A stretch of DNA of 64,000 nt. Origin: a virus. Positions 1 to 64,000 of the stretch are shown here, in pieces; within the stretch, counting starts at the first letter, position 1, and every line of letters begins with the position of its first letter. The stretch lies in the UHGV virus genome UHGV-1378817; one strand, written 5' to 3'. The notes beneath the pieces were generated by a model. It was given only the letters and a program-made list of their open reading frames with translations, made no database searches and was not told the origin of the DNA. The translations under genes were made by a program, and so were the position numbers.

Positions 1-321
1 TGCAATAGTCATTACGACATCGGTATCAGCTGCGGCAGCAATACCTTTAAAATCTACAGTGGTCTTTTCTTTGGCCTGTCTGCCGATCATAACGTATTGT
101 GGAGGGAATACACCACCAAAAGCTTTTGCTGCAAACTCATACGCTGCAGAGCCTTGTGCGAAACCATCTTCCACCATCTGATCCAGCTCTGCATATACGC
201 GAGCTCGCTCAGTAAAGTTGTTGTGGATAGCGATGAACAGGGGAGTTTCGAAACCTACAGTGTCTATAGGCTGGGTTCCGAGGTTAACTGTAACATCTAC
301 CACTTTATCTAAATATGGCAT
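1..321 (-). CDS. virion structural protein, N-terminal part only (gene continues past window start); likely tail component by position
   Basis: ATG at 319-321 on minus strand preceded by AAGAGGA SD; frame stays open to the window edge; lies downstream of head/connector genes. Confidence 0.4.
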   Translation of the reverse strand, partial: MPYLDKVVDVTVNLGTQPIDTVGFETPLFIAIHNNFTERARVYAELDQMVEDGFAQGSAAYEFAAKAFGGVFPPQYVMIGRQAKEKTTVDFKGIAAAADTDVVMTIA

Positions 322-393
322 TTGTTTCCTCTTAATATCTGTGCACGGATATCAAACACGCAGTGTAATCATTACACTACACAATTATAACGA

Positions 394-945
394 TTACTGA
401 CCACTGTCTGTAACCGCTTTACCAGAATTGGGTGAAGGGAAGTGTGTGGTTATTTCAGCCTTAATTCCCTGAAGATCCTCAAAAGCCCCAATGTCTGTTT
501 CAACAAACCTTACGTTAAATGTCAGCATCACAGTGGCTCTATTTTCATACATCTGCTTATTCAACGGCACTCTTTGAGGTGAGATTGTTGAATTGTTAGA
601 GTAGGCAAAGCACGATCCCAGAGGGAAATACTTGTCATAAAACATTGGAAGGTTTATTGCTTGCAATACTCTGCTAAGTGCAGCATATGCCCTGCCACGA
701 TAAGCTGTTAACAGATAAGTAACAGTATAGCTGTGGGTGACGTAAGCATTACCCTCCGCGTCTTGAAACTCATTATCTTCCCAAGTGGTTGGATTGATCG
801 CCAAGGTTTGTAAAAGTACAAACTCACCTTCCGGCTTAGGTATGGTAGAGCTTTCTGCCAGAACTACAGTTCTTCCTGTGGCAACCTTGACGAGCTTGGC
901 AATGGTTGTTTCAAGATCAGAAAAAACTTTTTCGAAAGCTTCCAT
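394..945 (-). CDS. hypothetical virion protein (head-tail connector region)
   Basis: 183 aa ORF, co-oriented and tightly packed in morphogenesis block; stop/start overlap with next gene. Confidence 0.35.
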   Translation of the reverse strand: MEAFEKVFSDLETTIAKLVKVATGRTVVLAESSTIPKPEGEFVLLQTLAINPTTWEDNEFQDAEGNAYVTHSYTVTYLLTAYRGRAYAALSRVLQAINLPMFYDKYFPLGSCFAYSNNSTISPQRVPLNKQMYENRATVMLTFNVRFVETDIGAFEDLQGIKAEITTHFPSPNSGKAVTDSGQ

Positions 946-1370
946 CAGTTTTCTCCTTCAGGCTCTTCTACCACAAAAAATCTATATCTCCCACCACCAG
1001 AGGTAACATATGCATCGCATTTTAAAACAGTAAACCATTTCAAGTCACCACGGATGTCGGGCAGCTGAATTTGGTCAGCCATTGCATATGTTCCTTCATC
1101 CGGACTGTACAACTTGGTTGAGGAGTAAACTGTAAAAGCCTCGTACTGTCTGTCACCTTCAGGGTTTATTTGAGAGGAGTAATCTTTGGCTGCCCTTCCT
1201 GTCAACGGCTGCACAACACACTCTAAGACATCAAACTCTTCATACTCAAGTTCTAACCCCTCGTTGGCAAAAGGGCCACCAACTGTTTTGTTATACACTC
1301 TGTGGCGACCTTTGAATGTTTTACGAGGTATTAGTCTGTTCTTTCCTATCAGCTTATAACCTGCTGCCAC
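945..1370 (-). CDS. hypothetical virion protein (head-tail connector region)
   Basis: 141 aa ORF, co-oriented, packed between structural ORFs. Confidence 0.35.
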   Translation of the reverse strand: MAAGYKLIGKNRLIPRKTFKGRHRVYNKTVGGPFANEGLELEYEEFDVLECVVQPLTGRAAKDYSSQINPEGDRQYEAFTVYSSTKLYSPDEGTYAMADQIQLPDIRGDLKWFTVLKCDAYVTSGGGRYRFFVVEEPEGEN

Positions 1371-1385
1371 TCAACCCCCTTATTT

Positions 1386-1856
1386 TCACTGTCCGATTTT
1401 AAAGGTTGCAGATTCAAGCAGCACATCGTAATGCCGCATAGCCTCGTTGAAGCCCTTTTCTTGTGCCCACTGCTCACTAACAGTAGGATTACTAAACTGC
1501 CCAGCCTCAATAACAAACTGAATAGCTTTGGCCCCTGTGTCCCCCATCTGCTTAAGAATATCCTCTGCACTTGATCCTCTAGCCATAGCTCTCAACAATT
1601 TTTCTGTCAAGGTCTGTAGTTGAGTACTATGAAATGCAAAGGCTGTCTCCATGAAATTGCGAACAGGCAGCCCGTTCCAACCGAAGTTGTGAATGGCTGC
1701 CAATGTTGCCATATTTAAGCCTGACGGGTGAGGTTCGTCATAAAAGCCGTAGGTTATTGTTTTACTTTCAAGTCTCACAAGGTCTTTGTAGAAGCGATCT
1801 AAACGCTTTAGGTTGAACCTTGTTTGACATTTAACCTTTAGCATTATATCCCTCAC
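1386..1856 (-). CDS. hypothetical virion protein (head completion/neck region)
   Basis: 156 aa ORF in structural block. Confidence 0.35.
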   Translation of the reverse strand: MRDIMLKVKCQTRFNLKRLDRFYKDLVRLESKTITYGFYDEPHPSGLNMATLAAIHNFGWNGLPVRNFMETAFAFHSTQLQTLTEKLLRAMARGSSAEDILKQMGDTGAKAIQFVIEAGQFSNPTVSEQWAQEKGFNEAMRHYDVLLESATFKIGQ

Positions 1857-1897
1857 TAATGTATTTTACCACAAAGATACATCAAAAGCAACAATTT

Positions 1898-2518
1898 TTA
1901 AAAACTGCGTTTGCGTCTTGGGTGGCGAGGAGGTTGGTTATTTAGACCACTGATAGGTGTAATCCCCTGGACATCAAACGGTCCGTTGCTGTTTTCATTA
2001 AATTTAACCCGAATTCCTTCGTCTACACGAACACCACCAATGATAATCATTCTGCTGTAAGCATCCAGTTCAGAATCTACATAGTCAGGGTGTGCCAGCA
2101 GCCAATCAAGGAAATCTTTCCATTGGGCGTAGGAAGATCCACCACGAATCTCTATGGTCTCATCACCTATTTTTTCCAGACGGGAAGTTATACTTGCATT
2201 ACCGCTGGACACTTCCTGCATCATCAGCCACCTCACAAGCTGCACAAGCACATTGTACTTAAGCAGAGGTAGCTTATCAGGATCTGCCGGATAATTTAGT
2301 TTCAGCTTCTCCATGTCAAGGAATGTTTTAATTACCTCGTCAGGGAGGGTTTCCTCATCAACATTGCCAAGCAACAACCTCATAATATTAATAAGAGGTT
2401 GATCTGGATCAGGTTCCGGAGGTACAGGATCTTCTTTTGGTGGTTCTTCTGGGGTATCAACTACACCATCATGGTTAGGCGGGGACGGGATAATCTCTTC
2501 ATCTTCATACCATGCCAT
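1898..2518 (-). CDS. hypothetical virion protein
   Basis: ORF track 1898-2575 trimmed to internal ATG (MAWYEDEE...) that has a GAGGT SD and no longer overlaps the upstream gene. Confidence 0.35.
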   Translation of the reverse strand: MAWYEDEEIIPSPPNHDGVVDTPEEPPKEDPVPPEPDPDQPLINIMRLLLGNVDEETLPDEVIKTFLDMEKLKLNYPADPDKLPLLKYNVLVQLVRWLMMQEVSSGNASITSRLEKIGDETIEIRGGSSYAQWKDFLDWLLAHPDYVDSELDAYSRMIIIGGVRVDEGIRVKFNENSNGPFDVQGITPISGLNNQPPRHPRRKRSF

Positions 2519-2577
2519 TTGAAAATACCTCGTAAAAATAAAGCCCCATTCCTGATTTGGAAGGGGCCTTAACAAAA

Positions 2578-3426
2578 TTATGCCAGTGCAGCCTCAAAAT
2601 CTTTCATCATATTTTGGAAAGTTTTTGCCTTACTTAAGGTAACACCGTACTCTTTGGCGAAGGCTTGAAGTGCATCTTTTGAACCACTTTTGTCATCTTC
2701 GTTGTTAAGAGCTGCTGCCTGCTGTAGCAGGGCATCAACATCACTGCGAGAAGATCTTGATTCTTGTGCCTGTTCAGGATCCTGCTCAGTGCCTTCCTCC
2801 GGTACAGTCGGGCCTTGGGATTCTTCACCACCACCACCAGGTTCAGTAGGACCTACAGGCGGCTCCGGCTCTGGTTCAGGCGGTGGAGCTATCGTAGAGA
2901 CCAGTCCAAGATTTACAACCTGAGAACGTTTCTTAGGCCACTCAATGGTGAAAGTTTGGGTATCTTCTTCATAAACAATGCTGCATTGCTCATCGTTTAT
3001 GGTCACTTTTTTAGGCATCCCTACAGGGTCCCATAGATGGCCCTCTGCCACGGAAACTTGGAAAGCCGCATCTACCTCTTTAAACACTGACGGGGTGAGT
3101 GTGATATTGACATCCCCGCTTTGCAGTGTTAAAGTGCTTTCATCAAGGTTCTCTGTGAAGAACAGAAGAATAACACCCATACGGATAGTTGAAATACCAG
3201 TATCAATTGGCAGTCCTGTATGTTTTGCAATCTTCTCGAAGAAGTCTACAATCGTTCTGCACGGATAGTGAACACTGCCGATAACGAATTCTGTTGGTGG
3301 CAGCAGGGCTGATAAACCAACATTGATTTCTGGATTATATTGTGCTAAAAATTGATAAAAACTTAACTGATTGTTGAAAACTCTTAATAGAGGATCATAC
3401 TCAACTGGGTAGACGGTTCGCTTCAC
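2578..3426 (-). CDS. virion-associated protein with Pro/Glu-rich linker
   Basis: 282 aa; two domains separated by PPPEPEPEPPVGPTEPGGGGEE low-complexity linker; immediately downstream of capsid gene terminator. Confidence 0.35.
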   Translation of the reverse strand: MKRTVYPVEYDPLLRVFNNQLSFYQFLAQYNPEINVGLSALLPPTEFVIGSVHYPCRTIVDFFEKIAKHTGLPIDTGISTIRMGVILLFFTENLDESTLTLQSGDVNITLTPSVFKEVDAAFQVSVAEGHLWDPVGMPKKVTINDEQCSIVYEEDTQTFTIEWPKKRSQVVNLGLVSTIAPPPEPEPEPPVGPTEPGGGGEESQGPTVPEEGTEQDPEQAQESRSSRSDVDALLQQAAALNNEDDKSGSKDALQAFAKEYGVTLSKAKTFQNMMKDFEAALA

Positions 3427-3446
3427 GGGACACTCCTGTTAAACCC

Positions 3447-3484
3447 TAATAAATAAAAAGGGGAGGGGGAGAACCCCCTCCCCA
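3447..3484 (-). terminator. intrinsic terminator after major capsid gene
   Basis: GGGGAGGGGG-AGAA-CCCCCTCCCC hairpin followed on minus strand by TTTTTATTTATT. Confidence 0.7.
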
Positions 3485-3507
3485 TATGGGATGAATCACA
3501 TCAGTGA

Positions 3508-4518
3508 TTATTCACCACCTTTCAGAGTTGCTTTAACAACCAGCTCTGGACGGGTGTTAACTGCCAGCATGGAAGTTTCAGATTCAATCTTCTCTTCACG
3601 CAGGTATGCAGAGTGTTTATACCACATGTACAGTTCCTGTGCTGGAGTGTTTGCTTCGTTAACATCGTCTGCCGGAGCAAAGTGCAGCTGGAACATCTGA
3701 TCAATACCCATCGGCAGAATGCGAGCTTCTTTCTTAGGAATATTGCCAGAGATATCTTCAATAAAGGTGATACCTTTATGCTCAAACACACGGTATACGC
3801 TGTCTTGACCGCCAGCACCCAGACGGCGACGCAGAGGTTCCTGAGCAGAGCCGTAATAGGTGTATGCCAGTTCTACCAGCGGGTGATGAGTAACAGCACT
3901 GAAGAACTCCGGTGAGCACAGAGCTACAATGCGATAGCCAGCTGCGTTATCACCAGCTTGCAGTGCGATGTGCAGACGAGCTTCTTCCAGAACCTCCATA
4001 GGATCCTGATCTGCTTTTGCAGGGTCGATCTCAACAGACTTCTGAGACACACCCCACAGAGTGTAGTAATCATACTGGCAGGTAGCGTCACCAGGTGCAT
4101 AGGATTTACCAAGAATAGCCTGGAACAGCGCTTTCTCACGCAGTGCTTCATGGGAAACACGGATACGGCGAACAACGCGGGTTACTACGTCCTGAACAGT
4201 TTTCGGAGCATCAGGAGTGAAGTAACGACGGAAGTTCTGGACATCTGCAGCAGTGATACCTTTATCCAGAGGGAAGAACGGGATGTTCAGGTTTTTAACC
4301 TGAGCACGTTCATTACCAACGTAGTTACGCTCACCACCACGACGGCGTGCCGGAATGTCGGTTACAACTTCATCAACACGCTCAATCTGAGCAATTGTTG
4401 AGGTGCCAAGACGAGTTTCGAACAGATCCATGCCGGTAATCAGGCGAAATTGACGCGGAACAAGGTCCAGAGTAGCACCTAAATCGACAATGCCAAATTC
4501 ATCTTTACGAGTAATCAT
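3508..4518 (-). CDS. major capsid protein (putative)
   Basis: 336 aa ORF downstream of scaffold-like and decoration-like ORFs, followed by the strongest terminator in the block; position and size based. Confidence 0.5.
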   Translation of the reverse strand: MITRKDEFGIVDLGATLDLVPRQFRLITGMDLFETRLGTSTIAQIERVDEVVTDIPARRRGGERNYVGNERAQVKNLNIPFFPLDKGITAADVQNFRRYFTPDAPKTVQDVVTRVVRRIRVSHEALREKALFQAILGKSYAPGDATCQYDYYTLWGVSQKSVEIDPAKADQDPMEVLEEARLHIALQAGDNAAGYRIVALCSPEFFSAVTHHPLVELAYTYYGSAQEPLRRRLGAGGQDSVYRVFEHKGITFIEDISGNIPKKEARILPMGIDQMFQLHFAPADDVNEANTPAQELYMWYKHSAYLREEKIESETSMLAVNTRPELVVKATLKGGE

Positions 4519-4569
4519 TTATTTCTCCAAAGTAAAACTTAAATATTTTCCCGAACAATTTAGGGCTTA

Positions 4570-4956
4570 TTATTCACCAAGAGTCTGGACGTGAACTTTG
4601 TTACCTAAAGCTTCCAACTTATCCAGAATTCTTTGGTCTGCTTTAGCTCCATCTGCACCTAACAGCATGTCTTTTGCAAAGGTAACACCATGGACGGCAA
4701 CAACCAGGTTATAGGATTGGCCTACTTCTAACGGTTTTGCAAGATGGACCGTACCAGCATCTTTGACAAGAGCACGGTCAACAAGAACGCCGTACACATC
4801 AGAACCGTCTGCGTTAGCGATGGTACCAGTTTTTGTTACAACAGTGCCAGCGTGGTGATGCTCTGTCAGTGTTACCTTAATCTCTTTAAAATTGTAGCCA
4901 GCATCGCTAGAATCAACTTTGCCGAGCACGATATCAGAATATTGAGCGGTAATCAT
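4570..4956 (-). CDS. putative head decoration/auxiliary capsid protein
   Basis: 128 aa Gly/Val/Thr-rich ORF between scaffold-like and capsid genes. Confidence 0.3.
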   Translation of the reverse strand: MITAQYSDIVLGKVDSSDAGYNFKEIKVTLTEHHHAGTVVTKTGTIANADGSDVYGVLVDRALVKDAGTVHLAKPLEVGQSYNLVVAVHGVTFAKDMLLGADGAKADQRILDKLEALGNKVHVQTLGE

Positions 4957-4976
4957 TTATTTCCCCCGTTAATGTC

Positions 4977-5954
4977 TTATTTGGTAGATTCTGCACGTGC
5001 ACGAGCAAGTGCTTTTGCAACGTTTTCAGCAAGAATTTCTTCTGCGGATTTCGCAATATCATCCACAACAGGTTCGCCATCATTACCATGTTCAGTGGTG
5101 GCAAACTCTTCTTTGGTTTTATGCACCTCTGCTTCCAGCTCTTCAATTTTTGCTTGAGCTTTCTCCAGCATAGCTACGATAGGTTCGTTAGCTTTTTCCA
5201 GCATGAAGTCAACCAGGGTTGCATGATCTTCTTCACCAACAAAGCTTAAAGCTTGAGCCTTAGTCAGCATTTTAGCTTTTTCAACTTCAACCTGGGCCTT
5301 GATGATTTCTTCAGCTTTACTCTGGGTTGCTTTCAGCTCTTCTACTTGCTTCAGCAGATCCAGATACTCTTTAGTTTTGGTTACGTCCACCGGATTCTCC
5401 TCGGTATTTGCGGATTTTGCAACATCATCCACCTCGGCAGTTTTATCCACCTCAGCAGGTTCCTGTACCGCCTTGATCAGGTTCCCTTCTTTATCGAAGA
5501 GATCAGCGGTTACTTGTTCAAAAATCTGTTGTGTTTTTAACAGGCTGTACTGATCTACCACGCTAAGCTGCTTACCTTCTTTTGCAGCTTTATGAATGGT
5601 CACGTTATCACAACGCTCTTCCAGCCATGCAATACAAGACTCTGCGTCAGCTTGCGCCCATTCCCAATCAGGATGCTCTTTAGCCCAAGCCTCCTCTTCA
5701 ATCTCAAAACCAAGCATGTGTGCAAGTGCTTTAGCATCATCATACCACATATCAAAGAAACGACGCAGGTATTCTTCAAAACTAAGCTCCACAGTAACTT
5801 GGCGAAGTGCCTTAACAATATCGTCTGTTAACTGCTCAGGCTTAAGATCACTCTTCATCAAAAGAGATACAGGTCTGTTGTTAGCGCTATAGCCTTGCGC
5901 CTTATGGCACAGGGCAATCCCCTTCTCTTTAATAGTAATCGTTTTTTCAGACAT
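4977..5954 (-). CDS. putative head scaffolding protein
   Basis: 325 aa, highly charged with long predicted coiled-coil stretches (EELKATQSKAEEIIKAQVEVEKAK...); sits between portal-side genes and capsid. Confidence 0.45.
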   Translation of the reverse strand: MSEKTITIKEKGIALCHKAQGYSANNRPVSLLMKSDLKPEQLTDDIVKALRQVTVELSFEEYLRRFFDMWYDDAKALAHMLGFEIEEEAWAKEHPDWEWAQADAESCIAWLEERCDNVTIHKAAKEGKQLSVVDQYSLLKTQQIFEQVTADLFDKEGNLIKAVQEPAEVDKTAEVDDVAKSANTEENPVDVTKTKEYLDLLKQVEELKATQSKAEEIIKAQVEVEKAKMLTKAQALSFVGEEDHATLVDFMLEKANEPIVAMLEKAQAKIEELEAEVHKTKEEFATTEHGNDGEPVVDDIAKSAEEILAENVAKALARARAESTK

Positions 5955-6373
5955 TATTCATTGCCCTCTTCTACAACACTGATCCCGAAGTTTACGTTGG
6001 TAATTTCACCAGTTTCTTCATCAACATTACCTGTTGCCTGAATGCTTAGGCCACCAACAATGCCAGCCTTCTTAGCTTCCCATAATTCAGGATTATTGTA
6101 TTTAACTTTAGCAACCCAAGAGCCAGCCTTGATGACCTGCTCAGTGCCAATTACTACAACATCAAACTCTTCTTGAATCCACGTCTTTTCAATAGTGAAA
6201 GAATCTGTAGAGGTCAAGTGAAAAAGGTTTTCAGAAACTAGGCCTGCGGCGTATGCTGCGTCCCAGTTATCTTTAGCCTTTTTGATGGTGTCTTTACTCA
6301 TCCACTCACCGTGAGCATCTTTAGTGTCAGGTTCGTAGATGATTTCGTAGGAAATCATTTCTTCCTGTGGCAT
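5954..6373 (-). CDS. hypothetical head morphogenesis protein
   Basis: ORF track 5954-6529 overlaps portal; trimmed to ATG at 6373 (MPQEEM...); acidic 139 aa. Confidence 0.3.
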   Translation of the reverse strand: MPQEEMISYEIIYEPDTKDAHGEWMSKDTIKKAKDNWDAAYAAGLVSENLFHLTSTDSFTIEKTWIQEEFDVVVIGTEQVIKAGSWVAKVKYNNPELWEAKKAGIVGGLSIQATGNVDEETGEITNVNFGISVVEEGNE

Positions 6374-6440
6374 CTTATTCCCCATGTGGATTATTTTATC
6401 ACGCCAAAGGAGGTTTTGCAACCCCCTGTGTTGATAATTT

Positions 6441-7997
6441 TTAATTTTCCATGTTGGATATGGAATTATCTCTGGTTGATGACATCTTAGAAGTGCCGTT
6501 GCCAGTGGATCCTGCAGCCATTCCATCACCAGCCCTACTAATGTCCTGGCCCAAGAGCTTCATCAGCTCTTCCTGATCCATGTCCTCGTCAAATCTTTCA
6601 TCAAACCCGCCTACTTCAAGAATCTTATTAATTACTGCAGGAGTTTTTGGCAAGTAACCTACAGCACCGATCCTCTGGACAAACTTGGAGAAGCTCTCCA
6701 TATCCACTTCTTCAATCAGACCAGGTTTCAGTTTAGGCATATCATCATCTTCAAGGATGATACCATTCAATGCCAGAAGCTGTGGAATAAGATCTTTATT
6801 GAAGGCCTCAGTGATAATATCTATATCACGCTGAACAAAATGACCATGGATAGACTGTTTTGACTCAGACAGAGAGAAGGACCCAACGTTATCGTTACCG
6901 AGGTTAATAAAGCCAGCACCGAAACGGTCAAGAATCGCCTTCTTACGGGCATCAATCAAATCTTTAGTGGAATACTGCTTACCCATACCGTCAACCCCCT
7001 TCAGGGTCATGGAGTAAAGCTCTTTACCAGACTTATCTCTATCAGACGGAAGTATAAAGAAACTTTGCTCACCACTATGGGCGTTTGCTGCGTCAAGCAT
7101 AAGGTCTGCAACCATTCTCCCTTCCATTGAATTCGGGTCAATGCTGGCCTTGTTCAAAATATTGGAAGGAATTTTCAGCTCAAGCACACCACCAAGGTCT
7201 TTGGAACAGCCAACAACCTCAAGGTTTTCAATCAGAACTTTCTCACGGAAAGATCTGTAGCAACCTATCATCGGTGACACACCTGCAGGGTTAGATTCTG
7301 TTCCTGACAGGGTCATGAGCATAAGCTTTTTAGCAGGGATGAAAATTTCAGGCTCATTAAAGCCTTTTGAAGGCATTGCAGCAAGAGGTCCAGCCCAGCG
7401 TGCATTCTGAGTGTTTAGAAATGCATTAGGTGATTGATAAATACCTGTCAGTGTTCTACTATTCTTGTCAAAGACAAACGGCTCTGATCTGGACAAACTG
7501 GCCTGAGGTCGGAATGCAATTTTATCAATAAGAAGCATCCCGGTATATTTACCTTCTTTCTCTCTGCGGTATACTTTCTCAAACAGTGAAAAACCATACT
7601 CGTTAAAGGTAGCTGCGCTTCTTGCAATATCTCGAAGAGTTTGTTGGTTTGCCAAATTACGCAAAGAATACTCTATAAGCTCTGCAGCTTTCTTAGAGTC
7701 TTCACTTTTAACATTATAAAGGATCTTAAAATCATTGAATGCTTTCGTGATGAAAACATATTTTGTATCTAAGGCAGTAGCAACTGTGGAATCACATTTC
7801 ATAGTCTCCACTGTGGCAATCAGCTGAGGCCAACGCAATTCCTCAACCATCATAGATTGCGATTCTGCCATAATTTGGGAAAGTGCGCCAGAACCGATCT
7901 CACTCATACGAACATTATGAGTTGGTGCGCCTGCGTTCCCAGATTTATTCACAGTTTTGGCTGTGGCGTTGTGTTTCCTGCGGTTCTTTTTGGACAC
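6441..7997 (-). CDS. portal protein (putative)
   Basis: 518 aa ORF directly downstream of large terminase; size and position typical of portal. Confidence 0.55.
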   Translation of the reverse strand: MSKKNRRKHNATAKTVNKSGNAGAPTHNVRMSEIGSGALSQIMAESQSMMVEELRWPQLIATVETMKCDSTVATALDTKYVFITKAFNDFKILYNVKSEDSKKAAELIEYSLRNLANQQTLRDIARSAATFNEYGFSLFEKVYRREKEGKYTGMLLIDKIAFRPQASLSRSEPFVFDKNSRTLTGIYQSPNAFLNTQNARWAGPLAAMPSKGFNEPEIFIPAKKLMLMTLSGTESNPAGVSPMIGCYRSFREKVLIENLEVVGCSKDLGGVLELKIPSNILNKASIDPNSMEGRMVADLMLDAANAHSGEQSFFILPSDRDKSGKELYSMTLKGVDGMGKQYSTKDLIDARKKAILDRFGAGFINLGNDNVGSFSLSESKQSIHGHFVQRDIDIITEAFNKDLIPQLLALNGIILEDDDMPKLKPGLIEEVDMESFSKFVQRIGAVGYLPKTPAVINKILEVGGFDERFDEDMDQEELMKLLGQDISRAGDGMAAGSTGNGTSKMSSTRDNSISNMEN

Positions 7998-8099
7998 AAG
8001 CTTTACCCCTCAAAACAGTATAACAAAATAGCCCTCGTGTTAGAGGGCTAGTATCTCCGATTACTCTATTCTACCACATCTAATTAAGATTGGCAACAC

Positions 8100-9647
8100 T
8101 TAGATAAAACGCTTGAACATAGAAGGTGATGAGATTGATGGAATCACACAAGGAAGTGCTACCTCCTCTTTCTCCAGGAAATTAATCGCAGAAGCTACAC
8201 AGTCGGCCCAGTCGTCTTTTCTATTAAATGTTGATCTTTCCCCGTTGAATTTTTCAAGTTCAGTCAGAAATGCTTCCAGAGTATCAGGATGGAAACTGGA
8301 TTTTACAATCCTCACCATTCCTTGTTGGGCAAGATTGGCAAAAGGTGAGAACCTTGTCAGTTTAGATTTGTTGGAAGGCATTGGGTCTTCTTCAACCCTA
8401 AACCCTTCGGCGAGCAAGGATCTAGAGGAGGTTAAGAACTCACTCTTACCTGCCTGACCTGGGTCCACAGAGAAGACGATTATGCAATCATCACCATCAA
8501 ACTGCGCCTGTTTCCTGATGATCACATCTCGTTCACCAGCCTTTTTACAGAACTTGCCTTCCAGACCTGTGGAATACCTCCCGTCATCCACGTTCTCAGG
8601 ACAATAATCACCGGACAGGTAATAAAAGCCGTCGCTATCTTTACTTACCTTAACACTGGCGGTAAAGTCAGGAAACTTATTACCAGAAGTTCTCTCGGTT
8701 CCTGCCTTATCCCATGCCCTACAAGATACTGATCCAAGGGGCACTCTGTCGGCATCACGAAGGAAAGATCTTTGAAAATAGTTTGCACCCTCAGGCTTTG
8801 CAAACCAGTTACCATGGAGAAGCTGAGCTTTTTCAAGCTCGGGCAGACCTTCAAGGAAAGCAAGGTATTCTGGGTTGTCTCTTAAGCAGACAGGATTATC
8901 GAATATTGTTGCGCCTATAAACGAGAATGACAACGGTCTTGGCTTGATCTCCACACCCAGTCCGTTAACCGTGGTGTATTTCTCTATCAACTCTTCTTTA
9001 GAGTCTCCCCAGATAAATTCACCGTCGCGTCGGATAAAATATCTTTTCTTACCACATTTCTCCGGATCTGGATACCCTTCATCGTCCAACCACCATCTAA
9101 CCAGTTTGGCAAGCATGTGTTCTGAATCGGGGTTACAGCTGATAACCATTCTTGATGGATACTTTGACTGAGATCGCAGACGAGACATCAGATAGTCTAT
9201 CTGCTCCCATTCGAACTGCGTGCCCTCATCGAAGCAAACCATGGTATACTCAAGCCCTTGATGGTTAAGCTTATCTTGTACATACTCCATGTGGCAGTAT
9301 TTTACAACAGCTCCCTTTTTGCTTCTATCCCACTTGCCAGTGTTCGGATCAAACCGTGGAAAAATGAACTTATGATCCTTCTCTCTGAACTTTGGCTTAA
9401 TGTTTTCAGGCAGATCACTATAAATAGCTACTGCTTTAGGCCATAGTCCACCCTCACCTTCCAACTGTGGGGTTGTTCTTCGGAACATAACCACAGAGCT
9501 GTGGGGGTCATCAATAATTTTAAGTGGCATCAATTGCAAGAGGAACGACTTGCCAGACCCTGCGGCACCGCCGATTACCAAAATATCTGCATCGTTTTCG
9601 AGGATCATCTTCTGCTTTTCAGAACACGGTCCGTAAATCTTAGACAT
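8100..9647 (-). CDS. terL: terminase large subunit
   Basis: 515 aa; N-terminal Walker A VIGGAAGSGKS, central acidic motifs, C-terminal nuclease-like half; first gene of morphogenesis block. Confidence 0.8.
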   Translation of the reverse strand: MSKIYGPCSEKQKMILENDADILVIGGAAGSGKSFLLQLMPLKIIDDPHSSVVMFRRTTPQLEGEGGLWPKAVAIYSDLPENIKPKFREKDHKFIFPRFDPNTGKWDRSKKGAVVKYCHMEYVQDKLNHQGLEYTMVCFDEGTQFEWEQIDYLMSRLRSQSKYPSRMVISCNPDSEHMLAKLVRWWLDDEGYPDPEKCGKKRYFIRRDGEFIWGDSKEELIEKYTTVNGLGVEIKPRPLSFSFIGATIFDNPVCLRDNPEYLAFLEGLPELEKAQLLHGNWFAKPEGANYFQRSFLRDADRVPLGSVSCRAWDKAGTERTSGNKFPDFTASVKVSKDSDGFYYLSGDYCPENVDDGRYSTGLEGKFCKKAGERDVIIRKQAQFDGDDCIIVFSVDPGQAGKSEFLTSSRSLLAEGFRVEEDPMPSNKSKLTRFSPFANLAQQGMVRIVKSSFHPDTLEAFLTELEKFNGERSTFNRKDDWADCVASAINFLEKEEVALPCVIPSISSPSMFKRFI

Positions 9648-9934
9648 TAACCTCTCTCCTTTGGAAACAGTGTTCTAATATAGTCTTGCAAAATGATCAA
9701 TTTAGCTCTATCATTGCTACAAGACAGATTATTATCCCTCATAATGCCAGAATTCACTGCATCTGGAGCACCTTTCTTCAAAGGCATAGCTTTAGCAGGT
9801 GGTTTCATGGCACCTTCCGGGGGTTTAACAATCAACCTTCCTACATCCGGAGGGTCAATCTTGTATTCTCTCTCAACGCTGGTTGCACACCCACATAATA
9901 ACAAGCACACAATAAACAGTGTAGCAACTCTCAT
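9647..9934 (-). CDS. putative o-spanin (Rz1-like outer-membrane lipoprotein)
   Basis: 95 aa; signal peptide with Cys-containing lipobox-like LLLCGCATS, Pro-rich mature part; overlaps preceding gene by 4 nt. Confidence 0.5.
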   Translation of the reverse strand: MRVATLFIVCLLLCGCATSVEREYKIDPPDVGRLIVKPPEGAMKPPAKAMPLKKGAPDAVNSGIMRDNNLSCSNDRAKLIILQDYIRTLFPKERG

Positions 9935-10329
9935 CGATCCTCCTGATTGATACTCTCATTATAAATATCTATAAGCTGATCAGGGAGTGTTGACTTCTTG
10001 CCTTCAGGTGATTGGAGGTAGATAATCTGCTTTTCTTTACCTGCCCTCTCAGCCATATTTAATTTATCCTGCAGATCAGAAAGAGATTTTTCAAGGTTTT
10101 TAACCTCCTCTGCGTGGCCCATTTTAATTTTGTCGGCCTGCTTTTGTTGCTGATCAAGGATCCGTTCCCACTTTAACTCTGTTGCTGACACACCCTCTTG
10201 GTAGGCATCATTAAGCTTGGAGTTAAACCAATACACGGCCCCAAGATAAGCTGTACCTATCGCAGCTGCAAAAACTAAACCTTTTATGATCCCTCTATAC
10301 CTACTCAGCCATGTTAAAACTGAAATCAT
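9931..10329 (-). CDS. putative i-spanin (Rz-like)
   Basis: 132 aa; N-terminal TM helix (GLVFAAAIGTAYLGAVYWF) then charged coiled-coil; immediately upstream of o-spanin candidate. Confidence 0.5.
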   Translation of the reverse strand: MISVLTWLSRYRGIIKGLVFAAAIGTAYLGAVYWFNSKLNDAYQEGVSATELKWERILDQQQKQADKIKMGHAEEVKNLEKSLSDLQDKLNMAERAGKEKQIIYLQSPEGKKSTLPDQLIDIYNESINQEDR

Positions 10330-10434
10330 TTTAAGGCTCCAGAAACGAAAAAACCCCGCAGCTATACAGCTAACGGGGCGGGTTAAAATTGAGTAACCTA
10401 AATAGATCGAAACTAACTAAAAGGAGACTAATAC

Positions 10435-10704
10435 TTATCGAGGCACTCGGTGGATGATTCTAACAGTAACTGCATTTTCATTCATCAAGTATGCATCTAC
10501 ATCTCTGTAAATATAAAACTTCTGCTCACTATCAACAACACAAGCTACCGCCCCTTCAGAGTTGTCTTCAAAAAAGACCACCACTGCATCGCAGCTGAGT
10601 TCATGATATGACTCTCGAAGATTTACAGCCAGAGGATTGAAATCGTCACGAAAATCTACGGTATGGGTTGGATTTACACGCTCTACAATTTTAAGTGTAT
10701 ACAT
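10435..10704 (-). CDS. hypothetical protein
   Basis: ORF track 10435-10794 runs into tRNA-Pro; trimmed to ATG at 10704 (MYTLKIV...) with AAGGA SD. Confidence 0.4.
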   Translation of the reverse strand: MYTLKIVERVNPTHTVDFRDDFNPLAVNLRESYHELSCDAVVVFFEDNSEGAVACVVDSEQKFYIYRDVDAYLMNENAVTVRIIHRVPR

Positions 10705-10750
10705 TTTAAAGGTTCCTTTTGTTTGTATATGTTTAAAGTATAACTGAAAG

Positions 10751-10827
10751 TGGTCTCCACGGAGTGATTCGAACACTCGACCTCCTGATCCCAAATCAGG
10801 CGCTCTACCAAGCTGAGCTACGCGGAG
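10751..10827 (-). tRNA. tRNA-Pro (anticodon UGG)
   Basis: Cloverleaf read by hand: 7-bp acceptor, D arm GCTC/GAGC, anticodon arm CCTGA-TTTGGGA-TCAGG, T loop TTCGAAT, encoded CCA. Confidence 0.8.
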
Positions 10828-10838
10828 TATTTATTATT

Positions 10839-10913
10839 TGGTGGCCCTGGGTGGAATTGAACCACCGTCTGGCGATTATGAGTCGCTTGCTTGAACCTTC
10901 CAGCTACAGGGCC
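10839..10913 (-). tRNA. tRNA-Met or Ile2 (anticodon CAU)
   Basis: Acceptor GGCCCTG/CAGGGCC, anticodon arm GCGA-CTCATAA-TCGC, T loop TTCAATT, encoded CCA. Confidence 0.7.
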
Positions 10914-10914
10914 A

Positions 10915-10990
10915 TGGTGCTGATAGCAGGACTCGAACCTGCAACCTATTGATTACAAATCAATTGCACTACCAATTGTGCTACATCAGC
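10915..10990 (-). tRNA. tRNA-Thr (anticodon UGU)
   Basis: Acceptor GCTGATG, D arm GCAC/GTGC, anticodon arm ATTGA-TTTGTAA-TCAAT, T loop TTCGAGT, CCA. Confidence 0.75.
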
Positions 10991-10995
10991 AAAAA

Positions 10996-11094
10996 GGTGC
11001 TAGGTGATGGAATCGAACCACCTATGTATTCAACGACTACCTCGTCTATTTTCAGGATTAAAAATCCTCGCCCTTGCCAAAGGGCTTACCTAGC
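10996..11094 (-). tRNA. atypical long tRNA-like element (~99 nt; anticodon loop reads UUU with 4-bp stem; long extra arm)
   Basis: Acceptor GCTAGGT/ACCTAGC and canonical T arm GGTGG-TTCGATT-CCATC are clear; anticodon arm and a 30-nt variable region are non-canonical; 3' end ACC not CCA. Confidence 0.35.
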
Positions 11095-11192
11095 TCAGTA
11101 TGTTGACCATGTTGCTAGTCGGCGATGACGACTGTAACATTTGATAATCCGGTTCTGCTTCCGGCTTTCGCTTAATTACAAGGTCAACAATA

Positions 11193-11283
11193 TGGCTGAG
11201 GGTAATGGAATCGAACCATCATCGAGTCATCCTCAACGGGACGGTTTTCAAGACCGCTTGAGCACCATTGCTCCCTACCCTCA
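11193..11283 (-). tRNA. tRNA-Ser (anticodon UGA), type II
   Basis: Acceptor TGAGGGT/ACCCTCA, 3-bp D stem, anticodon arm GCGGT-CTTGAAA-ACCGT, long variable arm, T loop TTCGATT, CCA. Confidence 0.75.
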
Positions 11284-11397
11284 TTTATAAACAATACTGA
11301 TAATGACACTGATTTTCGAGCAGTTAGTGACTAGTATAAACGACGATAAATATCAATGCCATTATCTGTATGATTTATGCATTTAAAACTATAAATT

Positions 11398-11484
11398 TGG
11401 TGGGGAGTGGTGGAGTCGAACCACCCGAGTCGCAATGACAATAGATTTACAGTCTACACCGCTACCTCTACGGGATAACTCCCC
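11398..11484 (-). tRNA. tRNA-Tyr (anticodon GUA), type II
   Basis: Acceptor GGGGAGT/ACTCCCC, anticodon arm GTAGA-CTGTAAA-TCTAT, variable arm, T loop TTCGACT, CCA. Confidence 0.75.
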
Positions 11485-11488
11485 AATT

Positions 11489-11563
11489 TGGCACCCCGTA
11501 CTGGACTCGAACCAGTGTCAACGGCTTAGAAGGCCGCTGCTTTATCCACTAAGCTAACAGGGC
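11489..11563 (-). tRNA. tRNA-Arg (anticodon UCU)
   Basis: Acceptor GCCCTGT/ACGGGGT (two G-U pairs), D arm GCTT/AAGC, anticodon arm GCGGC-CTTCTAA-GCCGT, T arm ACTGG-TTCGAGT-CCAGT, CCA. Confidence 0.7.
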
Positions 11564-11659
11564 ACTGGGTGGCTTTCTTTTACACCTTAGCCGCCAGAAA
11601 AGGTGGGAGACCATGTTTACAATATTACACTGTTAAGCAAAGTTTGTCAAGAAAATATT

Positions 11660-11998
11660 TTAGCTATTGCCAACAGGTTGTATTTCTGTGGTAAATGGCA
11701 TAAAAGGTGCTGGTTTTTCAGCCTCTTCTACTACCACCTCTTCCTCTTCACCAAACATCTCATCATATTCTTCCTGCATTCGGTCTGCCTTATCAAGAAC
11801 ATACTCTGCAATGCTTTGACGAATATTTTGTTTGGTTTTCGGGTCCAACATCAGCTCTCTTAAAACTTTGTGAGCTTCTGGAACCATCGCTATAAAAGAT
11901 TCCTTCATATCAAGGATGTTCTTCTCTAGCTGAATGGCGTTGGACTCCTCTTTCAGAGGTCTGCCTCTACGGCGACGCTTTTTAGTTGTATCCGCCAT
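11660..11998 (-). CDS. small basic/acidic DNA-binding-like protein (AT-hook-like KKRRRRGRP motif)
   Basis: ORF track 11660-12151 trimmed to ATG at 11998 (MADTTKKRRRRGRPLKEES...) with GGAGG SD; acidic C-terminal tail. Confidence 0.45.
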   Translation of the reverse strand: MADTTKKRRRRGRPLKEESNAIQLEKNILDMKESFIAMVPEAHKVLRELMLDPKTKQNIRQSIAEYVLDKADRMQEEYDEMFGEEEEVVVEEAEKPAPFMPFTTEIQPVGNS

Positions 11999-12009
11999 GT
12001 TTCCTCCAT

Positions 12010-12021
12010 TATCACGTGATA
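12010..12021. promoter_or_regulatory. 12-bp perfect palindrome TATCACGTGATA just upstream of AT-hook-like gene
   Basis: Perfect dyad 12 nt upstream of the SD of the 11660-11998 gene. Confidence 0.35.
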
Positions 12022-12039
12022 GGTGGATTTTATCATAGC

Positions 12040-12260
12040 AAATACTGATTGTCAAGTTCGCCGCAGGGTGGTATTCCCTGCGACTTGCCCAGCGTCCTGG
12101 ACCAGCAAGACCCAACAAGTGGGTTTTCCAGCTATACCCATTACCGCACACAGGCTCGACCTTATTACAGGTTGGCTGGGGTCACATCGTCATGTGCTGG
12201 CTGCCCCTACCATTTTAAGTGTGGTGCACTATCAAGCCCTCTAAGGGGAACTCAGCCTTC
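12040..12260. other. GC-rich ORF-poor structured segment (candidate ncRNA)
   Basis: Local GC visibly well above flanks; several perfect hairpins (CGCAGGG-tggtatt-CCCTGCG; ACCCA-acaag-TGGGT; CACA-tcgtca-TGTG); only short multi-frame ORFs without SD. Confidence 0.3.
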
Positions 12261-12346
12261 TCCGAACCCTGTTTCAAAGCATCCGGAGATAAAGCCATCA
12301 AATTCATCTTTAAATTGGATATTCATCATAATACACGAAAACAACC

Positions 12347-12589
12347 TCATTGTAAAGCACAAATAAATAAAACATACTTAATTTGTTTGTTATCAGGCTC
12401 AGGGTAGAAGTAGAAGATCTTGCTATCACCGATCTGAACACCACCATCCCAACAGCATAGCCCATAACCCGTATTCATACAAGCTAAGTCGTTGGCAAAA
12501 TCTATTGCATCATCCAGTGCACGAAATTCACCTTCATCTTCTAAATAATCCTCATTCATGGAACGAAAAACGAGCTTAACCTTAAACAT
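12347..12589 (-). CDS. hypothetical protein
   Basis: 80 aa ORF, co-oriented with neighbours. Confidence 0.4.
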   Translation of the reverse strand: MFKVKLVFRSMNEDYLEDEGEFRALDDAIDFANDLACMNTGYGLCCWDGGVQIGDSKIFYFYPEPDNKQIKYVLFICALQ

Positions 12590-12665
12590 AGCATTACCTG
12601 TAGACCTCGTAAGTTAAAATTGTATCACATCATATTGCAGATCTTATCAGGTAACATTATTTTTG

Positions 12666-12875
12666 TCAACAGATTCCGGCCTTATCTCGCCTGTCTGCGT
12701 ATTCTTTAATCGCAACCTCCTCGGCATGGGTGACTAAATCTTCAAAGTAACTCTCAAGCTCCTCGTCAATGTCAGGAAACCAACTCTTTTTCCTGTCAGT
12801 GTGAATCGCAGACTTGTTGAATTTATTACAGTTCTTTGCTACCGGATTGTTCATTAATCGCCCCTCAGCGTTCAT
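12666..12875 (-). CDS. hypothetical protein
   Basis: 69 aa ORF; overlaps upstream gene by 11 nt. Confidence 0.35.
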   Translation of the reverse strand: MNAEGRLMNNPVAKNCNKFNKSAIHTDRKKSWFPDIDEELESYFEDLVTHAEEVAIKEYADRRDKAGIC

Positions 12876-13443
12876 AGTAAATCTTATTTAACATTACCTC
12901 ATCCTTTGCAGAGAGAATACCGAGATATGCATCACCGAACCTACCTGCAACAACCTCTACATGATACATAACTTCGTTAATATCGTCAAGAGTGATAACT
13001 GGATGACCGTATCTCTCTGAGTATTGTCTCAGAGTGCGATGTAGGGAATCATCATCGTAGGCAGACTTTTTAATATCACAAACACGACGAATAGCCTTGA
13101 TGTCGAAAAACCCTGTGCGATACCAACCAAGAAAAAGGTTTCGTACAGTGTCAACACCTACATCAACACCGTCAAGAACCTTATCTACAAGATAGCTGTC
13201 ATCCTTTGGACCTGCTTCCTTAGTTCGAATGTAGTTGCCATCTTTTCCAGGTGACAGCTCCTTCTCATCACCAACCTGAATGCCATCATTTGGCGGTGTT
13301 AACCACTTATCCGGATGCTTACGATCACGAGCGTTAGAATGATTACGCTGGAAACCTGGCTTCCACTTGAAAGTTTTCTCCATCTGTTCTTCATTCTGAT
13401 AACGTTTTGCAATCTTTTCACGGTCATCTTTGCGTGGACTCAT
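12865..13443 (-). CDS. hypothetical protein
   Basis: 192 aa ORF with complex composition; first gene downstream of GC-rich segment. Confidence 0.45.
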   Translation of the reverse strand: MSPRKDDREKIAKRYQNEEQMEKTFKWKPGFQRNHSNARDRKHPDKWLTPPNDGIQVGDEKELSPGKDGNYIRTKEAGPKDDSYLVDKVLDGVDVGVDTVRNLFLGWYRTGFFDIKAIRRVCDIKKSAYDDDSLHRTLRQYSERYGHPVITLDDINEVMYHVEVVAGRFGDAYLGILSAKDEVMLNKIYYER

Positions 13444-13559
13444 AACTACCTCCTCTTCAAGTTATAGAAAAACTCACTGTATCGCTTTGTAACGAGCTTT
13501 TCTATCAAACTGGTGCGATTGCCTTACCTGGTATAGTTTATATAGCTGTGGAGCGATTT

Positions 13560-13810
13560 AGGTGCCTTCTTGTCCGTTTCCACACATAAACTTCATCCAA
13601 GCTCGCGCGGGAGACTCTCAACCGACTCCTTACGGCGCTGGCAAGCTTTCGTCGGTGGTCCACATCAGTGCTCGGCCTTTGGCCTGCGCTATCGCTTCGC
13701 TCCCACACATGTTAACAGACCTGCATGTATGCACTTCTGTTATTGTGTGCACCAGGGAGGCCCGGCATCTCGCCCCTCGTAGGCGAGTGCCAATGAAGGG
13801 CCGACACTAC
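13560..13810. other. GC-rich ORF-poor structured segment (candidate ncRNA)
   Basis: About 250 bp of high GC in an AT-rich genome; hairpins such as GGCC-ttt-GGCC and CGCC-cctcgtag-GCG; the two ORFs called here overlap in different frames and lack SD. Confidence 0.3.
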
Positions 13811-13947
13811 CCATAGTAAGTAATAAATTTAAAACATGGTACTTAGGATCTAGTATATTCTACATAAGTTAAGTATATGTACTTAGTACCATAAGTACTA
13901 GATCTTTTATTTTTTATTATTTAGTTATTTTAGTTATATTCTTTATG

Positions 13948-14028
13948 TGTCCGTATCACGGACAGTTAGTGTCCGTATTACGGGCAGATGTGTCCGCGTG
14001 ACGGACAGTAGTGTCCGTATCACGGACA
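13948..14028. promoter_or_regulatory. array of four 17-bp palindromic operator-like sites (TGTCCGT-N3-ACGGACA)
   Basis: Sites at 13948-13964, 13970-13986, 13991-14007, 14012-14028; 21-22 bp centre-to-centre; sites 1 and 4 identical. Confidence 0.5.
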
Positions 14029-14103
14029 GTTACTAACCTCTGTTCCATAGCGAACATAAAACATACGAATCCTTATAGTACAGATATTTAAGTTTTTACT
14101 GGT

Positions 14104-14454
14104 CTAACCAGTTGTTGACATTCGAATAACCTCTTCTGGTGGCAAAACTTTGGAAAATGTGCATCTTTTACCTCTCCCTTGTGTGGATATTTCAACCACT
14201 CCTGCACATTCTAAAGTTTTAACGCACGCTGCTGCTTTTGTTTTCTTTATCCCAACATCTGCTGCAATTTTCCTTGTGCTGGGTGTGAAGCGTGAACTTC
14301 CTCCAAGCTTATACCAGTTGTGCAGGTAGCAGTATACGATCTTGTCATACAAGTCAAGAACAACAACCTCCCCAGTTGTGTCATTCAAAACTTTTGACAT
14401 AGACAGTATTTCAAGGGGGACTTTAAGATATAGCAGCTTATCCCCATCTTTCAT
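14104..14454 (-). CDS. hypothetical protein (possible DNA-binding protein)
   Basis: 116 aa basic ORF immediately upstream (on minus strand) of the palindrome array. Confidence 0.4.
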   Translation of the reverse strand: MKDGDKLLYLKVPLEILSMSKVLNDTTGEVVVLDLYDKIVYCYLHNWYKLGGSSRFTPSTRKIAADVGIKKTKAAACVKTLECAGVVEISTQGRGKRCTFSKVLPPEEVIRMSTTG

Positions 14455-14501
14455 ATCTCCTGATTCTCCTTGTGTGGCAATTTTCTTTAAAATAGCAGGG
14501 A

Positions 14502-15056
14502 TTACTCCCCGCTGTCAATAGCAAGACTCATTGCAATACTGTATGCCTCTTCTAATGGTAAGAGTCTACCCCACACATCCCAACCGACATCAAACTGCCT
14601 GCCAAACAACTGTTGTGTGGTTCCGTGAGCATGACCGAACAGTTGTACTGATCCGTGAGGCTTTCTGTTCCACTTTGCAAACTGGTAATGGCTCATACAG
14701 ATCAAATTCTTGTTGTGGCGAAGCTCGTAATAATCTACAACCTCATGATAGAACTCTTTCATAATTCTGACAGTCGTCCTTGTGTCATGGTTGCCACGAA
14801 CAAGAATAATATGTCCGTTCAACATATTTAGAATATCTGGAAGTAAGTTGTTGATATTTTTATCAGTAGTGCACGCAATATCTCCCAAGTGGAACACAGT
14901 GTCTGCAGGTGACACAACAGAGTTCCACTCGGCGATGATTCCCGCATTCATACTGTCAAGATTGTGATCATACTGAGATCTGTGTTTTTGACATGAATCA
15001 AACTCCATGACCCGCTGGTGGAGAAAGTGTGTGTCGCTTGTTACAAAGTATTTCAT
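14502..15056 (-). CDS. calcineurin-like metallophosphoesterase (candidate 2',3'-phosphatase/phosphoesterase)
   Basis: ORF track trimmed to ATG 15056 (MKYFVTSDTHF...) with GAGGA SD; motifs SDTHF (D-x-H), LGDIA (GD), GNHD, GHAHG. Confidence 0.7.
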   Translation of the reverse strand: MKYFVTSDTHFLHQRVMEFDSCQKHRSQYDHNLDSMNAGIIAEWNSVVSPADTVFHLGDIACTTDKNINNLLPDILNMLNGHIILVRGNHDTRTTVRIMKEFYHEVVDYYELRHNKNLICMSHYQFAKWNRKPHGSVQLFGHAHGTTQQLFGRQFDVGWDVWGRLLPLEEAYSIAMSLAIDSGE

Positions 15057-15063
15057 ACATTCC

Positions 15064-15474
15064 TCATTTAAGTTTAATGCAGTTTTTAAGCTGGCGTTCC
15101 ATACGATCCACAACCCTGTCTGGAACATCATGAATGCTTTTATTACCGTGTCGGTTTTCAACCACGATTACGGTATAATTATACCCATGGCTGATTGCCA
15201 TGTCAACATATTCTTGCACATGTTTTTCTTTTGTAAACGTATTACTTACCACGATACGGTCGTATCCCATACGCATCATATCTTCTACGTTATCTTTGCA
15301 CCATTTTGCTGCAAGTGTTACTTTACTTGCATCCCAGTTGTAATTGCCGTCATCGTCGTACCAGAACATGTCGTTCTCAAAATGTGGATACAGACCTTCT
15401 AAAGATAGCGCATTTGCCAGTGTTGATTTGCCAGACCCTGGTAGACCACGCACGATATATAGCATTTTAGACAT
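15064..15474 (-). CDS. polynucleotide kinase-like P-loop kinase
   Basis: Trimmed to ATG 15474 (MSKMLYIV...) with GGAGG SD; Walker A GLPGSGKST; layout resembles T4 Pnk kinase domain (IVVSNTF..., VPDRVVDRM). Confidence 0.6.
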   Translation of the reverse strand: MSKMLYIVRGLPGSGKSTLANALSLEGLYPHFENDMFWYDDDGNYNWDASKVTLAAKWCKDNVEDMMRMGYDRIVVSNTFTKEKHVQEYVDMAISHGYNYTVIVVENRHGNKSIHDVPDRVVDRMERQLKNCIKLK

Positions 15475-15592
15475 AGTAATCCTCCGTTTTAATTTCAAAG
15501 ATAGTATACCTAACTGTTTTGTTAATTTCAAGTGTTGACACTAGGTTATTTGTGTGGCAGGATAGACTGACAAAATGACAAATGAGGAACGT

Positions 15593-16510
15593 ATGATGAA
15601 GTATTTTAATGCAGACGACCTAGTTGACAAAGGTCTTGTAACCAGTAGATATTACCCAGATCTTGGGTTAAAGATCTATAAATACGCCAGAAAAGTATTT
15701 TACAACAATTTATGGCATTTGTCCCCTCGTTTACTGGAGTGCCGAGGCATTGTTGTCGGTAATGAAGGAAATGTTGTGGCATGGCCCTTCACAAAAGTGT
15801 TTAACTTGGGAGAAAACTCCACCAACCTGCCTGACAATAAGCTTGTGACGGCGGTAGAGAAAAAGAACGGATTCCTTGGTGTGGTATCATCTCATAAAGG
15901 TGAACTATTGTTCTCAACAACCGGATCTCTTGATTCTCCATATTGTAACCTTGCAAAGGAAACCATCCAGGAGCAATGCGGTAATTTAGATCTTATCAAG
16001 AAGGTTATGGGCAATGAAAACATGACATTCATGTTTGAAATTTGTCACCCTTCAGATCCGCATATTGTTCAGGAAGATCATGGCGCATATTTGATAGGTT
16101 GCAGGTATAATGATTCTGGAATAATGCTACCAGAGGCAGCTTTAGATGGGATTGCCAAATACCTTGGTGCAAAACGTCCTCACACTGTGCGTGAAATTCC
16201 GTTCAGCTATGCAAAAGAATTGGCTGCAGAAACAAGAGGTGAAGGGTATATGATTCGTAAGCCTTACTATCCTTATGATCTGCAGCTGAAGATCAAGTCT
16301 CCATACTATCTGGCACGGAAGGCCGTAATGAGGGGTAAAGCTTGGAAGATTTGGGATGATGATATCTTTAAACGTGTTGACGAAGAGTTTTACGGCATGG
16401 TAAACTTCATTCGCAACAACTACACAGAGGATGTATGGAACTGCCTCCTGGAGCAGGAACGCCGTGAGATACTTGACTACTATTTCCACAACGAGGACTA
16501 TATGCAATGA
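15593..16510 (+). CDS. RNA ligase-like nucleotidyltransferase
   Basis: Motif I K-x-N-G (EKKNGFLG), motif IV EGYMIRK, motif V LKIKSP; start moved to ATG 15593 with GAGGA SD; divergent from kinase/phosphatase pair. Confidence 0.55.
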   Translation: MMKYFNADDLVDKGLVTSRYYPDLGLKIYKYARKVFYNNLWHLSPRLLECRGIVVGNEGNVVAWPFTKVFNLGENSTNLPDNKLVTAVEKKNGFLGVVSSHKGELLFSTTGSLDSPYCNLAKETIQEQCGNLDLIKKVMGNENMTFMFEICHPSDPHIVQEDHGAYLIGCRYNDSGIMLPEAALDGIAKYLGAKRPHTVREIPFSYAKELAAETRGEGYMIRKPYYPYDLQLKIKSPYYLARKAVMRGKAWKIWDDDIFKRVDEEFYGMVNFIRNNYTEDVWNCLLEQERREILDYYFHNEDYMQ

Positions 16511-16857
16511 AGAAGTTGATTGTGTGGCTGGATGACTTGAGAGACCCGTCAAATTATGGGCTCCCAGACGCTATTTGGCTAAAGAATTCCTCCGAGTTTA
16601 TGGATTTTATTAACGATAATAGAAAGCTCTACAGACGCGTTTCTGAGTGGCATATGGACAACGACCTTGGAGAGGTATTAGAAGGGTACGATTGTCTATC
16701 TATGTTGGAGGAAAAATTTGTATTTGGTAAGCCTCCTGTAGTTGACAACGTGAAGATTTTCGTGCATACTTCTAACCCATCAGCTGCTCGTAAATTCATG
16801 CTTGCAGCTGACTCGTTTAAAAAGTTTGGAATAGAGATTAAACAAAACATCTACTGA
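16507..16857 (+). CDS. hypothetical protein
   Basis: 116 aa; ATGA start/stop overlap with RNA ligase gene; N-terminus MKKLIVWLDDLRDP. Confidence 0.45.
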   Translation: MKKLIVWLDDLRDPSNYGLPDAIWLKNSSEFMDFINDNRKLYRRVSEWHMDNDLGEVLEGYDCLSMLEEKFVFGKPPVVDNVKIFVHTSNPSAARKFMLAADSFKKFGIEIKQNIY

Positions 16858-16865
16858 GGACACTT

Positions 16866-17627
16866 ATGCGACGACTTATTATTATCTCCGGTGCTGGTTT
16901 GAGCGCTGAATCTGGTATTCCCACTTTCCGATCTGGTAGCACTGCAATGTGGGAGAATTTCAGCATCGATGAGGTGTGCAACATCCACACCTTTGCCAAG
17001 AACTACTATAAGGTGCATGACTTTTACAATGCACGTCGTGTAGCTCTAGGCAGTGTTGAGCCTAACCTTGCACATCTTCGGATCGCTGAGTGGTATTCCC
17101 GCTGGTCTGGTCGTGTGATCAACCTTACCACCAATGTAGATGATTTGCTGGAGCGTGCTGGTGTAAAACATGAAGATATTTTACATGTCCACGGGTATTT
17201 GCCAGAAATAGTCTATGAGGACGATGAAGGAAGTGACGTCATTAAGGACATTGGATACTCTGAGGTAGACGCAGGAAAGTATACCTGGGTTAAGCCTAAT
17301 GTGGTGTTCTTCGGAGAAGTAGCTCCGAAGTATACAGACATGTATGACCTGTTGACTTCTCTTACGAGCAATGATATGGTTATCCTTGTAGGGTGCTCCA
17401 ACACAGTTATCAATTTTAACTGGGAGCTATTCCCTGCCTGCAATAAGGGAACAAAACTGCTGATCGTTAACAAATACGACTCACAGCAGCTAGGGGAGAA
17501 TGGCATTTCACGTAGTGATATTTACCAATATGAGGATCGCGGCATCCCAGTTTGGTTTAACGGGGCGGTTGATGCTTTCTCTGATAAAACATTCATTGAG
17601 ACCGTAGAAAACTTTATGGAACTTTAA
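16866..17627 (+). CDS. Sir2-family NAD-dependent deacylase/ADP-ribosyltransferase
   Basis: Sirtuin motifs GAGLSAESGIPTFR, TTNVDDLLERAG, catalytic HG (LHVHGY), VILVGCSNTV; no CxxC zinc module seen. Confidence 0.75.
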   Translation: MRRLIIISGAGLSAESGIPTFRSGSTAMWENFSIDEVCNIHTFAKNYYKVHDFYNARRVALGSVEPNLAHLRIAEWYSRWSGRVINLTTNVDDLLERAGVKHEDILHVHGYLPEIVYEDDEGSDVIKDIGYSEVDAGKYTWVKPNVVFFGEVAPKYTDMYDLLTSLTSNDMVILVGCSNTVINFNWELFPACNKGTKLLIVNKYDSQQLGENGISRSDIYQYEDRGIPVWFNGAVDAFSDKTFIETVENFMEL

Positions 17628-17640
17628 AAGGAGACCTTTA

Positions 17641-18354
17641 ATGCTGAATACCAAATTAATTGACAACCTGGAAAAACTGTCCCAACCTGAAAACTACCTT
17701 TGGTCTGCCAACTGGGTGGAAAACTGGAACCGTGTGGCAGCTAAAGTGAAAAAATCATACACACCATTCGAATTACAGCTTAGCTTCATTGAGGAAGAGT
17801 TCAATGAAGTTTTGGAAGAGCTGGAGAAAGGTGATGGCGGAGATCACCTGCTAAAAGAGGCCTGCGATCTTCACGTTGTCACAAGTTATGCCGCTTATCT
17901 TGTTAATGATAATCACGAAAAGTGGTCAAACCTGTTTGATAATCCACAGGGTCTTAAGTTCAAGATCGGTGAGTTCTATGATACACTGATCGCTGCGAAA
18001 AACACCTCTAAGCAAAAAGCGTCCGCTTACCGCTTAGCAGAGTTGTCAACAGCTTTGCTGTTCCAGCTTCGCGGCGATGTGTGCGGGATGATGCGTAAGG
18101 TTCTCAAATCGAATGACAGCAAGTTTGCACGGGTCAACCATCTACGGTATTCACACGGTGCCAGTGCAGATATGCCTGCTGAACAACTCATCGAGTTGGA
18201 GATTAAAGATCTTGAGCGACGCTTTGATGGTCGATATGAAGGTTTTGTTGCTAAGGAAGAATTCTACAACGGTAATAAAGTTATCATATTCCTTGACAGC
18301 AAAGGTAAGATCATGAAGCCTTCGAGCTTCAAGGATGTAACAGAGTATATTTAA
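17641..18354 (+). CDS. MazG-like nucleotide pyrophosphohydrolase domain protein
   Basis: N-terminal EEEFNEVLEELEKGD...EACDL acidic motifs resembling MazG/HisE fold; 237 aa with an extra C-terminal domain. Confidence 0.4.
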   Translation: MLNTKLIDNLEKLSQPENYLWSANWVENWNRVAAKVKKSYTPFELQLSFIEEEFNEVLEELEKGDGGDHLLKEACDLHVVTSYAAYLVNDNHEKWSNLFDNPQGLKFKIGEFYDTLIAAKNTSKQKASAYRLAELSTALLFQLRGDVCGMMRKVLKSNDSKFARVNHLRYSHGASADMPAEQLIELEIKDLERRFDGRYEGFVAKEEFYNGNKVIIFLDSKGKIMKPSSFKDVTEYI

Positions 18355-18360
18355 CAACAT

Positions 18361-18387
18361 AGCCGGGATTACCCGGCTTTACTTGTT
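18361..18387 (+). terminator. intrinsic terminator-like hairpin
   Basis: AGCCGGG-att-ACCCGGCT followed by TTTACTTGTT, 7 nt after stop of 17641-18354. Confidence 0.45.
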
Positions 18388-18726
18388 GTGGAAAGTATGC
18401 AAGTGAGGAAGATAGTTATGTACAAGCACTCTAGAGATCTTGAAAACGATGCTGTGTTTGGGGATCAGATGAAAGAGTTGGTTAAACTCATAGGCAGGAT
18501 AGAGGATAAGTTTGACACTAAGATCTACATCGACAGCAAAGTATTCAACCACAAAATATGGACAAATCTGTGTGTTGGACTACATGGAGATAAAGATGTG
18601 GTAAATTTAGTTGTAATTAAGTTCATAGTGTGGCAGAATAAAACTATAAATTATTACGATCCACACCTGCTTGTTTACCCGATAAAAGACCTATTAGATA
18701 AGGAGGACTGCAGTGCCGTTATTTAA
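18388..18726 (+). CDS. hypothetical protein
   Basis: 112 aa ORF. Confidence 0.35.
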   Translation: MESMQVRKIVMYKHSRDLENDAVFGDQMKELVKLIGRIEDKFDTKIYIDSKVFNHKIWTNLCVGLHGDKDVVNLVVIKFIVWQNKTINYYDPHLLVYPIKDLLDKEDCSAVI

Positions 18727-18982
18727 TCTTGCTAAACCTGTAGAAGCACACCAGTTTGACGGAAGCTCTTCATCAGTATCTGATCTGCAACGGTGGATTG
18801 ATACAGGTGTGTTTACATCGTCACCTGTTCGTACCAGAGATCTTCGTCGCATGTGTGAGCTTGTCGAGCCGTTTGGTAACCTGGTCTTGTACCAGGGAGA
18901 TTGGTTAGTTGACTTTATGGGAGACTGGTTGGTAATGAGTAAAGAAGAGATGTTTAACATTTTTAAGGAAGAGGCCGAGTAA
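18713..18982 (+). CDS. hypothetical protein
   Basis: GTG start with AAGGAGG SD 6 nt upstream; 89 aa. Confidence 0.4.
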   Translation: MPLFNLAKPVEAHQFDGSSSSVSDLQRWIDTGVFTSSPVRTRDLRRMCELVEPFGNLVLYQGDWLVDFMGDWLVMSKEEMFNIFKEEAE

Positions 18983-20265
18983 TGCATCAGATCAAAACAA
19001 CACTGTACGCACTGAACAAAGATGGCAGCTACCAACAGTGGAAAGTATTCACGGATGGTGATAAGGTTATCGTAGAGTTTGGCAAGCTTGATGGTAAACT
19101 GCAATACAAAGAGACGGTATGCACGCCTAAGAACGTAGGTCGTGCCAACGAGACTACCGCTGAGCAACAGGCCGAGCTTGAGGCTATTAGCAAGTGGGAA
19201 AAACAAGTCCGTCTTGGGTATGTTGAGAATATGGAAGATTGCGAGCAGGGTGTTGACCTTTTACCCATGCTGGTGCATGACTACCTGAAGCGTGGCAAGG
19301 CTCTTAAATTACCTTGCTGGATCTTGCGTAAGTTAGATGGCCTTCGTCTACTTGTTGTTTTCCAGAATGGTGAGCCCAAATTTATTTCCCGTGGTAATAA
19401 GTCCTACCCTATTCAAGGAAAGCTTCTGGAGCAACTTCGCTCTTTCCACCTCACCACTGGGATTAAACAGCTCGACGGAGAGCTCTATATTCATGGTCTG
19501 CCTCTGCAGAAAATAGTTTCTCTTGCTAAACGATGGCGCACACAGGAAGAAATTCAGGCCGAGATCGATAAAGACTACAAGGCAGATAAAAAACGCCGTC
19601 AGGCTGCTATTAAGGCAGGTTTAGCAACATACAAAAACTTCAATAAGATGGACATTCCTGTTGATGTTGAGCCTGTTCGTGATGATTTGCGTTACGGAGG
19701 GTATTGCAGCTACGACTTAGAGTATCATATTTTCGATATCCCTAGCGATAAGGTGTGGTGGGATCCTGAAACAGAGTCTGGGCGCTGTAAGGATCTTATG
19801 GAGGCAAATGGTGCCATTTCTTCTTTGATGCTTGATCATATTAAGGTTGTTGATGCAGAGCTTGCATATACAGTTGATCGGTGCGAAGAGTCTGTTGGTA
19901 TATTTATGTCTGAGGGATATGAAGGTACCATTATGCGTAACTTCTGTGGTAAGTATGAGTATGGTCAGCGAACATCTGAAGCATTGAAATGGAAAAAGTT
20001 CAACGACGCAGAGGTGAAAGTTATTGACGTTGAGAAAGATAAGAATGATGAAGGTGTTCTTATCTGTGTTGACAAGGAGGGTGTTGTTGTTAAAATGAAG
20101 ATGAAAGGCACGCACGAGGAGCGTAGCTATGACAGGATGCAGGAAATGATCGGCAAGTTTGTCACCTTCAAATATCAAGCAAGGACAGAAGACAACAATT
20201 ACCAATTCCCTGTCGGTATCTGCGTCCGAAATGTTAACCCGGACACTTGGGAGGTGCTGGAATGA
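18982..20265 (+). CDS. ATP-dependent DNA ligase
   Basis: Motif I KLDGLR (K-x-D-G), EGTIMR motif IV-like, LKWKK motif V-like; 427 aa. Confidence 0.65.
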   Translation: MHQIKTTLYALNKDGSYQQWKVFTDGDKVIVEFGKLDGKLQYKETVCTPKNVGRANETTAEQQAELEAISKWEKQVRLGYVENMEDCEQGVDLLPMLVHDYLKRGKALKLPCWILRKLDGLRLLVVFQNGEPKFISRGNKSYPIQGKLLEQLRSFHLTTGIKQLDGELYIHGLPLQKIVSLAKRWRTQEEIQAEIDKDYKADKKRRQAAIKAGLATYKNFNKMDIPVDVEPVRDDLRYGGYCSYDLEYHIFDIPSDKVWWDPETESGRCKDLMEANGAISSLMLDHIKVVDAELAYTVDRCEESVGIFMSEGYEGTIMRNFCGKYEYGQRTSEALKWKKFNDAEVKVIDVEKDKNDEGVLICVDKEGVVVKMKMKGTHEERSYDRMQEMIGKFVTFKYQARTEDNNYQFPVGICVRNVNPDTWEVLE

Positions 20266-20389
20266 TGTAGTGAGGTTCAGTAGGTAACGGTAGCCAATTG
20301 AATGATGGTTTTTCAATTGGCACCTACATAACCACACTATGTAGTGTTGTTGATCGGGTTAGTTATGAGTAAACTGGAGAGTATGAAAG

Positions 20390-20860
20390 ATGAAACTTGA
20401 TAAAAATGTTCAACGAAAAGCTTTCTTGGATATGATCGCATATTCGGAAGGCACAGATAATGGTAGACAACCTACCAAGGATCGGGGGTACGATGTCATA
20501 GTCGGAGGCAAGCTGTTCAGCGATTACAGCAAGCATCCCGGTGTTTACGTTAAGCTAAATGCTAAGCTTACCTCCTCCGCTGCTGGGCGTTACCAGGTTT
20601 TGGAGAAGTTTGCTAAACACTACATGAAACAGTTAGGATTACCAGATTTTGGCCCTGCCAGTCAGGACAAGATTGCGTTGCAACTGATCCGTGAGTGCAA
20701 GGCTCTCGCCGACATTGACGAAGGGCGTATCCACGAAGCTATCCGCAAATGCCGTTCCCGCTGGGCTTCGTTACCCGGTGCCGGATATGGTCAGCATGAA
20801 CAGAAGATCGAGAAGTTGATCGAGGTGTTTAAAAAGGCAGGCGGCATTGTTCTGGATTGA
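20390..20860 (+). CDS. endolysin, lambda R-like lysozyme/lytic transglycosylase
   Basis: Near-colinear with lambda R as recalled (QRKAFLDM.A.SEGTDNGRQ...GYDVIVGG...AGRYQ...WASLPGAGYGQ). Confidence 0.8.
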   Translation: MKLDKNVQRKAFLDMIAYSEGTDNGRQPTKDRGYDVIVGGKLFSDYSKHPGVYVKLNAKLTSSAAGRYQVLEKFAKHYMKQLGLPDFGPASQDKIALQLIRECKALADIDEGRIHEAIRKCRSRWASLPGAGYGQHEQKIEKLIEVFKKAGGIVLD

Positions 20861-20923
20861 TCATTGACATAACCACACGGACGTGGTATTGTTACCTCAT
20901 AAGATGTTCAGGAGGGTTTAACC

Positions 20924-21130
20924 ATGAAAGATTTTCTGTTGGCAATTTTGTTCATGGCAGCATGTCTGTCCTGTGGTGTCGTGTTTGCAGGTGAAACAGC
21001 GTATCTTGTCGATGTGTATCGGGACAATGGTAAACGTATTTGCCTTTATGAGACAAGCCAAGGTGAGCTCTACGAGCTTGTGAAACAAGGCGAGGCAGGT
21101 TCCTGCCCTCGCACCCATTTCTTTGAATAA
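20924..21130 (+). CDS. small secreted protein
   Basis: 68 aa with N-terminal signal-peptide-like hydrophobic segment (LLAILFMAACLSCGVVFA). Confidence 0.4.
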   Translation: MKDFLLAILFMAACLSCGVVFAGETAYLVDVYRDNGKRICLYETSQGELYELVKQGEAGSCPRTHFFE

Positions 21131-21139
21131 GGGGGATAC

Positions 21140-21604
21140 GTGGAAGACGGACGTTTAATGAAGTCTGAACGCAGGCTTATTGTGCAACTGATCCCAGAAA
21201 CAGCTTGGTATAATAACCTCCGAAACGCTGTGAAGAAGAGTGAGTGGGATAAGATCCGTAAGAAGTGCTACAGAGAAGCCAACTACACTTGTGAGGTGTG
21301 CGGCGGTAAAGGCAGCAAACATCCAGTGGAATGTCATGAACTTTACACTTTCGAAGAGGGAGTGATCCGGCTTGTCGGACTGATAGCGTTGTGCCCAGAT
21401 TGTCACACATCTGTGCATCCTGGGTTAGCAAATATCCGTGGAAAGTATGCTCAGGCAGTTAGTCAGTTGGCTAAGGTGAATAAGATCACTAAGGGTATGG
21501 CAGAGGCGTATTACCGAGACTGCTTTGCAGAGTGGCGTGAGCTTAGTAAAGTTCCGGAATGGAAGACTGACTTTTCTTGGATACATCAGTATTTGGAGAG
21601 TTAA
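21140..21604 (+). CDS. HNH endonuclease
   Basis: CEVCG...HELY...CPDCH zinc-finger HNH pattern. Confidence 0.55.
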   Translation: MEDGRLMKSERRLIVQLIPETAWYNNLRNAVKKSEWDKIRKKCYREANYTCEVCGGKGSKHPVECHELYTFEEGVIRLVGLIALCPDCHTSVHPGLANIRGKYAQAVSQLAKVNKITKGMAEAYYRDCFAEWRELSKVPEWKTDFSWIHQYLES

Positions 21605-22461
21605 GTGTGGTATACTACAATGACAATGATAAAGATGCAGTTGCTTGGTTGAAGAATCTAATATCTTTAGGACTACTTCCTCAAGGCGAGGTGGATGATC
21701 GTTCTATTACAGAGGTTACTGTAGAAGATCTTAGAGGTTTCACTCAGTGGCACTTCTTCGCTGGCATAGGTGGATGGCCTTTGGCCTTGAAACTTGCTGG
21801 CATTCCAGAAACTTGGTCGGTATGCACAGGATCTCCGTGCTGCCAACCTTTCTCTCAGGCAGGTAAGCAACGTGGAAAATTTGACCCAAGACATCTTGCA
21901 CCAACATACCTCCGGCTCGTTAAACAGCTTAAACCTGAGTTCATGTTTGGAGAGCAGGTTGCAAAAGCGGTTGAATCTGGATGGCTCGACGATATGCAGA
22001 ATGAAATGGAAAACTCTGGTTACAGCTTCGGGGCTTCCATACTTAATGCTGCAATCCTCAACGCCCCGCACCGCCGCGAACGACTTTACTTCGGGGCAGT
22101 TAGCAACGTGGTTAACCCCTACGGTAACTCAGGTAGGGTGCAGATCTCAGGAAGCGATGGAAAGGCGCAAGCAACAACGCTTAGCAACTGGCAGGAAGTC
22201 ATTAAGTCCTGGGAATCTGTGGGAGCAGGTGAGGATGTATTACGGGTGTGGGAGCATACAAGACAGTATCTATGCCGAGACGGAAAATGGCGTAAACTTC
22301 CTGAACCCGGCATTCCCTTGTTGGTTGATGGGCTATCCACCCCAATGGGATTGTCTCGCCACAAAGGCTTCGGTAACGCTATAGTTCCGCAAATAGGGGC
22401 ACTTTGGGTGCAAGAGTTTATGAAGTCAGTGGATGATTGTGTAAGAGGTGAGTATGGCTAA
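21577..22461 (+). CDS. DNA (cytosine-5)-methyltransferase
   Basis: Motif I FFAGIGG, motif IV PCCQPFSQAG, ENV-like FGEQV, motif X GNAIVP; start uncertain (overlaps HNH gene by 28 nt). Confidence 0.75.
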   Translation: MDTSVFGELSVVYYNDNDKDAVAWLKNLISLGLLPQGEVDDRSITEVTVEDLRGFTQWHFFAGIGGWPLALKLAGIPETWSVCTGSPCCQPFSQAGKQRGKFDPRHLAPTYLRLVKQLKPEFMFGEQVAKAVESGWLDDMQNEMENSGYSFGASILNAAILNAPHRRERLYFGAVSNVVNPYGNSGRVQISGSDGKAQATTLSNWQEVIKSWESVGAGEDVLRVWEHTRQYLCRDGKWRKLPEPGIPLLVDGLSTPMGLSRHKGFGNAIVPQIGALWVQEFMKSVDDCVRGEYG

Positions 22462-22744
22462 GAAACCTGTAAAAGAGAAATTTGATAAGACAGCTTTTGT
22501 ATTCGATACACCTCTGGACGACATCATCAGAGGTATGCAATCCTTGTATCGGAAGGCTGAATCTGAGCAGTTGTCTGAATCAGAACTTTACTGGCTTGGT
22601 TGGTGGGAGTTAAACCTGCCTAAAGCTGAAAGTTCTTGTCTGAGAACTGTTAAAACGTGCGCCCAAGAAAACGCTGCACTTGGAATCTACCACAAAAGGA
22701 AAAGATCAACAAAAAGCTCTCCAAGAAAGACCAAAAAGTCTTGA
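22448..22744 (+). CDS. hypothetical protein
   Basis: 98 aa ORF with basic C-terminus. Confidence 0.4.
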   Translation: MSMAKKPVKEKFDKTAFVFDTPLDDIIRGMQSLYRKAESEQLSESELYWLGWWELNLPKAESSCLRTVKTCAQENAALGIYHKRKRSTKSSPRKTKKS

Positions 22745-22770
22745 CAAAAGTGTTATTAATCTGATATTAT
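22741..22770 (+). promoter_or_regulatory. sigma70-like promoter
   Basis: TTGACA, 17-18 nt spacer, ATATTA/TATTAT; upstream of 22804 gene. Confidence 0.55.
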
Positions 22771-22803
22771 CGGTCAGATATCTATAAACTAGGAGAACTA
22801 GAT

Positions 22804-23112
22804 ATGCTTAAAATTTTTATTGTTGAAGATAAAGATATTGTCCAGTTGTATGCAAACGAGAATCATAAAGGTATGATTCTGAAGAAGGCAAGCAACCTTC
22901 ATGAAAACACAATTCAACCTGGCGATGTAATTAAGATCTGTGGTTATATGATATCAGACTCCTTGATGAAAATAACCCACCACTGGGGGTCTAATCCGTT
23001 CCTTTTTGAAAAGTATTGGGATGTTGAGTCACTTATTGCAGAGAGTGATGATGCATTCCATTACAGCATCCAACCATCTTGCAGAATAACTAACAGGAGG
23101 GTCTTTGAGTAG
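22804..23112 (+). CDS. hypothetical protein
   Basis: 102 aa ORF after promoter and AGGAG SD. Confidence 0.4.
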   Translation: MLKIFIVEDKDIVQLYANENHKGMILKKASNLHENTIQPGDVIKICGYMISDSLMKITHHWGSNPFLFEKYWDVESLIAESDDAFHYSIQPSCRITNRRVFE

Positions 23113-24244
23113 AGAATATCCACTTATTGAGTCCATAGATTGTCTGGCTGATCTTCTTGAACCTGACGCTATAGTTTATTATGACTTCGATCAAGTTGCA
23201 TATCAAGCTGCAGCAAGTTGTGAAAAAAGGACAATTGAGGTAACACACAAAGCCTCCGGACGTAAGAAGATGTTTAAAACACGAACAGAGTTCTGGGGGC
23301 GGCAGAAGAACACCGTTGGTGGTTGGTTAAAAGCTGAGAATACCAACCGTGAAGCTGCATGTAAAAAGGCTGGCAAGGAGTTTATTCCGTGGACACGAGA
23401 AGATTTCGATGTCTTGGATATCCAAACCCCTGATCCTGTAGAGAACTGCTTGCACACAATTAAGTGTAAAGCTAATGCAGTCCTTAATTATCTCGGTATT
23501 CCGGAAGATCGGTGCGTGGGGGTACTTGGAGGCACAGGTAATTTCAGACTAGATCTTCCCATGCCGGAAAGATATAAAGCCAACCGTAACAATACTCTTC
23601 GACCACTGCTGCTTGGAGATGCAAGACAGTATCTCCAAAAGCAGTATAATGCTCAAGTGATCAACGGTATCGAGGCTGACGACTGGTTAGCTATCCAGCA
23701 ATTTGAAGGTTGGAACCACTACCAAAAAACAGGTAAGTTCAACAAGTTTATTATCTCTATTGATAAGGACCAAAGAACACTACCGGGGCTTGTGTTCGAT
23801 CCCATGCGAAACGATAAGGGAGATTTTGTAAGAGAAACCCCTATGCTGATCGATAACGGTATGGGAAACATCTTCATGAAGCCTAATGGAGAGGTTGGTG
23901 GTTACGGAATGCTGTTCTTCGGATACCAAATGCTGTGTGGTGATTCTGCTGACAACATCAAGCCGTATCAGGGACTTATCGGTAAGGGTAAGTTCGGAGA
24001 TGCCTCAGCATTCTACCTACTGTCTCAGTGCAGCACTCCAAAGGAGATGTGGATGGCTATTATTGATCAGTACAAGAAGTGGTTCCCGAAAGGTGTTGTT
24101 AAGTATACTGACTTCAATGGTATTGATCGTAGAATTTCCGTAGGTCAATGGATGAGTATAATTTTTGACTGTTTGTATATGAAGCGAACATTCAATGATC
24201 AAACAAAACTTGTTAACGTTCTTAGAAATGTTGGAGCAATTTGA
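23105..24244 (+). CDS. 5'-3' exonuclease / flap endonuclease (RNase H-like)
   Basis: Acidic metal-binding clusters (GIEADDW, IDKDQ) and H3TH-like GDSADNIKP. Confidence 0.6.
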   Translation: MSREYPLIESIDCLADLLEPDAIVYYDFDQVAYQAAASCEKRTIEVTHKASGRKKMFKTRTEFWGRQKNTVGGWLKAENTNREAACKKAGKEFIPWTREDFDVLDIQTPDPVENCLHTIKCKANAVLNYLGIPEDRCVGVLGGTGNFRLDLPMPERYKANRNNTLRPLLLGDARQYLQKQYNAQVINGIEADDWLAIQQFEGWNHYQKTGKFNKFIISIDKDQRTLPGLVFDPMRNDKGDFVRETPMLIDNGMGNIFMKPNGEVGGYGMLFFGYQMLCGDSADNIKPYQGLIGKGKFGDASAFYLLSQCSTPKEMWMAIIDQYKKWFPKGVVKYTDFNGIDRRISVGQWMSIIFDCLYMKRTFNDQTKLVNVLRNVGAI

Positions 24245-24576
24245 TGACTAAAAATTCTGTAGATAACGCAATTATGGAAGCTGTTTTTGAGGATGATCAC
24301 ACAACAGGGACACTTAAAACAAAAAATACATTCGTTGTTGCCACAGGTATGTGGCGGTTGTATGAAGATGACACCATTTCATACATCCTGTACACGGATG
24401 ATTACGCAGATGACCGTGTATGGTCTGCTGTTTTAAAAGAGGATTGTGAGCTGATTGAGGGCGAGCGGTTATGCATGTTCACCAGTGTGGAAACAGATGT
24501 TAAGCTTTGCTCTCTCGTATTGTTCAAAGATAAGGCTTATGCTCCTGATGAAGGAGAGGAGGATGAGGAAGCATGA
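24241..24576 (+). CDS. hypothetical protein
   Basis: 111 aa acidic ORF. Confidence 0.4.
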   Translation: MMTKNSVDNAIMEAVFEDDHTTGTLKTKNTFVVATGMWRLYEDDTISYILYTDDYADDRVWSAVLKEDCELIEGERLCMFTSVETDVKLCSLVLFKDKAYAPDEGEEDEEA

Positions 24577-25202
24577 GAGAGCGTCTATTATCCATAGACC
24601 AGTCGTTGACACACACAGCTTGCGTTGTATGGGACGATGGAAAGCCTGTTCATAAGGTTGTGTTACGAACTCAAAGCTCATCTGCAAAAGAGAAGAAACC
24701 AGGGACGGTTTCTTTTGCAACAGCTGCTGAGCGTATTGACTGGATCTGCAAACAGGTCAGATATTATATCCACACGCACGGCGTTGACACCGTAGTTATG
24801 GAAGGGCTTTCCTTTGGATCACGCGGGGATGCCACACGTGAACTGGCTGGGTTGTTTTACGGTCTTGAAGTTATGCTTTGGGATGCCTTAGCTGATTGTG
24901 AAAATGACGGCCTGTTTAAGGTCCACACAGTGACACCAACAACTGCCAAAAAGTTTGCTCGTAGTCATCTTCCTGAGGAACTGGCTTTCGAGGAGAAGAA
25001 AAAGCTTGACAAAAAGACAGGTAAAGAGCATACTGTGAAGAAACCTGTTACAATGGATAAAAAGTTGATGGTTAAGGCCTGCGAAGTATCTGAACCTGGG
25101 TTCCTAGATGGGATCAATTTGGTACAAGGTAAGGCCGATCTCGCAGATGCTTATTGGATAGGCAGGGCGCATCTGGAGGGATTATCGCAAAGCGTAAAAT
25201 AA
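24573..25202 (+). CDS. RuvC-like Holliday junction resolvase
   Basis: LSIDQSLTHTA (catalytic Asp), VVMEG (Glu), DLADAYWIG acidic motif. Confidence 0.55.
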   Translation: MRERLLSIDQSLTHTACVVWDDGKPVHKVVLRTQSSSAKEKKPGTVSFATAAERIDWICKQVRYYIHTHGVDTVVMEGLSFGSRGDATRELAGLFYGLEVMLWDALADCENDGLFKVHTVTPTTAKKFARSHLPEELAFEEKKKLDKKTGKEHTVKKPVTMDKKLMVKACEVSEPGFLDGINLVQGKADLADAYWIGRAHLEGLSQSVK

Positions 25203-25759
25203 GAAAGAAAGCTGTCAAAGCCCCCGTTCATAACGGGTGGTTAAAAGATTCTAAGGACATAGCCAACTTTCGAAAAGAATTGTCAGAGGAGCAGGATGGT
25301 CTTGATCCGATCTTGTGCGAGCCACTTCGTAAGCCTTGTTTGGATCATGACCATCTGACTGGTCGTTGCAGGGGTGTTTTGTCACAATGCACTAATACCT
25401 TTGAGGGGTATGTGCTTAAATACTGGATGAAATACTGTAACGAGTATACAGATTGCAGTTTATCAGAGGCGTTGCGCCGGATGGCTGACTATTTGGAGAA
25501 AGACTACAGCGACTTCCCGCTCCACAAAAACTACAGAGATGATATGACAAAGTTCTTGAGGAGATGCTCTAAAGCTACGATCATTGCACGAGCAGAATCA
25601 GATCTCAATCTTGTCATTAATCCAGAGTGCACCAAGCATGAGGCTATTGAGTTCTACATGCAGGAGTTTATAAAGAAAACTGAGGAGAGAGATTTCTATG
25701 GGGATGAAAAAGGTATTCAATCCTTGCGACTCAGTCCTGATCAGGATGAAATACCGTAA
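25154..25759 (+). CDS. endonuclease VII-like (HNH-type) nuclease
   Basis: C...CLDHDHLTGRCRGVL.QCTNTFEG matches T4 endo VII zinc/active-site pattern; start unresolved (track start is TTG overlapping upstream gene). Confidence 0.55.
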   Translation: MDRQGASGGIIAKRKIRKKAVKAPVHNGWLKDSKDIANFRKELSEEQDGLDPILCEPLRKPCLDHDHLTGRCRGVLSQCTNTFEGYVLKYWMKYCNEYTDCSLSEALRRMADYLEKDYSDFPLHKNYRDDMTKFLRRCSKATIIARAESDLNLVINPECTKHEAIEFYMQEFIKKTEERDFYGDEKGIQSLRLSPDQDEIP

Positions 25760-25919
25760 CTGGAAAGGTGTTGTTGCAGATCGCTGCGTTACTGAGCCTA
25801 ATTTATGGTTTGGCTCTACAGAGTATCATAAAGAAGAGCAGTGGTTGATGCGTGCCTTCGATGTAGACAAGGGCGAATATCGTGACTTCGCTTTAAAAGA
25901 CATTCTTCAGTTTTACTAA
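25698..25919 (+). CDS. hypothetical protein
   Basis: 73 aa ORF overlapping end of previous gene in another frame. Confidence 0.3.
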   Translation: MGMKKVFNPCDSVLIRMKYRNWKGVVADRCVTEPNLWFGSTEYHKEEQWLMRAFDVDKGEYRDFALKDILQFY

Positions 25920-25931
25920 GGAATCTTAACG

Positions 25932-26915
25932 ATGATGACAAAGTTAACTCTTGAGCAAATTTTAACACTAAAGCAACAGGGATACACTAATAGACAAATT
26001 GCTCGTGAATTTTTAGGCCGTGAGTCACGTGAGAGCTGGATCCGACTACAGCTTAAACGTGCACAAGAGAATATGTCAGAGATTGTAGGAGAAGCAACGG
26101 AGCGCTTCCTTGAAGAGCACAAAGGTGCTAAAGTTTGGGTGTATGATACAGAGACATCTCCAACAAACGGCTGGTTCTTTGGGCACTATAAGACCAACAT
26201 TCAAACCTGCGGTATTGAAATTATGCCCTACATGCTAACTTTCGCAGGTAAGTGGTTAGACAGTCCTAGTGTGGTTGACTGCGCTCTTCCTGATTACAAA
26301 ATGTGGGATGAGGATATTCACAATGATCTCGAATTGATTCAGGATTTGTGGTATTATCTGGATACATGTGATGTCGCAGTAGCCCACAATTCAGGTTTTG
26401 ACTGTGGGTGGGCCAACCAACGATTTGCATTTCACGGATTGCCTCCAACAAGCCCCTACAAAGAGGTTGACACCCTTAAAATGATCAAGAAGGCATTCCG
26501 TTTGAATGCAAACACTTTGGAGTATGCATGCAAATACTTCCAACTTGCCCGACAGAAACTGATTGACCACACATTTGAAATGTGGATCAAGTGTGTTCAC
26601 GGTGATCTTGAGGCGTTTAAACAGATGCGGGAGTACAATGTTGGCGATATCCTATCTCTGGAAGGCCTGTATTTGCTGGCTCGCCCGTTTGCTAAGCAGC
26701 ACCCCAACATGTCATTGTACTACCAGGATGAGGAGCCAAAAGTTCGTTGCCCACGCTGTGGTGGAGAACACCTTCACGAGGAAGAAGCTTTGGCGTATAC
26801 TCAACTGAGTGCATTTAAAACATACCGCTGCGAAGGTTGTGGATCTGTTGTTCGTGACCGTAACAACATCCGCACCAGAGAAGAAATGAAAAATACCCTG
26901 ATTCAGATAATCTAA
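25932..26915 (+). CDS. DnaQ-like 3'-5' exonuclease with C-terminal zinc ribbon
   Basis: Exo I VWVYDTETS, Exo II VAHNSGFDCGW, Exo III YNVGDILSLEGLY; C-terminal CPRCGG...CEGCG. Confidence 0.7.
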   Translation: MMTKLTLEQILTLKQQGYTNRQIAREFLGRESRESWIRLQLKRAQENMSEIVGEATERFLEEHKGAKVWVYDTETSPTNGWFFGHYKTNIQTCGIEIMPYMLTFAGKWLDSPSVVDCALPDYKMWDEDIHNDLELIQDLWYYLDTCDVAVAHNSGFDCGWANQRFAFHGLPPTSPYKEVDTLKMIKKAFRLNANTLEYACKYFQLARQKLIDHTFEMWIKCVHGDLEAFKQMREYNVGDILSLEGLYLLARPFAKQHPNMSLYYQDEEPKVRCPRCGGEHLHEEEALAYTQLSAFKTYRCEGCGSVVRDRNNIRTREEMKNTLIQII

Positions 26916-26923
26916 CAATTATA

Positions 26924-26951
26924 GGGAGGCTTGCGCCTCCCTTTTCCTTTT
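26924..26951 (+). terminator. intrinsic terminator
   Basis: GGGAGGC-ttgc-GCCTCCC followed by TTTTCCTTTT, 9 nt after exonuclease stop. Confidence 0.65.
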
Positions 26952-26960
26952 GGAGGCACT

Positions 26961-27779
26961 TTGAGCAAGAAAGAGTCCAACGACAAATACTACACAAACC
27001 CTGAGTATGCAGAATATCTTGTTGGTAAAGTAAAAGATAAGTATGGGAATTGTGCATACGTTGAGCCTTCTGCTGGAAGGGGTTCTTTTTCAAAACTATT
27101 TTCAGAGATACTGTCGTACGATTTAGTACCAGATCCTGAATTTGAAGGACCAACACCGTGCATTCAGGCAAACTTCTTGGAGGTGCATCCCAAGGCAGAT
27201 GTCTTCATAGGTAACCCACCATTTGGCAAGAATTCATCCTTAGCTTGCAAATTCTTTAACCATTGTGCATCATTGCTAGAGCTTGGAGGGGCTATAGCCT
27301 TCATCTTGCCACGGACATTTGAAAAAATATTTTTTGCAAACAAACTGGACATGTCGATGCACCTTGTCTACAGCGAAAGGTGCCCTAAGAATTCGTTTTT
27401 ACTTAATGGCAAACCTTATGACGTGCCATGTGTTTTCCAAATTTGGGAGAAAAAGGCGTGCAATAGGGATCCTGTAGAGATTGGAGAGAATAAGTTATTT
27501 TCTTTTAGCACACCAGATGACTACGACTTCTGTGTAAGACGTGTTGGGTATAATGCTGGAAAAGTATTGGGGGATGATGACCCAAAATCTGAAGAATCAA
27601 CATATTTCATAAAATCTTTAGTTAACGGTGTTGACAGAGTGTTTGCTGAATGCTATTCTTCTTTTCAAGAAGAAGCAGGTAAGACTGCTGGAATGAAGAG
27701 TATAGGTAAGAAAGAACTACAATACATTTTGGAGACCAGGTATGATCAAAAGCATAGACTTGACCAAAGAACTTACTGA
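26961..27779 (+). CDS. DNA N6-adenine (or N4-cytosine) methyltransferase
   Basis: SAM motif VEPSAGRGSF and catalytic NPPF; track start (TTG 26931) lies inside the terminator, moved to TTG 26961 with GGAGG SD. Confidence 0.65.
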   Translation: MSKKESNDKYYTNPEYAEYLVGKVKDKYGNCAYVEPSAGRGSFSKLFSEILSYDLVPDPEFEGPTPCIQANFLEVHPKADVFIGNPPFGKNSSLACKFFNHCASLLELGGAIAFILPRTFEKIFFANKLDMSMHLVYSERCPKNSFLLNGKPYDVPCVFQIWEKKACNRDPVEIGENKLFSFSTPDDYDFCVRRVGYNAGKVLGDDDPKSEESTYFIKSLVNGVDRVFAECYSSFQEEAGKTAGMKSIGKKELQYILETRYDQKHRLDQRTY

Positions 27780-28200
27780 TGCAAAAGCTTTTGGTGAGAC
27801 AGCGGTACAAAGAGGACAGGCGATGGGACTGGCACTACCTTTCGTCTTAAAAGAGCACTTTACAGATTTTCAACTTATCAAAGGTGATAAGGGAATGCTT
27901 ATCCTGGAGCATAAGTTGAGTAAGAAACGCTATAAAGTCGTTTTTAATTCTAAAGCTCCAACAAAACTGGGATTCAGAACTTACAATCTTAACCCTTCCT
28001 ACACTAAGGGTGTTGGAAGGGTAGAACAACAGCATTTCAGTGCCAGAGCTTCTTTAGCCCCTTTGATGCTAAATTTCTCAGGGGTGGCTTTAGGATACCT
28101 TGATAAGAAAAGGGTTCTTCATGTTCGTTTCACAGACTTTGTAACGCTTTTAGCTAACAACGAGGTTGATGAGAAGGGACGTGTAAAAACAAACTTCTAA
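27742..28200 (+). CDS. hypothetical protein
   Basis: 152 aa ORF. Confidence 0.4.
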   Translation: MIKSIDLTKELTDAKAFGETAVQRGQAMGLALPFVLKEHFTDFQLIKGDKGMLILEHKLSKKRYKVVFNSKAPTKLGFRTYNLNPSYTKGVGRVEQQHFSARASLAPLMLNFSGVALGYLDKKRVLHVRFTDFVTLLANNEVDEKGRVKTNF

Positions 28201-28215
28201 TAACGCATAGTATGA

Positions 28216-28419
28216 TTGGAGACCGAAATGACACTAGAGTTAACAATTCCAGACAGCTTTTCAGAAAACTTTATCCCAGAAATGATGAGTAAGATGCGAT
28301 CATTGCTTGATCAGATTGAGGAGGCTGTTTGGGAAGACGATGCTGTAGTGGCTAACGAGCTGGTAGATAAGTGTAAAAGTATTATTGATGCAGTTGAAGA
28401 ATACCACGGAGGTTTTTAA
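28216..28419 (+). CDS. hypothetical acidic protein
   Basis: 67 aa ORF. Confidence 0.4.
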   Translation: METEMTLELTIPDSFSENFIPEMMSKMRSLLDQIEEAVWEDDAVVANELVDKCKSIIDAVEEYHGGF

Positions 28420-29033
28420 TGGATATTATTGTTCTTAACGCCCCACCCAGCAGTGGTAAGGATCACATTGCAGATCTCTTGTTGGAAGCTATTCCTAACT
28501 CACACCACCGTGAGGTTAAGGAAATGCTCTTCAGTGTGGCAATTAAGGCAGCTGGTGTAACTCCTCAACTCTGGAATGCACTTTATGACCGCCACTACAA
28601 AGAAGAGCCTTGCCCTTTCTTAATGATAGACGGCAAGCATGTTTCTCCGCGAGAATGGATGATCCATTGTAGTGAAAATCTGATTAAACCTATCTTTGGT
28701 GAAGATGCTTTCGGTAAAGCCGCAGTCGCATCTTTGAAGAAAGATTTCCCTGAAGGTAAAGGGGTTATTGTTTACTCCGATGGGGGATTCAAAGAGGAGC
28801 TGGCATGCCTTAGCGAGTACGCATACAGCACAGGTGGAGATCTGTTGTTGTTCCGTATTCACCGTGTAGGATATGACTGGGGAAATGATTCCAGAACCTA
28901 TCTAAGTCTGGAAAAGAACGGAATAAAAGGGGTTGAGTTTGATGTTGTAAACCCTGAAGGTGCACCTTGGGAGTGTGCATCGGAGATTGTGTGCAAGTAT
29001 ATTGATGCTAAAGAGGCCCAAGAAGAATGTTAA
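28419..29033 (+). CDS. P-loop kinase, dNMP kinase-like
   Basis: Walker A-like NAPPSSGKDHIAD at N-terminus, as in phage deoxynucleotide monophosphate kinases. Confidence 0.45.
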   Translation: MDIIVLNAPPSSGKDHIADLLLEAIPNSHHREVKEMLFSVAIKAAGVTPQLWNALYDRHYKEEPCPFLMIDGKHVSPREWMIHCSENLIKPIFGEDAFGKAAVASLKKDFPEGKGVIVYSDGGFKEELACLSEYAYSTGGDLLLFRIHRVGYDWGNDSRTYLSLEKNGIKGVEFDVVNPEGAPWECASEIVCKYIDAKEAQEEC

Positions 29034-29620
29034 TCGGAATTGATGTAGATCTGACACTGGTAGATTCAGGAACAGCATGGTGGGAGTGGTTGGAGCGTTT
29101 GTATGGTCCAGCCAGTAAGACAGTAGCTAAACCTTCTAATGGGCTAATGTATTACGATTTGTCAAAGTATTGGCCTGATCGTCCCAAAGAAAACATCATA
29201 GGACCTTTTGATTTCTGGAGTGATCCGTTCCTCTACGACTTCCTTAAGCCTGAAGAGGGGGCTATTGAGGTTATGAAAGATTTGGTGGCTCGTGGTCACA
29301 AGCTTGCATTTATCTCGGTATGCAAGAAAGGTCACCTTGCATCTAAATCAAGGTTCTTAAAGCGTTGGACCAGTGATTTTATGGACCTGGACGATCACAC
29401 CCAGGGCCACGGCTTCTACGCCACACATTTCAAAGGGAATGTGGCTGTAGATGTTATAATTGACGACAGGCATGAATACCTGAACCAATTCGCTTCACGA
29501 CCTGAAGTTATTAAAATCCTAAAAGATACGCCTTATGAGCAATTCGAGGAGTTAAAGGTCAGTGTTGACTATACCGCTAATAGCTGGTATAAAATAGGAA
29601 AATTTTTAGAAGGTATTTGA
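29027..29620 (+). CDS. HAD-superfamily 5'(3')-deoxyribonucleotidase-like hydrolase
   Basis: Motif I GIDVDLTLVD (DxD), later IIDD. Confidence 0.55.
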   Translation: MLIGIDVDLTLVDSGTAWWEWLERLYGPASKTVAKPSNGLMYYDLSKYWPDRPKENIIGPFDFWSDPFLYDFLKPEEGAIEVMKDLVARGHKLAFISVCKKGHLASKSRFLKRWTSDFMDLDDHTQGHGFYATHFKGNVAVDVIIDDRHEYLNQFASRPEVIKILKDTPYEQFEELKVSVDYTANSWYKIGKFLEGI

Positions 29621-29621
29621 A

Positions 29622-29822
29622 ATGGGCAGATGTTCTAAAGGTGGCGATCCTGTAGTCAGATACGGTGACTGGCTAGAGGTGTATGATCTAGGAGGTAAGC
29701 TAGTGTATGCCTCTAGGATCACCCAAGATATGTGCTCTGACATGTTCAACAGATACCTTGCATTTAAGGCCAACATAAACCCAGACGAAATTTCCAAAAT
29801 TAAAACAAGGAGAGCTAAATAA
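29622..29822 (+). CDS. hypothetical protein
   Basis: 66 aa ORF. Confidence 0.4.
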   Translation: MGRCSKGGDPVVRYGDWLEVYDLGGKLVYASRITQDMCSDMFNRYLAFKANINPDEISKIKTRRAK

Positions 29823-30805
29823 TGCTAAAACTGTGCACTGCAAAGATTATTGCTGACAGCATTTCCGAGAAAGGTAAGCGTATCACCACTTTTGAACTAG
29901 AGTATCCTCGAATTATTCACTCAGAGCTTATGACGCACCGAGTGTTCAGCCGAAACGCCATGTCTTCCCGTGCAGTACCTGTCGGCAAGATGCTGCAACA
30001 GATTGTGGAGAATCCGGCAATGCCAGTTCGCTTCGGTGTAAATAAGCGAGGAATGGAAGATGGTGGGGAACACGATCAAAAGATCCGTGTAGAGTACACT
30101 GACATGGAGCTAACTCCTGAAGAGTTTTGGAAAGAAGCTGCAAAAAACGCCGCTTGGCATGCAGAGAAGTTCGCCCTTGCTGGTTACCATAAGCAAGTAT
30201 GTAACCGCTTAGTGGAGCCGTTCCAGCGCATGAAAACAGTTGTAACAAGCACCGAGTGGAATAATTTTTTCCACCTCCGTTGCTGGCACGATGCGGATCC
30301 TACGATTCAGATGTTAGCTAATTGTATGTGGGAGGCTCTTGAGAATAGCACTCCTGAAATCCTTAAACCGGGTCAATGGCACACCCCATATGTAGAGCAC
30401 GTTTATTTGGACGGAGAGTTTAACTACGCTGTACGTGACACAGAAGGAAAGCTCTGCATTCTCGATACTAAAGAAGCTCTGTCTATCAGTGCTAGTTGCT
30501 GTGCACAAGTATCTTATCGAAATATTGACAGCACGTTTGAAAAGGCAGATAGTGTGGCTAAAAAATTGATTGGTGGGGATCGTATTCATGCAAGCCCTTA
30601 CGAGCACCAGGCAACACCTATGGATCACGATAACGCAATGGAACGTTTAAACTACTACCTGTCTTCATGTGAAATCACACAAGACATCAGTACTTGGCAG
30701 GAAGGTGTAACCCATCAAGACCGTGATGGTAAATTCTGGTCTGCCAACTTTTGTGGGTGGGTTCAGCACAGACAACTGCTTAATAACCACTTCGTGAAAG
30801 GTTAA
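29822..30805 (+). CDS. thyX: flavin-dependent thymidylate synthase
   Basis: ThyX signature RHR-x7-S present as THRVFSRNAMSSR. Confidence 0.8.
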   Translation: MLKLCTAKIIADSISEKGKRITTFELEYPRIIHSELMTHRVFSRNAMSSRAVPVGKMLQQIVENPAMPVRFGVNKRGMEDGGEHDQKIRVEYTDMELTPEEFWKEAAKNAAWHAEKFALAGYHKQVCNRLVEPFQRMKTVVTSTEWNNFFHLRCWHDADPTIQMLANCMWEALENSTPEILKPGQWHTPYVEHVYLDGEFNYAVRDTEGKLCILDTKEALSISASCCAQVSYRNIDSTFEKADSVAKKLIGGDRIHASPYEHQATPMDHDNAMERLNYYLSSCEITQDISTWQEGVTHQDRDGKFWSANFCGWVQHRQLLNNHFVKG

Positions 30806-30834
30806 TCCTATCACAGTGATAGGTAACTTTTGTG

Positions 30835-30863
30835 TTGACTAATAGTATTAGATAATCTATAAT
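30835..30863 (+). promoter_or_regulatory. sigma70-like promoter (consensus)
   Basis: TTGACT, 17-nt spacer, TATAAT. Confidence 0.65.
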
Positions 30864-30891
30864 AATGGCTCACTTTGTTGGTGAGCCAGAA

Positions 30892-31365
30892 ATGGAGACA
30901 GATATGAGTAATGTTATGATTCCTAAAAAGACATTTATTTCAGTTACTTTAGATTTTCTATCTACCGTCCCCGGGTTTAACGTTCGCACACGAAACGGTC
31001 TCCGAGCTGCACTCTTTGCCGTAGGGTTTGATTTAAAAAGTATTGATGTTCTTCGTGGAAAAAACGTTCGATGCAAAAATAAGCCAACACATTATCGAAA
31101 GGCAGATGTATTTGCTGGTGTCATGCGTGCAGACTTTAGATACCCACAAATGTATAACGGTGTAGATATTTTAGATGTAGATAAAGCACCTGGTGAGGCA
31201 ATGCTTGTTCAAGATCTCCCGTATGATATCCCCGTAGAGGATCGTGTTAATGTAAGAAAGTATACAAAACAATCTGAAAAGGCTGAAGATATTCATATTG
31301 TTGATGAACCTTTCAATTTTGAAGATCTGCATCGCCTGGAAAAATTATTCGGTATTGAAAGCTAA
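30892..31365 (+). CDS. hypothetical protein
   Basis: Track start 30865 lies at or upstream of predicted TSS; start moved to ATG 30892 (alternative 30904). Confidence 0.4.
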   Translation: METDMSNVMIPKKTFISVTLDFLSTVPGFNVRTRNGLRAALFAVGFDLKSIDVLRGKNVRCKNKPTHYRKADVFAGVMRADFRYPQMYNGVDILDVDKAPGEAMLVQDLPYDIPVEDRVNVRKYTKQSEKAEDIHIVDEPFNFEDLHRLEKLFGIES

Positions 31366-31375
31366 GGTGGTGAAG

Positions 31376-31606
31376 ATGAATCATAACTCCAAGTGGAAGG
31401 ATCTTGGTTTTGCAAGTCGGGCAGAATATGTTGGTTGGCTTTGGTTCAACGGCCTGACAAACGATATTAAAATGTATGATGATGTTTATTATGACGAGTA
31501 TACAGGTAAAATTATAAATATCTCTGTAGAAGAGGATACCTTTATCCAGCAAGATACTGATACCTGCCTTGATAAATACGTTAATGAAGTGGAGGAAGCA
31601 AATTGA
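31376..31606 (+). CDS. hypothetical protein
   Basis: ATG 31376 with AAGGTGG SD; track 5' extension overlaps previous gene. Confidence 0.4.
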   Translation: MNHNSKWKDLGFASRAEYVGWLWFNGLTNDIKMYDDVYYDEYTGKIINISVEEDTFIQQDTDTCLDKYVNEVEEAN

Positions 31607-33918
31607 TCACCAAGGTAATTAAAAGCAACGGATGTGAAGTGGCATTCGATCCAGAACGTTTAAATAAGGCAGCTATTTTCGGTGACGACGGTAACGGCAA
31701 TTGGTCACACATTGCACTGGATGCATACAAACGACTGTATGATGGATGTACAACCAAAGAAGTTAACCAAGCTATCATAGACTCCTGTGTTAGCCGTAAA
31801 GACGAAGCACATTCCCGTATGGCTGGTCGTGTTCTTATTGGTCAGATTTATAAAGAGGCTTTTGGAGGGTTTACAAAGATCCCTTCCTTACCATCATTTT
31901 ACAATGACATGGTTGAGAAAGGTTATTGGGAGGATATGGGTTATAGCTTTACCGAGCTAAACACTTTAGACGCTGTTATTGACCACAGTAAAGATCTCGG
32001 TTATGGCTATGCAGTCCTTAAACAGTTTCGCGACAAATACGGGATCAAGGATACTCTTAAAGACACCTTGTTTGAATCTCCCCAGATGATGTTTATGGGG
32101 ATAGCAATGGCTGTCATGAAGAATATGCCGAAAGAACGTCGTATCAACGATGTTGTAAAATTATACACTTATCTGTCCGACTTAAAGATCAATGCCCCGA
32201 CACCGTACTTAAACGGGCTACGCACAGGTAAGACAGGGTATGCATCTTGTTGTGTAATAAAAGCTGACGATACAGCAAAATCTATCGGTGTGGCACGTGA
32301 AGTTGCGTACACAATGACGGTTAACCAAGCAGGTATCGGCTACTATTTATCATCAAGATCTGCAGGCGATGGTGTTCGTGGTAACACTATTAAACATATG
32401 GGTAAGATTCCATATTATCGAGGTATTGATGCTGGGGTTAAGGAGAACAGACAACAATCACGTGGCGGTTCTGCAACAGTATCATTCCTTGCACTGGACC
32501 CGCAGATTGATGAGCTAATCCGTTTGAGAAACCCTATGACTGTTGCTTCAAAAAGAATCAACACCATGGACTACTCCATCGGTATTAATAGGTCGTTTAT
32601 CAACCGTGTGGCTAAGAATTTAGATTGGATGCTTGTTTCTTATAAGCACGCGCCTCAACTGCATGAGGGTATCTTCACCATGTCTATGGAGGAGTTTGAT
32701 GCAGAGGTTGATCGTATTGCTAAAGATGACAGTATTCCTAAAACATGGATCCGAGCTAGAGATCTTGCTGTTGAACTGATCACGCAGCGCACTGAGGTGG
32801 GAAGGCTGTACGTATACTGGACAGATGAGATGAATAGACATACACCTTTTAAAGATGTGATCTATTCAAGCAACCTGTGTGCAGAAATAGCCCTCCCGAC
32901 AAAAGGCTATTCAGATATGCGTAATATCTTCAAGTACGATGCTGATGATGGAGAGGTTGCATTGTGCTTCCTGTCATCTCTTGTAGCTGGGAGGGTTACT
33001 CCAGAGGAGTATGAGGATGTTGCATACTATACGGTGCTTATGATTGACAATGTTATGGAAATCATGACATATCCGTATGAAAATATGGAAAGCACAGTTA
33101 AAAAACGCAGATCCATCGGGGTTGGCCTTACCAATGTTGCACATTTTATTGCCAGCCACAAGGTTACTTACGGGTCTCCTGAAAGTAAACAGCTCGTTCA
33201 CGATCTTGCAGAACTTCACAGCTATAGCTTGCATAAGGCAAGTTTACGGTTGGCAAAAGAGCGTGGTGTCTGCGAGTGGATGCATAAAACAAAATATCCA
33301 GAAGGTTGGTTACCAATCGACACCTATAACAAAGAGGTCGATAGCGTGGTGAAAGATCCTTCTCTTAAACAGAATTGGGAAGGGTTACGTAAAGAAATCA
33401 TTGAGAATGGTGGGCTACGTAATAGCGTTCTTGAAGCATATATGCCTAATGAAAGCTCTTCGCTGGCAACAAACACCACTAACGGGGTTTATCCTGTCCG
33501 TGAGCACATTATCTTTAAAAAGTCGCCACAAGGGCAGGTGCTGTTTATCGTTCCTGACTATGATGAGTTGAAAGAGTATTACACCTCGGCTTGGGACGTT
33601 GATACTAACGACATGATCGATATGTATGCCGTGATTCAAAAATTCACAGGTCAGGCAATCAGCGCGGATTTATACATAGACTACACCAAGTTGAAAGATG
33701 GTAAAATTTCAATGAAGGAGCAGTTAGGGTACCTTATCCGTGCCACTAAATTCGGGATGAAGACATGGTATTATTTAAACTCTAGGGTTGGTGCTGGTGA
33801 CTCCTTGGCAGAGGAACTTCATGCCAAGAAACAGGCTGAAGATGAAACCAGAAAGAACTATCCTTTGATTGCAGATAGTTCAGTTGAAGATCCGTATTGC
33901 GAAAGCTGTGCACTATAA
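31603..33918 (+). CDS. nrdA: ribonucleotide reductase class Ia alpha subunit
   Basis: 771 aa; active-site NLCAEIALPT, C-terminal Cys pair CESCAL. Confidence 0.9.
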   Translation: MITKVIKSNGCEVAFDPERLNKAAIFGDDGNGNWSHIALDAYKRLYDGCTTKEVNQAIIDSCVSRKDEAHSRMAGRVLIGQIYKEAFGGFTKIPSLPSFYNDMVEKGYWEDMGYSFTELNTLDAVIDHSKDLGYGYAVLKQFRDKYGIKDTLKDTLFESPQMMFMGIAMAVMKNMPKERRINDVVKLYTYLSDLKINAPTPYLNGLRTGKTGYASCCVIKADDTAKSIGVAREVAYTMTVNQAGIGYYLSSRSAGDGVRGNTIKHMGKIPYYRGIDAGVKENRQQSRGGSATVSFLALDPQIDELIRLRNPMTVASKRINTMDYSIGINRSFINRVAKNLDWMLVSYKHAPQLHEGIFTMSMEEFDAEVDRIAKDDSIPKTWIRARDLAVELITQRTEVGRLYVYWTDEMNRHTPFKDVIYSSNLCAEIALPTKGYSDMRNIFKYDADDGEVALCFLSSLVAGRVTPEEYEDVAYYTVLMIDNVMEIMTYPYENMESTVKKRRSIGVGLTNVAHFIASHKVTYGSPESKQLVHDLAELHSYSLHKASLRLAKERGVCEWMHKTKYPEGWLPIDTYNKEVDSVVKDPSLKQNWEGLRKEIIENGGLRNSVLEAYMPNESSSLATNTTNGVYPVREHIIFKKSPQGQVLFIVPDYDELKEYYTSAWDVDTNDMIDMYAVIQKFTGQAISADLYIDYTKLKDGKISMKEQLGYLIRATKFGMKTWYYLNSRVGAGDSLAEELHAKKQAEDETRKNYPLIADSSVEDPYCESCAL

Positions 33919-33925
33919 TTTTAAA

Positions 33926-33946
33926 GGGGCTTCGGCCCCATTTTAG
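33926..33946 (+). terminator. hairpin between nrdA and nrdB (possible attenuator/partial terminator)
   Basis: GGGGC-ttcg-GCCCC followed by ATTTTAG. Confidence 0.35.
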
Positions 33947-33956
33947 AGGTAGAATA

Positions 33957-35045
33957 ATGGCTGTATTTAATGCTGAGAACACCGCTCATAAAACTGGTGA
34001 CTATCCGCTGTTTCTGGGACAGCAAATGGGTATGTACGATTCTATCAACAAAAAATATCCACAACTGTTTGAACTATACAAAAAACAAAAAGAGCAAGAT
34101 TGGGCAGAGGATGAAGTGGATTTGTCGCAATCTATTTCAGATTTTGTAACATGCTCAAAGTCAACTTATGACGTGATGGTGCAGACCTTGATGTGGCAAT
34201 GGGAGGCTGATAGCGTTGCGGCAAGATCGATCATCTGCCTCTTTTCACCATTCATCACTAATAGTGAGCTTTTCACTCTATTGATGAAACAGTCGGAGAT
34301 TGAAGTTCTTCACGCACTAACTTACTCAGAGATTGTTAGACAATGCCTCCCCAATGCCCGTGAGATTATAGAAGAGATTCAGGAAAACCAAAACGTTCTG
34401 AGCAGATCCGGCGTTATTGTCAAATACATGCAAGAGCTTGAGGTTATTGGTGCAAAATACCGACTGGATCCTTCTAGTGTTGAAGAAGATGTTGTGCGGA
34501 AATGCATTCTTAGAGCGCTTTTTGCACTTTTAGCTCTGGAAAGTATTGAGTTTATTGCAAGTTTTGCATGCACTTTTGCAGTAGCTGAACAGGGTATCTT
34601 TGTTCAGGTGGCGCAGCTTGTTCAAAAAATCATGCTTGACGAAATGCTACATTCGAAAGGGGATTTTGCCATCATTGATATCCTGCTTAATGATCCCGCA
34701 TGGGAGAAAAGCTTCCTTGAGATAAAGGGGGAGTTAAAAGAGATTCTTGATGAAGTACGAACCAAAGAGTACGGTTGGAGTGACTATATTTTCAGCGAAG
34801 GAAGAGCGATTATAGGTCTTAACTCCCCGTTGCTTAAAGAGTGGGTTGACTATAACTGCTCACCGATTTATGATTACTACGACATCGACAAAGACTTTGT
34901 GCCGCCAACAAAGGACCCGCTACCGTTTATGCAGGTGTGGATGAAACCTTCATTGCAACAGACGGCGAACCAAGAAATGTCGAACACTGACTACCGCGTC
35001 AACACAACTGTTAACGACGCTGAAGAAGAAATTTGGGAGTTTTAA
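33957..35045 (+). CDS. nrdB: ribonucleotide reductase class Ia beta subunit
   Basis: Di-iron ligand motifs (EVLHALTYSEIV, EFIASFACTFAV...E, MLDEMLH); start set to ATG 33957 with GAGGT SD. Confidence 0.85.
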   Translation: MAVFNAENTAHKTGDYPLFLGQQMGMYDSINKKYPQLFELYKKQKEQDWAEDEVDLSQSISDFVTCSKSTYDVMVQTLMWQWEADSVAARSIICLFSPFITNSELFTLLMKQSEIEVLHALTYSEIVRQCLPNAREIIEEIQENQNVLSRSGVIVKYMQELEVIGAKYRLDPSSVEEDVVRKCILRALFALLALESIEFIASFACTFAVAEQGIFVQVAQLVQKIMLDEMLHSKGDFAIIDILLNDPAWEKSFLEIKGELKEILDEVRTKEYGWSDYIFSEGRAIIGLNSPLLKEWVDYNCSPIYDYYDIDKDFVPPTKDPLPFMQVWMKPSLQQTANQEMSNTDYRVNTTVNDAEEEIWEF

Positions 35046-35048
35046 TAT

Positions 35049-35327
35049 ATGAGCTGCGAAAAATCTTTTTTCATCATCATTTACGGTAAGGATAACTGCC
35101 CACATTGTGTCAGAGCAAAAGAATTTGCAATCAGCAAAGGTCTGCCTTTTGTATATAAGACACTTGGCGAGGGCTACACAAAAGAAGAGCTTATTGAGAA
35201 GTGCAGTCCAATTGTCCCTAGAACGTTGCCGCAGATCTTCTTAGAAAGCGATCTTGACAGTGTCCATATAGGCGGTGCCGACGATTTCATCTCTTTTGTT
35301 AAGAATGGTTTTGGAGAGAAAAAGTGA
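35049..35327 (+). CDS. glutaredoxin-like protein (NrdH/NrdC-type redoxin)
   Basis: CPHC active site in KDNCPHCVRAKEF; 92 aa; between nrdB and nrdD. Confidence 0.7.
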   Translation: MSCEKSFFIIIYGKDNCPHCVRAKEFAISKGLPFVYKTLGEGYTKEELIEKCSPIVPRTLPQIFLESDLDSVHIGGADDFISFVKNGFGEKK

Positions 35328-37447
35328 AAGTTGTAAAACGGGACGGTAGAGAAGAGTTCTATAACGGAATTAAGGTGATCAAGGCGGCAGAGTCCGCCTT
35401 ACTTGAGTCTGGGCATACTGAAGAAGAAGCTTACCGGATCGCCTGCGCGGTTAATGAAGTTGTTGCTAACAATCTACCAACCGACCAGTGCACGATCTCT
35501 GTAAAAAATATCCATATCCTTGTTGAAGATGCTCTTATGGATATGGGTTTAAAATGTGCAGCCAGAGAATACATCCAGTATAGACAGACAAGAGATAATA
35601 ACAGAGAGGCAGGTGGAAAACTGCTTGCAGATATTAGTGGCTTCTTGGATCGAACTTGTGATGAATTTACAAAAGAAAACGCAAATAAGCCTACTAATCA
35701 TGTACACACTCATCGCGACCTGCTTGCGGGTATTCTTAGCAAACACCTTGCATCAACACAGATCCTGCCAGACCGTGTCTCCGAAGAGCACAATAAGGGC
35801 TTCATCCATGTGCATGATCTTGACTACTTGATCAGTCCGTTAACAAACTGTTGTTTGGTAAACTATCCAGATATGTTGGAAAACGGATTCAACATTGGTA
35901 ACGCCCATGTCAGTAAGCCGAAGTCAATAGGGGTTGCAACAACAATCCTTAGCCAAATCTCTAGTGCGGTAGCTAGTGCTCAATATGGTGGTCAGACTAT
36001 GAGCCATATTGATCATTATCTGGCACAGTATGCTGAAGCAACCTATGAGAAGAACCTTAAATTTTGCCAGGAACATTGGTTGCCAGATGCTGAGAGTGTT
36101 GCAATGCAAATGACAGATAAAGACGTATTTGACAGCATGCAGACTTTGCTCTATCAAATCAATACGTTAACTTCTGTCAACGGGCAAACTCCATTCATCA
36201 CATTGAGTTTAGGACTGGATACCTCGGTCTTTGGTAGAATGATTACCAAAAACTACCTGAAAGTCCACAAAATGGGTCTTGGTGAAGAACGTATTACACC
36301 TGTGTTTCCTAAAGTGCTGTTCTTCCTAGAAGAGGGTGTCAACATGAACCCTGGGGATCCTAACTATGATTTGAAACGATTAGCTCTGGAATGCTGTGCA
36401 GAACGTATCTACCCTGACTTCGTGTCTGTACCACTAAATAGAAAAGTGACAGGCTCGACAGATGGCAAAGTAACGAGCATGGGTTGCCGGAGTTTTCTTA
36501 GCAAATACAATGACTTGGAAACAGGCGAGGAGAAATATCTTGGCAGATTTAACTTAGGCGTTGTTAGCCTTAACCTGCCAATGATTGCGGCAAAAGCTAA
36601 GACGGAAGGTGTTGATTTCTTTGCAGTTCTTGACGAATACTTGGATCTTGCATACGAGGCTCACCTTGTAAGGGTTAATCGTCTAAAAGGAACAAAGGCA
36701 GGGCAGAACCCCATCATGTGGTGTGAAGGCGCTCTTGCTCGCCTGGATCCTGAAGAGAGTATTGATAAACTCTTCTATGACGGGTACGCTTCCATCAGTA
36801 TTGGGTATATCGGTGTGTATGAAACCTGTCAGATTTTGGGTAGAGAGGGTGACAAGGCTTTAGCTCTTGGAATCCTTCAGCACATGAGAGATGCTTGTGA
36901 GCGATACAAGAAGGAAAGTAGACTAGCATTTAGCTTGTACGGCACTCCTTCTGAGAGTCTATGCTATAAAGCTGCAACCTGTCTGGATCGTGAATATCCG
37001 GAAGTGTTAAAGCACGATCATGAATATCTCACCAACAGTTTCCATCAGCCAGTATGGATAAATAGCTCTCCTTTTGATAAGTGGGAGTATGAGGAAGGTT
37101 TTGCTATGATCTCCTCTGGTGGCAACATCGGATACGTAGAGACACCTAACCTGAAAAACAACCTGGATGCTTTAGAGGCTCTTGTTGACTTCGGGTATAA
37201 ACACATTATGTATTTTGGTATTAACCAACCTGTGGATAAATGTCTCAAGTGCGGTTTCTCTGGTGAGTTCAGTGCAACAGCTAAAGGCTTTGTATGCCCA
37301 GAGTGTGGAAACCATGAAGAGGGAACGATCAGTGTAATTCGACGTGTGTCTGGATACCTTTCCAGTCCTAACTCCCGTCCTTACAATAAAGGTAAGCAAG
37401 CGGAAGTTATCGAGCGAGTTAAGCACTACGGAAGTTGTGGTTGCTGA
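35324..37447 (+). CDS. nrdD: anaerobic ribonucleoside-triphosphate reductase
   Basis: 707 aa; C-terminal zinc ribbon CLKCG...CPECG and glycyl-radical motif RVSGYL. Confidence 0.9.
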   Translation: MKVVKRDGREEFYNGIKVIKAAESALLESGHTEEEAYRIACAVNEVVANNLPTDQCTISVKNIHILVEDALMDMGLKCAAREYIQYRQTRDNNREAGGKLLADISGFLDRTCDEFTKENANKPTNHVHTHRDLLAGILSKHLASTQILPDRVSEEHNKGFIHVHDLDYLISPLTNCCLVNYPDMLENGFNIGNAHVSKPKSIGVATTILSQISSAVASAQYGGQTMSHIDHYLAQYAEATYEKNLKFCQEHWLPDAESVAMQMTDKDVFDSMQTLLYQINTLTSVNGQTPFITLSLGLDTSVFGRMITKNYLKVHKMGLGEERITPVFPKVLFFLEEGVNMNPGDPNYDLKRLALECCAERIYPDFVSVPLNRKVTGSTDGKVTSMGCRSFLSKYNDLETGEEKYLGRFNLGVVSLNLPMIAAKAKTEGVDFFAVLDEYLDLAYEAHLVRVNRLKGTKAGQNPIMWCEGALARLDPEESIDKLFYDGYASISIGYIGVYETCQILGREGDKALALGILQHMRDACERYKKESRLAFSLYGTPSESLCYKAATCLDREYPEVLKHDHEYLTNSFHQPVWINSSPFDKWEYEEGFAMISSGGNIGYVETPNLKNNLDALEALVDFGYKHIMYFGINQPVDKCLKCGFSGEFSATAKGFVCPECGNHEEGTISVIRRVSGYLSSPNSRPYNKGKQAEVIERVKHYGSCGC

Positions 37448-37510
37448 TTCTTGACAAAAGCCACAAGGATGTGGCATATTATTGACACACAGTGAGCTAG
37501 GAGGTGCAGT

Positions 37511-37627
37511 ATGTCATCAGGTATTTATAAAATTTGCAAGTGCGGCTGTAGTTGCAATCTTCGTTGGTGCAAGGCACTAGACGATTTTATTTGGCATTGC
37601 CCTAAATGTGATGCGGAGTATCTATGA
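37511..37627 (+). CDS. small Cys-rich zinc-ribbon-like protein (38 aa)
   Basis: MSSGIYKICKCGCSCNLRWCKALDDFIWHCPKCDAEYL; GGAGGTG SD 6 nt upstream; ATGA overlap with nrdG; below ORF-track size cutoff. Confidence 0.4.
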   Translation: MSSGIYKICKCGCSCNLRWCKALDDFIWHCPKCDAEYL

Positions 37628-38097
37628 ACATTGTCGGATACACAGAAATATCTTACACCGAAGGGCCAGGTATTAGAACTGCCTTGTGGGTATCTGGGTG
37701 CCCACACGCTTGCCCTGGTTGCTTTAATCAGGCATTTTGGTCAAAAGATAAGGGGAGGGAGTTCACTGAAGAAGACTTGCAAAAAATCTTGTCAGATTTA
37801 GATAACCCGTCTGTGTGCGGTATCTCTCTACTGGGTGGAGAACCCTTAGCATACTATAATGAGCCAGATATTATTAGCCTGATGGAGAAAATTAAGGAAA
37901 AATTTGGTGACAAGAAAACTATTCTTGTATATACTGGGTTCACATTTGACCATATCTCTAGTGATGTTCTTAAACTGGCTGATATCATCATTGACGGTAA
38001 GTATGTAAAAGATTTACCAACCAAGAAACCGTTCAGAGGCAGTGATAACCAAAGAATGTTTAAAAAAGTATCAGGCGGTTGGGTTCAGGTAGACTAG
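37624..38097 (+). CDS. nrdG: anaerobic ribonucleotide reductase activating protein (radical SAM)
   Basis: Cys cluster GCPHACPGCFN near N-terminus. Confidence 0.85.
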   Translation: MNIVGYTEISYTEGPGIRTALWVSGCPHACPGCFNQAFWSKDKGREFTEEDLQKILSDLDNPSVCGISLLGGEPLAYYNEPDIISLMEKIKEKFGDKKTILVYTGFTFDHISSDVLKLADIIIDGKYVKDLPTKKPFRGSDNQRMFKKVSGGWVQVD

Positions 38098-38100
38098 TTG

Positions 38101-38130
38101 TTGACAAAGCTTTGTTGAGTTGGTTATAAT
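38101..38130 (+). promoter_or_regulatory. sigma70-like promoter
   Basis: TTGACA, 18-nt spacer, TATAAT. Confidence 0.6.
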
Positions 38131-38159
38131 TGCCGTAATGAAAGCAGAGGAGGTGCAAA

Positions 38160-38273
38160 ATGGCTAAAAAAGCCTTGAAGAAGGCGTACAAGAAAGAGAT
38201 TGCGCTTGAGCTTAAGAAAAAACACAAGCGTGAAAAGAAACATCATGAAGATGAAGAGGGGGTGCAACAGTGA
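38160..38273 (+). CDS. small highly basic protein (37 aa)
   Basis: MAKKALKKAYKKEIALELKKKHKREKKHHEDEEGVQQ; AGAGGAGGTG SD; below ORF-track cutoff. Confidence 0.35.
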   Translation: MAKKALKKAYKKEIALELKKKHKREKKHHEDEEGVQQ

Positions 38274-38620
38274 CACAAGAACGTATCGATTTGGCTAATA
38301 AGTTTGTAGACCTCATTTTGCCACGGTTAGTTACTCAACATGCAGATGCTATTTCTACTAATCTTGATGGCTTACGCCTAATGCTGAATCGCACAGATGA
38401 CCCTCGTATTCGGGCTGATTTAGAAGCCTCTGCCAACAAACTGGAAAAGTTCTTGCAAGTAGACACGCAAGAAGCCTTGCACAAGATTATGGTGGAAGGT
38501 TTCTCTAAAGAATTTACCATTAAAGAGCTTAAGGAGCTGATCCACCAAGAAGAGATGAATATCCGAGTTCAGGCTGTTGCAAGCAGCATGGAAGCGGCTA
38601 TTGAAAAACTGTTGCAGTAA
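38270..38620 (+). CDS. hypothetical protein
   Basis: GTG start overlapping stop of previous small ORF; 116 aa helical. Confidence 0.4.
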   Translation: MTQERIDLANKFVDLILPRLVTQHADAISTNLDGLRLMLNRTDDPRIRADLEASANKLEKFLQVDTQEALHKIMVEGFSKEFTIKELKELIHQEEMNIRVQAVASSMEAAIEKLLQ

Positions 38621-38658
38621 AAGTACTTGGCACATCTCAATCTGAAAGGAGTCCCAAC

Positions 38659-39447
38659 ATGGGTCGAGCTAAAGAAACAAAACGCATGCGTGATGAAGCT
38701 AGAGAGGCTCGCAAATCTGATCGCCTGCGTAAGGCTGCTGAGAAATTTGCTGACGAACGAGAGCACACTGCTCCAGCTCTCCGACCAATGAATAAGAAGC
38801 AGCAAAAGTATCTTGATTATCTAGGGTCACGTAAGATTATTATTGTAAACGGTGTGTTTGGATCCGGTAAGACATTCATGGCATCTGCATATGCAGGTGA
38901 TCTTCTGCGTAAGAACGAGATTGATAAGATCATTGTTGCACGTCCTTACGTTCAGACAGGAAAGACTTCAGGATTTAAACCTGGAAATGCAATGCAGAAA
39001 TTGTGGCCCTATCTTCGAAGCATGATGGACACGATTTGTCGTCGTGTTGGCAAAGGTGCTTTTGCCGCAATGCTGGGAGACGGTCAGAACAGCCGTATCG
39101 AGATTTGTGAAGTTGAAAGCATTCGTGGTCGTAGTTTCGATGAGCGATGCTTTGTCCTGATTGACGAGGCACAGCAAACTAACCCTGAAGAAATGTTGTC
39201 AATTATCACAAGGATCTCTGATCAAGCCACCCTTGTAATTATGGGTGATAATAGCCAACGTGACATCCCTGGTAAATCTGGCCTTGCATGGGTGACGGAT
39301 TTCTTTACTCGTCATCCAGATCCTGAGGTTGGAATGATCAGCTTTGATAGTCCAGACGATGTCGTTCGTTCCGGGTTGGGTCGTCAGATCGCACTCAATC
39401 TTATTGAGGATCGTGCAAATCATATTTGGACCCCTGTTTCCGAGTAA
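38659..39447 (+). CDS. phoH: PhoH-like ATPase
   Basis: Walker A GVFGSGKTF, Walker B VLIDEAQ, PhoH-type C-terminal region. Confidence 0.8.
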   Translation: MGRAKETKRMRDEAREARKSDRLRKAAEKFADEREHTAPALRPMNKKQQKYLDYLGSRKIIIVNGVFGSGKTFMASAYAGDLLRKNEIDKIIVARPYVQTGKTSGFKPGNAMQKLWPYLRSMMDTICRRVGKGAFAAMLGDGQNSRIEICEVESIRGRSFDERCFVLIDEAQQTNPEEMLSIITRISDQATLVIMGDNSQRDIPGKSGLAWVTDFFTRHPDPEVGMISFDSPDDVVRSGLGRQIALNLIEDRANHIWTPVSE

Positions 39448-39492
39448 TACAGAAGGGTGGTTATTCCACCCTTAAAATGTCTAAAACGGTTG

Positions 39493-39521
39493 TTGACAAA
39501 TAGGTAAGCTTTAGATATTAT
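39493..39521 (+). promoter_or_regulatory. sigma70-like promoter
   Basis: TTGACA, 17-nt spacer, TATTAT. Confidence 0.6.
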
Positions 39522-39549
39522 TATCGGACAAAACAGAGAGAAGGACAGT

Positions 39550-39861
39550 ATGGCTACAATACAAGAGAAACTGAATAAAATATACTGCCTGTTTGTCTAT
39601 AACGGCGAGACAATTTTGGCAAATAAAGGATCCAAGAATGTGTGGATCAAGGACAGCGGTGGTAACATAATTAACTTAGCGTTGCTACGTGAGCGCCGAC
39701 ACAGATTCTTTATCGAGTCTCGAATTATTGAAAGCAGCACTTGCTACAGAACAGGCGATAAAGTAATTGTTGACAATGATACGTGGTATGTGGTAGACTG
39801 GCAATCATTGAGTTGTGATGCTTCTGACAATCGTAAGTATTCCATAGTGATTGCTAAATAA
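39550..39861 (+). CDS. hypothetical protein
   Basis: 103 aa ORF after promoter. Confidence 0.4.
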   Translation: MATIQEKLNKIYCLFVYNGETILANKGSKNVWIKDSGGNIINLALLRERRHRFFIESRIIESSTCYRTGDKVIVDNDTWYVVDWQSLSCDASDNRKYSIVIAK

Positions 39862-39921
39862 AGGTAAATGTGAATCAGGTTTAAATAAATAGCTTTCAAC
39901 TTCCAATATTAAGGATTTCTC

Positions 39922-40971
39922 ATGAATTTAACACCTCGCAGCACCATGGTACACGGCATGAAAGAAAAACAGAACGGTTTCGAACCTATGAGTAATAAAA
40001 TGTTTGGTATGCCGGGCGGTATTATGGAAACATACAGCTACCCAACACCTGTTGTTGACCACGTTCTTTATATCGACGATTTGGAGGACCTGCAGGATCA
40101 TATGTCTCGTCTGCAGACGATTCGTATGGCTCAGCCGGAAGAAAGCATTCGCGTGATCATCAATAGCCCCGGGGGTTGCGTGCACATTGCAATGGCTTAT
40201 CTGCAGGCATTCCGCGAGTCTCAGGCAAGCGTTGTTGCACATGCTGAAGGGATGTGCTGCTCTGCTGGAACAATCTTATGGCTTGGTTGCAAAGAACGTA
40301 CTGTGGCTCCGGACACAGAATTTATGTTCCACTACTATCAAGGTGGCACTTATGGTAACGGTGTTAACATGAATATTCAGGTCAGCTACTGGAAAAAACG
40401 TTTTGAACACCTGATCGAAAAATACTACGGTGGGGTGCTGACAGAAGATGAGATCGCATCCATCACAGCTGGTGGCGAAGTGTGGTTGGACGGAGAAGAG
40501 TTGGCAGCACGTACTGGAGCTATTATTCTGGATGAAGGTAACATACAACGCATCCAGAATGGACAAAAACCGAAAAAGCTTCTGGCAAAAGGGGATGAAG
40601 AAGGCGTGTTAGGTGAAGCAGGTCTTCCGGAGATTCACCAGTGCACCTCTTTAGATGAGTTAGTTCATGCTGTTGAATCTGCAAAAGCGGGTGGTTCGAA
40701 AGGTGATGTTCACACTGTGTTCCTGAACCTGCAGATGGAAAGTGGTGAGACCGTTAAGATTGCCTTAGGTGAGATCACCTCAGAAGATTTGCAGCGATTC
40801 TCTGTTGTTGAACTTCAAGACATTCTGTCCCAATTGAAGACAACCCTGAACGGCGGTGAAGAGGTTAAGGTAAAAGATAAGACTCGTAAGCGTCTGGTGG
40901 ACAATATTATTAAAACAGCAAAAGAGCTTAATGAAAAAATCCTGGGTGCAGGAATTGTCGAAGAAGCTTAA
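39922..40971 (+). CDS. ClpP-like serine peptidase with C-terminal extension
   Basis: INSPGG and catalytic-Ser context GMCCSAGT resemble ClpP/S14; about 150 aa extra C-terminal region. Confidence 0.6.
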   Translation: MNLTPRSTMVHGMKEKQNGFEPMSNKMFGMPGGIMETYSYPTPVVDHVLYIDDLEDLQDHMSRLQTIRMAQPEESIRVIINSPGGCVHIAMAYLQAFRESQASVVAHAEGMCCSAGTILWLGCKERTVAPDTEFMFHYYQGGTYGNGVNMNIQVSYWKKRFEHLIEKYYGGVLTEDEIASITAGGEVWLDGEELAARTGAIILDEGNIQRIQNGQKPKKLLAKGDEEGVLGEAGLPEIHQCTSLDELVHAVESAKAGGSKGDVHTVFLNLQMESGETVKIALGEITSEDLQRFSVVELQDILSQLKTTLNGGEEVKVKDKTRKRLVDNIIKTAKELNEKILGAGIVEEA

Positions 40972-40983
40972 ACATTAATTCTA

Positions 40984-41006
40984 AAGCCCTCTTCGGAGGG
41001 CTTTTA
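40984..41006 (+). terminator. intrinsic terminator
   Basis: AGCCCTC-ttcg-GAGGGCT followed by TTTATGAT, 13 nt after ClpP-like stop. Confidence 0.55.
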
Positions 41007-41022
41007 TGATCTGGAGATTTGC

Positions 41023-41556
41023 ATGACTTGTGCTAGAAAACCTGATGAACAACGTAACGCCTACGACGAGTATGTGACACCGGAGTGGTGTGCAGAAGGG
41101 CTGTATGACCTTATTCCGTTCCCAGAAGACTGGACCTACTTAGAGCCTTGCAGGAATAGTGCCTCAGGTGTGTTTTACTCCCGTATGCCGTTAGGATCTG
41201 CATGGGGAGAAATCCAAGAAGGTGTTGACTATCTGAATACAGAATACAACCATGTTGACTGTATTATCACCAACCCACCATACAGCCTAGCTCGTGAGTT
41301 TGTAGACAAGGCGTTGAAAGATGCTGACGTAGTTATTATGCTTTTGCGTCTTAATTTTCTGGAAAGCAAAGCCAGATTTGAATGGTGGCTTGATAATGCA
41401 CCCACTACTGTGATCACAATATCTAAGCGTCCATCATTTCAATCAAATGGTAGAACTGACGGGCAAGCATATGCGTATTTTGTGTGGGATAAGAAAAACC
41501 GTTTAGGCTTGCCGCCATTTATGTGGTTGGCACCACCAGAGGTGGACCTGAAATGA
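41023..41556 (+). CDS. small N6-adenine methyltransferase-like protein
   Basis: Catalytic-type motif IITNPPY; 177 aa. Confidence 0.5.
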   Translation: MTCARKPDEQRNAYDEYVTPEWCAEGLYDLIPFPEDWTYLEPCRNSASGVFYSRMPLGSAWGEIQEGVDYLNTEYNHVDCIITNPPYSLAREFVDKALKDADVVIMLLRLNFLESKARFEWWLDNAPTTVITISKRPSFQSNGRTDGQAYAYFVWDKKNRLGLPPFMWLAPPEVDLK

Positions 41557-41837
41557 AAATGAGTGCTAAGGACAAATTACACCAGTTAGCGCTAAAACGT
41601 CCTGTAACGCTCCCTGACGAGCTTAACTCCATTTATGATGCGATTGTAGGGGAGATACAAAATAAAGCGTTAGCAGGCTTTCTGGGATGCGGATTTTCGA
41701 TAAATCTACCCTCGCATCTCTCAGACTACTTCCCGCACATTGTTGGAGATTTAAGGGCAGGAGGTCTGCAGGTAGATGTTGTTGGCATCTCCCCAGAGAA
41801 AAATAATACGGTTGCCTACTTGACAGTAACCTGGTAG
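41553..41837 (+). CDS. hypothetical protein
   Basis: Start set to ATG 41553 (ATGA overlap; GAGGTGG SD). Confidence 0.4.
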   Translation: MKMSAKDKLHQLALKRPVTLPDELNSIYDAIVGEIQNKALAGFLGCGFSINLPSHLSDYFPHIVGDLRAGGLQVDVVGISPEKNNTVAYLTVTW

Positions 41838-41873
41838 TTGTGTATTGTTGTTTTCAACAAGAGGGGGTCATTT

Positions 41874-42113
41874 ATGTACAAGTCATTTTCAATCTACTCA
41901 AGACAGGCGAAACACTACACAGAGATCCTGATCACTCAGAAAAAATCTGTGGAAGGTGAGTGGGAATATCACCATAAAATGTTGCGTCCAGACTGGGTTT
42001 TTGATAGACTTATTGCTATGATCCCTCTCGGAGAAGTATACCCTCTGACAGCCCATCGCGATGCTTGGGATTTAATTGATTACATAGATTCATTTAAGGA
42101 GCCTAGATTATGA
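41874..42113 (+). CDS. hypothetical protein
   Basis: Start set to ATG 41874 with AGAGGGGG SD. Confidence 0.4.
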   Translation: MYKSFSIYSRQAKHYTEILITQKKSVEGEWEYHHKMLRPDWVFDRLIAMIPLGEVYPLTAHRDAWDLIDYIDSFKEPRL

Positions 42114-42508
42114 AGATTGAGATTACTAAAGAAGGTAATAAAGTGTCCGGCAACTATGCAACAGTAATTCGGGATTTAATGTTTGAAGCCACCAAGATCG
42201 GTACATCTAAAGTTGGTCAAACTGTTAGTGTGAAAAGTAATATCGCCACAGGAGAGAAGGTATTCATTGTGGTCAAAGGGCAGGATCCCGTGGAAGGAAC
42301 AGTGGGCCGAGGTGGCTACCTGTGCATTTCTGAAGAGCCGCGTATGTTAGTGGCTGACGCTACTATGGGTGGGAAACGTGTGTGCGAGGCGGATGAGGTA
42401 ATGATTATCCAACCTGTTGATCCAGATGACCCAGCAACTTGGGTGGTAGGAAATGAAATCTTCTCTTTAGAAGAGTTATCCTTCCCAGCACCGCGCTCTG
42501 TTCAGTAA
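42110..42508 (+). CDS. hypothetical protein
   Basis: 132 aa; ATGA overlap with previous gene. Confidence 0.4.
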   Translation: MKIEITKEGNKVSGNYATVIRDLMFEATKIGTSKVGQTVSVKSNIATGEKVFIVVKGQDPVEGTVGRGGYLCISEEPRMLVADATMGGKRVCEADEVMIIQPVDPDDPATWVVGNEIFSLEELSFPAPRSVQ

Positions 42509-42545
42509 TAATTTATCTTACCAGGGACGGTAGGTAGGAGGTAGC

Positions 42546-42779
42546 ATGAAAGTTAAATTTCTTACAGATTTAGGGTACCCTTCCTTGGTTGACTGTGTTG
42601 GTAAAATTGTGGAAGCAAAACGGCTATCTGCAAACGAGAATGTTGTCCTGGTTAAAGGGAAGGATTTACTAGCTGCAGGTGCAGAGTCTGGCAGGATCTC
42701 TCCTGATTATATGTATTACCTATCTTTAAGTAATCTGCCAGAGCGAGGCGGTAAAGGCCTTGAAGTTGTGGAGGAGTGA
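42546..42779 (+). CDS. small protein, paralog family A (MKVK...G.DL[IL]AAGA...VEE)
   Basis: Shares N-terminal MKVKFL, central KGKDLLAAGAESG and C-terminal EVVEE with 46201 and 46418 ORFs. Confidence 0.45.
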   Translation: MKVKFLTDLGYPSLVDCVGKIVEAKRLSANENVVLVKGKDLLAAGAESGRISPDYMYYLSLSNLPERGGKGLEVVEE

Positions 42780-42784
42780 CAGGT

Positions 42785-43309
42785 ATGCTTCTGATTAACT
42801 GGGAAGACCTCTATGGGGACAAAGACCCTGTTGCGTTTGTTGATCGTAGGTGGAGATACACTGAAGAACAACTGGCGGCAAAAAATTTAACTGCAAAACG
42901 CAGAAAGATCATCCAGTGCAAGTACAAATACGCACAGTTTGCTGCAAAAGTGTCTCCACAAATCGAGAGCTTTGTGCTTAAATTGTATGACGAGTACCTC
43001 AAATTCCAATTGGATTTTGTGCAGGTGTACCGTGCACAGGTACGACCAGATACCAACATATGTAGATGGAAGGTTGTTTGTGAAGGTAAAGATTTGCCGC
43101 TCAGCTTGACAATTGAGTGGCGTTATGGGTATCATGAGTGTGGTCTGTATGATATTTGGGATGTCATTGTAGATCCTGCTAAGCATCTGAACACAGAGGA
43201 GCTGGAATATATCAATAAGGTTATTCTCGATATGTTTTTCAGCTACACACATGAAAACTCTGAGAAAGAACGGGATAATTTTCTTGACACCCTCAGCGAC
43301 CATTTGTAG
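42785..43309 (+). CDS. hypothetical protein
   Basis: Start at ATG 42785 with GGAGGAG SD; 174 aa. Confidence 0.45.
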   Translation: MLLINWEDLYGDKDPVAFVDRRWRYTEEQLAAKNLTAKRRKIIQCKYKYAQFAAKVSPQIESFVLKLYDEYLKFQLDFVQVYRAQVRPDTNICRWKVVCEGKDLPLSLTIEWRYGYHECGLYDIWDVIVDPAKHLNTEELEYINKVILDMFFSYTHENSEKERDNFLDTLSDHL

Positions 43310-43339
43310 TATACAATTTAACCTACAAAGGGAGGACCA

Positions 43340-43567
43340 ATGAGTATAAATGTTGTGCTAATAGGTTACCTGGTAATGTCCGTTATAACAGCGGTATTCT
43401 TGACAGGTGTATGCATCGTGTCCAGACGAAGGGTGAAGTTTGATGATTTTATCACCATCATCACTGCTGCACCTTTTTGGCCTGTTGTTATCTTCATCGT
43501 AATAATGTGCCTAGTTGATTACTACAAGAATATCAGGAAGGAGAGTAGGGATGGAGGCCGCACCTAA
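43340..43567 (+). CDS. small membrane protein (two predicted TM helices)
   Basis: 75 aa; hydrophobic segments VVLIGYLVMSVITAVFLTGVCIV and ITAAPFWPVVIFIVIMCLV. Confidence 0.45.
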   Translation: MSINVVLIGYLVMSVITAVFLTGVCIVSRRRVKFDDFITIITAAPFWPVVIFIVIMCLVDYYKNIRKESRDGGRT

Positions 43568-43786
43568 AACTATCTATACTGTTCTTAAAGAGATTGCGTT
43601 CTACGCAGATCTTAGCCAGGCACCTTTATGGGAAAAGAGCATGTATTTAAAATGGTGCGTTAATTTAGGGAGACCTTCCAGTGTTTCAAGCCATGTTTAT
43701 TGAGATGCTATCTGGGATATTGTTACTGGTAGCCATCTTAGGTGGTGCAGTTCTGATGTATAACTATCTTGAAAAAGGAGACAGCA

Positions 43787-43972
43787 ATGGTAAAAAATAA
43801 ATCTTTAGAGCAGGCTGAAAACCTTCTCCACGAGCTGGTAAAGGAGTGGAAAGTTGAATACTCAGATTTTAATGCACGAGAGGGTGAAGATTATTGGCCT
43901 ACGGAGCGCTCAGAGGGCGAATGGTATCAAGATTTTATAGAGTGGTTATATCAGACGTGCGATGAGGGGTGA
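43787..43972 (+). CDS. hypothetical protein
   Basis: ATG 43787 with AAGGAG SD (track start is upstream TTG). Confidence 0.35.
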   Translation: MVKNKSLEQAENLLHELVKEWKVEYSDFNAREGEDYWPTERSEGEWYQDFIEWLYQTCDEG

Positions 43973-43974
43973 CG

Positions 43975-44439
43975 ATGTTTGTTAAATATGTAAAAACGTG
44001 CCTCAACAGTCTTGGCAGAGAGCATTGGTACACCTTGCTTGAAAAAGGGGAAATTTTAACAAAATCTGGAAAGATAACTTTGATACCTCTTGATAGTAAA
44101 GGTAAAGACCCGTCACGACTTGTTATAGATGATTACGTTACAGGTGTGACGTTCGAGGTCTCTGTGGAGAGGTTAATACGCAGAGCTGGCGGCCCTTATG
44201 ACCGAAGAGAGTATGTTTTCGATTCCGTTACAGAGATGGGGGAGCATCCGTCTTTAATGTTCAGGATGGTAATCAGAGATATGAGGTCATCTATAGATAG
44301 GATCGTAAAGGACATTAAGGAACCTTTTAGAGTAAAAGTTAAGAAGTTTTTCGATTCTAAGATTAACATACTCGCCGTTGCACTAGGTGTAGTTCAACTT
44401 CTGTTAATTTTGCACTATTTTGAACTACTATTTAAGTAG
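43975..44439 (+). CDS. hypothetical protein
   Basis: ATG 43975 with GAGGGG SD; C-terminal hydrophobic segment. Confidence 0.4.
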   Translation: MFVKYVKTCLNSLGREHWYTLLEKGEILTKSGKITLIPLDSKGKDPSRLVIDDYVTGVTFEVSVERLIRRAGGPYDRREYVFDSVTEMGEHPSLMFRMVIRDMRSSIDRIVKDIKEPFRVKVKKFFDSKINILAVALGVVQLLLILHYFELLFK

Positions 44440-44501
44440 TAGTTGAGATATGGCACAAAGGATGTGCCATAGTGAAATAAACTAAGAAAGAGGTAGAGAG
44501 A

Positions 44502-44849
44502 ATGCCAAAGATTAAAACGTTATTACTGTGGGTAGCTGTTTTAGCTTTTATAGGGTACTGGACTTGGGAAACTGAATTAAAAGATATCGGATATACCAGT
44601 CTTGAGAGCAAGGCGTGCATTGGCATAACCGATGCGTTCAGGCAAAATGCTATGGATCACGAATGTGTTGATGCAGATATAGATGAGAAACTGTCTAAGG
44701 ACAAAGATTTTTACCATGGGCATGCTTTACTTGATAGTGGTGACACTGTAGAGTTCTGGTCGTGGTTTCGTGAAGATGGAACAATAAAAACAGCAGTAAA
44801 GATCTCTAACAAAGAGTTAATGCTGTTGCAGCAAAAGGAGGCTCAATGA
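44502..44849 (+). CDS. membrane-anchored hypothetical protein
   Basis: N-terminal TM (LLLWVAVLAFIGYW); 115 aa. Confidence 0.4.
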   Translation: MPKIKTLLLWVAVLAFIGYWTWETELKDIGYTSLESKACIGITDAFRQNAMDHECVDADIDEKLSKDKDFYHGHALLDSGDTVEFWSWFREDGTIKTAVKISNKELMLLQQKEAQ

Positions 44850-45133
44850 TCTGGATATCCTATGCTGATGGCACCATGCTGTATACTGCAGGTACCAGAT
44901 ATGAAGTTCAGGAGAACGATAAAAAATTTATCGTAAAAACATTTGACAAGGACGACAACCTTTTGCTAGAATTGACTTACAAGGTTGGAGAGGTATCCAA
45001 TATCCAATTGGATTGTGGTCATAAAGATAATCCACTCAAAAAACCTGGAATAGGCAAGGCTTCAGAAGAACGTTTGTCTCGTATTGCAGAAAGCGTTTCT
45101 ACACAAAAATCTAAGAAGGGGACTAGAAAATGA
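44846..45133 (+). CDS. hypothetical protein
   Basis: 95 aa; ATGA overlap. Confidence 0.4.
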   Translation: MIWISYADGTMLYTAGTRYEVQENDKKFIVKTFDKDDNLLLELTYKVGEVSNIQLDCGHKDNPLKKPGIGKASEERLSRIAESVSTQKSKKGTRK

Positions 45134-45324
45134 AAAACTTACGTTTTAACACTTATTACTACAACACATTAAATGATTTGTACTATATTGTTCGAAGTAA
45201 AAGTCCTGAAACAGTCCTATTCTGCCGTGAACCCTTCAAAGGGGAGGAAGTAGAGTCTGAGATGAATGTTAGCCAAATCACCTCTTTGTTGCTCTCAGGC
45301 GCAATGGAAGAAGTAATATTCTAA
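45130..45324 (+). CDS. hypothetical protein
   Basis: 64 aa; ATGA overlap. Confidence 0.35.
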   Translation: MKNLRFNTYYYNTLNDLYYIVRSKSPETVLFCREPFKGEEVESEMNVSQITSLLLSGAMEEVIF

Positions 45325-45342
45325 ACCAGGCGGGAGGGTTTT

Positions 45343-45528
45343 ATGAAGCACTATTGCCTGTCTGGTAGAATGGGTGCAGATTGTGATTGGGTTTTCTTAA
45401 AACTTGTCAGCATTCGAGAGTTCATCCCAGAGGAAGAGCAAGAAAGTGAGCTGATGTCATGGATCAACCATTACGGTAACACTTTTCGACATGTTAAGGT
45501 AGAAGAGTTGCCAAGCGAGGCTGATTGA
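45343..45528 (+). CDS. hypothetical protein
   Basis: 61 aa ORF. Confidence 0.35.
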   Translation: MKHYCLSGRMGADCDWVFLKLVSIREFIPEEEQESELMSWINHYGNTFRHVKVEELPSEAD

Positions 45529-45530
45529 CT

Positions 45531-45620
45531 ATGATTGCATCAATATTAACGTTTATGGGTGGCGTGGCATTCGGATTCATTGTTTGCCTGTTTATAGTGA
45601 TTATGTCTATGCGAGGCTGA
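45531..45620 (+). CDS. small hydrophobic peptide (29 aa, single TM)
   Basis: MIASILTFMGGVAFGFIVCLFIVIMSMRG; starts 3 nt after previous stop; below ORF-track cutoff. Confidence 0.3.
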   Translation: MIASILTFMGGVAFGFIVCLFIVIMSMRG

Positions 45621-45623
45621 ATT

Positions 45624-45920
45624 ATGAAACTTTTTGAGTGGTTTAAAAAGTTTAAATATAAAGCTGTAGCCATCGTGCCGTGGTCAATTCAGTGGGTTGA
45701 TGAAGGTGGTCTACCAATACCTGGTGACAAAGATACTGGGTACTGGATTATGATGGAGAACGGGTTTGGAAAGCGAAAGTATACGTGCACAAACTCTACT
45801 CGATCTGCACTTAATAGAGTGCCTGGTTACAAACTTATGGTTGTGTGGAAAATGTCAGGCGTCCCTCCAGCCAATGCTCAATTTCTTACTGACAATCCTA
45901 CCACGGTAGAGGGAGATTGA
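45624..45920 (+). CDS. hypothetical protein
   Basis: 98 aa ORF. Confidence 0.4.
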   Translation: MKLFEWFKKFKYKAVAIVPWSIQWVDEGGLPIPGDKDTGYWIMMENGFGKRKYTCTNSTRSALNRVPGYKLMVVWKMSGVPPANAQFLTDNPTTVEGD

Positions 45921-46204
45921 TAATGAAAAAGATTAACAGTAGTGAAGTCGAGTTTAAACTTGTCGGAAAAGGCACTTACTGGGAAGTTCGTCAAAAGGTA
46001 TATTTGTTCGGTCTTATTCCTTACTGGTCTAAATTCTACTGGGGAGCTAACGAGTGGGGAAGATACGCCACCAAATCAATGGCACTTATTGGTATAGCAG
46101 AGTACATTGCAGCCAGAGATAGGGTTGGAGACACTTATTACTATACTGCGGACGATATTCGTAACAGTGTTTACGTCCCACAACCACCTGATGGAGACCG
46201 TTGA
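45917..46204 (+). CDS. hypothetical protein
   Basis: 95 aa; ATGA overlap. Confidence 0.4.
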   Translation: MIMKKINSSEVEFKLVGKGTYWEVRQKVYLFGLIPYWSKFYWGANEWGRYATKSMALIGIAEYIAARDRVGDTYYYTADDIRNSVYVPQPPDGDR

Positions 46205-46428
46205 TGAAAGTTAAAGTTTTAGATTCAAGCTTCTATATTGGTCAGGAGCCCTTAGTGGGGAAAGTGTTTACTGCTGTCCCTAACGAAGATTACCCCGACC
46301 TTTTAAAAATAAAAGGGGCAGATCTTATTGCCGCTGGTGCATCTCAGGAATGCTTTGACAGTCAGTGGACCTACAACTTTGCCCTAGGTGAGGATGTAGA
46401 GATAGTGGAGGACAATCATGAAGGTTAA
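46201..46428 (+). CDS. small protein, paralog family A
   Basis: MMKVKVL...KGADLIAAGASQE...VEIVED; paralog of 42546 and 46418. Confidence 0.45.
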   Translation: MMKVKVLDSSFYIGQEPLVGKVFTAVPNEDYPDLLKIKGADLIAAGASQECFDSQWTYNFALGEDVEIVEDNHEG

Positions 46429-46672
46429 AATTCTTGATTCTAACGTCTACTTGGGACAATCCTTCCTGAAGGGAAAAGTCGTTCCTGCGGTATACTTTGA
46501 AGGGTTGCCGTGGGATGATCCTGTTCGGCAACATCACAGTTATGTAGGCCACAACGTAGTGTTTATCTTAGGAGCAGACCTGATCACCGCTGGTGCACCT
46601 GAATATTATTTCGGGGAAGAGTCCTATTATGCCTTTGGGGTAGGGTCAGATGCAGATATTGTAGAGCTGTGA
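46418..46672 (+). CDS. small protein, paralog family A
   Basis: MKVKIL...LGADLITAGAPEY...DIVEL. Confidence 0.45.
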   Translation: MKVKILDSNVYLGQSFLKGKVVPAVYFEGLPWDDPVRQHHSYVGHNVVFILGADLITAGAPEYYFGEESYYAFGVGSDADIVEL

Positions 46673-46684
46673 TGGGTAACCGTT

Positions 46685-47083
46685 GTGAAAAATAAACTGT
46701 TCAAAGTTACAATGAAAATTCGCGGAGCTTGGAGCGTAAAGCAAGGGCGTATTCCAGAATTTGAGAAAGACTTCTACGTAGTCTCCACCTCGGAGGAGGC
46801 TGCATGCTGGCAAGCTGGCTATGCCTATGCAAGAACCTGGTACGAAGGATACCAGACTGGGGGCTATGACGGAGAAATTATCAGCAAGAGTGTAGAAGAA
46901 ATTAATGTGTTGACAAGTGAAAAAGTTTTTGTTATAGTGCATCCAGATTCCAGAGTGAAGCATTACTGGAATGCCAGAACAAAAACTTGGACACCGTTTG
47001 CAGATTCTGCTACGCCACTTTTAAACCAGAAAGCTCTTGACTCTGCCCCAAGTTATGGGGTTGTTGAAGAAAAGCTAAACTGA
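46685..47083 (+). CDS. hypothetical protein, paralog family B
   Basis: Paralogous to 48894-49289 (FVIVHPDSRVKHYWNARTKTWTP vs FVMRHPHSNIAYYWDVLNNEWTP); GTG start. Confidence 0.45.
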   Translation: MKNKLFKVTMKIRGAWSVKQGRIPEFEKDFYVVSTSEEAACWQAGYAYARTWYEGYQTGGYDGEIISKSVEEINVLTSEKVFVIVHPDSRVKHYWNARTKTWTPFADSATPLLNQKALDSAPSYGVVEEKLN

Positions 47084-47100
47084 AACAGTGAGGTGCCACT

Positions 47101-47391
47101 ATGATGGATTTAGTTCTGAATATTGATAACGCAGGAGAGCTTAAAGACGATGGTGTAACAAGTATGGACAAACCCTGCTCTGCCGAGGTTGACTCAAAAT
47201 GGACCTACAAGTTTGACGGAGAGATCTTCGCAAATGATGAGAAGGTTGTAGATGCTGCAGCCATTTTGAACGCTTTAGGGTACGACCCTGTGAATTCTTT
47301 GATCAAGGATCCTGTTGAGTTTGCAGAGTATGTTCGAAAAATGGCAGATCTTGCTGTAGATATTTTAAGAACTATCGACAACAAGCTATAA
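47101..47391 (+). CDS. hypothetical protein
   Basis: 96 aa acidic ORF. Confidence 0.4.
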   Translation: MMDLVLNIDNAGELKDDGVTSMDKPCSAEVDSKWTYKFDGEIFANDEKVVDAAAILNALGYDPVNSLIKDPVEFAEYVRKMADLAVDILRTIDNKL

Positions 47392-47396
47392 AACTG

Positions 47397-47425
47397 TTGA
47401 CACAACGCTTCGGCTATAGTATTAT
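47397..47425 (+). promoter_or_regulatory. sigma70-like promoter upstream of hpf-like gene
   Basis: TTGACA, 17-nt spacer, TATTAT. Confidence 0.6.
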
Positions 47426-47474
47426 TGTTTTCAAAGAGAGATAGTTATTCCCTCTTCCTTAAAAGGAACACGTT

Positions 47475-47795
47475 ATGCAAATTGAAATCACTGGCAACAA
47501 TGTAGAAATCACAGAAGGTATGGTATCTTTTATTTCCCGCAAAATGTCCAAGCTGGAGCGTTTACATCCCTCTGTTAACTATGCACGTGTGAGTGTAAAA
47601 GTTGAAAATGATCACCAGGAAGTTATGGCGTTCATTTTTGACAATTCTGGAAAAGAAGTTATTGCCAAGGCTAAAGGCAGTGATGCTTACGAGGCAACTG
47701 ACCGTATGGTAGATGTTGCAGCACGTCAGCTGGCTAAATGCGGTGGAAAGAAAGGTAAGGGGAAAGGCAAAGTAAAGATTGACTTTGGAGAATGA
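47475..47795 (+). CDS. hpf: ribosome hibernation promoting factor / RaiA-like protein
   Basis: N-terminus MQIEITGNNVEITEGM...KLERL...VKVE close to E. coli HPF/RaiA as recalled; Lys/Gly-rich C-terminal tail. Confidence 0.7.
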   Translation: MQIEITGNNVEITEGMVSFISRKMSKLERLHPSVNYARVSVKVENDHQEVMAFIFDNSGKEVIAKAKGSDAYEATDRMVDVAARQLAKCGGKKGKGKGKVKIDFGE

Positions 47796-47804
47796 GGTGC
47801 TACA

Positions 47805-47906
47805 ATGGGTGTGATTAAGAAATTAGTCCCAAATGTAGAGATTGCATGCTTTGAAATTATGTTTGCAATCGCAGTTGTAGTTAATGTGTTAGGTTACGGC
47901 TATTAA
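47805..47906 (+). CDS. small hydrophobic peptide (33 aa)
   Basis: MGVIKKLVPNVEIACFEIMFAIAVVVNVLGYGY; GAGGTG SD; below ORF-track cutoff. Confidence 0.3.
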   Translation: MGVIKKLVPNVEIACFEIMFAIAVVVNVLGYGY

Positions 47907-47932
47907 TATCAAATAATTGAGGAGACCTCTAA

Positions 47933-48202
47933 ATGAAAATTAAATTATTCAAAACTGAGCTGGCAGACAAAAACTGTGGACTGGTTGAAGGCATGATTGT
48001 TGAAGCACAACCAGTGGACTATATGAAGGTGGTTCGTGATGCCCTGGGTGAAGGTTTTGATCTGATGGAGCCAGCTCTGCGAGAAGATGTTATCGAGATG
48101 GCTAAAAAGCACACACCTGAAGGTTTGGTGGTGTTTGTTGCACCGGGTAACGGAGAAGAGTTGATTGTAACTCCTGATGTGTATGAGATTGTAGAGGAAT
48201 AA
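47933..48202 (+). CDS. small protein, paralog family A-like (C-terminal EIVEE)
   Basis: MKIKLFK... N-terminus and ...YEIVEE C-terminus. Confidence 0.4.
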   Translation: MKIKLFKTELADKNCGLVEGMIVEAQPVDYMKVVRDALGEGFDLMEPALREDVIEMAKKHTPEGLVVFVAPGNGEELIVTPDVYEIVEE

Positions 48203-48293
48203 TCCTACTTGGATTAGCATACTTCCTCGATAAGGAAGATCTGTAATTATTTGTGGGAAAGGAATCCCAATCTCTTACCAGAGGTGATACTAT

Positions 48294-48557
48294 ATGATTG
48301 TTTATTTTAAAACTTCAGGTGGATACCCTGATTCTCAAAGTTTGATCGGAAAAACGTGCACAGCATACTCACCTCTTGATGAGGAGGTAAGCGATATTCT
48401 ACGAAATATGTATCGGATTGACCCACAAGAAGCCTTTGATCAAAACCTTGTATTTGTCAAGGGCTCAGACATGAAGTCTTTGGGAGCATTCCCTGAAGCA
48501 GATGATGATGCCGTTTATTCGTTCATGACCCCTTTTGAAGCTATGGTTGTTGGGTGA
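48294..48557 (+). CDS. small protein, family A-like
   Basis: 87 aa; VFVKGSDMKSLGAFPE resembles the family A central motif. Confidence 0.4.
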   Translation: MIVYFKTSGGYPDSQSLIGKTCTAYSPLDEEVSDILRNMYRIDPQEAFDQNLVFVKGSDMKSLGAFPEADDDAVYSFMTPFEAMVVG

Positions 48558-48561
48558 TAAT

Positions 48562-48894
48562 ATGAAAGTACGCTTTATTGGTGAAACAATTCCTGTGCAT
48601 CTCCGGTCTCCTGAGGATTCTGCAGATCTTGCATCTCAAAAGGCGAGAGGTTATGATAAGAAAGTAACCTCAACCGATGTAGTGCTTGAGGCTACCAGTC
48701 TACCTGACCCTGCTGCATTCTTTAATCATTATGGGTACTATTTCAGCAATCTGATGAATATCGGTGAGCTTGTGTTTATCAGTGGTGGAGAGATTGTTAG
48801 CAAGCTTGGCGGCGATCCGGATGTCTTTCATGAAACCTGTCCTTTTGCATTTGTGGTAGGTTCAGATGTGGAAGTTATTGAGGAGGTGCGGTAA
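48562..48894 (+). CDS. hypothetical protein (C-terminal VEVIEE)
   Basis: Start at ATG 48562 (MKVRFIGE...); track 5' extension overlaps upstream gene. Confidence 0.4.
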   Translation: MKVRFIGETIPVHLRSPEDSADLASQKARGYDKKVTSTDVVLEATSLPDPAAFFNHYGYYFSNLMNIGELVFISGGEIVSKLGGDPDVFHETCPFAFVVGSDVEVIEEVR

Positions 48895-49289
48895 TGGTAA
48901 GCCTATACCGTGTTGAGTATAGCTCAGATACTGTATACAACGTAAGAAGCAAAGATCGCAGCGACAGAGTGCAAGAAATGTATGTTCTTGCCGACAGTCC
49001 GTTATCTGCAGCGTTCAAGGCAGGGGCTCTTGCATCTCGTTGGAAATTCGAAGGTGGATCTTTCTATGAAGAAACCCTTGAAGATTCTGTTGTTATTTCT
49101 TCTGTAGAGGTTTCAGATGACTACGAAGGGAAAAAGTTCGTAATGCGGCACCCACACAGCAACATTGCGTACTACTGGGATGTTCTGAACAACGAGTGGA
49201 CCCCAGATCTTCAGAAGGCTACTGTGCTAACACCGTTTTTGGCAGATAAGTTCCCACCAGAAGGTAATTTATCCGCACTGTTTCAGTAA
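48894..49289 (+). CDS. hypothetical protein, paralog family B
   Basis: Paralog of 46685-47083; GAGGAGGTG SD. Confidence 0.45.
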   Translation: MVSLYRVEYSSDTVYNVRSKDRSDRVQEMYVLADSPLSAAFKAGALASRWKFEGGSFYEETLEDSVVISSVEVSDDYEGKKFVMRHPHSNIAYYWDVLNNEWTPDLQKATVLTPFLADKFPPEGNLSALFQ

Positions 49290-49308
49290 TTTTCTTGCAC
49301 ACAGGTGT

Positions 49309-49337
49309 TGACAACGCCAACCCTGTGTGAAATAATA
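49309..49337 (+). promoter_or_regulatory. sigma70-like promoter
   Basis: TTGACA, 17-nt spacer, AATAAT; embedded in inverted repeat CACAGG...CCTGTG. Confidence 0.45.
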
Positions 49338-49365
49338 CCTTCATCTTAACAAGACAGGAGACCGA

Positions 49366-49626
49366 TTGATGAAGATTAAATTGAAAAACCTTGAAACGGC
49401 AGAGATTCAGGACGGTGTTGATTTCCGTTCTAAAGATGGTGACATCTTAGAGGTAAATATTCCAACCTACGAGCTGATTAAAGGTTTTGGCAACGTCCCA
49501 GAGGAAGGTATCGCAGACGTTCTTCTAATGTTAATCGTTAGTGGGACAGTGTTCTTGGGTGAAGGTGAGAACGCTATTGCAATCCCAAGCCATTTTTATG
49601 AAGTAGTTGACGAAGAGGTGCTGTAA
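49366..49626 (+). CDS. small protein, family A-like
   Basis: MMKIKLKNL... N-terminus and ...YEVVDEEVL C-terminus. Confidence 0.4.
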   Translation: MMKIKLKNLETAEIQDGVDFRSKDGDILEVNIPTYELIKGFGNVPEEGIADVLLMLIVSGTVFLGEGENAIAIPSHFYEVVDEEVL

Positions 49627-49977
49627 ATGAAAGTAGAAATTACCGGTTTTGATATTAATATGGTTCCGGAAGATATTTTAGCTAAATTGCCGGAAGGTTT
49701 TGGTAACGGTGTTGTGGTGGATGCTGTTCCTCCTACCAAAGACATTCTGCTGCAGTATGGTGTAGCAGAGGAAGATGTCGATAAAGTTCTTACAATGATG
49801 GCAATCGATCGTGTTGTCGTTGTTAAAGGTCTCGATAATTTTGAGAGTGATCCCCTGATTATTCGTGGAGATGACTACAAAATCATCGATAATGAAGGCC
49901 AAGAGTTCTATGAGCCTTGTGCAGAAGATATTCTTAACTTATTACTGGAAGCAGGTACCGAAGAGGAGGACGAATAA
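49627..49977 (+). CDS. hypothetical acidic protein
   Basis: 116 aa, MKVEITG N-terminus, acidic tail. Confidence 0.4.
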   Translation: MKVEITGFDINMVPEDILAKLPEGFGNGVVVDAVPPTKDILLQYGVAEEDVDKVLTMMAIDRVVVVKGLDNFESDPLIIRGDDYKIIDNEGQEFYEPCAEDILNLLLEAGTEEEDE

Positions 49978-50306
49978 TGAAGATTGACCCGTTACTGAAG
50001 GCTCGTGCAGAAAAAGCGTACACCATTAAGCTGACCAACCTGGTTCCTACTTGTCATCCAGATGTAGGTTGGCCTGAAGGTCTGGTAGAGGGGACTGTAA
50101 CAGCTGCATACCTCCCTAACATCAAATACCTCATGGAGATCTTAGAGATGGATGAGGAAACTGCAGAACAGTTCCAGTTGGACATGAAACAAAGTGGGAC
50201 TCTGGTTATTCACGGGTGGTACAATACTAAAGATGCAGAAGACCCTCTTGTAACTTCTAATCTGGCATATGAAATCTTAGGACCTTTGAACCTGGGGGAA
50301 GACTAA
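49977..50306 (+). CDS. hypothetical protein
   Basis: 109 aa; ATGA overlap. Confidence 0.4.
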   Translation: MKIDPLLKARAEKAYTIKLTNLVPTCHPDVGWPEGLVEGTVTAAYLPNIKYLMEILEMDEETAEQFQLDMKQSGTLVIHGWYNTKDAEDPLVTSNLAYEILGPLNLGED

Positions 50307-50593
50307 TGAAAGATCTGGTTAAGATTAAGATTAAAGATACCAACGGCGAACTCAGCCATTTTGGAATTAATGATGGTGACGAGCTGATCGCACACCTACC
50401 TACCAAGGAAGTTGTAAGCAAAGCAGTTGCCGGAGAAGAAGATGCAATGCAGGCTGCAGGTGTGGATGAAAACTATGTAGCCATGTGTATGTGCCGAGAT
50501 CAGGTTGTTCTGTATAAAGCGTATCGACCAAACGGAGCCACGGAGTGGCTTGTATTCCGACCTGAAGGATATGAAATCCTAGAGGCACTATGA
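50306..50593 (+). CDS. hypothetical protein
   Basis: 95 aa; ATGA overlap. Confidence 0.4.
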   Translation: MKDLVKIKIKDTNGELSHFGINDGDELIAHLPTKEVVSKAVAGEEDAMQAAGVDENYVAMCMCRDQVVLYKAYRPNGATEWLVFRPEGYEILEAL

Positions 50594-50682
50594 TAAATCT
50601 TGCCAAGGTTGCAATGGTCCTGCTAATTATTTGCTGGTCAGTAACCTTAACACTGTGTCTTGTATTTCAGTAAGGTGCTTAT

Positions 50683-50946
50683 ATGAACATCCTGATGTGG
50701 GTTGTAGCAGTGGCGTTTGTTGCATGTTTTTGCTGCTGGGTTGCGGTGAGGATTTCTGTAGCTACCCTTCGGAAGTTGGGGTTCTCAGAGTGGGATATTA
50801 ATATTCTTTCTTTTCGCAATGAAACAATCTCAGCCGCCCTGCTCTGTAAGAAATTCAAGTGGGAACCTTGTGAGGTCATGAGCTATCTAAGAACAGGTGA
50901 TATCCCTGAAAGATTTAAAAAAGTTCTTGACGGCGATGATAAATGA
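50683..50946 (+). CDS. membrane protein (N-terminal TM)
   Basis: 87 aa; MNILMWVVAVAFVACFCCWVAV hydrophobic N-terminus. Confidence 0.4.
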   Translation: MNILMWVVAVAFVACFCCWVAVRISVATLRKLGFSEWDINILSFRNETISAALLCKKFKWEPCEVMSYLRTGDIPERFKKVLDGDDK

Positions 50947-51101
50947 CAGTATAGTGACTAACAAGAGGTGGTGAGTGATTGATTTTACTGAAGCTTTAAT
51001 GATGGCCTTGTCTGTTTTAGCGCTATCGGTGTGTTTTGGGGCGTTATTCACATCTCTGGTTAAAGTTTTACATACAGTATTATTACCCAAGGAGCGCAGT
51101 A

Positions 51102-51353
51102 ATGACGAAGATTGACTTGAATGCTGGCGACCATGTTGTTGTCAAATGCATTGGAGATTATCTTGGATTCACAATCGGCAATACTTACGAAGCGGTAGTG
51201 GCGAAGGTTTATCATGATAAAGTCCTCAGTCTTGTATTTGACTGCGATGATGATGGGGATGACCGATACGTCTGTGAGGTGCTGGCACGAGACGATAGTG
51301 AAGACCAGAAATTCCTGGTTATTGAACTGAACGGTATTTTTGTAGAACGTTAA
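51102..51353 (+). CDS. hypothetical protein
   Basis: ATG 51102 with AAGGAG SD (track start is further upstream). Confidence 0.4.
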   Translation: MTKIDLNAGDHVVVKCIGDYLGFTIGNTYEAVVAKVYHDKVLSLVFDCDDDGDDRYVCEVLARDDSEDQKFLVIELNGIFVER

Positions 51354-51381
51354 TTTAAAACAACATAAGGAGACTCTTACT

Positions 51382-51687
51382 ATGGCTAAATCTAAAGTTG
51401 AACTGTTCACCTCTCTTCCTTCTGACACTGCAGAACGTGATCGCCTTCGCAAAACAATCGAAGAGCTGGTGGAACTCCAGCTTCAGATTAAAGATCTGAA
51501 AGATGCCATCAAGGATATCATTCTCGTTGAGAAGCAGGATCATCTGTATTCTCCTAAATTCATCAAATCTCTGGTGGCTACAGAGTTCGATATTCGCTAT
51601 GAGGCTGAAAAACGTCGCGCTAAAATCGAAGAAGAGGTTGAGCACATGTCTGAGGCAGACATTCTGTTCAAACGCTCTGTAGAATAA
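51382..51687 (+). CDS. hypothetical protein
   Basis: 101 aa helical ORF. Confidence 0.4.
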   Translation: MAKSKVELFTSLPSDTAERDRLRKTIEELVELQLQIKDLKDAIKDIILVEKQDHLYSPKFIKSLVATEFDIRYEAEKRRAKIEEEVEHMSEADILFKRSVE

Positions 51688-51692
51688 TGACA

Positions 51693-51725
51693 AAGAGAGG
51701 GGCCTGGGCCCCTCTTTCACTATTT
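51693..51725 (+). terminator. intrinsic terminator-like hairpin
   Basis: AGAGGGGCC-tgg-GCCCCTCT followed by TTCACTATTT, directly after 51687 stop. Confidence 0.5.
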
Positions 51726-51741
51726 GCAAAAGGAACCAGCT

Positions 51742-52068
51742 ATGAGAATGCCAATCACTGTGAAAGAGCTAAATGAACGTGATGCAGGTGGTCTATGGCC
51801 TGCACGAAAAATCCGCTGCGTCTATATGAAAGAGAATCTTGAACATCTTGATCAACAGATCAAGGTCGGTGATATTTTTGAGGTCTTCTATTCCAATCGT
51901 CGTAACTGGGAAACCATTCAGCCTTCTGGTTTTGTTCTTGCCAAACTTGACACTGGAGAAGTGATTATCCCTGGGTTGGATATTGTCTTCGAAATTATCC
52001 AGGAGTGGGATCCGGATAAGATTAGATACGAAGAATTATTCGGTAAAGGTATTATCAAACCTGTGTGA
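51742..52068 (+). CDS. hypothetical protein
   Basis: ATG 51742 with AAGGA SD. Confidence 0.4.
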   Translation: MRMPITVKELNERDAGGLWPARKIRCVYMKENLEHLDQQIKVGDIFEVFYSNRRNWETIQPSGFVLAKLDTGEVIIPGLDIVFEIIQEWDPDKIRYEELFGKGIIKPV

Positions 52069-52076
52069 GGTGGATT

Positions 52077-52376
52077 ATGTCTACAAAGGCGGCTAAATAC
52101 TCCTACATGCCATCAACCTCTGCAGAGGTAGACTTTAGTTTCGATGTGTTTCCACTGTTTGAGGCGGTTCTGGCATACCCAACAATACTATCTACTCCTG
52201 AATCACTTGTGCCTGTTAAGTTGCAGAACGCTATGCATTCTATGCACTACAACAATAAATGTAGGCACAGATGGTGTCAGGACGAGGAAAAAGATTTGGA
52301 CAGTTTGAGAGATTTTGACAGTCACCTTTTGACACCTTTCAGCTACTCCAACCTTGATAAGCCCTCATGGGTATAG
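52077..52376 (+). CDS. hypothetical protein
   Basis: ATG 52077 with GAGGTGG SD. Confidence 0.4.
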   Translation: MSTKAAKYSYMPSTSAEVDFSFDVFPLFEAVLAYPTILSTPESLVPVKLQNAMHSMHYNNKCRHRWCQDEEKDLDSLRDFDSHLLTPFSYSNLDKPSWV

Positions 52377-52531
52377 CAAAATATCAAATTTAAGACACCT
52401 AGGACGCTCTGTGGCGTCCTTTTCTTTATCTGGTGCACGATTGCATACCTTGGACAGGTAATCTCATTATAGAGCGCTTTAGAAAGAATTTGACTGTTTT
52501 CCTAAACCACCAACATCTTGAGGTATCATTT

Positions 52532-52753
52532 ATGAAAATTGTTCTATACGACGATAACGATATTGCTCTCAGTACTGTATATTTTGAAGATGATGATCTG
52601 CCAGATTTTCTACGTGTCTCCACATTTGCTGCAGAATACGGTGTGAGCCGTCAGGCAATGCATAAGTACCGAGAGTATCAGAATTGCTCATGGGCTGAGA
52701 CCTTTATGCACTTTATCCAACGTAAGCAGGCTCTGGACCGCAAAAAGCTTTAA
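52532..52753 (+). CDS. hypothetical protein
   Basis: ATG 52532 with GAGGT SD (track start is far upstream). Confidence 0.4.
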   Translation: MKIVLYDDNDIALSTVYFEDDDLPDFLRVSTFAAEYGVSRQAMHKYREYQNCSWAETFMHFIQRKQALDRKKL

Positions 52754-52853
52754 GTGTATATACTTTTTATTTCGAGCGTAGCGAGAACGCACGTCCGTTT
52801 TGACCCAAATCACCATACGCTCGGATTTTAACCAAACCCTCGCGGCGTTTCTG

Positions 52854-52882
52854 TTGACACATTACCGCTCTCGTGATAGTAT
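52854..52882 (+). promoter_or_regulatory. sigma70-like promoter
   Basis: TTGACA, 17-nt spacer, TAGTAT. Confidence 0.5.
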
Positions 52883-52902
52883 CCACACATCGTTTGGAGA
52901 AT

Positions 52903-53004
52903 ATGGGATACACAATGAGAACATTGTCCGAAGTTTTAGTGGTGATCCTGATGATCATTACGTCCATAGCGGCTGTTGCCGGAATACTCACGGGTGGAAC
53001 ATGA
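52903..53004 (+). CDS. small membrane peptide (33 aa)
   Basis: MGYTMRTLSEVLVVILMIITSIAAVAGILTGGT; GGAGA SD; ATGA overlap with next ORF; below ORF-track cutoff. Confidence 0.35.
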   Translation: MGYTMRTLSEVLVVILMIITSIAAVAGILTGGT

Positions 53005-53213
53005 TCAACACGCATGCATCTGAAGAGACATCTGAAGGAGTGACCATATGTCCATTGGCTGATCCAGTGAAAGGGGAAAACTTCGATTCTGAAGATTCTC
53101 CATCTTCGCTCCAGATAGATCCTGAGGCTGATGACTTGACGTGGGGAGACATCGTAGATATCTGGTTCTCTATTATGCCTGAGCACGAAGAGTTCAGAGG
53201 TGGTAGACTATGA
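53001..53213 (+). CDS. hypothetical acidic protein
   Basis: ATG 53001 overlapping stop of the small TM ORF; the track ORF 52800-53213 begins upstream of the promoter so was trimmed. Confidence 0.35.
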   Translation: MINTHASEETSEGVTICPLADPVKGENFDSEDSPSSLQIDPEADDLTWGDIVDIWFSIMPEHEEFRGGRL

Positions 53214-53334
53214 AGCACCGAGCCCACACAGGTTCCTCATGCTAAAGCATGGCCTGAAGAGGCAAACGTGCATAATTCCCGTGCATTGGAACGTATAAAA
53301 CCCTGTTCACACTCTCATTTCCAGAGGAGATTTC

Positions 53335-53550
53335 ATGAAGATAGAAATATTTGGTGGGGCTGACAACACTCGTGGCCTGATTTACCTTGAATTTGATGAA
53401 TCATACCTGCCAGAGGTGTTAAATATAGACTCTGTTGCTGAGGCTTTGGGAGTAAACCCTAAAGAACTCCACTCTTGTGCTGAGATCGATGGTTGGGAAG
53501 AGACCATGAACATTGATTTCAGTGAAGTAGAGGACGAACCGCTGGACTGA
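53335..53550 (+). CDS. hypothetical acidic protein
   Basis: 71 aa; MKIEIFGG N-terminus; last plus-strand gene before non-coding region. Confidence 0.4.
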   Translation: MKIEIFGGADNTRGLIYLEFDESYLPEVLNIDSVAEALGVNPKELHSCAEIDGWEETMNIDFSEVEDEPLD

Positions 53551-53679
53551 CACACAATTAGCTGCCCGGCTAAAGTGCTGGAAGCGCACCTATAACACAT
53601 CTTTCAACTAAATTTCCTACCACCACAATCACTTACCTCCAACACATGACTGTTTGCTTGTTTAGTGAGCAGTCATGCC

Positions 53680-53707
53680 TTGACATTCTTGCCTATCCTG
53701 ATAAAAT
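53680..53707 (+). promoter_or_regulatory. sigma70-like promoter firing into ORF-poor region
   Basis: TTGACA, 16-nt spacer, TAAAAT; no convincing ORF downstream. Confidence 0.4.
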
Positions 53708-55021
53708 TAAGTTCTTCTCTTTTCTTTTACCGAGTAATTCGGGTTTTCTGTTCTCTTCGGTTTGAAGGGGTATGGAGATACACCTGAGTGAACAGGGTGA
53801 ACAACCGAACCATTGGCTATGGCATTAGCATGGCGAAGCGGACGGGTGACGAAAGAGGGGCCGGAGGACACCAGTCACTGCCATATGATATATGGGTGAT
53901 AACCTGAAGAGTCTGAATAAGTGTTTAAGTACCAGTCAGAGGAAAAGGTGAATGGTAGCCGAAGGGGGAGGGGGGTTTCTTGTATCTTTAATTTGTATAT
54001 TATGTATACACTTGTAAACCAATATCATCTAGATCTGTTTACCACACAAAGTGGATAGAGACAAATATTACCTATTAAACTTGAATTATTTATAGAAAAT
54101 ACCACAACACCACTTAAGTCTTTGATTTTACACACAAATCTTACAGATATTCAACCTCCATATTTAACATACCTGTAACATATTCCATACTCTACCTGCC
54201 TGATCAATTTCCCCAACTACATCCCTCATATTTCCCCTGTCTGTACTACCCTGCCCCACCGGGAGTCCCGTCATATCTGGCTTTCCAGCAAATATCACAC
54301 CCACAAATATCATGCCTGAAGAGGGTTTCATCCCATAATACCTGCCTTGCCTGAAGAGCGCTTCATACACCACGTAAATTTTTTAATTGACCTCCCCTGC
54401 CCCGCCGGAGAGGTTGGCTTTTCCCACACAGACCTGAAGAGTCAGCCAGAAATATCTGAATAGGCCCAGTTCTACCACGATTTTGACCTGACCTACAGGA
54501 GCGCTGCCAGGCGGACGAAATGGGAATACTTCTCATTCTTATAACAATTCTCAAATATCGAGGCAGTGAGGCAAATTAATAGGCCAGGCCGTTCACACAG
54601 TGGCACAACATTTGCAACCTATCTTGTGGGGGTGAATGAGAATACCTATCATTGTGAGAACCATTATCATTACGGGCAATTTAACATAATACCCATTATG
54701 CGCACCACTGGTGATACATACAGGGATTGATAACACGAGTTACAGTTTACGCATATAACAATCATATTTCTTACTATTTGTGTGGGATATAGTTAGCAGC
54801 CGATAGATTAGATATTGACCTGTGGACTTCCAACCGTCTAGACGTCTAAGCGCCCACACAACAAGGCTTATACATACATTACTGAATGTAAACAGGGCCG
54901 CAAAAATGCTACCATACCAGTTTGTAAATTTTCATGCAGCACTTGACAAAGAGGAGGAAAACTTGTCTGACACAATGTCACACAATATGACACAATAACG
55001 GCTGTTACCATTCCATATCTC

Positions 55022-55077
55022 ACTGTTTACGCATAGACTGTTTACGCCTGGATAGTTTACACCTTGACAGTTTACAC
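55022..55077. repeat. four direct iteron-like repeats with exact 15-bp periodicity (ACTGTTTACGC x2, ATAGTTTACAC, ACAGTTTACAC)
   Basis: Repeat starts at 55022, 55037, 55052, 55067; further copies of the core at 54742-54752 and 55493-55502. Confidence 0.7.
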
Positions 55078-55150
55078 AGATATGATAAGCCATGACATTC
55101 GTTTGCATGAAAACAATTAGCAAGTTAACAATTAACAAGTTAATAATATA

Positions 55151-55303
55151 TGACATAATATAAAAGCAGGGCAACTATTAGAAGATCTATAGTTGCCTTG
55201 CTTGTTATGTCATGATTAACTAAATACAAGGCAACTATGATCTGATTAATAGTTTGCAGACAAACTATCACGGGGGTGATGGTTACTGCTTTTATATTAT
55301 GTC
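55151..55303. repeat. ~150-bp element bounded by perfect 18-bp inverted repeats, containing internal GGCAACTAT palindromes
   Basis: Left arm GACATAATATAAAAGCAG (55152-55169), right arm CTGCTTTTATATTATGTC (55286-55303); inside, GGCAACTAT-N10-ATAGTTGCC. Confidence 0.6.
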
Positions 55304-55946
55304 GCGACTCCGTCGCGCCATGCCATTCGTTTGCATAGTTGCCTTATTGTTACAGATAAAATAATTGTATTGTTAATTATTTCTTATCTTTCTATTAGTC
55401 ATCTAATGATTCCGGTTAGTATAGTAACGTACAGTAAACATTAGACGACTAAATATTTCTATGTTTATGATAACCTATCGTGACAATTCCGGACTGTTTA
55501 CGAAAAATGTTGACACCTGAGCTGATTTATGTTATGCAATTTAAACGAATAATTATTTTATGCAGGTATTGACTATTCCGTTATTCTATGGTTGGAATAA
55601 ATACTTAGCAAGCTATAGAATGGTGAGCGTACGTAAATTCTGAGATTTGTCGGCTATAGTTATACTCGATTTTTCACGTAGAACACGCTTTTTGGTTTGT
55701 GTAAGTGTATGACTTATAAAGATTTTTAGTTGTTGACAAGATATTGAAGATGTGCATCAGGTTAAATTTTGTGCAATAGCTGCATTACGTGCAATTTTGG
55801 AAGGAAAACTGGTAAAAATAGCACCGATACCACACAATGAAAGGTTATGCAATAGCTATTTTATATGTATATTTGTACAGTGTGCAGGATTGATGGCTCG
55901 TCAATTATTCCACTTGCCAGGTAGGGCCGTTTATGGTAGGGGAAGA

Positions 55947-55977
55947 GCAGACAAAAAGAAAGGGGCCTAAGCCCCTT
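55947..55977 (-). terminator. intrinsic terminator closing the minus-strand gene block
   Basis: AGGGGC-ctaa-GCCCCT hairpin followed on minus strand by TCTTTTTGT, about 20 nt after stop of 55996-56415. Confidence 0.6.
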
Positions 55978-55995
55978 GATAATTCAGTTAAAAAA

Positions 55996-56415
55996 TTATA
56001 ATGATTCGTATATTTCAAAAATCCGATTTGCCAGGTCGTTACGGTAGCGGAATTTTTCCTCACGTTTGATCATCAGATCTTTAAAGCCGTATTCTTTAAG
56101 CACTTCATTAACTTTATGGCGGCATACCTTCATATTATCTTGAGCGTCACCAATAAACTTGTTGCTGTGGTGCATTGCTTTAATTTCTTCTTCCAGGACC
56201 AGGGCAACTACCCGTACCGGATCAAGCTGGTAGGCGGTAACATCGATGCGGCATTGTAGACGGCTTTTAACGTCTGCCACCGGATATACTGCAACCTCTT
56301 CCCCGTCAACATTGACAATAATTAGTTTACCATCGATTTCGAATCCTTTCGCCGCCGGACCGTGACAAAAAGCGTTATCAAAGCTATATGCCGGATTATT
56401 AGATTTAATGTTCAT
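55996..56415 (-). CDS. hypothetical protein
   Basis: 139 aa ORF with own promoter and terminator. Confidence 0.45.
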   Translation of the reverse strand: MNIKSNNPAYSFDNAFCHGPAAKGFEIDGKLIIVNVDGEEVAVYPVADVKSRLQCRIDVTAYQLDPVRVVALVLEEEIKAMHHSNKFIGDAQDNMKVCRHKVNEVLKEYGFKDLMIKREEKFRYRNDLANRIFEIYESL

Positions 56416-56464
56416 GGTGTTTTTACCTCTTAGTTAATTTTCTTACAACTTCCCTTCAAAAAAG

Positions 56465-56493
56465 AATATAGCAAAACTGCCGATCCCTGTCAA
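56465..56493 (-). promoter_or_regulatory. sigma70-like promoter (minus strand)
   Basis: On minus strand TTGACA, 17-nt spacer, TATATT; upstream of 55996-56415. Confidence 0.55.
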
Positions 56494-56559
56494 CCAAGGA
56501 TGGCATAATTTTTATGTGATCAAGGGGCTTTATTGCCCCTGACCATGTAACTTGTTGTA

Positions 56560-56823
56560 TTATTTGTTATTCATCCAGTTTTCCCAAGCTGCCTGATAAT
56601 CTGCCTCACTGCGGCGGATCTCTTCTTGCTCTTCAAGCCGGATCTCTTCTTCTAGGTACCCCAAGATATCGGCTTTTTTGGTCTGGCGTAACATCCAATC
56701 ATCTTTTTTACGGGTAAAGATCTTATATGCTTTCTCGCAAACCTCTTTTTTGCTACCTTTTTGGACTTCAAGAACTTTGTAGGCCATGTACTGAACTAGT
56801 TTGAGCTGATCAAGACGTTTCAT
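56560..56823 (-). CDS. hypothetical protein
   Basis: 87 aa charged ORF. Confidence 0.4.
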   Translation of the reverse strand: MKRLDQLKLVQYMAYKVLEVQKGSKKEVCEKAYKIFTRKKDDWMLRQTKKADILGYLEEEIRLEEQEEIRRSEADYQAAWENWMNNK

Positions 56824-56886
56824 GATGTTTACCTCTTTATGGGGTTCTGGTTTGGTGTGGGCCTTTTGGCCCGTGTCATTATCTTA

Positions 56887-57159
56887 TTACTTACGGCGGC
56901 AAAATTCAAGTGTTTTTAATTGATAATCTTCCTCAGCTTGGAGTACAACCGCCTCGATCATTTCGTTGGCATTGGTGAAGCCATACCCTTGAGCGAACTC
57001 ATCCGCGCCACCTTCGTGATCATGTTCTGCGTTCATCGCTTCCACAAAATGGAATTCAAGATTATTGAGGTAAGGGCTTGATGTTCCGTCCTCTTTTTCG
57101 ATGAGATCCCAGATAGCATTAAAACGTGATTCGACTTCTTGATTAATCCAGCTTGACAT
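56887..57159 (-). CDS. hypothetical acidic protein
   Basis: 90 aa ORF. Confidence 0.4.
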   Translation of the reverse strand: MSSWINQEVESRFNAIWDLIEKEDGTSSPYLNNLEFHFVEAMNAEHDHEGGADEFAQGYGFTNANEMIEAVVLQAEEDYQLKTLEFCRRK

Positions 57160-57321
57160 AATGTTTTCCTCTCTTCTGGTTGTTGTGTGGGCACTTTTGC
57201 CCCTTCAAGATAAATGATACCCCCACCACCTGGCAGATGTCAACGGTTTTTATAGTTTTTTATATAACAGGCACCCCCGGTGATTGTCTCCCCCCGTCGC
57301 CAGGTGCCTGCCGTGAAACAA

Positions 57322-57356
57322 GTATAACAAAAAACAGGACCATTGCAAGCCCTGTT
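57322..57356 (-). terminator. intrinsic terminator
   Basis: AACAGGGC-ttgcaatgg-TCCTGTT hairpin followed on minus strand by TTTTTGTTAT, after stop of 57373-57564. Confidence 0.55.
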
Positions 57357-57372
57357 TTGTAGTTTATAAATA

Positions 57373-57564
57373 TTATATTTTTTCGCCTATGTAGTCCGGT
57401 CGGTTTTTCTCTGTCATGCGCTTTAGCAATTCTTGCATGTTGCTTATGGCTTGTAGTGTATCCCCTTCCAGGCTTGAATCGACATAATCAGGATCGTCTA
57501 TGACCTTTCTATGATTATGATAACGCAGTACCGCCAATACCTTTCTAACTTGTTCGATATTCAT
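57373..57564 (-). CDS. hypothetical protein
   Basis: 63 aa ORF. Confidence 0.4.
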   Translation of the reverse strand: MNIEQVRKVLAVLRYHNHRKVIDDPDYVDSSLEGDTLQAISNMQELLKRMTEKNRPDYIGEKI

Positions 57565-57713
57565 TTTTACCGCTCTTTAAAACAAGGTGCCAACCGTTTC
57601 CAATAGATCACTAACTATCAGGACAATACTGATCAGCACATATCTAACCATAAGGGGAAAGAGCGCCAGCGATCCCGCCACAATCCCCAAGGTGATGATT
57701 ATCTTTCTCATGG

Positions 57714-57998
57714 TTAACGGTTTACGTAAGTTTTCCCGTTCACGGTTATGGGCAGATCCTCCAGGTCTGGATCTTCCTTAAGGTCGCGAGCAAGCTCACC
57801 GCACCGGATACCCTCGAATCCGTAGTACTCTGTCGTGCCGTCCTTAAAAGTTTTAGCGGCAAGGCATAAGCGATAAGTAACCCCGATTCGATTGACGGCA
57901 TGAATATCCGTTAGATTAACCTCTTTTGCCAGCTCTTTAGCCATTACAGGCGCATTAAGTCCAACAACCAGGGCAACCACTGCGATCATCTTTTTCAT
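57714..57998 (-). CDS. secreted/periplasmic small protein
   Basis: 94 aa; signal-peptide-like N-terminus MKKMIAVVALVVGLNAPVMA. Confidence 0.45.
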   Translation of the reverse strand: MKKMIAVVALVVGLNAPVMAKELAKEVNLTDIHAVNRIGVTYRLCLAAKTFKDGTTEYYGFEGIRCGELARDLKEDPDLEDLPITVNGKTYVNR

Positions 57999-58089
57999 TG
58001 TGTCTATCCTCTTTCTGCTACGTTTAAGGCGGAGGTAACCGCCTGTTTATGCTTTGTTGGTTAATTTTCGGGTATCGGTATAAATTAAA

Positions 58090-58305
58090 CTATGCTGTAC
58101 GTTCAACTATAACAACGGTTTGGGGGATCTCACCTTCCACCACTAATAAGGCCTTTTTCTGCGTGATGGATATCTTTACCCGTTGCAGCGTGGCGGTGAA
58201 GTCTTTCATTTCGTCACGTGGTGTTTTAGTGCAATACCAGATCTCAGGCTTGCCGATCTGTAAGTTGCGTAAAAATTCCGTTTTGCCTGTTTTGTTAGTG
58301 ATCAT
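58090..58305 (-). CDS. hypothetical protein
   Basis: 71 aa ORF. Confidence 0.4.
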   Translation of the reverse strand: MITNKTGKTEFLRNLQIGKPEIWYCTKTPRDEMKDFTATLQRVKISITQKKALLVVEGEIPQTVVIVERTA

Positions 58306-58314
58306 TTGCCAACC

Positions 58315-58419
58315 TCACCCGATACCGTTGGAAGACAAGATCACATTAGCCATGGTTGCAATCAGGCCAATACCCAGGGCAATAACCAGGATCACCGCAT
58401 CAATTAATTTCTGTTTCAT
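58315..58419 (-). CDS. small membrane peptide (34 aa)
   Basis: MKQKLIDAVILVIALGIGLIATMANVILSSNGIG; below ORF-track cutoff. Confidence 0.3.
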   Translation of the reverse strand: MKQKLIDAVILVIALGIGLIATMANVILSSNGIG

Positions 58420-58496
58420 GGTGTTTATTCTCTTCTGTTAGTAACCTTATTCATGGGGCCGCTACTACAGCCCCAGGGTAAGGCGGCTATGTGCTT

Positions 58497-58742
58497 TTAG
58501 TGTTTCATTCCAACCATCGCGGCACGGATCGCCGTAGTGCTGTACTTGAAGCCGTCCGGGGTCTTATCTTGTCCGGTTAGCTCCAGAAAAAGCATCATAT
58601 CCCGCGCCGCATCATTACGATTAGCATTAGCGTTAATAAAGCCTTGGGCCAACCGGTACAATGACTCATCGTTATTAATCCAAAGGCTTACATTCCAATG
58701 AGTTTTGTTTTTGTAACCGTTATAACCTTTATTGCTTTTCAT
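58497..58742 (-). CDS. hypothetical protein
   Basis: Start set to ATG 58742 (MKSNKGYNGYKNKTHW...) with AGAGGT SD. Confidence 0.4.
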   Translation of the reverse strand: MKSNKGYNGYKNKTHWNVSLWINNDESLYRLAQGFINANANRNDAARDMMLFLELTGQDKTPDGFKYSTTAIRAAMVGMKH

Positions 58743-58833
58743 GGTGTTTACCTCTTCTTTGTTCCAGGTGGCGGACCATTCCACCGCCTTATGTATTATG
58801 CTTTGTTAGATGGTTGTTTGTTGTCAAACTATT

Positions 58834-59013
58834 TTAACGATAATCATCGTACGCTTTATTAACCTGGCGAATATAACATTCAAAAGCCAGATCAATAGAT
58901 TTATATTCACGGATATATTCACCATAGGAAACCACATACATTTCTATAGCTTCCTCATATGCGAGGAGAATAGAATCTAAGCCTACGATCTCAGTCTTTG
59001 CAATAATAGCCAT
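58834..59013 (-). CDS. hypothetical small protein (59 aa)
   Basis: MAIIAKTEIVGLDSILLAYEEAIEMYVVSYGEYIREYKSIDLAFECYIRQVNKAYDDYR; GAGGATAAAAATC-ATG; below ORF-track cutoff. Confidence 0.35.
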   Translation of the reverse strand: MAIIAKTEIVGLDSILLAYEEAIEMYVVSYGEYIREYKSIDLAFECYIRQVNKAYDDYR

Positions 59014-59088
59014 GATTTTTATCCTCTTTGTGGTTGGTGGGGCTTGTTGCCCCCTTTGATTTATATACTACAGTCTTATATGGTCATG

Positions 59089-59322
59089 TCAACTATTTTC
59101 AAAAAATTTTTCTGCTGTAATATTTTTCCCGGTAGGGTTCGCTACTTTCAAAATTTTATCATGCACTGGACGCCCAAAAGAATAAGCGCCGTACACAGTG
59201 CACCAATAATCGCCGTCAGGCTGTACTATTACCGCCGCATAGGGTACGCCTTTTTCGTTTTTGCTGACAAAATAGATCACGTTGCCATTAATAGCCTCGG
59301 CGCGTTTAATTTGTTCCATCAT
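59089..59322 (-). CDS. hypothetical protein
   Basis: 77 aa ORF. Confidence 0.4.
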   Translation of the reverse strand: MMEQIKRAEAINGNVIYFVSKNEKGVPYAAVIVQPDGDYWCTVYGAYSFGRPVHDKILKVANPTGKNITAEKFFENS

Positions 59323-59378
59323 GATGATTTGCCTCTCTTTATTTTCATAATTGGGGGGCCTTTTCGGCCCAGCCAGGT

Positions 59379-59663
59379 TTATTTATTGATAGCGTGCAGC
59401 GGGAAAGGTACGCCAGGTTGATAGATAACTTTTACAACCTCATCAGGACAAAAGAAGTTGCAGAACTCACCGCAATAGGCCTCATCCTCTTTCAACTCTT
59501 CATCAATATACTCAAAAAAGTAGTCGATGCTTGGATAATCTTGCCCTGGGTTATAGTCAACCATTGTCAGGACCAGTTCAAGATCGTTGCGTAGGATATG
59601 CATACCCGCTTTTAAGTATTTTGCTTCCATTTCTACTACATCGCCAGCGGTAACAATAGCCAT
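59379..59663 (-). CDS. hypothetical protein
   Basis: 94 aa ORF; promoter-like TTGCAT/GATAAT plus G-rich hairpin upstream. Confidence 0.4.
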   Translation of the reverse strand: MAIVTAGDVVEMEAKYLKAGMHILRNDLELVLTMVDYNPGQDYPSIDYFFEYIDEELKEDEAYCGEFCNFFCPDEVVKVIYQPGVPFPLHAINK

Positions 59664-59890
59664 GGTTTTAACTCCTATCTATCCGGTTAATGATTGGGGG
59701 CCGCCCCCCTGATGAGTCCTATTATCCATATTGTAGGGCTTGATGCAAGTACTTATTTAAAAAATTTTTTAAGCGCTCCGTATGCCGTTGTAACGCCAAA
59801 ATAATAAAGGCCATGCAACCGCATAGCCTTTATGTGATTATATCGCTGCAGGCCCTGCCAGGGGCCTTATTTTGCATCATTTTACCGGAA

Positions 59891-60199
59891 CTATACAGAG
59901 AAAACATCGTTCACAATAGCGATCACAATGCCGCCCACCTTGTCACGGTCAACAATGCACAAATCACCATAAATCATGTGGTAGTCTGGATGATCTTTCA
60001 CGGAATAGTCAATGAGTGTTTTCTTGTCGTCCAGCTTTGTAACTTCCATTCTCATAACGATATGAGAATCATCAAAGGCATTATTCCGAAAAGTCATAGC
60101 CTGACCACCAGGGCACCCAGTGATCTCAACTTCCACACCGTCTACGATCTGACCATCAAAGAAATAAAGATTATTAGCCGGGATAAACATGTTTATCAC
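59891..60199 (-). CDS. hypothetical protein
   Basis: 102 aa ORF with AAGGAG SD; preceded by conserved 40-bp intergenic element. Confidence 0.4.
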   Translation of the reverse strand: MINMFIPANNLYFFDGQIVDGVEVEITGCPGGQAMTFRNNAFDDSHIVMRMEVTKLDDKKTLIDYSVKDHPDYHMIYGDLCIVDRDKVGGIVIAIVNDVFSV

Positions 60200-60240
60200 T
60201 CCTTGTTAACTGCGTGTTATTTTACCACGATTAAAATTTA

Positions 60241-60280
60241 CTTTACCGATGGCCCTGAAGTCAAGGCCATCTAAAAATAA
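60241..60280. repeat. conserved intergenic element, copy 1 (hairpin GATGGCC...GGCCATC with TTGACT in loop)
   Basis: 37/40 identical to 63961-64000; perfect 7-bp stem GATGGCC/GGCCATC enclosing TTGACTTCAG on minus strand. Confidence 0.6.
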
Positions 60281-60282
60281 AT

Positions 60283-60483
60283 TTACAGGCCTACAATCTC
60301 TTTGATTCGTTTTACTGCTGCCTCAGCGCCTTGGGGGTAGAAATTATGGTAACCGATCACGCGAGTGATACTAATCGCCGTTTGATGATCTTCATAATCG
60401 CCCTTGAAGATTTCTTGACCGTCAATCAGCACGGCAATTTTTTCTTCTTTTTTGAAGTTAATAACGCGGATATTGTTGCTCAT
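60283..60483 (-). CDS. hypothetical protein
   Basis: 66 aa ORF. Confidence 0.4.
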   Translation of the reverse strand: MSNNIRVINFKKEEKIAVLIDGQEIFKGDYEDHQTAISITRVIGYHNFYPQGAEAAVKRIKEIVGL

Positions 60484-60621
60484 TTTGTTTCTCCTTTCTG
60501 GTTTTTGTGTTGGTGGGGATTAGCTCCCCGTTGATTGTCATTATCCACATTCTGGACCGGATTGCAACACCCCGGAAGAAAAATTTTTTAAAAAGATAGG
60601 CCCCATGATCGGGGGCTGTTC

Positions 60622-60741
60622 TTAGTTACTTACTGCGATAAAGTACATCCCTACGCCTAGCAATATTTCAAGGGCGATGATCTCAAGCCATACCATAACC
60701 CGGCGCGCCTTATCGGTGCGGGGCTTATCCTTGGTTGTCAT
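60622..60741 (-). CDS. small membrane peptide (39 aa)
   Basis: MTTKDKPRTDKARRVMVWLEIIALEILLGVGMYFIAVSN; strong SD AGGAGGAAAGGGGGAG; below ORF-track cutoff. Confidence 0.35.
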   Translation of the reverse strand: MTTKDKPRTDKARRVMVWLEIIALEILLGVGMYFIAVSN

Positions 60742-60910
60742 CGTCTCCCCCTTTCCTCCTGGTAGTAGTGACGCGATCTACAATGACCCCCAGGAGTCCT
60801 ATCACGACACACATCACGAGAAAAATTATCTCCGCTGTTGTTCGGTCCATTATTATAAAAGTCCTCAAGATCAGGCCTGAAAATAAAGCTTTCGTTATTG
60901 AATCCATCAC
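60725..60910 (-). CDS. small membrane protein
   Basis: 61 aa with hydrophobic core (IIFLVMCVVIGLLGVIV). Confidence 0.3.
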   Translation of the reverse strand: MMDSITKALFSGLILRTFIIMDRTTAEIIFLVMCVVIGLLGVIVDRVTTTRRKGGDDDNQG

Positions 60911-60960
60911 GCCAGGCGGCTGGCTTCAAATCTTCATTAAAGGGATTAATTAACGTGGTA

Positions 60961-61332
60961 TTATTTAAACGGCTGGCCCACATATTTTCTATTCCTCTCA
61001 AATAGGCGATCCGCCTCAGTTAAACATATCTCATGGGCTTGATCTCTGGTTTTAGCTTCATCAAAAACCTGTTGCGCCAGGCTGCAACGTAGGGAGACTG
61101 GAAGATCACTATAATAGGCGTTGACAAACGTTTGAGCGTCGTACAGGTCTGAAAATACTTTACCCTTTCTATTATCGCCTTTGTCAACAATTGCAAGGAT
61201 AACAAGTACAATAGTTGCAACCACCCCCAGGAAAATAGATATAATAAACCATAAAAAGGCGGATCTACCTATCTTGCCAGCGATCCAGGCGTTGAACAAG
61301 GCAACTACTACAGCCAAAATAATAAATTCCAT
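60961..61332 (-). CDS. membrane protein
   Basis: Start set to ATG 61332 (MEFIILAVVVALF...) with AAAGAGG SD; two hydrophobic segments. Confidence 0.4.
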   Translation of the reverse strand: MEFIILAVVVALFNAWIAGKIGRSAFLWFIISIFLGVVATIVLVILAIVDKGDNRKGKVFSDLYDAQTFVNAYYSDLPVSLRCSLAQQVFDEAKTRDQAHEICLTEADRLFERNRKYVGQPFK

Positions 61333-61396
61333 TCTATGTACCTCTTTTGTAGTTCTGTTTAACAATAAGGCGGCAAATATGCCGCCTGTTACCTGA

Positions 61397-61777
61397 TTAA
61401 AAATTATCGCCGTAAATCTTTCCGCTTTCTACCCATACCACCACGCGAGGCATACTATCCCACACGTCTTGTTTTAGATTGAGCGCGTGCAATTCTTCGG
61501 TGGTGCTCATACCGGGCACGGGCTGATTGTATACTGCAAAACGACCGCCTGCATAATCATAGGCCAGGGTTAAATCACACTGGATCATCTTTTTGATCAT
61601 GGCATTAAGCATGGCGTTAGCCGCATATTGATCACGTTTTAAAGGCAACTCTTTGATTAGTTTGCGATAGTTTTCGATATGGTCGCACACTGTTTCACGA
61701 GGAAGATCTTTCATATCTTCACGGAATGTAACCAGGTTAAACATAACGGTGTCAATAGCCTTGGTAGTGTTTTTCAT
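61397..61777 (-). CDS. hypothetical protein
   Basis: 126 aa ORF; promoter TTGCAA/TATATT and 5' hairpin upstream. Confidence 0.4.
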   Translation of the reverse strand: MKNTTKAIDTVMFNLVTFREDMKDLPRETVCDHIENYRKLIKELPLKRDQYAANAMLNAMIKKMIQCDLTLAYDYAGGRFAVYNQPVPGMSTTEELHALNLKQDVWDSMPRVVVWVESGKIYGDNF

Positions 61778-61867
61778 GATGTTATCCTCTTTGTTTTGTG
61801 TTGGGGCAAACGTCTTGCCCCCTTGAGTTTTAATATAGCAGGTTTTTAGGTTATTGCAACACTTTAT

Positions 61868-62491
61868 TTATGAAAAAGTCATCTCACCATATTCATCGAC
61901 ATCAAACCGCCAATCATTGGCCTCGATAAGGCCGATCAGGTTTTCTGCGGTGAACTGTTCTAGATAGGCCTCCTTCAGGTCTACGTAAACCTTGCGGGAT
62001 AGCTCCCGTACCGTCTCGGTGATCAGTTCTTCCAGGTCTTCCACTTTGTTTTCTTGTTTGGCGGTCAGATCTAGCCAAGTGGTATCAATGTACCCGCTTA
62101 CAGTGTTTTCATGGCTGTAATGGCTGTACTTGTCGCGTTCAACACTGGCTGATAACTCGCCATCGTGCATTGTGCCGAACAAGTGACGAATTGATCGGAA
62201 CTTGGTCAGGGCCTTTACTTTACGCAAAAATTTTTCTAAATCCACGTTTTCAGCACTGATTGACGCGCCGTCACCCTGGCACCAAAAGCCGGACCAATGT
62301 ACTTCGGTATCTTCAAGGCCGTACTCTGGAAAGATATATTCTTTGTAGTGTTCAATTACACTTTCTGCAAAAAAGTTATCCCCGCTGTGTTCTTCTCTTT
62401 CGCGGACCATTTCAATAGCTTTTTCTTTTTGTTCGTCGGTCAGCACGTCGAAAGATAAATTGTAACCTGTGGTAATGTTAACGGTGGTCAT
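61868..62491 (-). CDS. hypothetical protein (207 aa)
   Basis: Largest gene of the block; conserved-looking HWSGFWCQGDGASI motif; own promoter. Confidence 0.45.
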   Translation of the reverse strand: MTTVNITTGYNLSFDVLTDEQKEKAIEMVREREEHSGDNFFAESVIEHYKEYIFPEYGLEDTEVHWSGFWCQGDGASISAENVDLEKFLRKVKALTKFRSIRHLFGTMHDGELSASVERDKYSHYSHENTVSGYIDTTWLDLTAKQENKVEDLEELITETVRELSRKVYVDLKEAYLEQFTAENLIGLIEANDWRFDVDEYGEMTFS

Positions 62492-62548
62492 GATATTTTC
62501 TCCTATTTTCTTTGTTAGTGGCGGGAAAACTTCCCGCCTGTGTGCTTA

Positions 62549-62576
62549 AGTATACTTATTGAGATTTACTTGTCAA
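62549..62576 (-). promoter_or_regulatory. sigma70-like promoter (minus strand) with 5' leader hairpin
   Basis: On minus strand TTGACA, 16-nt spacer, TATACT, then GGCGGGAA-gttt-TCCCGCC hairpin before SD. Confidence 0.55.
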
Positions 62577-62826
62577 CACTATTTTTTAAATTATTGTGGC
62601 GTAAAATATTCAAGATCTCTTCAACGTCATCAACACGGCGGCAATTTTTAAACGCTACCAATTGCCCCAGGATTTTAATCACTGGACGGCCTTGCCAGTG
62701 CCCTTGGAGAAAGCGCGCTTTAACTTTATCGGTGGAACTATCACGCCACCAAATAGCCTTGTTGTTGCAGTAGTAAAAATTATTCAGGATAACATCAACT
62801 TTATCAAAATTTTTTAATTTACGCAT
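62566..62826 (-). CDS. hypothetical protein
   Basis: 86 aa basic ORF. Confidence 0.4.
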   Translation of the reverse strand: MRKLKNFDKVDVILNNFYYCNNKAIWWRDSSTDKVKARFLQGHWQGRPVIKILGQLVAFKNCRRVDDVEEILNILRHNNLKNSVDK

Positions 62827-62858
62827 GGCGTTTACTCCTTTCTCTCTTTGATGTGGTT

Positions 62859-62886
62859 AGTATAGCTAACCTGTTGACGATGTCAA
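62859..62886 (-). promoter_or_regulatory. sigma70-like promoter (minus strand)
   Basis: On minus strand TTGACA, 16-nt spacer, TATACT; upstream of 62566-62826. Confidence 0.55.
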
Positions 62887-63002
62887 TGATATTTTTAACG
62901 CCATGAAACGGCCCTGGGCGATGTTTTCAGGTTAAAGGGGGCGATTGCATAGGTGGGGCCTTTTTGGCGCTTACAGGGCCAACCAGGGGCGCTATTCGTA
63001 GG

Positions 63003-63036
63003 ATAGAAATAAAAAGCCCCGCACAATGGCGGGGCG
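63003..63036 (-). terminator. intrinsic terminator
   Basis: GCCCCGC-acaatg-GCGGGGC hairpin followed on minus strand by TTTTTATTTC, just after stop of 63044-63265. Confidence 0.65.
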
Positions 63037-63043
63037 TTGGTTG

Positions 63044-63265
63044 TTATTTGCCTTTGTGGCGGTATCGTTCCGCCTGTCGTTCACGTTCCAAAAGCAGGCC
63101 CGGTAATTTGCGATCATAATGATTCCGCCAGATCTTCCCAAATCTTTTTGGCTTATTCAGTTTATTGTTGCGCTGGCGGCGTTCCGGCAGCTCTTCGGAA
63201 GCATGAGATCGCTTTACAATCTTCTCAAAATTAATCTTCATATATTCCCCCCTTGCTAACTTCAA
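63044..63265 (-). CDS. hypothetical basic protein
   Basis: 73 aa, Arg/Lys-rich. Confidence 0.35.
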   Translation of the reverse strand: MKLARGEYMKINFEKIVKRSHASEELPERRQRNNKLNKPKRFGKIWRNHYDRKLPGLLLERERQAERYRHKGK

Positions 63266-63584
63266 TATTGGCCTGAATAGCCCGGATACGGCGCTTTATA
63301 ACTTCCTGATCTGTGTGATCGTATCCCCAAAAGTCTACGATTTTTGCGCCTCCAGCCTTTAGGCGGTATAGTGTTTCTTGCATCTTGTAAGCCGGGATCG
63401 GTCGCGGTGTTACCTGGTCGCCCTTCTCATTCTTGTACTTGATAATGTAGTCTTCATTGTCGTTGAATACCCAAAATGGGTATTCTGTGAGCGCGTTGCT
63501 CTCTTTTTCGTTTTTAGATTGGATCTTGTTTACAATTAAAGCCGTAGCAATAGCGCCAATAATAAAACTTGCCCCGCTGATCAT
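63231..63584 (-). CDS. membrane-anchored hypothetical protein
   Basis: Start set to ATG 63584 (MISGASFIIGAIATALIV...) with AAGGAG SD. Confidence 0.4.
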   Translation of the reverse strand: MISGASFIIGAIATALIVNKIQSKNEKESNALTEYPFWVFNDNEDYIIKYKNEKGDQVTPRPIPAYKMQETLYRLKAGGAKIVDFWGYDHTDQEVIKRRIRAIQANIEVSKGGIYED

Positions 63585-63659
63585 GTACTTTCTCCTTTCA
63601 TTGTGTTGATAAACTGTCTTTATAGATGGCCCTGCTACCAGGACCACCGAAAAAACAGC

Positions 63660-63905
63660 TTATTTGACGATACCGACAAAACAGATCCCGCCTTCCCCTA
63701 TATAGGCAATATCGGTAATTTTATAATTTGTCAAGATCCGCGTGTTCAGATCATTAATAAAATCGGTCATCGCGTTGGTGTAGTTGTCTTCCGTGTCTAA
63801 GGCATAATCCCAGGTGTAAACCTTTTTACGTCCGAAGCCTTTTACCATGATACGGGCGCTTTTGGTGTTGGTAGGGGCATAATATTTAGTGATTAGTGCT
63901 GCCAT
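63660..63905 (-). CDS. hypothetical protein
   Basis: 81 aa ORF preceded by copy 2 of the conserved intergenic element. Confidence 0.4.
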   Translation of the reverse strand: MAALITKYYAPTNTKSARIMVKGFGRKKVYTWDYALDTEDNYTNAMTDFINDLNTRILTNYKITDIAYIGEGGICFVGIVK

Positions 63906-63960
63906 GGTTTTAACTCCTATGCATTAGTTCAGTGTTAACAGTATAAAGTTTACTTTATTG

Positions 63961-64000
63961 ATGGCCCTAAAGTCAAGGCCATCTAAAAATAATCTTACTC
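63961..64000. repeat. conserved intergenic element, copy 2
   Basis: 37/40 identical to 60241-60280, including GATGGCC/GGCCATC hairpin and TTGACT. Confidence 0.6.

Follow-up and report, generated by a model that had tools for sequence, protein, structure and literature searches.

Phage T4 encodes two small early membrane proteins, Imm and Sp, that exclude superinfecting phage, and the type I toxins (TisB, Hok, Ldr, Ibs and ShoB) are short, hydrophobic and built around a single helix. Another early small phage membrane protein, Gp11 of PhiNM1, binds the host membrane proteins MurG and DivIC (PMC11237401). Small proteins of the bacterial inner membrane such as AcrZ, MgrB, KdpF and YohP, with 50 residues or fewer and one TM helix, have almost no soluble domain and are presumed to act by binding a larger membrane protein (PMC12648545; PMC7549839). 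For phage rV5, gp145, gp173 and gp181, together with gp131, gp156 and gp170, have been entered as 'membrane protein, 1 TMD' in Table S3 of Kropinski et al. (2013).

The DNA analysed (the window, 64,000 nt from the UHGV virus genome UHGV-1378817) is approximately 96% identical to SophiaRose and AlexBoehm and stems from an rV5-like coliphage of the genus Vequintavirus. Two arrays of small genus-specific genes converge in it on a 2.4-kb non-coding region (53.6-56.0 kb), and scattered through both arrays is a set of at least nine small transmembrane (TM) genes, five of which (p1 to p5) had been singled out beforehand.

Small transmembrane genes in two converging arrays

All five ORFs were found at precisely the coordinates given in the original prediction (Table 1), and its view of them as single-TM peptides is borne out by hydropathy: each has one strongly hydrophobic helix, with a mean Kyte-Doolittle value of 2.4-2.8 in one 17-residue window, and soluble neighbours fall far below p1-p5 in a crude insertion-energy sum. 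Most were also rightly said to have Shine-Dalgarno (SD) sequences, the anti-SD duplexes of p1 (-7.6 kcal/mol), p2 (-6.9), p3 (-5.2/-6.4) and p5 (-10.7) being as strong as those of long genes (median -6.8 for 92 long genes, -2.2 for random ATGs), with p4 (-2.9) as a weak exception. The start/stop overlaps also claimed for most were found in p3 (with the downstream gene) and p5 (with the stop of the upstream ORF), in both cases as ATGA, but not in p1 and p2, which just sit close to their neighbours (gaps of 2-9 nt).

Table 1. Positions of the small TM genes, lysis-related genes and regulatory elements in the window
Feature	Position	Strand	Description
p1	45531-45620	+	29 aa, MIASILTFMGGVAFGFIVCLFIVIMSMRG; nearly all one TM helix
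p2 (rV5 gp145)	47805-47906	+	33 aa, MGVIKKLVPNVEIACFEIMFAIAVVVNVLGYGY; single-TM, two intramembrane Glu
p3	52903-53004	+	33 aa, MGYTMRTLSEVLVVILMIITSIAAVAGILTGGT; single-TM
p4 (core of rV5 gp173)	58315-58419	-	34 aa, MKQKLIDAVILVIALGIGLIATMANVILSSNGIG; single-TM
p5 (rV5 gp181)	60622-60741	-	39 aa, MTTKDKPRTDKARRVMVWLEIIALEILLGVGMYFIAVSN; basic N-terminus, invariant TM helix
rV5 gp131	43693-43800	+	small TM ORF, 35-39 aa, charged C-terminus
27-aa hydrophobic ORF	50590-50673	+	omega 0.32
rV5 gp156	50975-51115	+	46-aa single-TM gene behind promoter P156
rV5 gp170	57577-57711	-	44-aa membrane peptide
gp129 homologue (rV5)	43340-43567	+	75 aa, two TMDs, K/R-rich tail
gp183 homologue (rV5)	60961-61332	-	123 aa, two N-terminal TMDs
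Endolysin (rV5 gp89 homologue)	20390-20860	+	
Spanin pair (rV5 genes 66 and 67)	9647-10329	-	adjoins terminase large-subunit gene
i-spanin	9931-10329	-	
o-spanin	9647-9934	-	lipoprotein
Promoter P144 (rV5)	47397-47425	+	sigma70-consensus; drives hpf-p2 operon
Promoter P162 (rV5)	52854-52882	+	sigma70-consensus; TTGACA, 17 nt, TAGTAT, extended -10 TG
Terminator t181 (rV5)	60600-60616	-	intrinsic; directly after p5, kept in all relatives

The five listed peptides are real, but at least four others of this class were absent from the list, namely the homologues of rV5 gp131, gp156 and gp170 and a 27-aa hydrophobic ORF. The first of these follows closely on the gp129-type putative holin and has a dN/dS of 0.05 against L005. 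The 27-aa ORF is without a PHROG match, and the corresponding region of L005 holds a 26-aa hydrophobic ORF of diverged sequence.

Although the peptides had been described as unannotated, which is true of the gene track then used and of many records (p1 and some of the others remain uncalled there), they are not new and most are already annotated publicly. p2, p4 and p5 are 90-100% identical to rV5 gp145, gp173 and gp181, four have end-to-end matches to PHROG families (phrog_15151 for p2, 34195 for p3, phrog_14631 for p4 and phrog_13629 for p5; E = 1e-21 to 1e-32), and all five are annotated in BASEL records and in AlexBoehm. These rV5 proteins and PHROG families represent the same genes, without biological difference. 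p1 is annotated in AlexBoehm and NHEP1 but not in rV5, where ORF162 has been called over the p3 region in another frame. Searches of PHROG, Pfam, NCBIfam and large protein-cluster collections returned no homologue of known function for p1-p5 and none outside Vequintavirus: among 1.84 billion representatives p2 retrieved its own cluster and no other, and p5 retrieved 15 clusters among 5.8 billion proteins, all rV5-like. The five genes are restricted to this one genus.

Purifying selection in the named frames

Substitutions were compared in up to 10 genomes per ORF, the window included. Pooled over p1-p5, 43 synonymous and 28 nonsynonymous changes give an omega of 0.21 in the named frames (p = 7.7e-11), whereas the two alternative frames, pooled over the nine small ORFs, give 0.96 and 1.11. 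Within-genus data are shallow (9-31 substitutions per ORF) and the values for single ORFs accordingly imprecise: 0.24 for p1 (5 synonymous, 4 nonsynonymous), 0.08 for p3 (9 and 2), 0.27 for p4 and 0.19 for p5 (19 and 12). Against a relative with 76-87% DNA identity, pairwise dN/dS is 0.05-0.38. A lack of conservation in related genomes would, by the original prediction, have counted against these genes, but the frames are conserved in relatives and purifying selection is confined to the named one. At the level of sequence comparison this shows p1-p5 to be genuine protein-coding genes, and we infer that they are translated.

Hydrophobicity of this degree is also unevenly distributed among small ORFs. 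When those of 25-45 aa with an ATG start are counted, it is reached by 8 of the 81 in the coding strand and by none of the 109 in antisense (Fisher p = 9e-4). Within the coding strand, it is reached by 7 of the 17 small ORFs situated in intergenic gaps but by 1 of the 64 that are embedded in another frame (p = 4e-5). The short length of p1-p5, their omission from several records and the weak SD of p4 might suggest chance intergenic ORFs that are hydrophobic through T-rich composition. Such an origin is hardly credible in view of the antisense ORFs, of an omega of about 0.2 in the named frame versus about 1 in the others, and of intact frames in 72-120 genomes.

Distribution differs among the five. 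p2 (118 records, identity of at least 90% in all), p3 (114, replaced in NHEP1) and p5 (about 120) are found in some 114-120 Vequintavirus records, while p1 (about 91 phage records) and p4 (72), lacking in between a quarter and a third of genomes, are accessory and, by this pattern, dispensable genes. p1 belongs to a 96-nt indel with a 10-bp direct repeat, GCGAGGCTGA, at its boundaries and is present in six of eight compared loci, with a clean absence in Murica and L005. p4 is allelic as well, its N-terminal half having diverged in nimi and L007, and the nimi allele (MLEKIFTVVVVGLALSVGWVATMANMILSSHGIG) retains the C-terminal half.

The genetic context invites the idea that p1 and p3 at least serve mainly as translational-coupling or leader ORFs for the downstream gene, the peptide being incidental. 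p3 has a promoter of its own, behind which it is the leading cistron, and its stop codon overlaps the start codon of a 70-aa acidic gene (53001-53213). In p1, the SD of the next gene lies within the 3' end, and the cassette that carries p1 duplicates the junction repeat. This is nevertheless improbable, because selection acts on the amino acids of both (omega 0.08 and 0.24 for p3 and p1), a divergent relative retains the hydrophobic character, and Murica and L005 do without p1, their flanking genes being coupled directly.

Promoters, lysis genes and the holin question

In the P144 operon p2 comes second, at a distance of 9 nt from a phage hpf/RaiA homologue, p4 is the second gene after promoter P174, and p5 is the last gene of the gp183-ORF182 operon. 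P162 lies just upstream of p3, with hexamers that are invariant and a spacer that has diverged in L005/L006, and P144, P156 and P174 likewise keep their hexamers while their spacers diverge. Since conserved promoters close to the sigma70 consensus drive the arrays, the peptides are most likely made early and, as far as predicted promoters can tell, are probably transcribed by host RNA polymerase, although the rV5 authors found such promoters all over the genome (Kropinski et al. 2013).

It had been suggested that one of the small peptides may supply a holin, none having been identified next to the endolysin. This overlooked two published candidates in the window: the gp129 homologue (116 records, 54-99% identity), proposed as a holin candidate in the rV5 paper, and the gp183 homologue (119 records, more than 90% identity), a 'putative holin' in BASEL phages and the first gene of the operon that p5 closes. 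Both have been put forward on TM prediction alone, and no holin is assigned for the genus according to the LL12 note. The endolysin is devoid of an N-terminal hydrophobic segment and, by inference, depends on a holin. One of p1-p5 could then be the missing holin or antiholin, accumulating in the inner membrane until it forms holes and releases the endolysin; the position of p5 would fit, as would the two in-frame ATGs of p3, four codons apart (the second, at 52915, yields 29 aa), and a weak match of p3 to holin_phiLC3 (E = 0.099; 12.9 bits, far under the cutoff of 39.7).

Most of the evidence points the other way, and we regard this role as very unlikely. Holins usually have two or three TMDs and a charged C-terminus (Kropinski et al. 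2013), whereas p1-p5 have 29-39 residues, one TMD and uncharged C-termini of 3-6 residues, and searches of Pfam, NCBIfam and PHROGs gave no significant match to a holin family for any of them. They are encoded 25-40 kb away from the endolysin and spanins, behind conserved sigma70-consensus promoters, and p1 and p4, absent or replaced in many genomes, fit poorly with an essential lysis gene. The start of p3 in PHROG 34195 and in L005 is the second ATG, the only one of the two in this divergent relative. Lambda S105, the S21 pinholin, T4 T and the gp129- and gp183-type proteins are likewise small membrane proteins of phages and contain a TM helix, yet p1-p5 are set apart by the features just named, and the smallest classical holins known to us are about twice as large. 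For p2, p3 and p5, which form the core set, a holin role is disfavoured rather than rejected outright, and no feature found here marks any of the five as a holin.

A putative role in binding membrane proteins

The peptides have a common layout, with a short N-terminus containing K/R (except in p1, which has its single Arg at the C-terminus), a helix of about 20 residues that often starts with an acidic residue, and 3-6 small or polar C-terminal residues. From this layout an N-in/C-out insertion in the membrane is predicted for p2-p5. The TM sequences hardly vary, intramembrane Glu and a GxG motif included. In p5, for example, the TM stretch LEIIALEILLGVGMYFIA is the same in 16 sequences with variable N-termini. 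Such a pattern suggests specific binding between helices more than use as a generic anchor.

In size and composition the peptides also resemble type I toxins such as TisB, Hok and Ibs, and the charged residues within the helices of p2 and p5 might suit membrane-depolarising peptides that shut down or kill the host. This is unlikely, however, as family-profile searches revealed no similarity to any toxin family, the near-invariant helices suggest a specific partner over generic membrane damage, and an early loss of membrane potential would be expected to starve phage replication. Furthermore, type I toxins are found in toxin/antisense-RNA loci, whereas p1-p5 lie in polycistronic sense operons with SD sequences.

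We consider it probable, although far from certain, that p1-p5 are very small single-pass peptides of the inner membrane, made early, that bind or modulate membrane proteins; hole formation of the holin type is unlikely. They would bind a host or phage protein within the membrane, and this protein might be modulated or blocked for host takeover or superinfection exclusion. By analogy with PhiNM1 Gp11 and T4 Imm/Sp, which are also membrane-embedded and encoded among small phage genes (p1-p5 being probably early), such a role in takeover or exclusion is plausible, although Imm and Sp have more than double the length and there is no homology between p1-p5 and any of the three. AcrZ, MgrB, KdpF and YohP resemble p1-p5 in size, in having a single conserved helix with almost no soluble domain and in their presumed mode of action, but they bear no sequence relationship to p1-p5, which are phage-encoded and confined to one genus. 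In p2, the C-terminal 24 aa are unchanged even in the divergent L005; its synonymous sites are also unusually conserved, and an overlapping nucleic-acid constraint could be superimposed there.

Small hydrophobic genes and the selection acting on them

The five small ORFs for hydrophobic peptides that had been pointed out between larger genes of this rV5-like coliphage genome (p1 to p5 in the table) are all present at exactly the predicted coordinates, and the pattern of substitution in relatives argues that they are real genes, clearly not products of chance. The relatives compared, about 12 of roughly 120 Vequintavirus genomes, were nine homologous regions from GenBank and a set of IMG/VR contigs, including a divergent 137-kb relative (L005/L006; 76-87% DNA identity); IMG/VR scans with two neighbouring proteins gave only five loci. 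When distinct changes per alignment column were counted in all three frames, the five ORFs pooled showed 43 changes at 119 synonymous sites and 28 at 373 nonsynonymous sites (omega 0.21, binomial p = 7.7e-11), as against omega values of 0.96 and 1.11 in the two alternative frames, pooled over nine small ORFs. Pairwise Nei-Gojobori dN/dS values versus L005/L006 are 0.25 for p2, 0.24 for p3, 0.23 for p5 and 0.05-0.38 for the extra ORFs described below. Lack of conservation is therefore not what was found: the frames are conserved in relatives and under purifying selection as named, and the notion that these are chance ORFs, contradicted by this frame-specific pattern, is hardly credible. The p5 helix (LEIIALEILLGVGMYFIA) is nearly invariant in 16 sequences, its basic N-terminus being variable to the point that one codon has been gained. 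The last 24 residues of p2 are identical in L005/L006 and only two synonymous changes occur in that stretch, suggesting that an extra constraint at the nucleotide level is possible.

The single-TM character proposed for these peptides is borne out, each having one 17-residue window whose Kyte-Doolittle hydropathy averages 2.4-2.8. Insertion free energies summed crudely over 19 residues give a figure that is indicative only: it ranges from -3.6 to +2.1 for the peptides versus at least +13 for soluble neighbours, and is marginal for p2 and p5 because of the two Glu residues inside each helix. While p1 is a nearly bare helix, p2-p5 have a short K/R-bearing N-terminus and a C-terminus of 3-6 mainly small or polar residues. 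The C-termini of the five (SMRG, GYGY, TGGT, SSNGIG and VSN) carry at most one charge, the Arg of SMRG. With no more than 50 aa, one predicted TM helix and little else, all five can be classed as predicted small single-pass membrane proteins. Most were thought to have SD sequences, and the anti-SD pairing of p1, p2, p3 and p5 (-5.2 to -10.7 kcal/mol) is indeed in the range of long genes, that of p4 being weak (-2.9); medians are -6.8 kcal/mol for 92 long genes versus -2.2 for random ATGs. Start/stop overlaps with neighbours, also proposed, exist at the p3 stop and the ATG of the next gene (ATGA) and at the p5 ATG and the stop of the upstream ORF (ATGA), but for p1 and p2 there are gaps of 2-9 nt to the genes next to them. 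That p1 and p3 are instead leader or coupling ORFs is unlikely, this idea being weakened by the selection seen at the amino-acid level.

In a census of ATG-initiated ORFs of 25-45 aa, a hydropathy of at least 2.3 was reached by 8 of 81 coding-strand versus 0 of 109 antisense ORFs (Fisher p = 9e-4). On the coding strand, the hydrophobic ones make up 7/17 of those in gaps between larger genes versus 1/64 of those embedded in other frames (p = 4e-5). Four more small ORFs, absent from the original prediction, came from this census (see the table), and the analysis as a whole gives frame-specific evidence for the five and at least four further real genes. A more distant rV5-like relative, the 136-kb IMG/VR contig L008, has a series of six hydrophobic ORFs (28-45 aa; 15244-16001, minus strand), one directly after another and overlapping, that bear no sequence relation to the window peptides; it therefore seems general in this phage group for mini membrane-peptide genes to occur in runs.

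Two gene models probably need correction. The rV5 ORF162 overlies p3 in another frame, and the substitutions fit the frame of p3 better (see the table); the true structure is likely p3 followed by a 70-aa gene. In ORF182, which lies between the gp183-type gene and p5, the annotated frame is under constraint in the 5' part (omega 0.29) and neutral in the 3' part (omega 0.98). An overlapping 41-aa ORF (MDRTTAEIIFLVMCVVIGLLGVIVDRVTTTRRKGGDDDNQG) is open in 10/10 sequences compared and is seldom called (phage Gotham and a few metagenomes). In six contigs, an 85-aa protein has the ORF182 N-terminus fused in frame to the TM tail, with the junction at a T5 run near 60822-60826. The 41-aa ORF would be either an unannotated overlapping gene or joined to ORF182 by +1 frameshifting, and it adds weight to the view that 60622-61332 is a small membrane-protein operon.

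Small membrane-protein genes and other features of the window (substitution counts and omega are for the frame of the feature; records for p1-p5 are tblastn matches)
Feature	Coordinates (strand)	Length	Synonymous / nonsynonymous	Omega	Phage records	Remarks
p1	45531-45620 (+)	29 aa	5 / 4	0.24	~91	accessory
p2	47805-47906 (+)	33 aa	5 / 6	0.34	118	near-core; rV5 gp145
p3	52903-53004 (+)	33 aa (29 aa from second ATG, 52915)	9 / 2	0.08	114	near-core
p4	58315-58419 (-)	34 aa	5 / 4	0.27	72 + diverged allele	accessory; core of rV5 gp173
p5	60622-60741 (-)	39 aa	19 / 12	0.19	~120	near-core; rV5 gp181
Further small TM ORF	43693-43800 (+)	35 aa				charged C-terminus; rV5 gp131
Further small hydrophobic ORF	50590-50673	27 aa
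Further small TM ORF	50975-51115	46 aa				GTG start
Further small TM ORF	57577-57711	44 aa
ORF162 frame	52915-53213 (9373-9678 in L013)	101 aa	4 / 7			GTG-initiated
Likely gene after p3	from 53001	70 aa
ORF182	60738-60983
Overlapping ORF	60725-60850 (-)	41 aa		0.46		TM helix and charged tail
gp129-type holin candidate	43340-43567 (+)	75 aa			116	two TMDs
gp183-type holin candidate	60961-61332 (-)	123 aa				two TMDs
Endolysin	20390-20860 (+)
ORF directly after endolysin	20924-21130 (+)	68 aa				rV5 gp90; phrog_4641
Spanin pair	9647-10329					adjoins terminase gene
HPF/RaiA homologue	47475-47795 (+)
Small acidic proteins	46201-50593 (+)
ORF-free region	53600-55996	2.4 kb				GC 0.38
tRNA-like gene	10996-11094 (-)	99 nt				in tRNA cluster

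Distribution, annotation and expression

When 50,697 phage records were searched by megablast with 44000-62000 as query, 299 matched, and in 90 of these the match extends over 80% or more of the query (91-97% identity). Almost without exception they come from Escherichia phages belonging to Vequintavirus, the genus of rV5-like myoviruses of ~136 kb, the top matches being SophiaRose (95.9%) and AlexBoehm (95.3%). The same small ORFs are found in 24 GenBank records (MG0656xx) named 'Campylobacter phage' (host C. jejuni) that are ~95% identical to the coliphage region, and which are probably mislabelled or contaminant rV5-like coliphages. According to GC skew and the ORF map, minus-strand genes (1-16 kb) are followed by plus-strand genes (16-53.6 kb), an ORF-free stretch and minus-strand genes again from 56 kb, in agreement with the transcription units and 'non-coding' box described for rV5 (PMC3606486). 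The ORF-free region on which both gene arrays converge is AT-richer and contains an iteron-like motif, ACTGTTTACGC, in about five copies (at 54742-55082 and 55493) and a perfect 18-nt inverted repeat (55152-55169 / 55286-55303). Several deposited genomes start or end near 54968, and the region looks like an origin or terminus. Two other features of the layout deserve mention. The tRNA-like gene, for which ARAGORN calls an anticodon of four bases (atcc) and Rfam gives a tRNA score of 35.5 bits, is either an unusual tRNA or a tRNA with an insertion. The small acidic proteins, many with an MK[IV]K... start and an acidic end such as ...V(E/D)(I/V)VE, look like a paralogous family with small TM ORFs in between.

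As found by tblastn of each peptide against the 50,697 phage records, p2, p3 and p5 occur in 114-120 of ~120 Vequintavirus records, which separates these core peptides from the accessory p1 and p4. No peptide had a match outside Vequintavirus or its mislabelled equivalents in these records, the few hits of <60% identity not being significant. In 5.8 billion clustered proteins, a word-index search with the 40-aa allele of p5 as query found 15 clusters of 39-40 aa, all rV5-like and, where long contigs are available, on contigs of ~110-139 kb. With p2 as query, phmmer run exhaustively on 1.84 billion representatives returned the cluster of p2 itself and, beyond that, a single spurious hit. The peptides are therefore limited to the rV5-like lineage. 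Pfam and NCBIfam scans at E values up to 1 returned no meaningful family. Within the genus, p3 is replaced in phage NHEP1, and a diverged p4 allele (nimi and L007) keeps the C-terminal half (ATMANMILSSHGIG) with a different N-terminal half. As for p1, it is a mini-gene cassette duplicating an intercistronic junction: it lies on a 96-nt indel (window 45517-45620) flanked by a 10-bp direct repeat (GCGAGGCTGA) that carries the SD and stop codon, and is cleanly absent in phage Murica and in L005, in which an ATGA overlap joins the genes on either side. Paralogy among the peptides, including an E-I-x3-hydrophobic-E-I pattern of p2/p5, was considered and is not convincing (local alignment versus composition shuffles, z no higher than 4.1 in 45 pairs).

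The peptides had been described as unannotated, which does not hold, since these genes are already known: public records have carried them since 2013, as membrane proteins or hypothetical ones. The proteome of rV5 was searched for TM domains, and Table S3 of that study lists as 'membrane protein, 1 TMD' gp145 (33 aa) and gp181 (39 aa), which are p2 and p5, gp173 (46 aa), which is p4 with an N-terminal extension, and gp131, gp156 and gp170, which are three of the extra ORFs (PMC3606486). There are end-to-end matches to PHROG families of unknown function for p2 (15151, E = 3.7e-26), p3 (34195, E = 4.3e-21, over residues 5-33), p4 (14631, E = 1.8e-22) and p5 (13629, E = 3.8e-32), and p1 has only a weak match (phrog_6302, E = 0.0038). 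All five are annotated as hypothetical proteins in AlexBoehm (BASEL) and p2-p5, with ribosome-binding sites, in Murica, although many other records omit p1 and sometimes others.

A consensus scan found 59 promoter-like sites versus 40.7 +/- 7.2 in shuffles, 13 of them matching at least 10 of 12 positions, and there are 32 terminator-like sites versus 13.7 +/- 3.8. Several of these predictions coincide with elements listed for rV5: P144 before the hpf/RaiA homologue, in an operon that runs on into p2, P156 before the 46-aa TM gene, P162 directly before p3, P174 one gene before p4 and the t181 terminator directly after p5. The -35/-10 hexamers are invariant even in L005/L006 and the spacers diverge (P156, P162), which is the footprint expected of function. 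Other authors working on Vequintavirinae regard near-consensus sigma70 promoters in small genus-specific gene arrays as marking the likely early region. From their predicted sigma70-type promoters the peptides would hence probably be expressed early, although such promoters occur throughout the rV5 genome, as its authors note (PMC3606486). The late-promoter motif of the rV5 paper (TGGTAAAATA) has 16 matches with at most one mismatch, none of them in a useful upstream position for a peptide or a holin candidate. No transcriptome, Ribo-seq, proteomic, lysis-assay or knock-down data for these genes were found in the literature: rV5 mass spectrometry covers virion proteins only (PMC3606486), and in the CRISPRi-ART paper the rV5-like EdH4 was used only for capsid and rII knock-downs.

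The holin question

The suggestion that one of the peptides supplies a missing holin started from the absence of a holin next to the endolysin, and the holins published for the rV5-like group are indeed candidates. The endolysin has no N-terminal hydrophobic segment. Two of the published candidates do lie in the window. The original prediction left out both of them and the 35-aa ORF at 43693-43800. The gp129 homologue, with a K/R-rich tail, was proposed as holin in the rV5 paper (PMC3606486) and is fast-evolving (54-99% identity), and the gp183 homologue carries the annotation 'putative holin' in BASEL phages, where the reasoning was based on TM domains. The 35-aa ORF (dN/dS 0.05) is downstream of the gp129-type gene, past the ORF130 homologue. 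Conservation breadth was dropped as a means of picking the true holin, since proteins of the gp129 and gp183 types are confined to the genus just as the peptides are and it thus has no power. A paper on 'ASEC2201 holins' proved irrelevant. Directly after the endolysin gene, the 68-aa ORF begins with a hydrophobic segment, includes what may be a lipobox (FMAAC) and is otherwise acidic, and its product could be a lipoprotein.

As for the peptides themselves, all five have at least one predicted transmembrane domain, as a holin must. However, holins usually have two or three TMDs and a hydrophilic, highly charged C-terminal tail (PMC3606486), and the peptides have a single TMD in 29-39 aa and no such tail. 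No family was matched above cutoff in Pfam and NCBIfam at E values up to 1 (the best being p3 against holin_phiLC3, at 12.9 bits for a cutoff of 39.7), the PHROG families matched are of 'unknown function', the promoters predicted at the peptides are of sigma70 type, and p1 and p4 are dispensable. Moreover, the peptides are at 45.5-60.7 kb, distant from the endolysin and spanin genes. Linkage of holins to such genes is common, though not universal. A holin or antiholin function is thus decidedly unlikely, and what probability it has is concentrated on p5, whose operon also contains gp183, and on the 35-aa ORF near gp129. That at least one core small peptide is part of the Vequintavirus holin/antiholin system is, if anything, slightly less probable still, the best placed being the operon of p5, the overlapping 41-aa TM ORF and gp183, and the 35-aa ORF by the gp129-type gene. 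If true, no smaller holin-type protein would be known from any tailed phage, and the lysis system would be divided among several mini-membrane proteins. A ranked set of membrane-protein candidates is now available for finding the rV5-like holin.

Possible roles of the peptides

For p2-p5, the K/R-bearing N-terminus, the acidic start of the helix, the ~20 hydrophobic residues and the tiny polar C-terminus lead to a predicted N-in/C-out single-pass insertion; in p1 the sole charge, an Arg, is at the C-terminus. As there is no soluble domain, the helix would be the only surface for function, and its near-invariance in p2 and p5, including the invariant intramembrane Glu residues (E12/E17 in p2, E20/E25 in p5) and the GxG motif of p5, suggests a specific helix-helix contact with a partner. 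We therefore favour a role as small intramembrane binders that would serve host takeover or exclusion. As for precedents, T4 Imm and Sp exclude superinfecting phage, small bacterial membrane proteins are known to bind larger complexes (PMC12648545), and Gp11 of PhiNM1, an early phage membrane protein, binds MurG and DivIC (PMC11237401). Depolarisers resembling type I toxins are likewise small and hydrophobic. However, such toxins, which are toxic on expression, are encoded by stand-alone loci with a cis- or trans-encoded antisense RNA antitoxin, whereas the peptide genes are in sense polycistronic operons with their neighbours, and a function of this kind is improbable.

Membrane proteins with one short helix form a class that is recognised, if poorly understood, and as things stand these peptides would be ordinary members of it. 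Phages of the genus Vequintavirus find wide use in therapy and typing. What novelty is left resides in the genus's holin and in whatever the invariant helices have as partners: a partner for the p2 or p5 helix, if found, could reveal a new target of host takeover. The gene upstream of p2, behind a consensus sigma70 promoter, encodes a homologue of the ribosome hibernation factor HPF/RaiA, and p2 begins 9 nt after it in every relative examined, a functional link between the two being possible.

What the first reader, a model, noticed from the sequence alone, without database searches (positions are those of the whole stretch)
46685..49289. Second paralog pair (family B) interleaved with family A
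ORFs 46685-47083 and 48894-49289 share a conserved C-terminal region (FVIVHPDSRVKHYWNARTKTWTP versus FVMRHPHSNIAYYWDVLNNEWTP) but have divergent N-terminal halves, consistent with duplication followed by specificity change.
Basis: seen in the sequence. Interest (0 to 1): 0.45.

Follow-up and report, generated by a model that had tools for sequence, protein, structure and literature searches.

The report
Diverged paralog pair of phage accessory genes
Two small genes of an rV5-like E. coli phage are real, anciently duplicated copies of a protein family found only in this phage group; a published transposon screen shows they are dispensable on lab E. coli K-12 but needed, non-redundantly, on a clinical isolate, so they are probably host-specific counter-defence factors.

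Summary
The window is an rV5-like coliphage (Vequintavirus). ORFs 46685-47083 (B1, rV5 gp137/ORF142) and 48894-49289 (B2, rV5 gp144/ORF149) are homologous over their whole length: BLASTP E=7e-10, shuffle z=17.5. The N-terminal halves are weaker but still alignable (z=4.9). Both genes are under strong purifying selection (dN/dS 0.00-0.17).

The family is tiny. It is PHROG 7379, function unknown. A profile search of 1.84 billion proteins found only B1, B2 and two further full-length representatives (a third came from the word-indexed search), all in rV5 relatives. One relative lineage keeps only a B1-type gene and another only a B2-type gene, each at the matching position, so the duplication is old.

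Supplementary Tn-seq data for phage Bas54 (HIDEN-SEQ preprint) cover proteins that differ by 1 residue from these. Both genes are non-essential on K-12. On uropathogenic isolate CFE311, insertions in B2 and the two family-A genes upstream fall to zero, and B1 insertions fall about 4-fold. The authors do not discuss this.

Most likely reading: non-redundant, host-specific accessory (counter-defence) proteins. The target and mechanism are unknown.

The parts
46685..47083 (+). B1: 132-aa family-B protein (rV5 gp137/ORF142; Bas54 bas54_0157), GTG start, near-neutral to basic (pI 7.8)
   Evidence: ORF. Homology to B2. PHROG 7379. dN/dS 0.04-0.17. Differs by 1 residue from the Bas54 protein. The GTG start is supported because residues 5-10 align with B2, P0007 and P0008.
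48894..49289 (+). B2: 131-aa family-B protein (rV5 gp144/ORF149; Bas54 bas54_0150), acidic (pI 4.7). Its ATG overlaps the upstream TAA by one base, and GAGGAGG lies at 48880-48886.
   Evidence: AlphaFold model with pLDDT 75.5.
48562..48894 (+). Family-A protein directly upstream of B2 (bas54_0151 ortholog, 110 aa from the annotated ATG; the mechanical ORF starts at 48535)
   Evidence: Family-A relation. PHROG 13661. Insertions fall to zero on CFE311 together with B2.
48294..48557 (+). Family-A protein, second gene upstream of B2 (bas54_0152 ortholog, 87 aa)
46418..46672 (+). Family-A protein directly upstream of B1 (bas54_0158 ortholog, 84 aa, PHROG 5009)
   Evidence: Not depleted on CFE311 (log2FC -0.30).
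46201..46428 (+). Family-A protein, second gene upstream of B1 (bas54_0159 ortholog, 75 aa, PHROG 5009)
   Evidence: Not depleted on CFE311.
47397..47425 (+). Sigma-70-type promoter (TTGACA-17-TATTAT), in the gap after the 47101-47391 gene that follows B1 and upstream of the HPF gene; corresponds to rV5 P144
   Evidence: Scan. Annotated as a promoter in the rV5 record.
49308..49336 (+). Sigma-70-type promoter (TTGACA-17-AATAAT, extended -10) immediately after B2; corresponds to rV5 P150. B2 is therefore the last cistron of its unit.

Best explanation
B1 and B2 are two anciently diverged paralogs of a small (about 130 aa), soluble alpha+beta protein family confined to rV5-like phages (Vequintavirus and a few uncultured relatives).

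They lie in the long block of small plus-strand genes that carries E. coli sigma-70-type promoters. Each follows two small acidic 'family A' genes, and each is followed, directly (B2) or after one gene (B1), by a sigma-70-type promoter.

They are accessory genes. They are dispensable on laboratory E. coli K-12, but individually required for full fitness on the uropathogenic isolate CFE311. B2 is required absolutely, as are its two upstream A genes. B1 is required partially.

I infer that they are host-specific takeover or counter-defence factors that act by binding a host component rather than by catalysis. I also infer that the neutral B1 type and the acidic B2 type have non-overlapping roles.

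Shown: homology, age of the duplication, purifying selection, dispensability on K-12, non-redundant requirement on CFE311.

Inferred: counter-defence role, action by binding, cooperation of B2 with the two A proteins.
For: Homology and gene reality: (dN/dS 0.00-0.17).

Narrow distribution:
- About 120 Vequintavirus genomes carry both copies at 95-100% identity.
- A profile search of 1.84e9 representatives finds only two further full-length representatives, P0007 and P0008.
- The word-indexed search adds P0014.

Old duplication with positional orthologs.

Promoter context.

Dispensability on K-12:
- Phage Bas59 carries a natural 3.8-kb deletion that removes B1.
- In Bas54 HIDEN-SEQ, B1 has 18 of 19 and B2 has 25 of 25 TA sites hit, and both are classed 'Non-essential'.

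Conditional requirement, K-12 against CFE311:
- bas54_0150 (B2): 108.3 to 0.0, log2FC -6.77, q=0.
- bas54_0151: 71.0 to 0.0.
- bas54_0152: 142.2 to 0.0.
- bas54_0157 (B1): 255.9 to 57.4, log2FC -2.14, q=0.
- Flanking genes 0149, 0154-0156 and 0158-0168 are unchanged.
- The gene mapping was verified at 1 aa difference.

The same gene block holds bas54_0140, which the authors report as required against defence system DS-28.

Charge divergence between the two types.

No match to an enzyme family in Pfam, NCBIfam, PADLOC or PDB sequences.
Against: - No defence system has been paired with these genes. The authors tested only the bas54_0063 and bas54_0140 knockouts, against two cloned CFE311 systems.
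- The requirement on CFE311 could reflect a host difference other than immunity.
- The evidence is one competitive Tn-seq experiment from a preprint. Its sheets S6 and S7 hold the same table, so the second clinical host could not be checked.
- Depletion of 0151 and 0152 could be polar on B2, because the 0151 stop overlaps the B2 start. Against this, insertions just upstream of B1 are not depleted, and the authors argue against widespread polarity.
- Invariant His86, Arg49 and two Trp residues (B2 numbering) do not exclude catalysis.
Confidence: 0.55

Rival explanations
1. They are ribosome- or RNA-associated factors. The fold resembles the eukaryotic/archaeal large-subunit protein eL20/LX, and the genes flank a phage-encoded ribosome hibernation factor. 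They could bind ribosomes or RNA to bias translation during infection, with an effect visible only in some hosts.
For: - The independent, poorer B1 model also draws PurS and eukaryotic and archaeal ribosome chains in Foldseek, all with E above 0.1.
- An HPF/RaiA homolog lies between the two genes at 47475-47795.
- The possible distant homolog in phage 4MG ends in a Lys/Arg-rich tail.
Against: - The scores are in the grey zone for a small, common alpha+beta fold. PurS and PaaB, which are protein-protein adaptors, score almost as well.
- There is no sequence match to Ribosomal_L18A/LX in Pfam.
- Bacteria have no eL20 site.
- B2-type proteins are acidic (pI 4.7-5.1), which is unfavourable for RNA binding.
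- HPF itself is not conditionally required on CFE311 (log2FC -0.53).
- The L005 lineage has a B1-type gene but no HPF in this region.
Confidence: 0.1
2. They are redundant or drifting duplicates with no distinct roles: a neutral tandem or segmental duplication that has not yet been lost.
For: Both are dispensable on K-12. One or the other has been lost in related lineages and in Bas59.
Against: - Both are under strong purifying selection and are kept in about 117-119 of about 120 genomes.
- Only 25-29% identity remains, with a charge shift of about 8 units.
- Each single disruption is deleterious on CFE311 although the other copy is intact.
Confidence: 0.05
3. They are minor virion or morphogenesis proteins, carried in or needed for the particle rather than acting in the host cytoplasm.
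For: Two other small proteins of the same block were detected in rV5 virions by mass spectrometry: gp128/ORF133 and ORF152.
Against: The rV5 supplementary gene table records no MS evidence for ORF142 or ORF149. Neither has a signal or packaging motif. Both tolerate insertions at essentially all TA sites on K-12.
Confidence: 0.03

Closest known systems
PHROG 7379 (phage protein family of unknown function)
   Same: Both proteins match the 131-position profile end to end (E=4e-74 and 2e-66). The distant orthologs P0007 and P0008 match it too (E about 1e-25).
   Different: Nothing. They are members. The family has no assigned function, and I found no paper that mentions it or the rV5 proteins.
Ribosomal protein eL20 / L18a / archaeal LX
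PurS (small subunit of FGAM synthetase) and PaaB
   Different: No sequence relationship and no purine or phenylacetate pathway context. The similarity is at fold level only.
Small early phage counter-defence proteins, e.g. bas54_0140 (anti-DS-28) of the same phage group, T4 Dmd, Ocr
   Same: Small ORFan genes in the early accessory region, dispensable on K-12 and required on a particular natural host.
Escherichia phage 4MG gp155 (Seunavirus, 185 aa, hypothetical)
   Same: Three weak but concordant signals point to a distant relative. Foldseek against BFVD gives E=7.6e-3, probability 1.00, TM 0.57. Its only PHROG hit is 7379, at E=0.009 over the same region. hhalign aligns YILAENKESVIFRAGSSIADR with YVLADSPLSAAFKAGALASR.
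   Different: hhalign probability is only 4%. The C-terminal HPxS...YYW...W motif is not evident. It carries a Lys/Arg-rich tail, and it is an orphan found only in 4MG.

Membership tests
PHROG 7379 | Significant full-length match to the family profile | tested here: met
   E=4.3e-74 (residues 2-132 on profile positions 1-131) and E=2.1e-66 (1-131 on 1-131).
Paralog pair from gene duplication | Pairwise similarity above a composition-matched background, over most of the length | tested here: met
   z=17.5, 0 of 5000 shuffles reach the score. N-halves z=4.9, C-halves z=12.6. BLASTP E=7e-10.
Paralog pair from gene duplication | Segmental duplication of an A-B cassette: flanking genes also paralogous and residual DNA similarity | tested here: inconclusive
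   The A genes directly upstream of B1 and B2 hit each other (E=7e-5 to 8e-5) and share a C-terminal motif. However, 46201 and 46418 are much closer to each other (E=3e-13). The only DNA similarity left is a 26-nt patch at 85% identity.
Ribosomal protein eL20/LX (Pfam Ribosomal_L18A) | Sequence match to the family model | tested here: not met
   No such Pfam hit at E<=1. No PDB sequence hit other than aphrodisin at E=0.38.
Ribosomal protein eL20/LX (Pfam Ribosomal_L18A) | Same fold | tested here: inconclusive
Ribosomal protein eL20/LX (Pfam Ribosomal_L18A) | Binds rRNA or the ribosome | not testable with these tools
   Needs sedimentation or binding experiments.
Phage counter-defence (anti-defence) proteins | Dispensable on a defence-poor host but required on a host with additional immunity | tested here: met
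   Taken from published data, not from my own computation. Both are non-essential on K-12. On CFE311 they are depleted at log2FC -6.77 (B2) and -2.14 (B1), q=0. Gene identity was verified.
Phage counter-defence (anti-defence) proteins | A defined defence system restricts the knockout and not the wild type | not tested
   Only the bas54_0063 and bas54_0140 knockouts were made, and only DS-28 and Gao_Tmn were cloned from CFE311.
Known defence or anti-defence sequence families (PADLOC, NCBIfam) | Profile match | tested here: not met
   No PADLOC hit. The NCBIfam hits have E of 0.03 or more and score far below the cut-offs.

The most novel reading that the evidence does not exclude
B1 and B2 are phage mimics of the eL20/LX ribosomal-protein fold. 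They would dock on bacterial ribosomes or rRNA and, with the phage HPF encoded between them, remodel translation. Their requirement on isolate CFE311 would then reflect escape from a translation-targeting immunity system. The two paralogs would address different ribosomal states or targets.
Probability: 0.07. Interest if true: 0.8.

Novelty: new member of a known kind. Interest (0 to 1): 0.4.

Why it matters
Most genes of large lytic phages have no known function. Here a sequence-level paralog pair connects to an existing but uncommented phenotype. In a genome-wide transposon screen of a near-identical phage, B2 and its two upstream genes are among the most strongly host-dependent genes, and B1 is independently required.

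That yields a concrete, testable candidate: a three-gene module plus a diverged paralog, possibly a new counter-defence family with no homologs outside rV5-like phages. These phages are widely used in E. coli O157 biocontrol and therapy cocktails, so genes that limit which clinical isolates they can grow on are of practical interest.

In evolutionary terms it is a clean example of an old duplication followed by charge divergence and loss of one or the other copy in sister lineages.

Tried and rejected
- **Third copy in the window.** The 132-aa ORF at 42110-42508 has the same length and is followed by a family-A gene. It is not related: phmmer E=0.47, hhalign probability 0.1%.
- **Remnant of B1 in L002.** The 96-aa ORF that occupies the B1 slot in relative L002 is unrelated (hhalign probability 0.2%).
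- **Long proteins P0010-P0013.** They appeared in the exhaustive search at E 3e-5 to 5e-4. The two I read (P0010, P0013) are repeat proteins, and all four match in 5 short stretches; I treat them as false positives.
- **Function by sequence.** Pfam, NCBIfam, PADLOC and PDB-sequence searches gave nothing.
- **Fold searches with weak or no return.** The AFDB50 library was unavailable. BFVD gave only the paralog itself and 4MG gp155.
- **Extending the family through 4MG gp155.** This failed because the protein is an orphan found only in 4MG.
- **Family A upstream of the B1 ortholog in lineage L005.** Not detected.
- **Literature.** The rV5 genome paper lists both proteins without homologs or function and does not mention paralogy. 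CRISPRi-ART used the rV5-like phage EdH4 only for single genes. The BASEL paper says nothing about these genes.
- **Phage Alma.** Its truncated B1 annotation (87 aa) may be a frameshift or an assembly error. I did not use it as evidence.
Full report
**What the window is.** The 4-kb stretch around the finding is 97-98% identical to about 120 GenBank records of rV5-like coliphages of genus Vequintavirus, among them rV5, Murica, FFH2, V18 and BASEL phages Bas54 and Bas59. The finding lies in a long run of tightly packed small plus-strand ORFs. In the rV5 record the two genes are rv5_gp137 (ORF 142, 132 aa) and rv5_gp144 (ORF 149, 131 aa), both annotated 'hypothetical protein'. I call them B1 (46685-47083) and B2 (48894-49289).

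- BLASTP gives 29% identity over 119 residues, E=7e-10.
- Among all 454 six-frame ORFs of the window, each protein finds only the other (phmmer E about 1e-10). The next hit is at E of about 0.5.
- The Smith-Waterman score is 115, against 28.2 +/- 4.9 for 5000 shuffles (z=17.5, none reaching it). Split in halves, C-C gives z=12.6 and N-N gives z=4.9, while the cross comparisons are at background.
- Both proteins match PHROG 7379 over its full length.

The N-halves are homologous, and the most variable stretch (alignment columns 1-35) is just as variable between orthologs of different lineages.

Both are real genes. Against four other Vequintavirus genomes, dN/dS is 0.04-0.17 for B1 and 0.00-0.09 for B2. 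B2 has a GAGGAGG Shine-Dalgarno sequence, and its ATG overlaps the upstream stop codon. The GTG start of B1 is supported because its first residues align with the other family members.

**How wide is the family?** Very narrow.
- tblastn against 50,697 phage records finds B1 in 118 records and B2 in 119. All are Vequintavirus, at 95-100% identity.
- Word-indexed searches of 5.8 billion proteins return only near-identical sequences and fragments.
- An exhaustive profile search of 1.84 billion representatives adds two full-length relatives: P0007 (130 aa) and P0008 (129 aa). The four further hits are long proteins matched in 5 short stretches, and I reject them.
- A further search adds P0014.
- IMG/VR adds four uncultured genomes that carry the P0008 type.
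- Pfam, NCBIfam, PADLOC and PDB-sequence searches are empty.

**History of the duplication.** P0008 groups with B1 (37% identity; shared YQxGG(Y/F)(D/N)G and P(S/T)YG motifs). P0007 and P0014 group with B2 (38%; shared SRWKFEG, GKKF and AYYWD motifs). Cross-pairs are 24-27% identical.

Synteny across the three lineages:

| Lineage | B1 slot | B2 slot |
|---|---|---|
| Window (Vequintavirus) | B1 | B2, after two A genes |
| L002 (phage contig in an E. coli assembly) | unrelated 96-aa ORF | B2 ortholog |
| L005 (metagenome, 139 kb) | B1 ortholog | A-A-B2 segment absent, HPF also absent |

No second copy lies within 6-10 kb in either lineage. Conserved neighbours place L002 closer to the window than L005 is: ClpP 69% against 62%, methyltransferase 85% against 72%.

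Two histories fit:
- a duplication older than all three lineages, with one loss in each relative;
- a duplication in the rV5/L002 ancestor, fast divergence of B2, and loss of B1 in L002.

Either way the duplication predates the genus. At DNA level only a 26-nt patch remains, in the ends of the upstream genes.

**The 'family A' interleaving.** Both B genes follow two small acidic proteins of one loose family: 46201 and 46418 before B1, 48294 and 48535/48562 before B2, with another copy at 42546. This fits duplication of an A-B cassette. However, the two A genes before B1 are closest to each other (E=3e-13), so the A history is not simply segmental. The L005 lineage has no detectable A genes before its B1 ortholog.

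**Structure.** With only four sequences, the B1 model was poor (pLDDT 58). With seven sequences, the B2 model reached pLDDT 75.5 and pTM 0.68. It shows a long N-terminal beta-hairpin, a helix (36-53) and a strand, followed by a C-terminal module of three short strands with a helix (114-119) and a final strand.

That C-terminal module carries most of the invariant residues: F82, H86, P87, W95, W102, A109, T110, P121 and G124 in B2 numbering. It also holds most of the high-confidence residues (10-residue blocks 81-130 average pLDDT 80-90, against 44-90 for the rest).

BFVD returned the paralog itself and a 185-aa orphan of Seunavirus 4MG. That protein also weakly hits PHROG 7379 (E=0.009) and aligns over the central Y-x-x-A...A-G...R segment. 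It is a possible distant relative, not a proven one.

**Function: experimental data found in the literature.** A 2025 preprint (doi 10.1101/2025.11.20.689424) reports saturating transposon mutagenesis, called HIDEN-SEQ, of phage Bas54 (MaxBurger, MZ501093). I mapped the genes by synteny and translation:
- B1 = bas54_0157
- B2 = bas54_0150 (each differs by 1 residue from the window protein)
- the two A genes before B2 = bas54_0151 and bas54_0152
- the two A genes before B1 = bas54_0158 and bas54_0159
- HPF = bas54_0155

On K-12, B1 has 18 of 19 and B2 has 25 of 25 TA sites hit, and both are classed 'Non-essential'. Phage Bas59 independently carries a natural 3.8-kb deletion, corresponding to window 43182-46997, that removes B1 and yet grows on K-12.

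Results of the competitive assay, K-12 BW25113 against uropathogenic isolate CFE311:

| Gene | Identity | Mean insertions, K-12 to CFE311 | log2FC | q |
|---|---|---|---|---|
| bas54_0150 | B2 | 108.3 to 0.0 | -6.77 | 0 |
| bas54_0151 | A gene upstream of B2 | 71.0 to 0.0 | -6.17 | 0 |
| bas54_0152 | A gene upstream of B2 | 142.2 to 0.0 | -7.16 | 0 |
| bas54_0157 | B1 | 255.9 to 57.4 | -2.14 | 0 |

The neighbours 0149, 0154-0156 (including HPF) and 0158-0168 are unaffected.

The effect on the B2 module is as strong as that on bas54_0063 (-7.23) and bas54_0140 (-5.48). Those are the two genes the authors validated against defence system DS-28 of CFE311. The paper's text does not mention 0150-0152 or 0157, and no knockouts of them were made.

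Caveats:
- It is a single experiment in a preprint.
- Sheets S6 ('CFE303') and S7 ('CFE311') hold the same table, and the console line names the '311' sample. The second clinical host could therefore not be examined.
- Depletion of 0151 and 0152 might be polar on B2. Against that, insertions in 0158, just upstream of B1, are not depleted, and the authors argue against widespread polarity.

**Interpretation.** The facts are:
- small ORFan genes in a block carrying sigma-70-type promoters;
- dispensable on K-12;
- strongly conserved within the genus but evolving fast between lineages (37-38% identity, against 44-87% for neighbouring genes);
- required on one natural isolate, and lying in the same block as a validated anti-defence gene (window 52077-52376 is 98% identical to bas54_0140).

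These best fit host-specific accessory or counter-defence proteins. Each single disruption is deleterious although the other paralog is intact, and the two types differ by about 8 charge units (pI 7.8 against 4.7).

Action by binding rather than catalysis is an inference from small size, the lack of any enzyme-family match, and adaptor-like fold neighbours. The ribosome-related reading (LX-like fold, neighbouring HPF) remains possible but weak. The target is unknown.

**Novelty and score.** The homology is already implicit in PHROGs, and the genes are annotated in more than 100 genomes, so the bare observation is not new. Three things are new here:
- the dating of the duplication and the loss of one or the other copy in related lineages;
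- the fold assignment;
- the link to an uncommented conditional-essentiality phenotype.

This is a new, uncharacterised family within a known kind of thing (phage accessory or counter-defence genes), and it offers a ready experiment. Interest is moderate.

Noticed in passing
window 52077-52376 (+): This ORF is 98% identical to bas54_0140. The HIDEN-SEQ preprint reports that gene as required to overcome the predicted defence system DS-28 of E. coli CFE311. It lies about 2.8 kb downstream of B2 in the same gene block.
   Followed up: partly
window 53551-55995: An ORF-poor region of about 2.4 kb with the lowest GC in the window (0.379). It sits at the GC-skew turning point, between the plus-strand block (last gene 53335-53550, the bas54_0135 ortholog) and the minus-strand gene 55996-56415 (bas54_0134 ortholog). 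The preprint states that no transposon insertions were recovered there, and the rV5 paper marks it 'non-coding'. It may be an origin or another cis-acting element.
   Followed up: no
window 43182-46997: BASEL phage Bas59 (EduardKellenberger) lacks exactly this 3.8-kb segment, with about 15 bp shared at the junction. The deletion fuses the 42776-43309 gene to the last 33 codons of B1 and removes the genes in between. All of these are therefore dispensable on K-12.
   Followed up: yes
window 46910-46938 (+), inside B1: A strong sigma-70-like site (TTGACA-17-TATAGT with an extended -10 TG, 11 of 12 matches) lies within the B1 coding sequence, over the conserved VLTSEK...HPDS codons. It could drive the downstream 47101-47391 gene, or it could be chance.
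   Followed up: no
window 47475-47795 (+): A phage-encoded ribosome hibernation factor (HPF/RaiA, Ribosomal_S30AE) lies between the two paralogs. In Bas54 it is non-essential on K-12 and not conditionally required on CFE311 (log2FC -0.53).
   Followed up: partly
window 42546-42779, 46201-46428, 46418-46672, 48294-48557, 48535-48894 (+): This is 'family A': at least five small acidic proteins (rV5 table pI 3.9-4.5) with a shared MKVK...G.DL..GA...VGSD.E(I/V)(I/V)E pattern and variable internal inserts. The two copies upstream of B2 are conditionally essential on CFE311. The two copies upstream of B1 are not.
   Followed up: partly
GenBank records MG0656xx (hits H1-H3 and others): Eighteen records named 'Campylobacter phage', with host given as Campylobacter jejuni, are about 98% identical to this E. 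coli rV5-like phage. They look like mislabelled or contaminant assemblies.
   Followed up: no
HIDEN-SEQ preprint, Extended Data Table 8, sheets S6 and S7: The sheet labelled K-12 vs CFE303 holds the same resampling table, with the same console line naming sample '311', as the sheet labelled K-12 vs CFE311. The CFE303 result for Bas54 is therefore missing from the deposited file.
   Followed up: yes
window 10751-11563 (-): A cluster of seven tRNA calls (Pro, Met, Thr, Ser, Tyr, Arg and one other). The seventh is a 99-nt call with a four-base 'anticodon', which may be a pseudo-tRNA or an interrupted tRNA.
   Followed up: no
L009 35925-36482 (Escherichia phage 4MG gp155): A 185-aa orphan protein found only in 4MG. 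It is a possible distant relative of family B and ends in a Lys/Arg-rich tail (ERYRLERAEQERRHKEREERKLKRQAKKVK).
   Followed up: partly

What the first reader, a model, noticed from the sequence alone, without database searches (positions are those of the whole stretch)
47475..47795. Phage-encoded ribosome hibernation promoting factor (HPF/RaiA homolog) with its own consensus promoter
The N-terminal ~90 residues match the bacterial HPF/RaiA family closely (MQ.-ITG.NVEIT...KLE...V.VE), followed by a Lys/Gly-rich tail. A consensus TTGACA-17-TATTAT promoter lies just upstream. A phage HPF could freeze host ribosomes, protect ribosomes from degradation during infection, or bias translation toward phage mRNAs.
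Basis: partly seen in the sequence, partly recalled or inferred. Interest (0 to 1): 0.65.

Follow-up and report, generated by a model that had tools for sequence, protein, structure and literature searches.

The report
Phage-encoded ribosome hibernation factor homolog
This is the well-known hpf-like gene of rV5-type E. coli phages, a real and strongly conserved copy of the bacterial ribosome-hibernation protein; it has been annotated since 2006 and tested once in 2019, and what it does during infection is still unknown.

Summary
Window 47475-47795 (+) encodes a 106-aa protein that passes the curated cut-offs of Pfam Ribosomal_S30AE and NCBIfam TIGR00741. It is 43% identical to E. coli HPF and 25% identical to RaiA. 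Its predicted fold superposes on ribosome-bound E. coli HPF at 1.1 A. A TTGACA-17-TATTAT promoter lies at 47397-47425.

It is not new. The window is a Vequintavirus (rV5-like) genome. The rV5 GenBank record already annotates this ORF (ORF144, "sigma 54 modulation factor") and this promoter (P144). Mizuno et al. 2019 expressed the rV5 protein in E. coli and found it neither in salt-washed 70S/100S ribosomes nor affecting 100S levels. That test is inconclusive, because salt washing strips bound factors.

This analysis adds four points:
- The gene is present in all 118 matching phage records and in a divergent sister lineage.
- It is under strong purifying selection (dN/dS 0.02-0.06), the tail included.
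- It keeps 6 of 9 family-conserved basic positions but has lost R17, K80 and K89, plus several other residues reported to contact the ribosome or E-site tRNA.
- The end of helix 2 is replaced by a disordered Lys/Gly tail.

The best reading is a modified, probably weaker occupant of the 30S decoding channel that modulates host ribosome hibernation, perhaps in a RaiA-like way. This is unproven.

The parts
47397..47425 (+). Sigma-70-type promoter (TTGACA, 17-nt spacer, TATTAT). It corresponds to promoter P144 in the rV5 GenBank record.
   Evidence: Consensus scan gives 11 of 12 matches. It is annotated as P144 in DQ832317. The -35 block AAACTGTTGACAC and the -10 position are conserved in Murica, rV5, an IMG/VR contig and the divergent lineage L005.
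47426..47474 (+). 5' untranslated leader with an AAGGA Shine-Dalgarno sequence at 47463-47467, 7 nt before the ATG. Relatives have a small purine/pyrimidine hairpin here that is degenerate in this window.
   Evidence: Sequence read directly. Folding z-score is -0.5 in the window, -0.5 in rV5 and -2.5 in L010, so structure in the window is not supported.
47475..47795 (+). hpf-like CDS: 106 codons plus the stop codon.
   Evidence: ORF list. PF02482 and TIGR00741 scores are above their cut-offs. The protein is 100% identical to those of phages MaxBurger, slur16, naswa and others. dN/dS against relatives is 0.02-0.06.
47475..47741 (+). Folded HPF core, residues 1-89: beta1 2-8, alpha1 14-30, beta2 34-44, beta3 47-56, beta4 61-68, alpha2 71-89.
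   Evidence: AlphaFold2 model with pLDDT blocks of 85-95 across the core. Foldseek places it on 6h4n_x (ribosome-bound E. coli HPF) at rmsd 1.1 A. It retains K23, K26, R29, E44, D76, R84 and K88, and has lost the equivalents of E. coli R17, K80, T53, H55, Y30 and R33.
47742..47792 (+). Disordered polycationic C-terminal tail, residues 90-106 (GGKKGKGKGKVKIDFGE). It replaces the basic C-terminal end of helix alpha2 of E. coli HPF (K89, K91, K93, H95).
   Evidence: pLDDT is below 50 for residues 91-106. Net charge is +4 and the K+G fraction is 0.71, against at most 0.43 in family tails of 9 aa or longer. The tail is under purifying selection inside Vequintavirus: 6 synonymous against 1 non-synonymous difference versus L010. 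It differs in the sister lineage (SKSKGIDKRTAKWDY), which is still basic and ends K-W-D-Y against K-I-D-F.

Best explanation
The gene is a host-derived, short-HPF-type ribosome hibernation factor that an ancestor of the rV5-like phages (Vequintavirus and a sister lineage) captured, probably from an enterobacterial host. It has since been kept as a core gene.

It is transcribed by unmodified host sigma-70 RNA polymerase. Transcription comes from its own promoter inside the long block of small genes that the rV5 paper groups as transcription unit 82-163.

Inferred mechanism:
- The folded core docks into the channel between the head and body of the 30S subunit, on idle ribosomes, at the site used by HPF and RaiA.
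- It holds on mainly through the retained helix-face residues, whose E. coli equivalents contact h44/h45 and the nucleotides m4C1402 and m3U1498 (K26, R29, R84; also K23 and K88).
- Contacts on the head side and with the E-site tRNA are weakened.
- The end of helix 2 has become a flexible Lys/Gly tail lying along the P/E-site mRNA path.

Because of these changes I expect two differences from host HPF. Binding should be more reversible. Behaviour should resemble RaiA more than HPF: occupying 70S or 30S in competition with host HPF/RaiA, and disfavouring RMF-dependent 100S dimer formation. The outcome would be that host ribosomes emptied by the infection stay intact and quickly reusable for phage mRNAs.

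Shown: homology, fold, conservation, selection, promoter. Inferred: ribosome binding, tail placement, direction of the effect.
For: Family membership and fold.

Origin: the nearest non-phage relatives are enterobacterial-type short HPFs, at 43-44% identity.

Core gene status: all 118 phage records that match the 2.5-kb region also carry the protein. A sister lineage has it in the same syntenic position with the same promoter block.

Selection:
- dN/dS is 0.02-0.06 (for example 31 synonymous against 6 non-synonymous differences versus L010), tail included.
- The core is 70% identical between the two lineages, while neighbouring genes range from 28 to 87%.

Pattern of residue retention:
- Positions whose E. 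coli equivalents are reported helix-face contacts (K26, Q29 to R29, D75 to D76, R83 to R84, K87 to K88), plus family-conserved K23, are identical in both phage lineages.
- Positions that depart from the bacterial consensus (53, 80, 86, 89, 60-62) also differ between the two phage lineages. This suggests part of the ribosome interface is still under constraint.

Tail direction: RaiA's longer C-terminal tail runs toward the RMF site, and RaiA blocks 100S formation. E. coli HPF's C-terminal His95 occupies the E-site mRNA position. A longer tail from the same helix end would therefore run in that direction.

Plausible benefit: a paper's abstract reports that hibernation factors protect ribosomes from ribonucleases (PMC7913689, listed).
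Against: The only experiment is negative. rV5 HPF expressed from pBAD24 was detected in the crude extract but not in purified 70S/100S ribosomes, and 100S levels did not change (PMC6375957).

Three of nine family-conserved basic positions are lost together (R17, K80, K89). None of 73 non-phage family representatives lacks all three, and only 6 of the 73 retain as few as 6 or less.

Residues at the positions of the m2G966 / uS9-tail contacts (T53, H55) and E-tRNA contacts (R33, K93, H95) are replaced.

The protein scores well below the curated HPF equivalog cut-off (65 against 125 bits).

No expression-timing or infection data were found. The placement of the tail and the RaiA-like outcome are pure inference.
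Confidence: 0.45

Rival explanations
1. Classical HPF action used for host shut-off. [quoted passage not shown] This is the first reader's leading idea.
For: The sequence is clearly closer to HPF than to RaiA. The gene has a host-type promoter suited to expression by unmodified host polymerase. The fold is retained, along with several positions equivalent to decoding-centre contacts.
Against: Expression in E. coli produced no visible change in 100S and left 70S profiles normal. The HPF-specific C-terminal helix end (K89, K91, K93, H95) and the E-tRNA contact R33 seen in the 100S structure are not conserved. RMF is unstable in growing cells, so there would be no partner in exponential hosts. 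A global ribosome block would also stop phage translation unless there is a selectivity mechanism, and nothing here points to one.
Confidence: 0.15
2. Anti-hibernation decoy. A deliberately weak binder whose tail excludes RMF and whose core displaces host HPF/RaiA. It would be easily displaced in turn by initiation factors, mRNA and tRNA. The net effect would be to wake or keep awake ribosomes of slow-growing or stationary hosts, or of hosts driven into RMF-linked dormancy by a defence system. This was essentially proposed by Mizuno et al. 2019.
For: Several high-affinity contact positions are lost while the fold and purifying selection are retained. The tail is longer than that of HPF and points the way RaiA's RMF-blocking tail does. 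The protein is absent from salt-washed ribosomes, which fits weak binding. A review reports that RMF rises in DRT2/Neo-mediated dormancy. The proposal itself is quoted.
Against: There is no direct evidence for binding, competition or any phenotype. This idea overlaps heavily with the best explanation and differs only in the sign of the net effect on translation. Basic tails of similar length are common in bacterial family members (18 of 73 have a tail charge of +4 or more, median tail length 16 aa), so the tail alone does not imply a new activity.
Confidence: 0.2
3. Exaptation away from the ribosome. The HPF-like (dsRBD-like) fold has been repurposed to bind another RNA, a nucleotide signal or a host protein. 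Phage Acb4 sponges, whose fold resembles HPF, would be a precedent.
For: The protein was not found on purified ribosomes. It shows an unusual joint loss of R17, K80 and K89, and both phage lineages share new residues (V17, H31-P32, a one-residue insertion in the beta3-beta4 hairpin, and the K65-A-K67 patch). The Acb4 paper notes structural similarity between a phage nucleotide sponge and V. cholerae HPF 4HEI.
Against: Clear sequence homology to HPF remains (43% identity). The residues kept invariant between the two phage lineages include positions whose E. coli equivalents are the rRNA-contacting basic residues (K26, R84, K88). No alternative ligand pocket or oligomer interface was tested or seen. 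The protein has no hit in PADLOC. The Acb4 similarity is at fold level only and was not tested here.
Confidence: 0.12
4. A decaying passenger gene with no function.
For: Phage Murica carries a 1-nt deletion that frameshifts the tail, and one metagenomic variant also has a frameshifted tail.
Against: dN/dS is 0.02-0.06. The gene is present in every matching phage record and in a sister lineage, with a conserved promoter. The isolated frameshifts lie in homopolymer runs and may be sequencing errors.
Confidence: 0.02

Closest known systems
E. coli / enterobacterial short HPF (YhbH; PDB 2RQL, 4V8H, 6H4N; NCBIfam NF007780)
   Same: [quoted passage not shown] Identity is 43% over 92 aa. The N-terminus is nearly identical (MQ-I-ITGNNVEITE). 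K23, K26, E44, D75, R83, K87 and K91 equivalents are retained. It is a single-domain protein with no dimerisation domain.
   Different: It scores 65 bits against the equivalog cut-off of 125. It lacks R17, Y30, R33, T53, H55, K80, K89, K93 and H95. It has a one-residue insertion in the beta3-beta4 hairpin. Helix 2 ends at residue 89 with Gly-Gly and continues as a 17-aa disordered Lys/Gly tail, where E. coli HPF has a 7-aa basic end. It is encoded by a lytic phage behind a sigma-70 promoter, not in the rpoN operon. The one published test found no 100S promotion.
E. coli RaiA (YfiA / protein Y; PDB 1N3G, 4V8I; NCBIfam NF007654)
   Same: Same fold and the same expected binding site. It has a C-terminal extension beyond HPF length (106 aa against 113 aa). 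RaiA's extension is what heads toward the RMF site. RefSeq names the phage protein "RaiA".
   Different: Identity is only 25%. It scores 23 bits against a cut-off of 158. RaiA's tail is acidic at its end (net charge -3), whereas the phage tail is polycationic (+4), and the two tails share no sequence similarity.
rV5 ORF144 / gp144 (ABI79209), the HPF studied by Mizuno et al. 2019, Nat Commun 10:752
   Same: The same gene, 97-98% identical at protein level. Same promoter (P144) and same genomic position.
   Different: The window's allele has one extra Asn (GNNVEIT against GNVEIT) and two substitutions (R22/H22 and V34/A34). It is identical to the allele of the Vequintavirus murica-type phages (MaxBurger, slur16, naswa).
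HPF-like genes of other phages (Cronobacter phage GAP32, Xanthomonas jumbo phage XaC1; PHROG 8990)
   Same: Phage-borne PF02482 proteins. Together they show that capture of hibernation factors by large phages is recurrent.
   Different: They are independent acquisitions. The window protein sits in its own PHROG (12469, E=1e-69) and matches PHROG 8990 only weakly (E=1e-7). XaC1 is 34% identical to E. coli HPF.

Membership tests
HPF/YfiA (RaiA) superfamily: Pfam PF02482 Ribosomal_S30AE, NCBIfam TIGR00741 | Sequence score above the curated family cut-off | tested here: met
   PF02482: 56.7 bits against 23.7. TIGR00741: 56.8 bits against 40.9.
HPF/YfiA (RaiA) superfamily: Pfam PF02482 Ribosomal_S30AE, NCBIfam TIGR00741 | [quoted passage not shown] | tested here: met
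   The AlphaFold2 core has pLDDT above 90 with elements E2-8, H14-30, E34-44, E47-56, E61-68 and H71-89. The top 35 Foldseek PDB hits are all HPF, RaiA or pY structures.
HPF/YfiA (RaiA) superfamily: Pfam PF02482 Ribosomal_S30AE, NCBIfam TIGR00741 | Conserved basic residues that contact 16S rRNA (E. coli numbering 17, 23, 26, 29, 80, 83, 87, 89, 91) | tested here: inconclusive
   6 of 9 are retained (K23, K26, R29, R84, K88, K92). Lost are R17 to V, K80 to V and K89 to G. Among 73 non-phage representatives, 67 retain at least 7 and none lacks all three.
HPF/YfiA (RaiA) superfamily: Pfam PF02482 Ribosomal_S30AE, NCBIfam TIGR00741 | Binds the 30S decoding channel of non-translating ribosomes | not testable with these tools
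   The published test on the rV5 ortholog was negative: it was not found in 70S/100S after a 0.5 M NH4Cl cushion, using late-exponential cells. The conditions were not decisive.
Gammaproteobacterial short HPF (equivalog NF007780) | Score at or above the equivalog cut-off (125 bits) | tested here: not met
   65.2 bits.
Gammaproteobacterial short HPF (equivalog NF007780) | About 95 aa, with helix 2 running into a basic C-terminus (K89, K91, K93, H95) that contacts the E-tRNA and G693 | tested here: not met
   Helix 2 ends at C89-G90-G91. H95, K93 and K89 are not conserved. A 17-aa disordered tail takes their place.
Gammaproteobacterial short HPF (equivalog NF007780) | Promotes RMF-dependent 100S formation | not testable with these tools
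   Mizuno et al. saw no effect on 100S formation. No rmf-like gene was looked for systematically in the phage.
RaiA / YfiA (equivalog NF007654) | Score at or above the equivalog cut-off (158 bits) | tested here: not met
   22.8 bits. 25% identity.
RaiA / YfiA (equivalog NF007654) | C-terminal extension that reaches the RMF site and blocks 100S formation | tested here: inconclusive
   An extension of comparable length is present (17 against 25 residues after helix 2). It is unrelated in sequence and opposite in charge. Its path on the ribosome could not be tested.
Long HPF (Gram-positive type, with C-terminal dimerisation domain) | C-terminal dimerisation domain of about 60 aa | tested here: not met
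   The protein is 106 aa, with no second domain in the Pfam scan or the model.
Acb4-type phage nucleotide sponge (dsRBD-like fold) | Sequence or structure membership, plus an oligomeric ligand pocket | not tested
   This is only a lead from the literature: Acb4 resembles HPF 4HEI in fold. No Acb4 sequence or model was available to compare.

The most novel reading that the evidence does not exclude
The rV5-type HPF may not be a hibernation factor in the usual sense. It could be an anti-hibernation or counter-dormancy decoy: a weakened decoding-channel binder whose polylysine tail blocks RMF. It would displace host HPF/RaiA, yet be readily evicted by initiation on phage mRNA. This would let the phage exploit ribosomes of starved gut E. 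coli, or escape RMF-linked dormancy triggered by defence systems.
Probability: 0.2. Interest if true: 0.65.

Novelty: already known. Interest (0 to 1): 0.25.

Why it matters
Large lytic coliphages of one genus have kept a host-derived ribosome-hibernation protein under tight selection. This means control of the idle-ribosome pool matters to them, probably when they infect slow-growing or starved gut E. coli.

The gene, its promoter and the idea have all been in the public record for years, and one inconclusive experiment exists. The open question is functional, not one of discovery.

The residue-level picture assembled here gives concrete constructs for a proper low-salt binding and deletion study:
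- the helix (body-side) face is retained;
- the head-side and E-tRNA contact positions are changed;
- the helix end is turned into a selected polycationic tail.

It also shows that the RefSeq name "RaiA" and the old name "sigma 54 modulation factor" both mislead.

Tried and rejected
(1) Word-indexed homolog search. It returned only 5 close phage variants and was useless for placing the family. The exhaustive representative search was needed.

(2) First structure-prediction attempt. I re-ran it without them.

(3) Polikanov 2012 paper (PMC3377384). It is not held. Contact residues were taken instead from the Beckert 2018 preprint and a 2025 bioRxiv structural survey.

(4) Possible regulatory hairpin or SD-sequestering switch in the 5' leader. 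The window and rV5 folds are no better than shuffled sequence (z about -0.5), and only one relative reaches z = -2.5. Rejected as unsupported.

(5) Second "sigma 54 modulation factor" annotated next door in some relatives (homolog of window 47933-48202). It has no Pfam hit. The label traces to a propagated BLAST description. Rejected as annotation noise.

(6) Defence-system membership. No PADLOC hit.

(7) Rfam scan of the window. Only tRNAs were found, and nothing near hpf.

(8) "Recent transfer from the host", as suggested in the literature. Identity to E. coli HPF is only 43%, and the phage clade forms its own 50%-identity cluster. The capture is therefore old, or the gene has evolved fast since.

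(9) IMG/VR scan. It gave only two more rV5-like copies, plus three unrelated hits at 25% identity that were not pursued.

(10) Literature searches for any functional follow-up after 2019. None was found in the held library.

Full report
**What is there**

Window 47475-47795 (+) is an ATG-initiated ORF of 106 codons. An AAGGA Shine-Dalgarno sequence precedes it by 7 nt. A TTGACA-17-TATTAT sigma-70-type promoter lies at 47397-47425, in the 83-nt gap after the upstream ORF.

The protein passes the curated cut-offs of two family models:
- Pfam PF02482 Ribosomal_S30AE: 56.7 bits against 23.7.
- NCBIfam TIGR00741, HPF/YfiA family: 56.8 bits against 40.9.

Its best PDB sequence matches are E. coli HPF chains, at E about 4e-15. 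Against E. coli K-12 proteins taken from NC_000913.3, it is 43% identical to HPF and 25% identical to RaiA.

An AlphaFold2 model built on a 75-sequence alignment has core pLDDT above 90. [quoted passage not shown] Foldseek superposes it on ribosome-bound E. coli HPF (6h4n_x) at 1.1 A, and the top 35 hits are all hibernation factors.

**Where it comes from, and whether it is new**

The surrounding 2.5 kb is 97-98% identical to more than 100 Vequintavirus (rV5-like) coliphage genomes. The protein is found in 118 phage records, and 9 listed records carry it at 100% identity.

The rV5 GenBank record DQ832317 annotates this ORF as ORF144, "sigma 54 modulation factor". It also annotates the very same promoter as P144. 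Later records call the gene hpf, ribosome hibernation factor or RaiA. The rV5 genome paper reports 33 sigma-70 promoters and places the gene in transcription unit 82-163 (PMC3606486).

Mizuno et al. 2019 (PMC6375957) listed the rV5-group HPFs and expressed the rV5 protein from pBAD24 in E. coli. They found its peptides in crude extract but none in purified 70S/100S ribosomes, and they saw no effect on 100S. Mathieu et al. 2020 note the gene in five further rV5 phages.

I found no later functional work in the held library. The finding is therefore already known. Only the function remains open.

**How strong is the negative experiment?**

Cells were harvested at the end of exponential phase, and ribosomes were pelleted through 0.5 M NH4Cl. 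High-salt washing is the standard way to remove ribosome-associated factors. Host RMF is unstable in growing cells, and RMF and HPF leave ribosomes as soon as conditions improve. The authors themselves list growth phase and salt stripping as possible causes. The result lowers confidence in tight binding but does not exclude ribosome binding.

**Evolutionary status**

An exhaustive search of 1.84 billion cluster representatives put the phage protein in a single 50%-identity cluster (representative P0004). The next relative is an enterobacterial-type HPF at 44% identity, E=6e-10.

P0004 comes from contigs of about 125-137 kb with the same gene order (ClpP-like protease upstream, strings of small ORFs). 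These represent a divergent rV5-like lineage that is absent from the cultured-phage collection. In that lineage the HPF core is 70% identical to the window's, while neighbouring genes range from 28 to 87%. The promoter block AAACTGTTGACAC, followed 17 nt later by a -10 element, is conserved there too.

Within Vequintavirus, pairwise dN/dS is 0.02-0.06. One comparison gives 31 synonymous against 6 non-synonymous differences. The tail alone gives 6-7 synonymous against 1 non-synonymous. This is a maintained core gene and not a decaying passenger.

**Residue-level comparison**

In a 76-sequence alignment, nine positions are basic in 77-97% of 73 non-phage members. In E. coli numbering these are 17, 23, 26, 29, 80, 83, 87, 89 and 91.
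- The phage keeps six: K23, K26, R29, R84, K88 and K92.
- It has V, V and G at positions 17, 80 and 89.
- Only 6 of the 73 non-phage sequences keep 6 or fewer, and none lacks all three of these positions.

Cryo-EM descriptions list K80, R83, K87, K89 and K91 among the conserved basic contacts of helix 2. They also list T53/H62 as the m2G966 contacts, H55/E60 as the uS9-tail contacts, K26/Q29/Y30 as the contacts near m3U1498 and A790, R33/K93 as the E-tRNA contacts, and H95 as stacking on G693. In the phage, T53 becomes F, H55 becomes F, Y30 becomes L, R33 becomes S, and the stretch carrying K89, K93 and H95 is replaced.

The retained positions lie on the helix face, whose E. coli equivalents face h44/h45, m4C1402 and m3U1498. 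These are identical in both phage lineages. The departures lie on the sheet face (toward h31 and the uS9 tail) and at positions 80, 86 and 89. These also differ between the two lineages (F53/R53, I63/M63, V81/T81, A87/V87, G90/S90). My reading is that one half of the ribosome interface is still under constraint and the other half is relaxed. That is an inference.

**The tail**

Helix 2 ends at C89-G90-G91. It is followed by GGKKGKGKGKVKIDFGE, net charge +4. The corresponding tail is KDKLKQH (+2) in E. coli HPF and a 25-residue tail (net -3) in RaiA.

Tail length is not unusual for the family: the median is 16 aa, and 18 of 73 members have a tail charge of +4 or more. The Lys+Gly content of 0.71 is unusual, since family tails of 9 aa or longer reach at most 0.43. 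The sister lineage has a different basic tail that ends K-W-D-Y, against K-I-D-F here.

E. coli HPF's C-terminus lies in the E-site mRNA position, and RaiA's longer tail heads toward the RMF pocket. The phage tail would plausibly lie along the same path. This could not be tested.

**Mechanism**

I commit to the following, at moderate confidence. The protein is a modified decoding-channel occupant of idle host ribosomes that competes with host HPF and RaiA. It is likely to bind more reversibly than host HPF. It is more likely RaiA-like (70S-bound, disfavouring RMF-dependent 100S) than a promoter of 100S. The benefit to the phage would be an intact and quickly reusable ribosome pool.

The rivals are:
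- classical HPF-type shut-off of host translation;
- a pure anti-hibernation decoy, which is Mizuno's suggestion;
- exaptation to a non-ribosomal ligand, prompted by the Acb4 sponge's fold resemblance to HPF;
- no function, which the selection data effectively exclude.

**Naming**

By curated thresholds the protein is a member of the HPF/YfiA superfamily. It is neither an HPF equivalog (65 against 125 bits) nor a RaiA equivalog (23 against 158 bits). The RefSeq name "RaiA" and the historical name "sigma 54 modulation factor" should both be read as family labels only.

**The promoter**

The promoter is real as a motif, conserved, and already annotated. It is also one of 27 TTGACA-N16-18-TANNNT sites in the window, against 2.8 expected by chance. 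This matches the rV5 paper's view that the phage relies on host sigma-70 polymerase throughout. No terminator separates hpf from the upstream genes, so the gene is probably also read through from upstream promoters.

**Verdict**

Novelty is "already known". Interest is low to moderate (0.25), because the gene has been in the public record for years and only the functional question is still open and tractable.

Noticed in passing
window 42546-42779, 46204-46428, 46418-46672, 48562-48894; 46712-47083 and 48894-49289; 52532-52753 and 53335-53550: hpf sits inside an array of tandemly duplicated small-ORF families. The paralogs are 27-42% identical. None of the ten neighbours tested has a Pfam hit. 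Their function is unknown, and they may be early or host-takeover genes.
   Followed up: partly
whole window, e.g. 38101, 39493, 43106, 44943, 46910, 47397, 52854 (+ strand); 11622-15206 and 56465-62886 (- strand): Strong enrichment of sigma-70 consensus promoters: 27 TTGACA-N16-18-TANNNT sites against 2.8 expected. They are arranged in divergent strand blocks, consistent with transcription by host RNA polymerase throughout.
   Followed up: partly
window 10996-11094 (-), within the tRNA cluster 10751-11563: An odd 99-nt tRNA-like gene lies among six normal tRNAs (Pro, Met, Thr, Ser, Tyr, Arg). ARAGORN could not assign it (four-base anticodon 'atcc'), and Rfam tRNA scores only 35.5 bits. It may be intron-containing, long-armed or degenerate.
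   Followed up: no
window 47933-48202 (+), and hpf itself in relatives: Annotation noise in public records. The homolog of this 89-aa ORF is labelled 'sigma 54 modulation factor' in phages naswa and navn although it has no Pfam hit. The hpf gene itself is labelled 'ATP-dependent protease La' in several records.
   Followed up: yes
window 46500-49000 against GenBank MG0656xx records: Eighteen unannotated records named 'Campylobacter phage' are about 98% identical to rV5-like coliphages across this region. The host label looks doubtful.
   Followed up: no
window 47496-47501 and 47754-47762; L014 (Murica): Allelic variation within the genus. There is a 3-nt indel (GNNVEIT here against GNVEIT in rV5). 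Phage Murica has a 1-nt deletion in the GGGGAAAGG run that frameshifts the Lys/Gly tail, which may be a sequencing error.
   Followed up: partly
window 47779-47806 (+): A second promoter-like site (TTGACT-16-TACAAT with an upstream TG, 10 of 12 matches) overlaps the last codons of hpf. The divergent lineage also has a TTTACA-type site just after its hpf. The 33-aa hydrophobic ORF at 47805-47906 starts inside the -10 element.
   Followed up: no
L005-L008 (metagenome contigs and E. coli assembly GCA_012894635.1, contig of 136,793 bp): A divergent rV5-like phage lineage, with hpf 64-70% identical and syntenic neighbours 28-87% identical. It has no representative in the cultured-phage collection searched.
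   Followed up: partly
window 47432-47460; L001 3960-3990; L010 1460-1490: The hpf leader contains a purine run and a pyrimidine run (AAAGAGGG ... CCCTCTT). These form a 7-9 bp hairpin in rV5 and an IMG/VR relative, but the hairpin is degenerate in this window. The pyrimidine run resembles an anti-SD sequence. The fold is not statistically supported here.
   Followed up: partly
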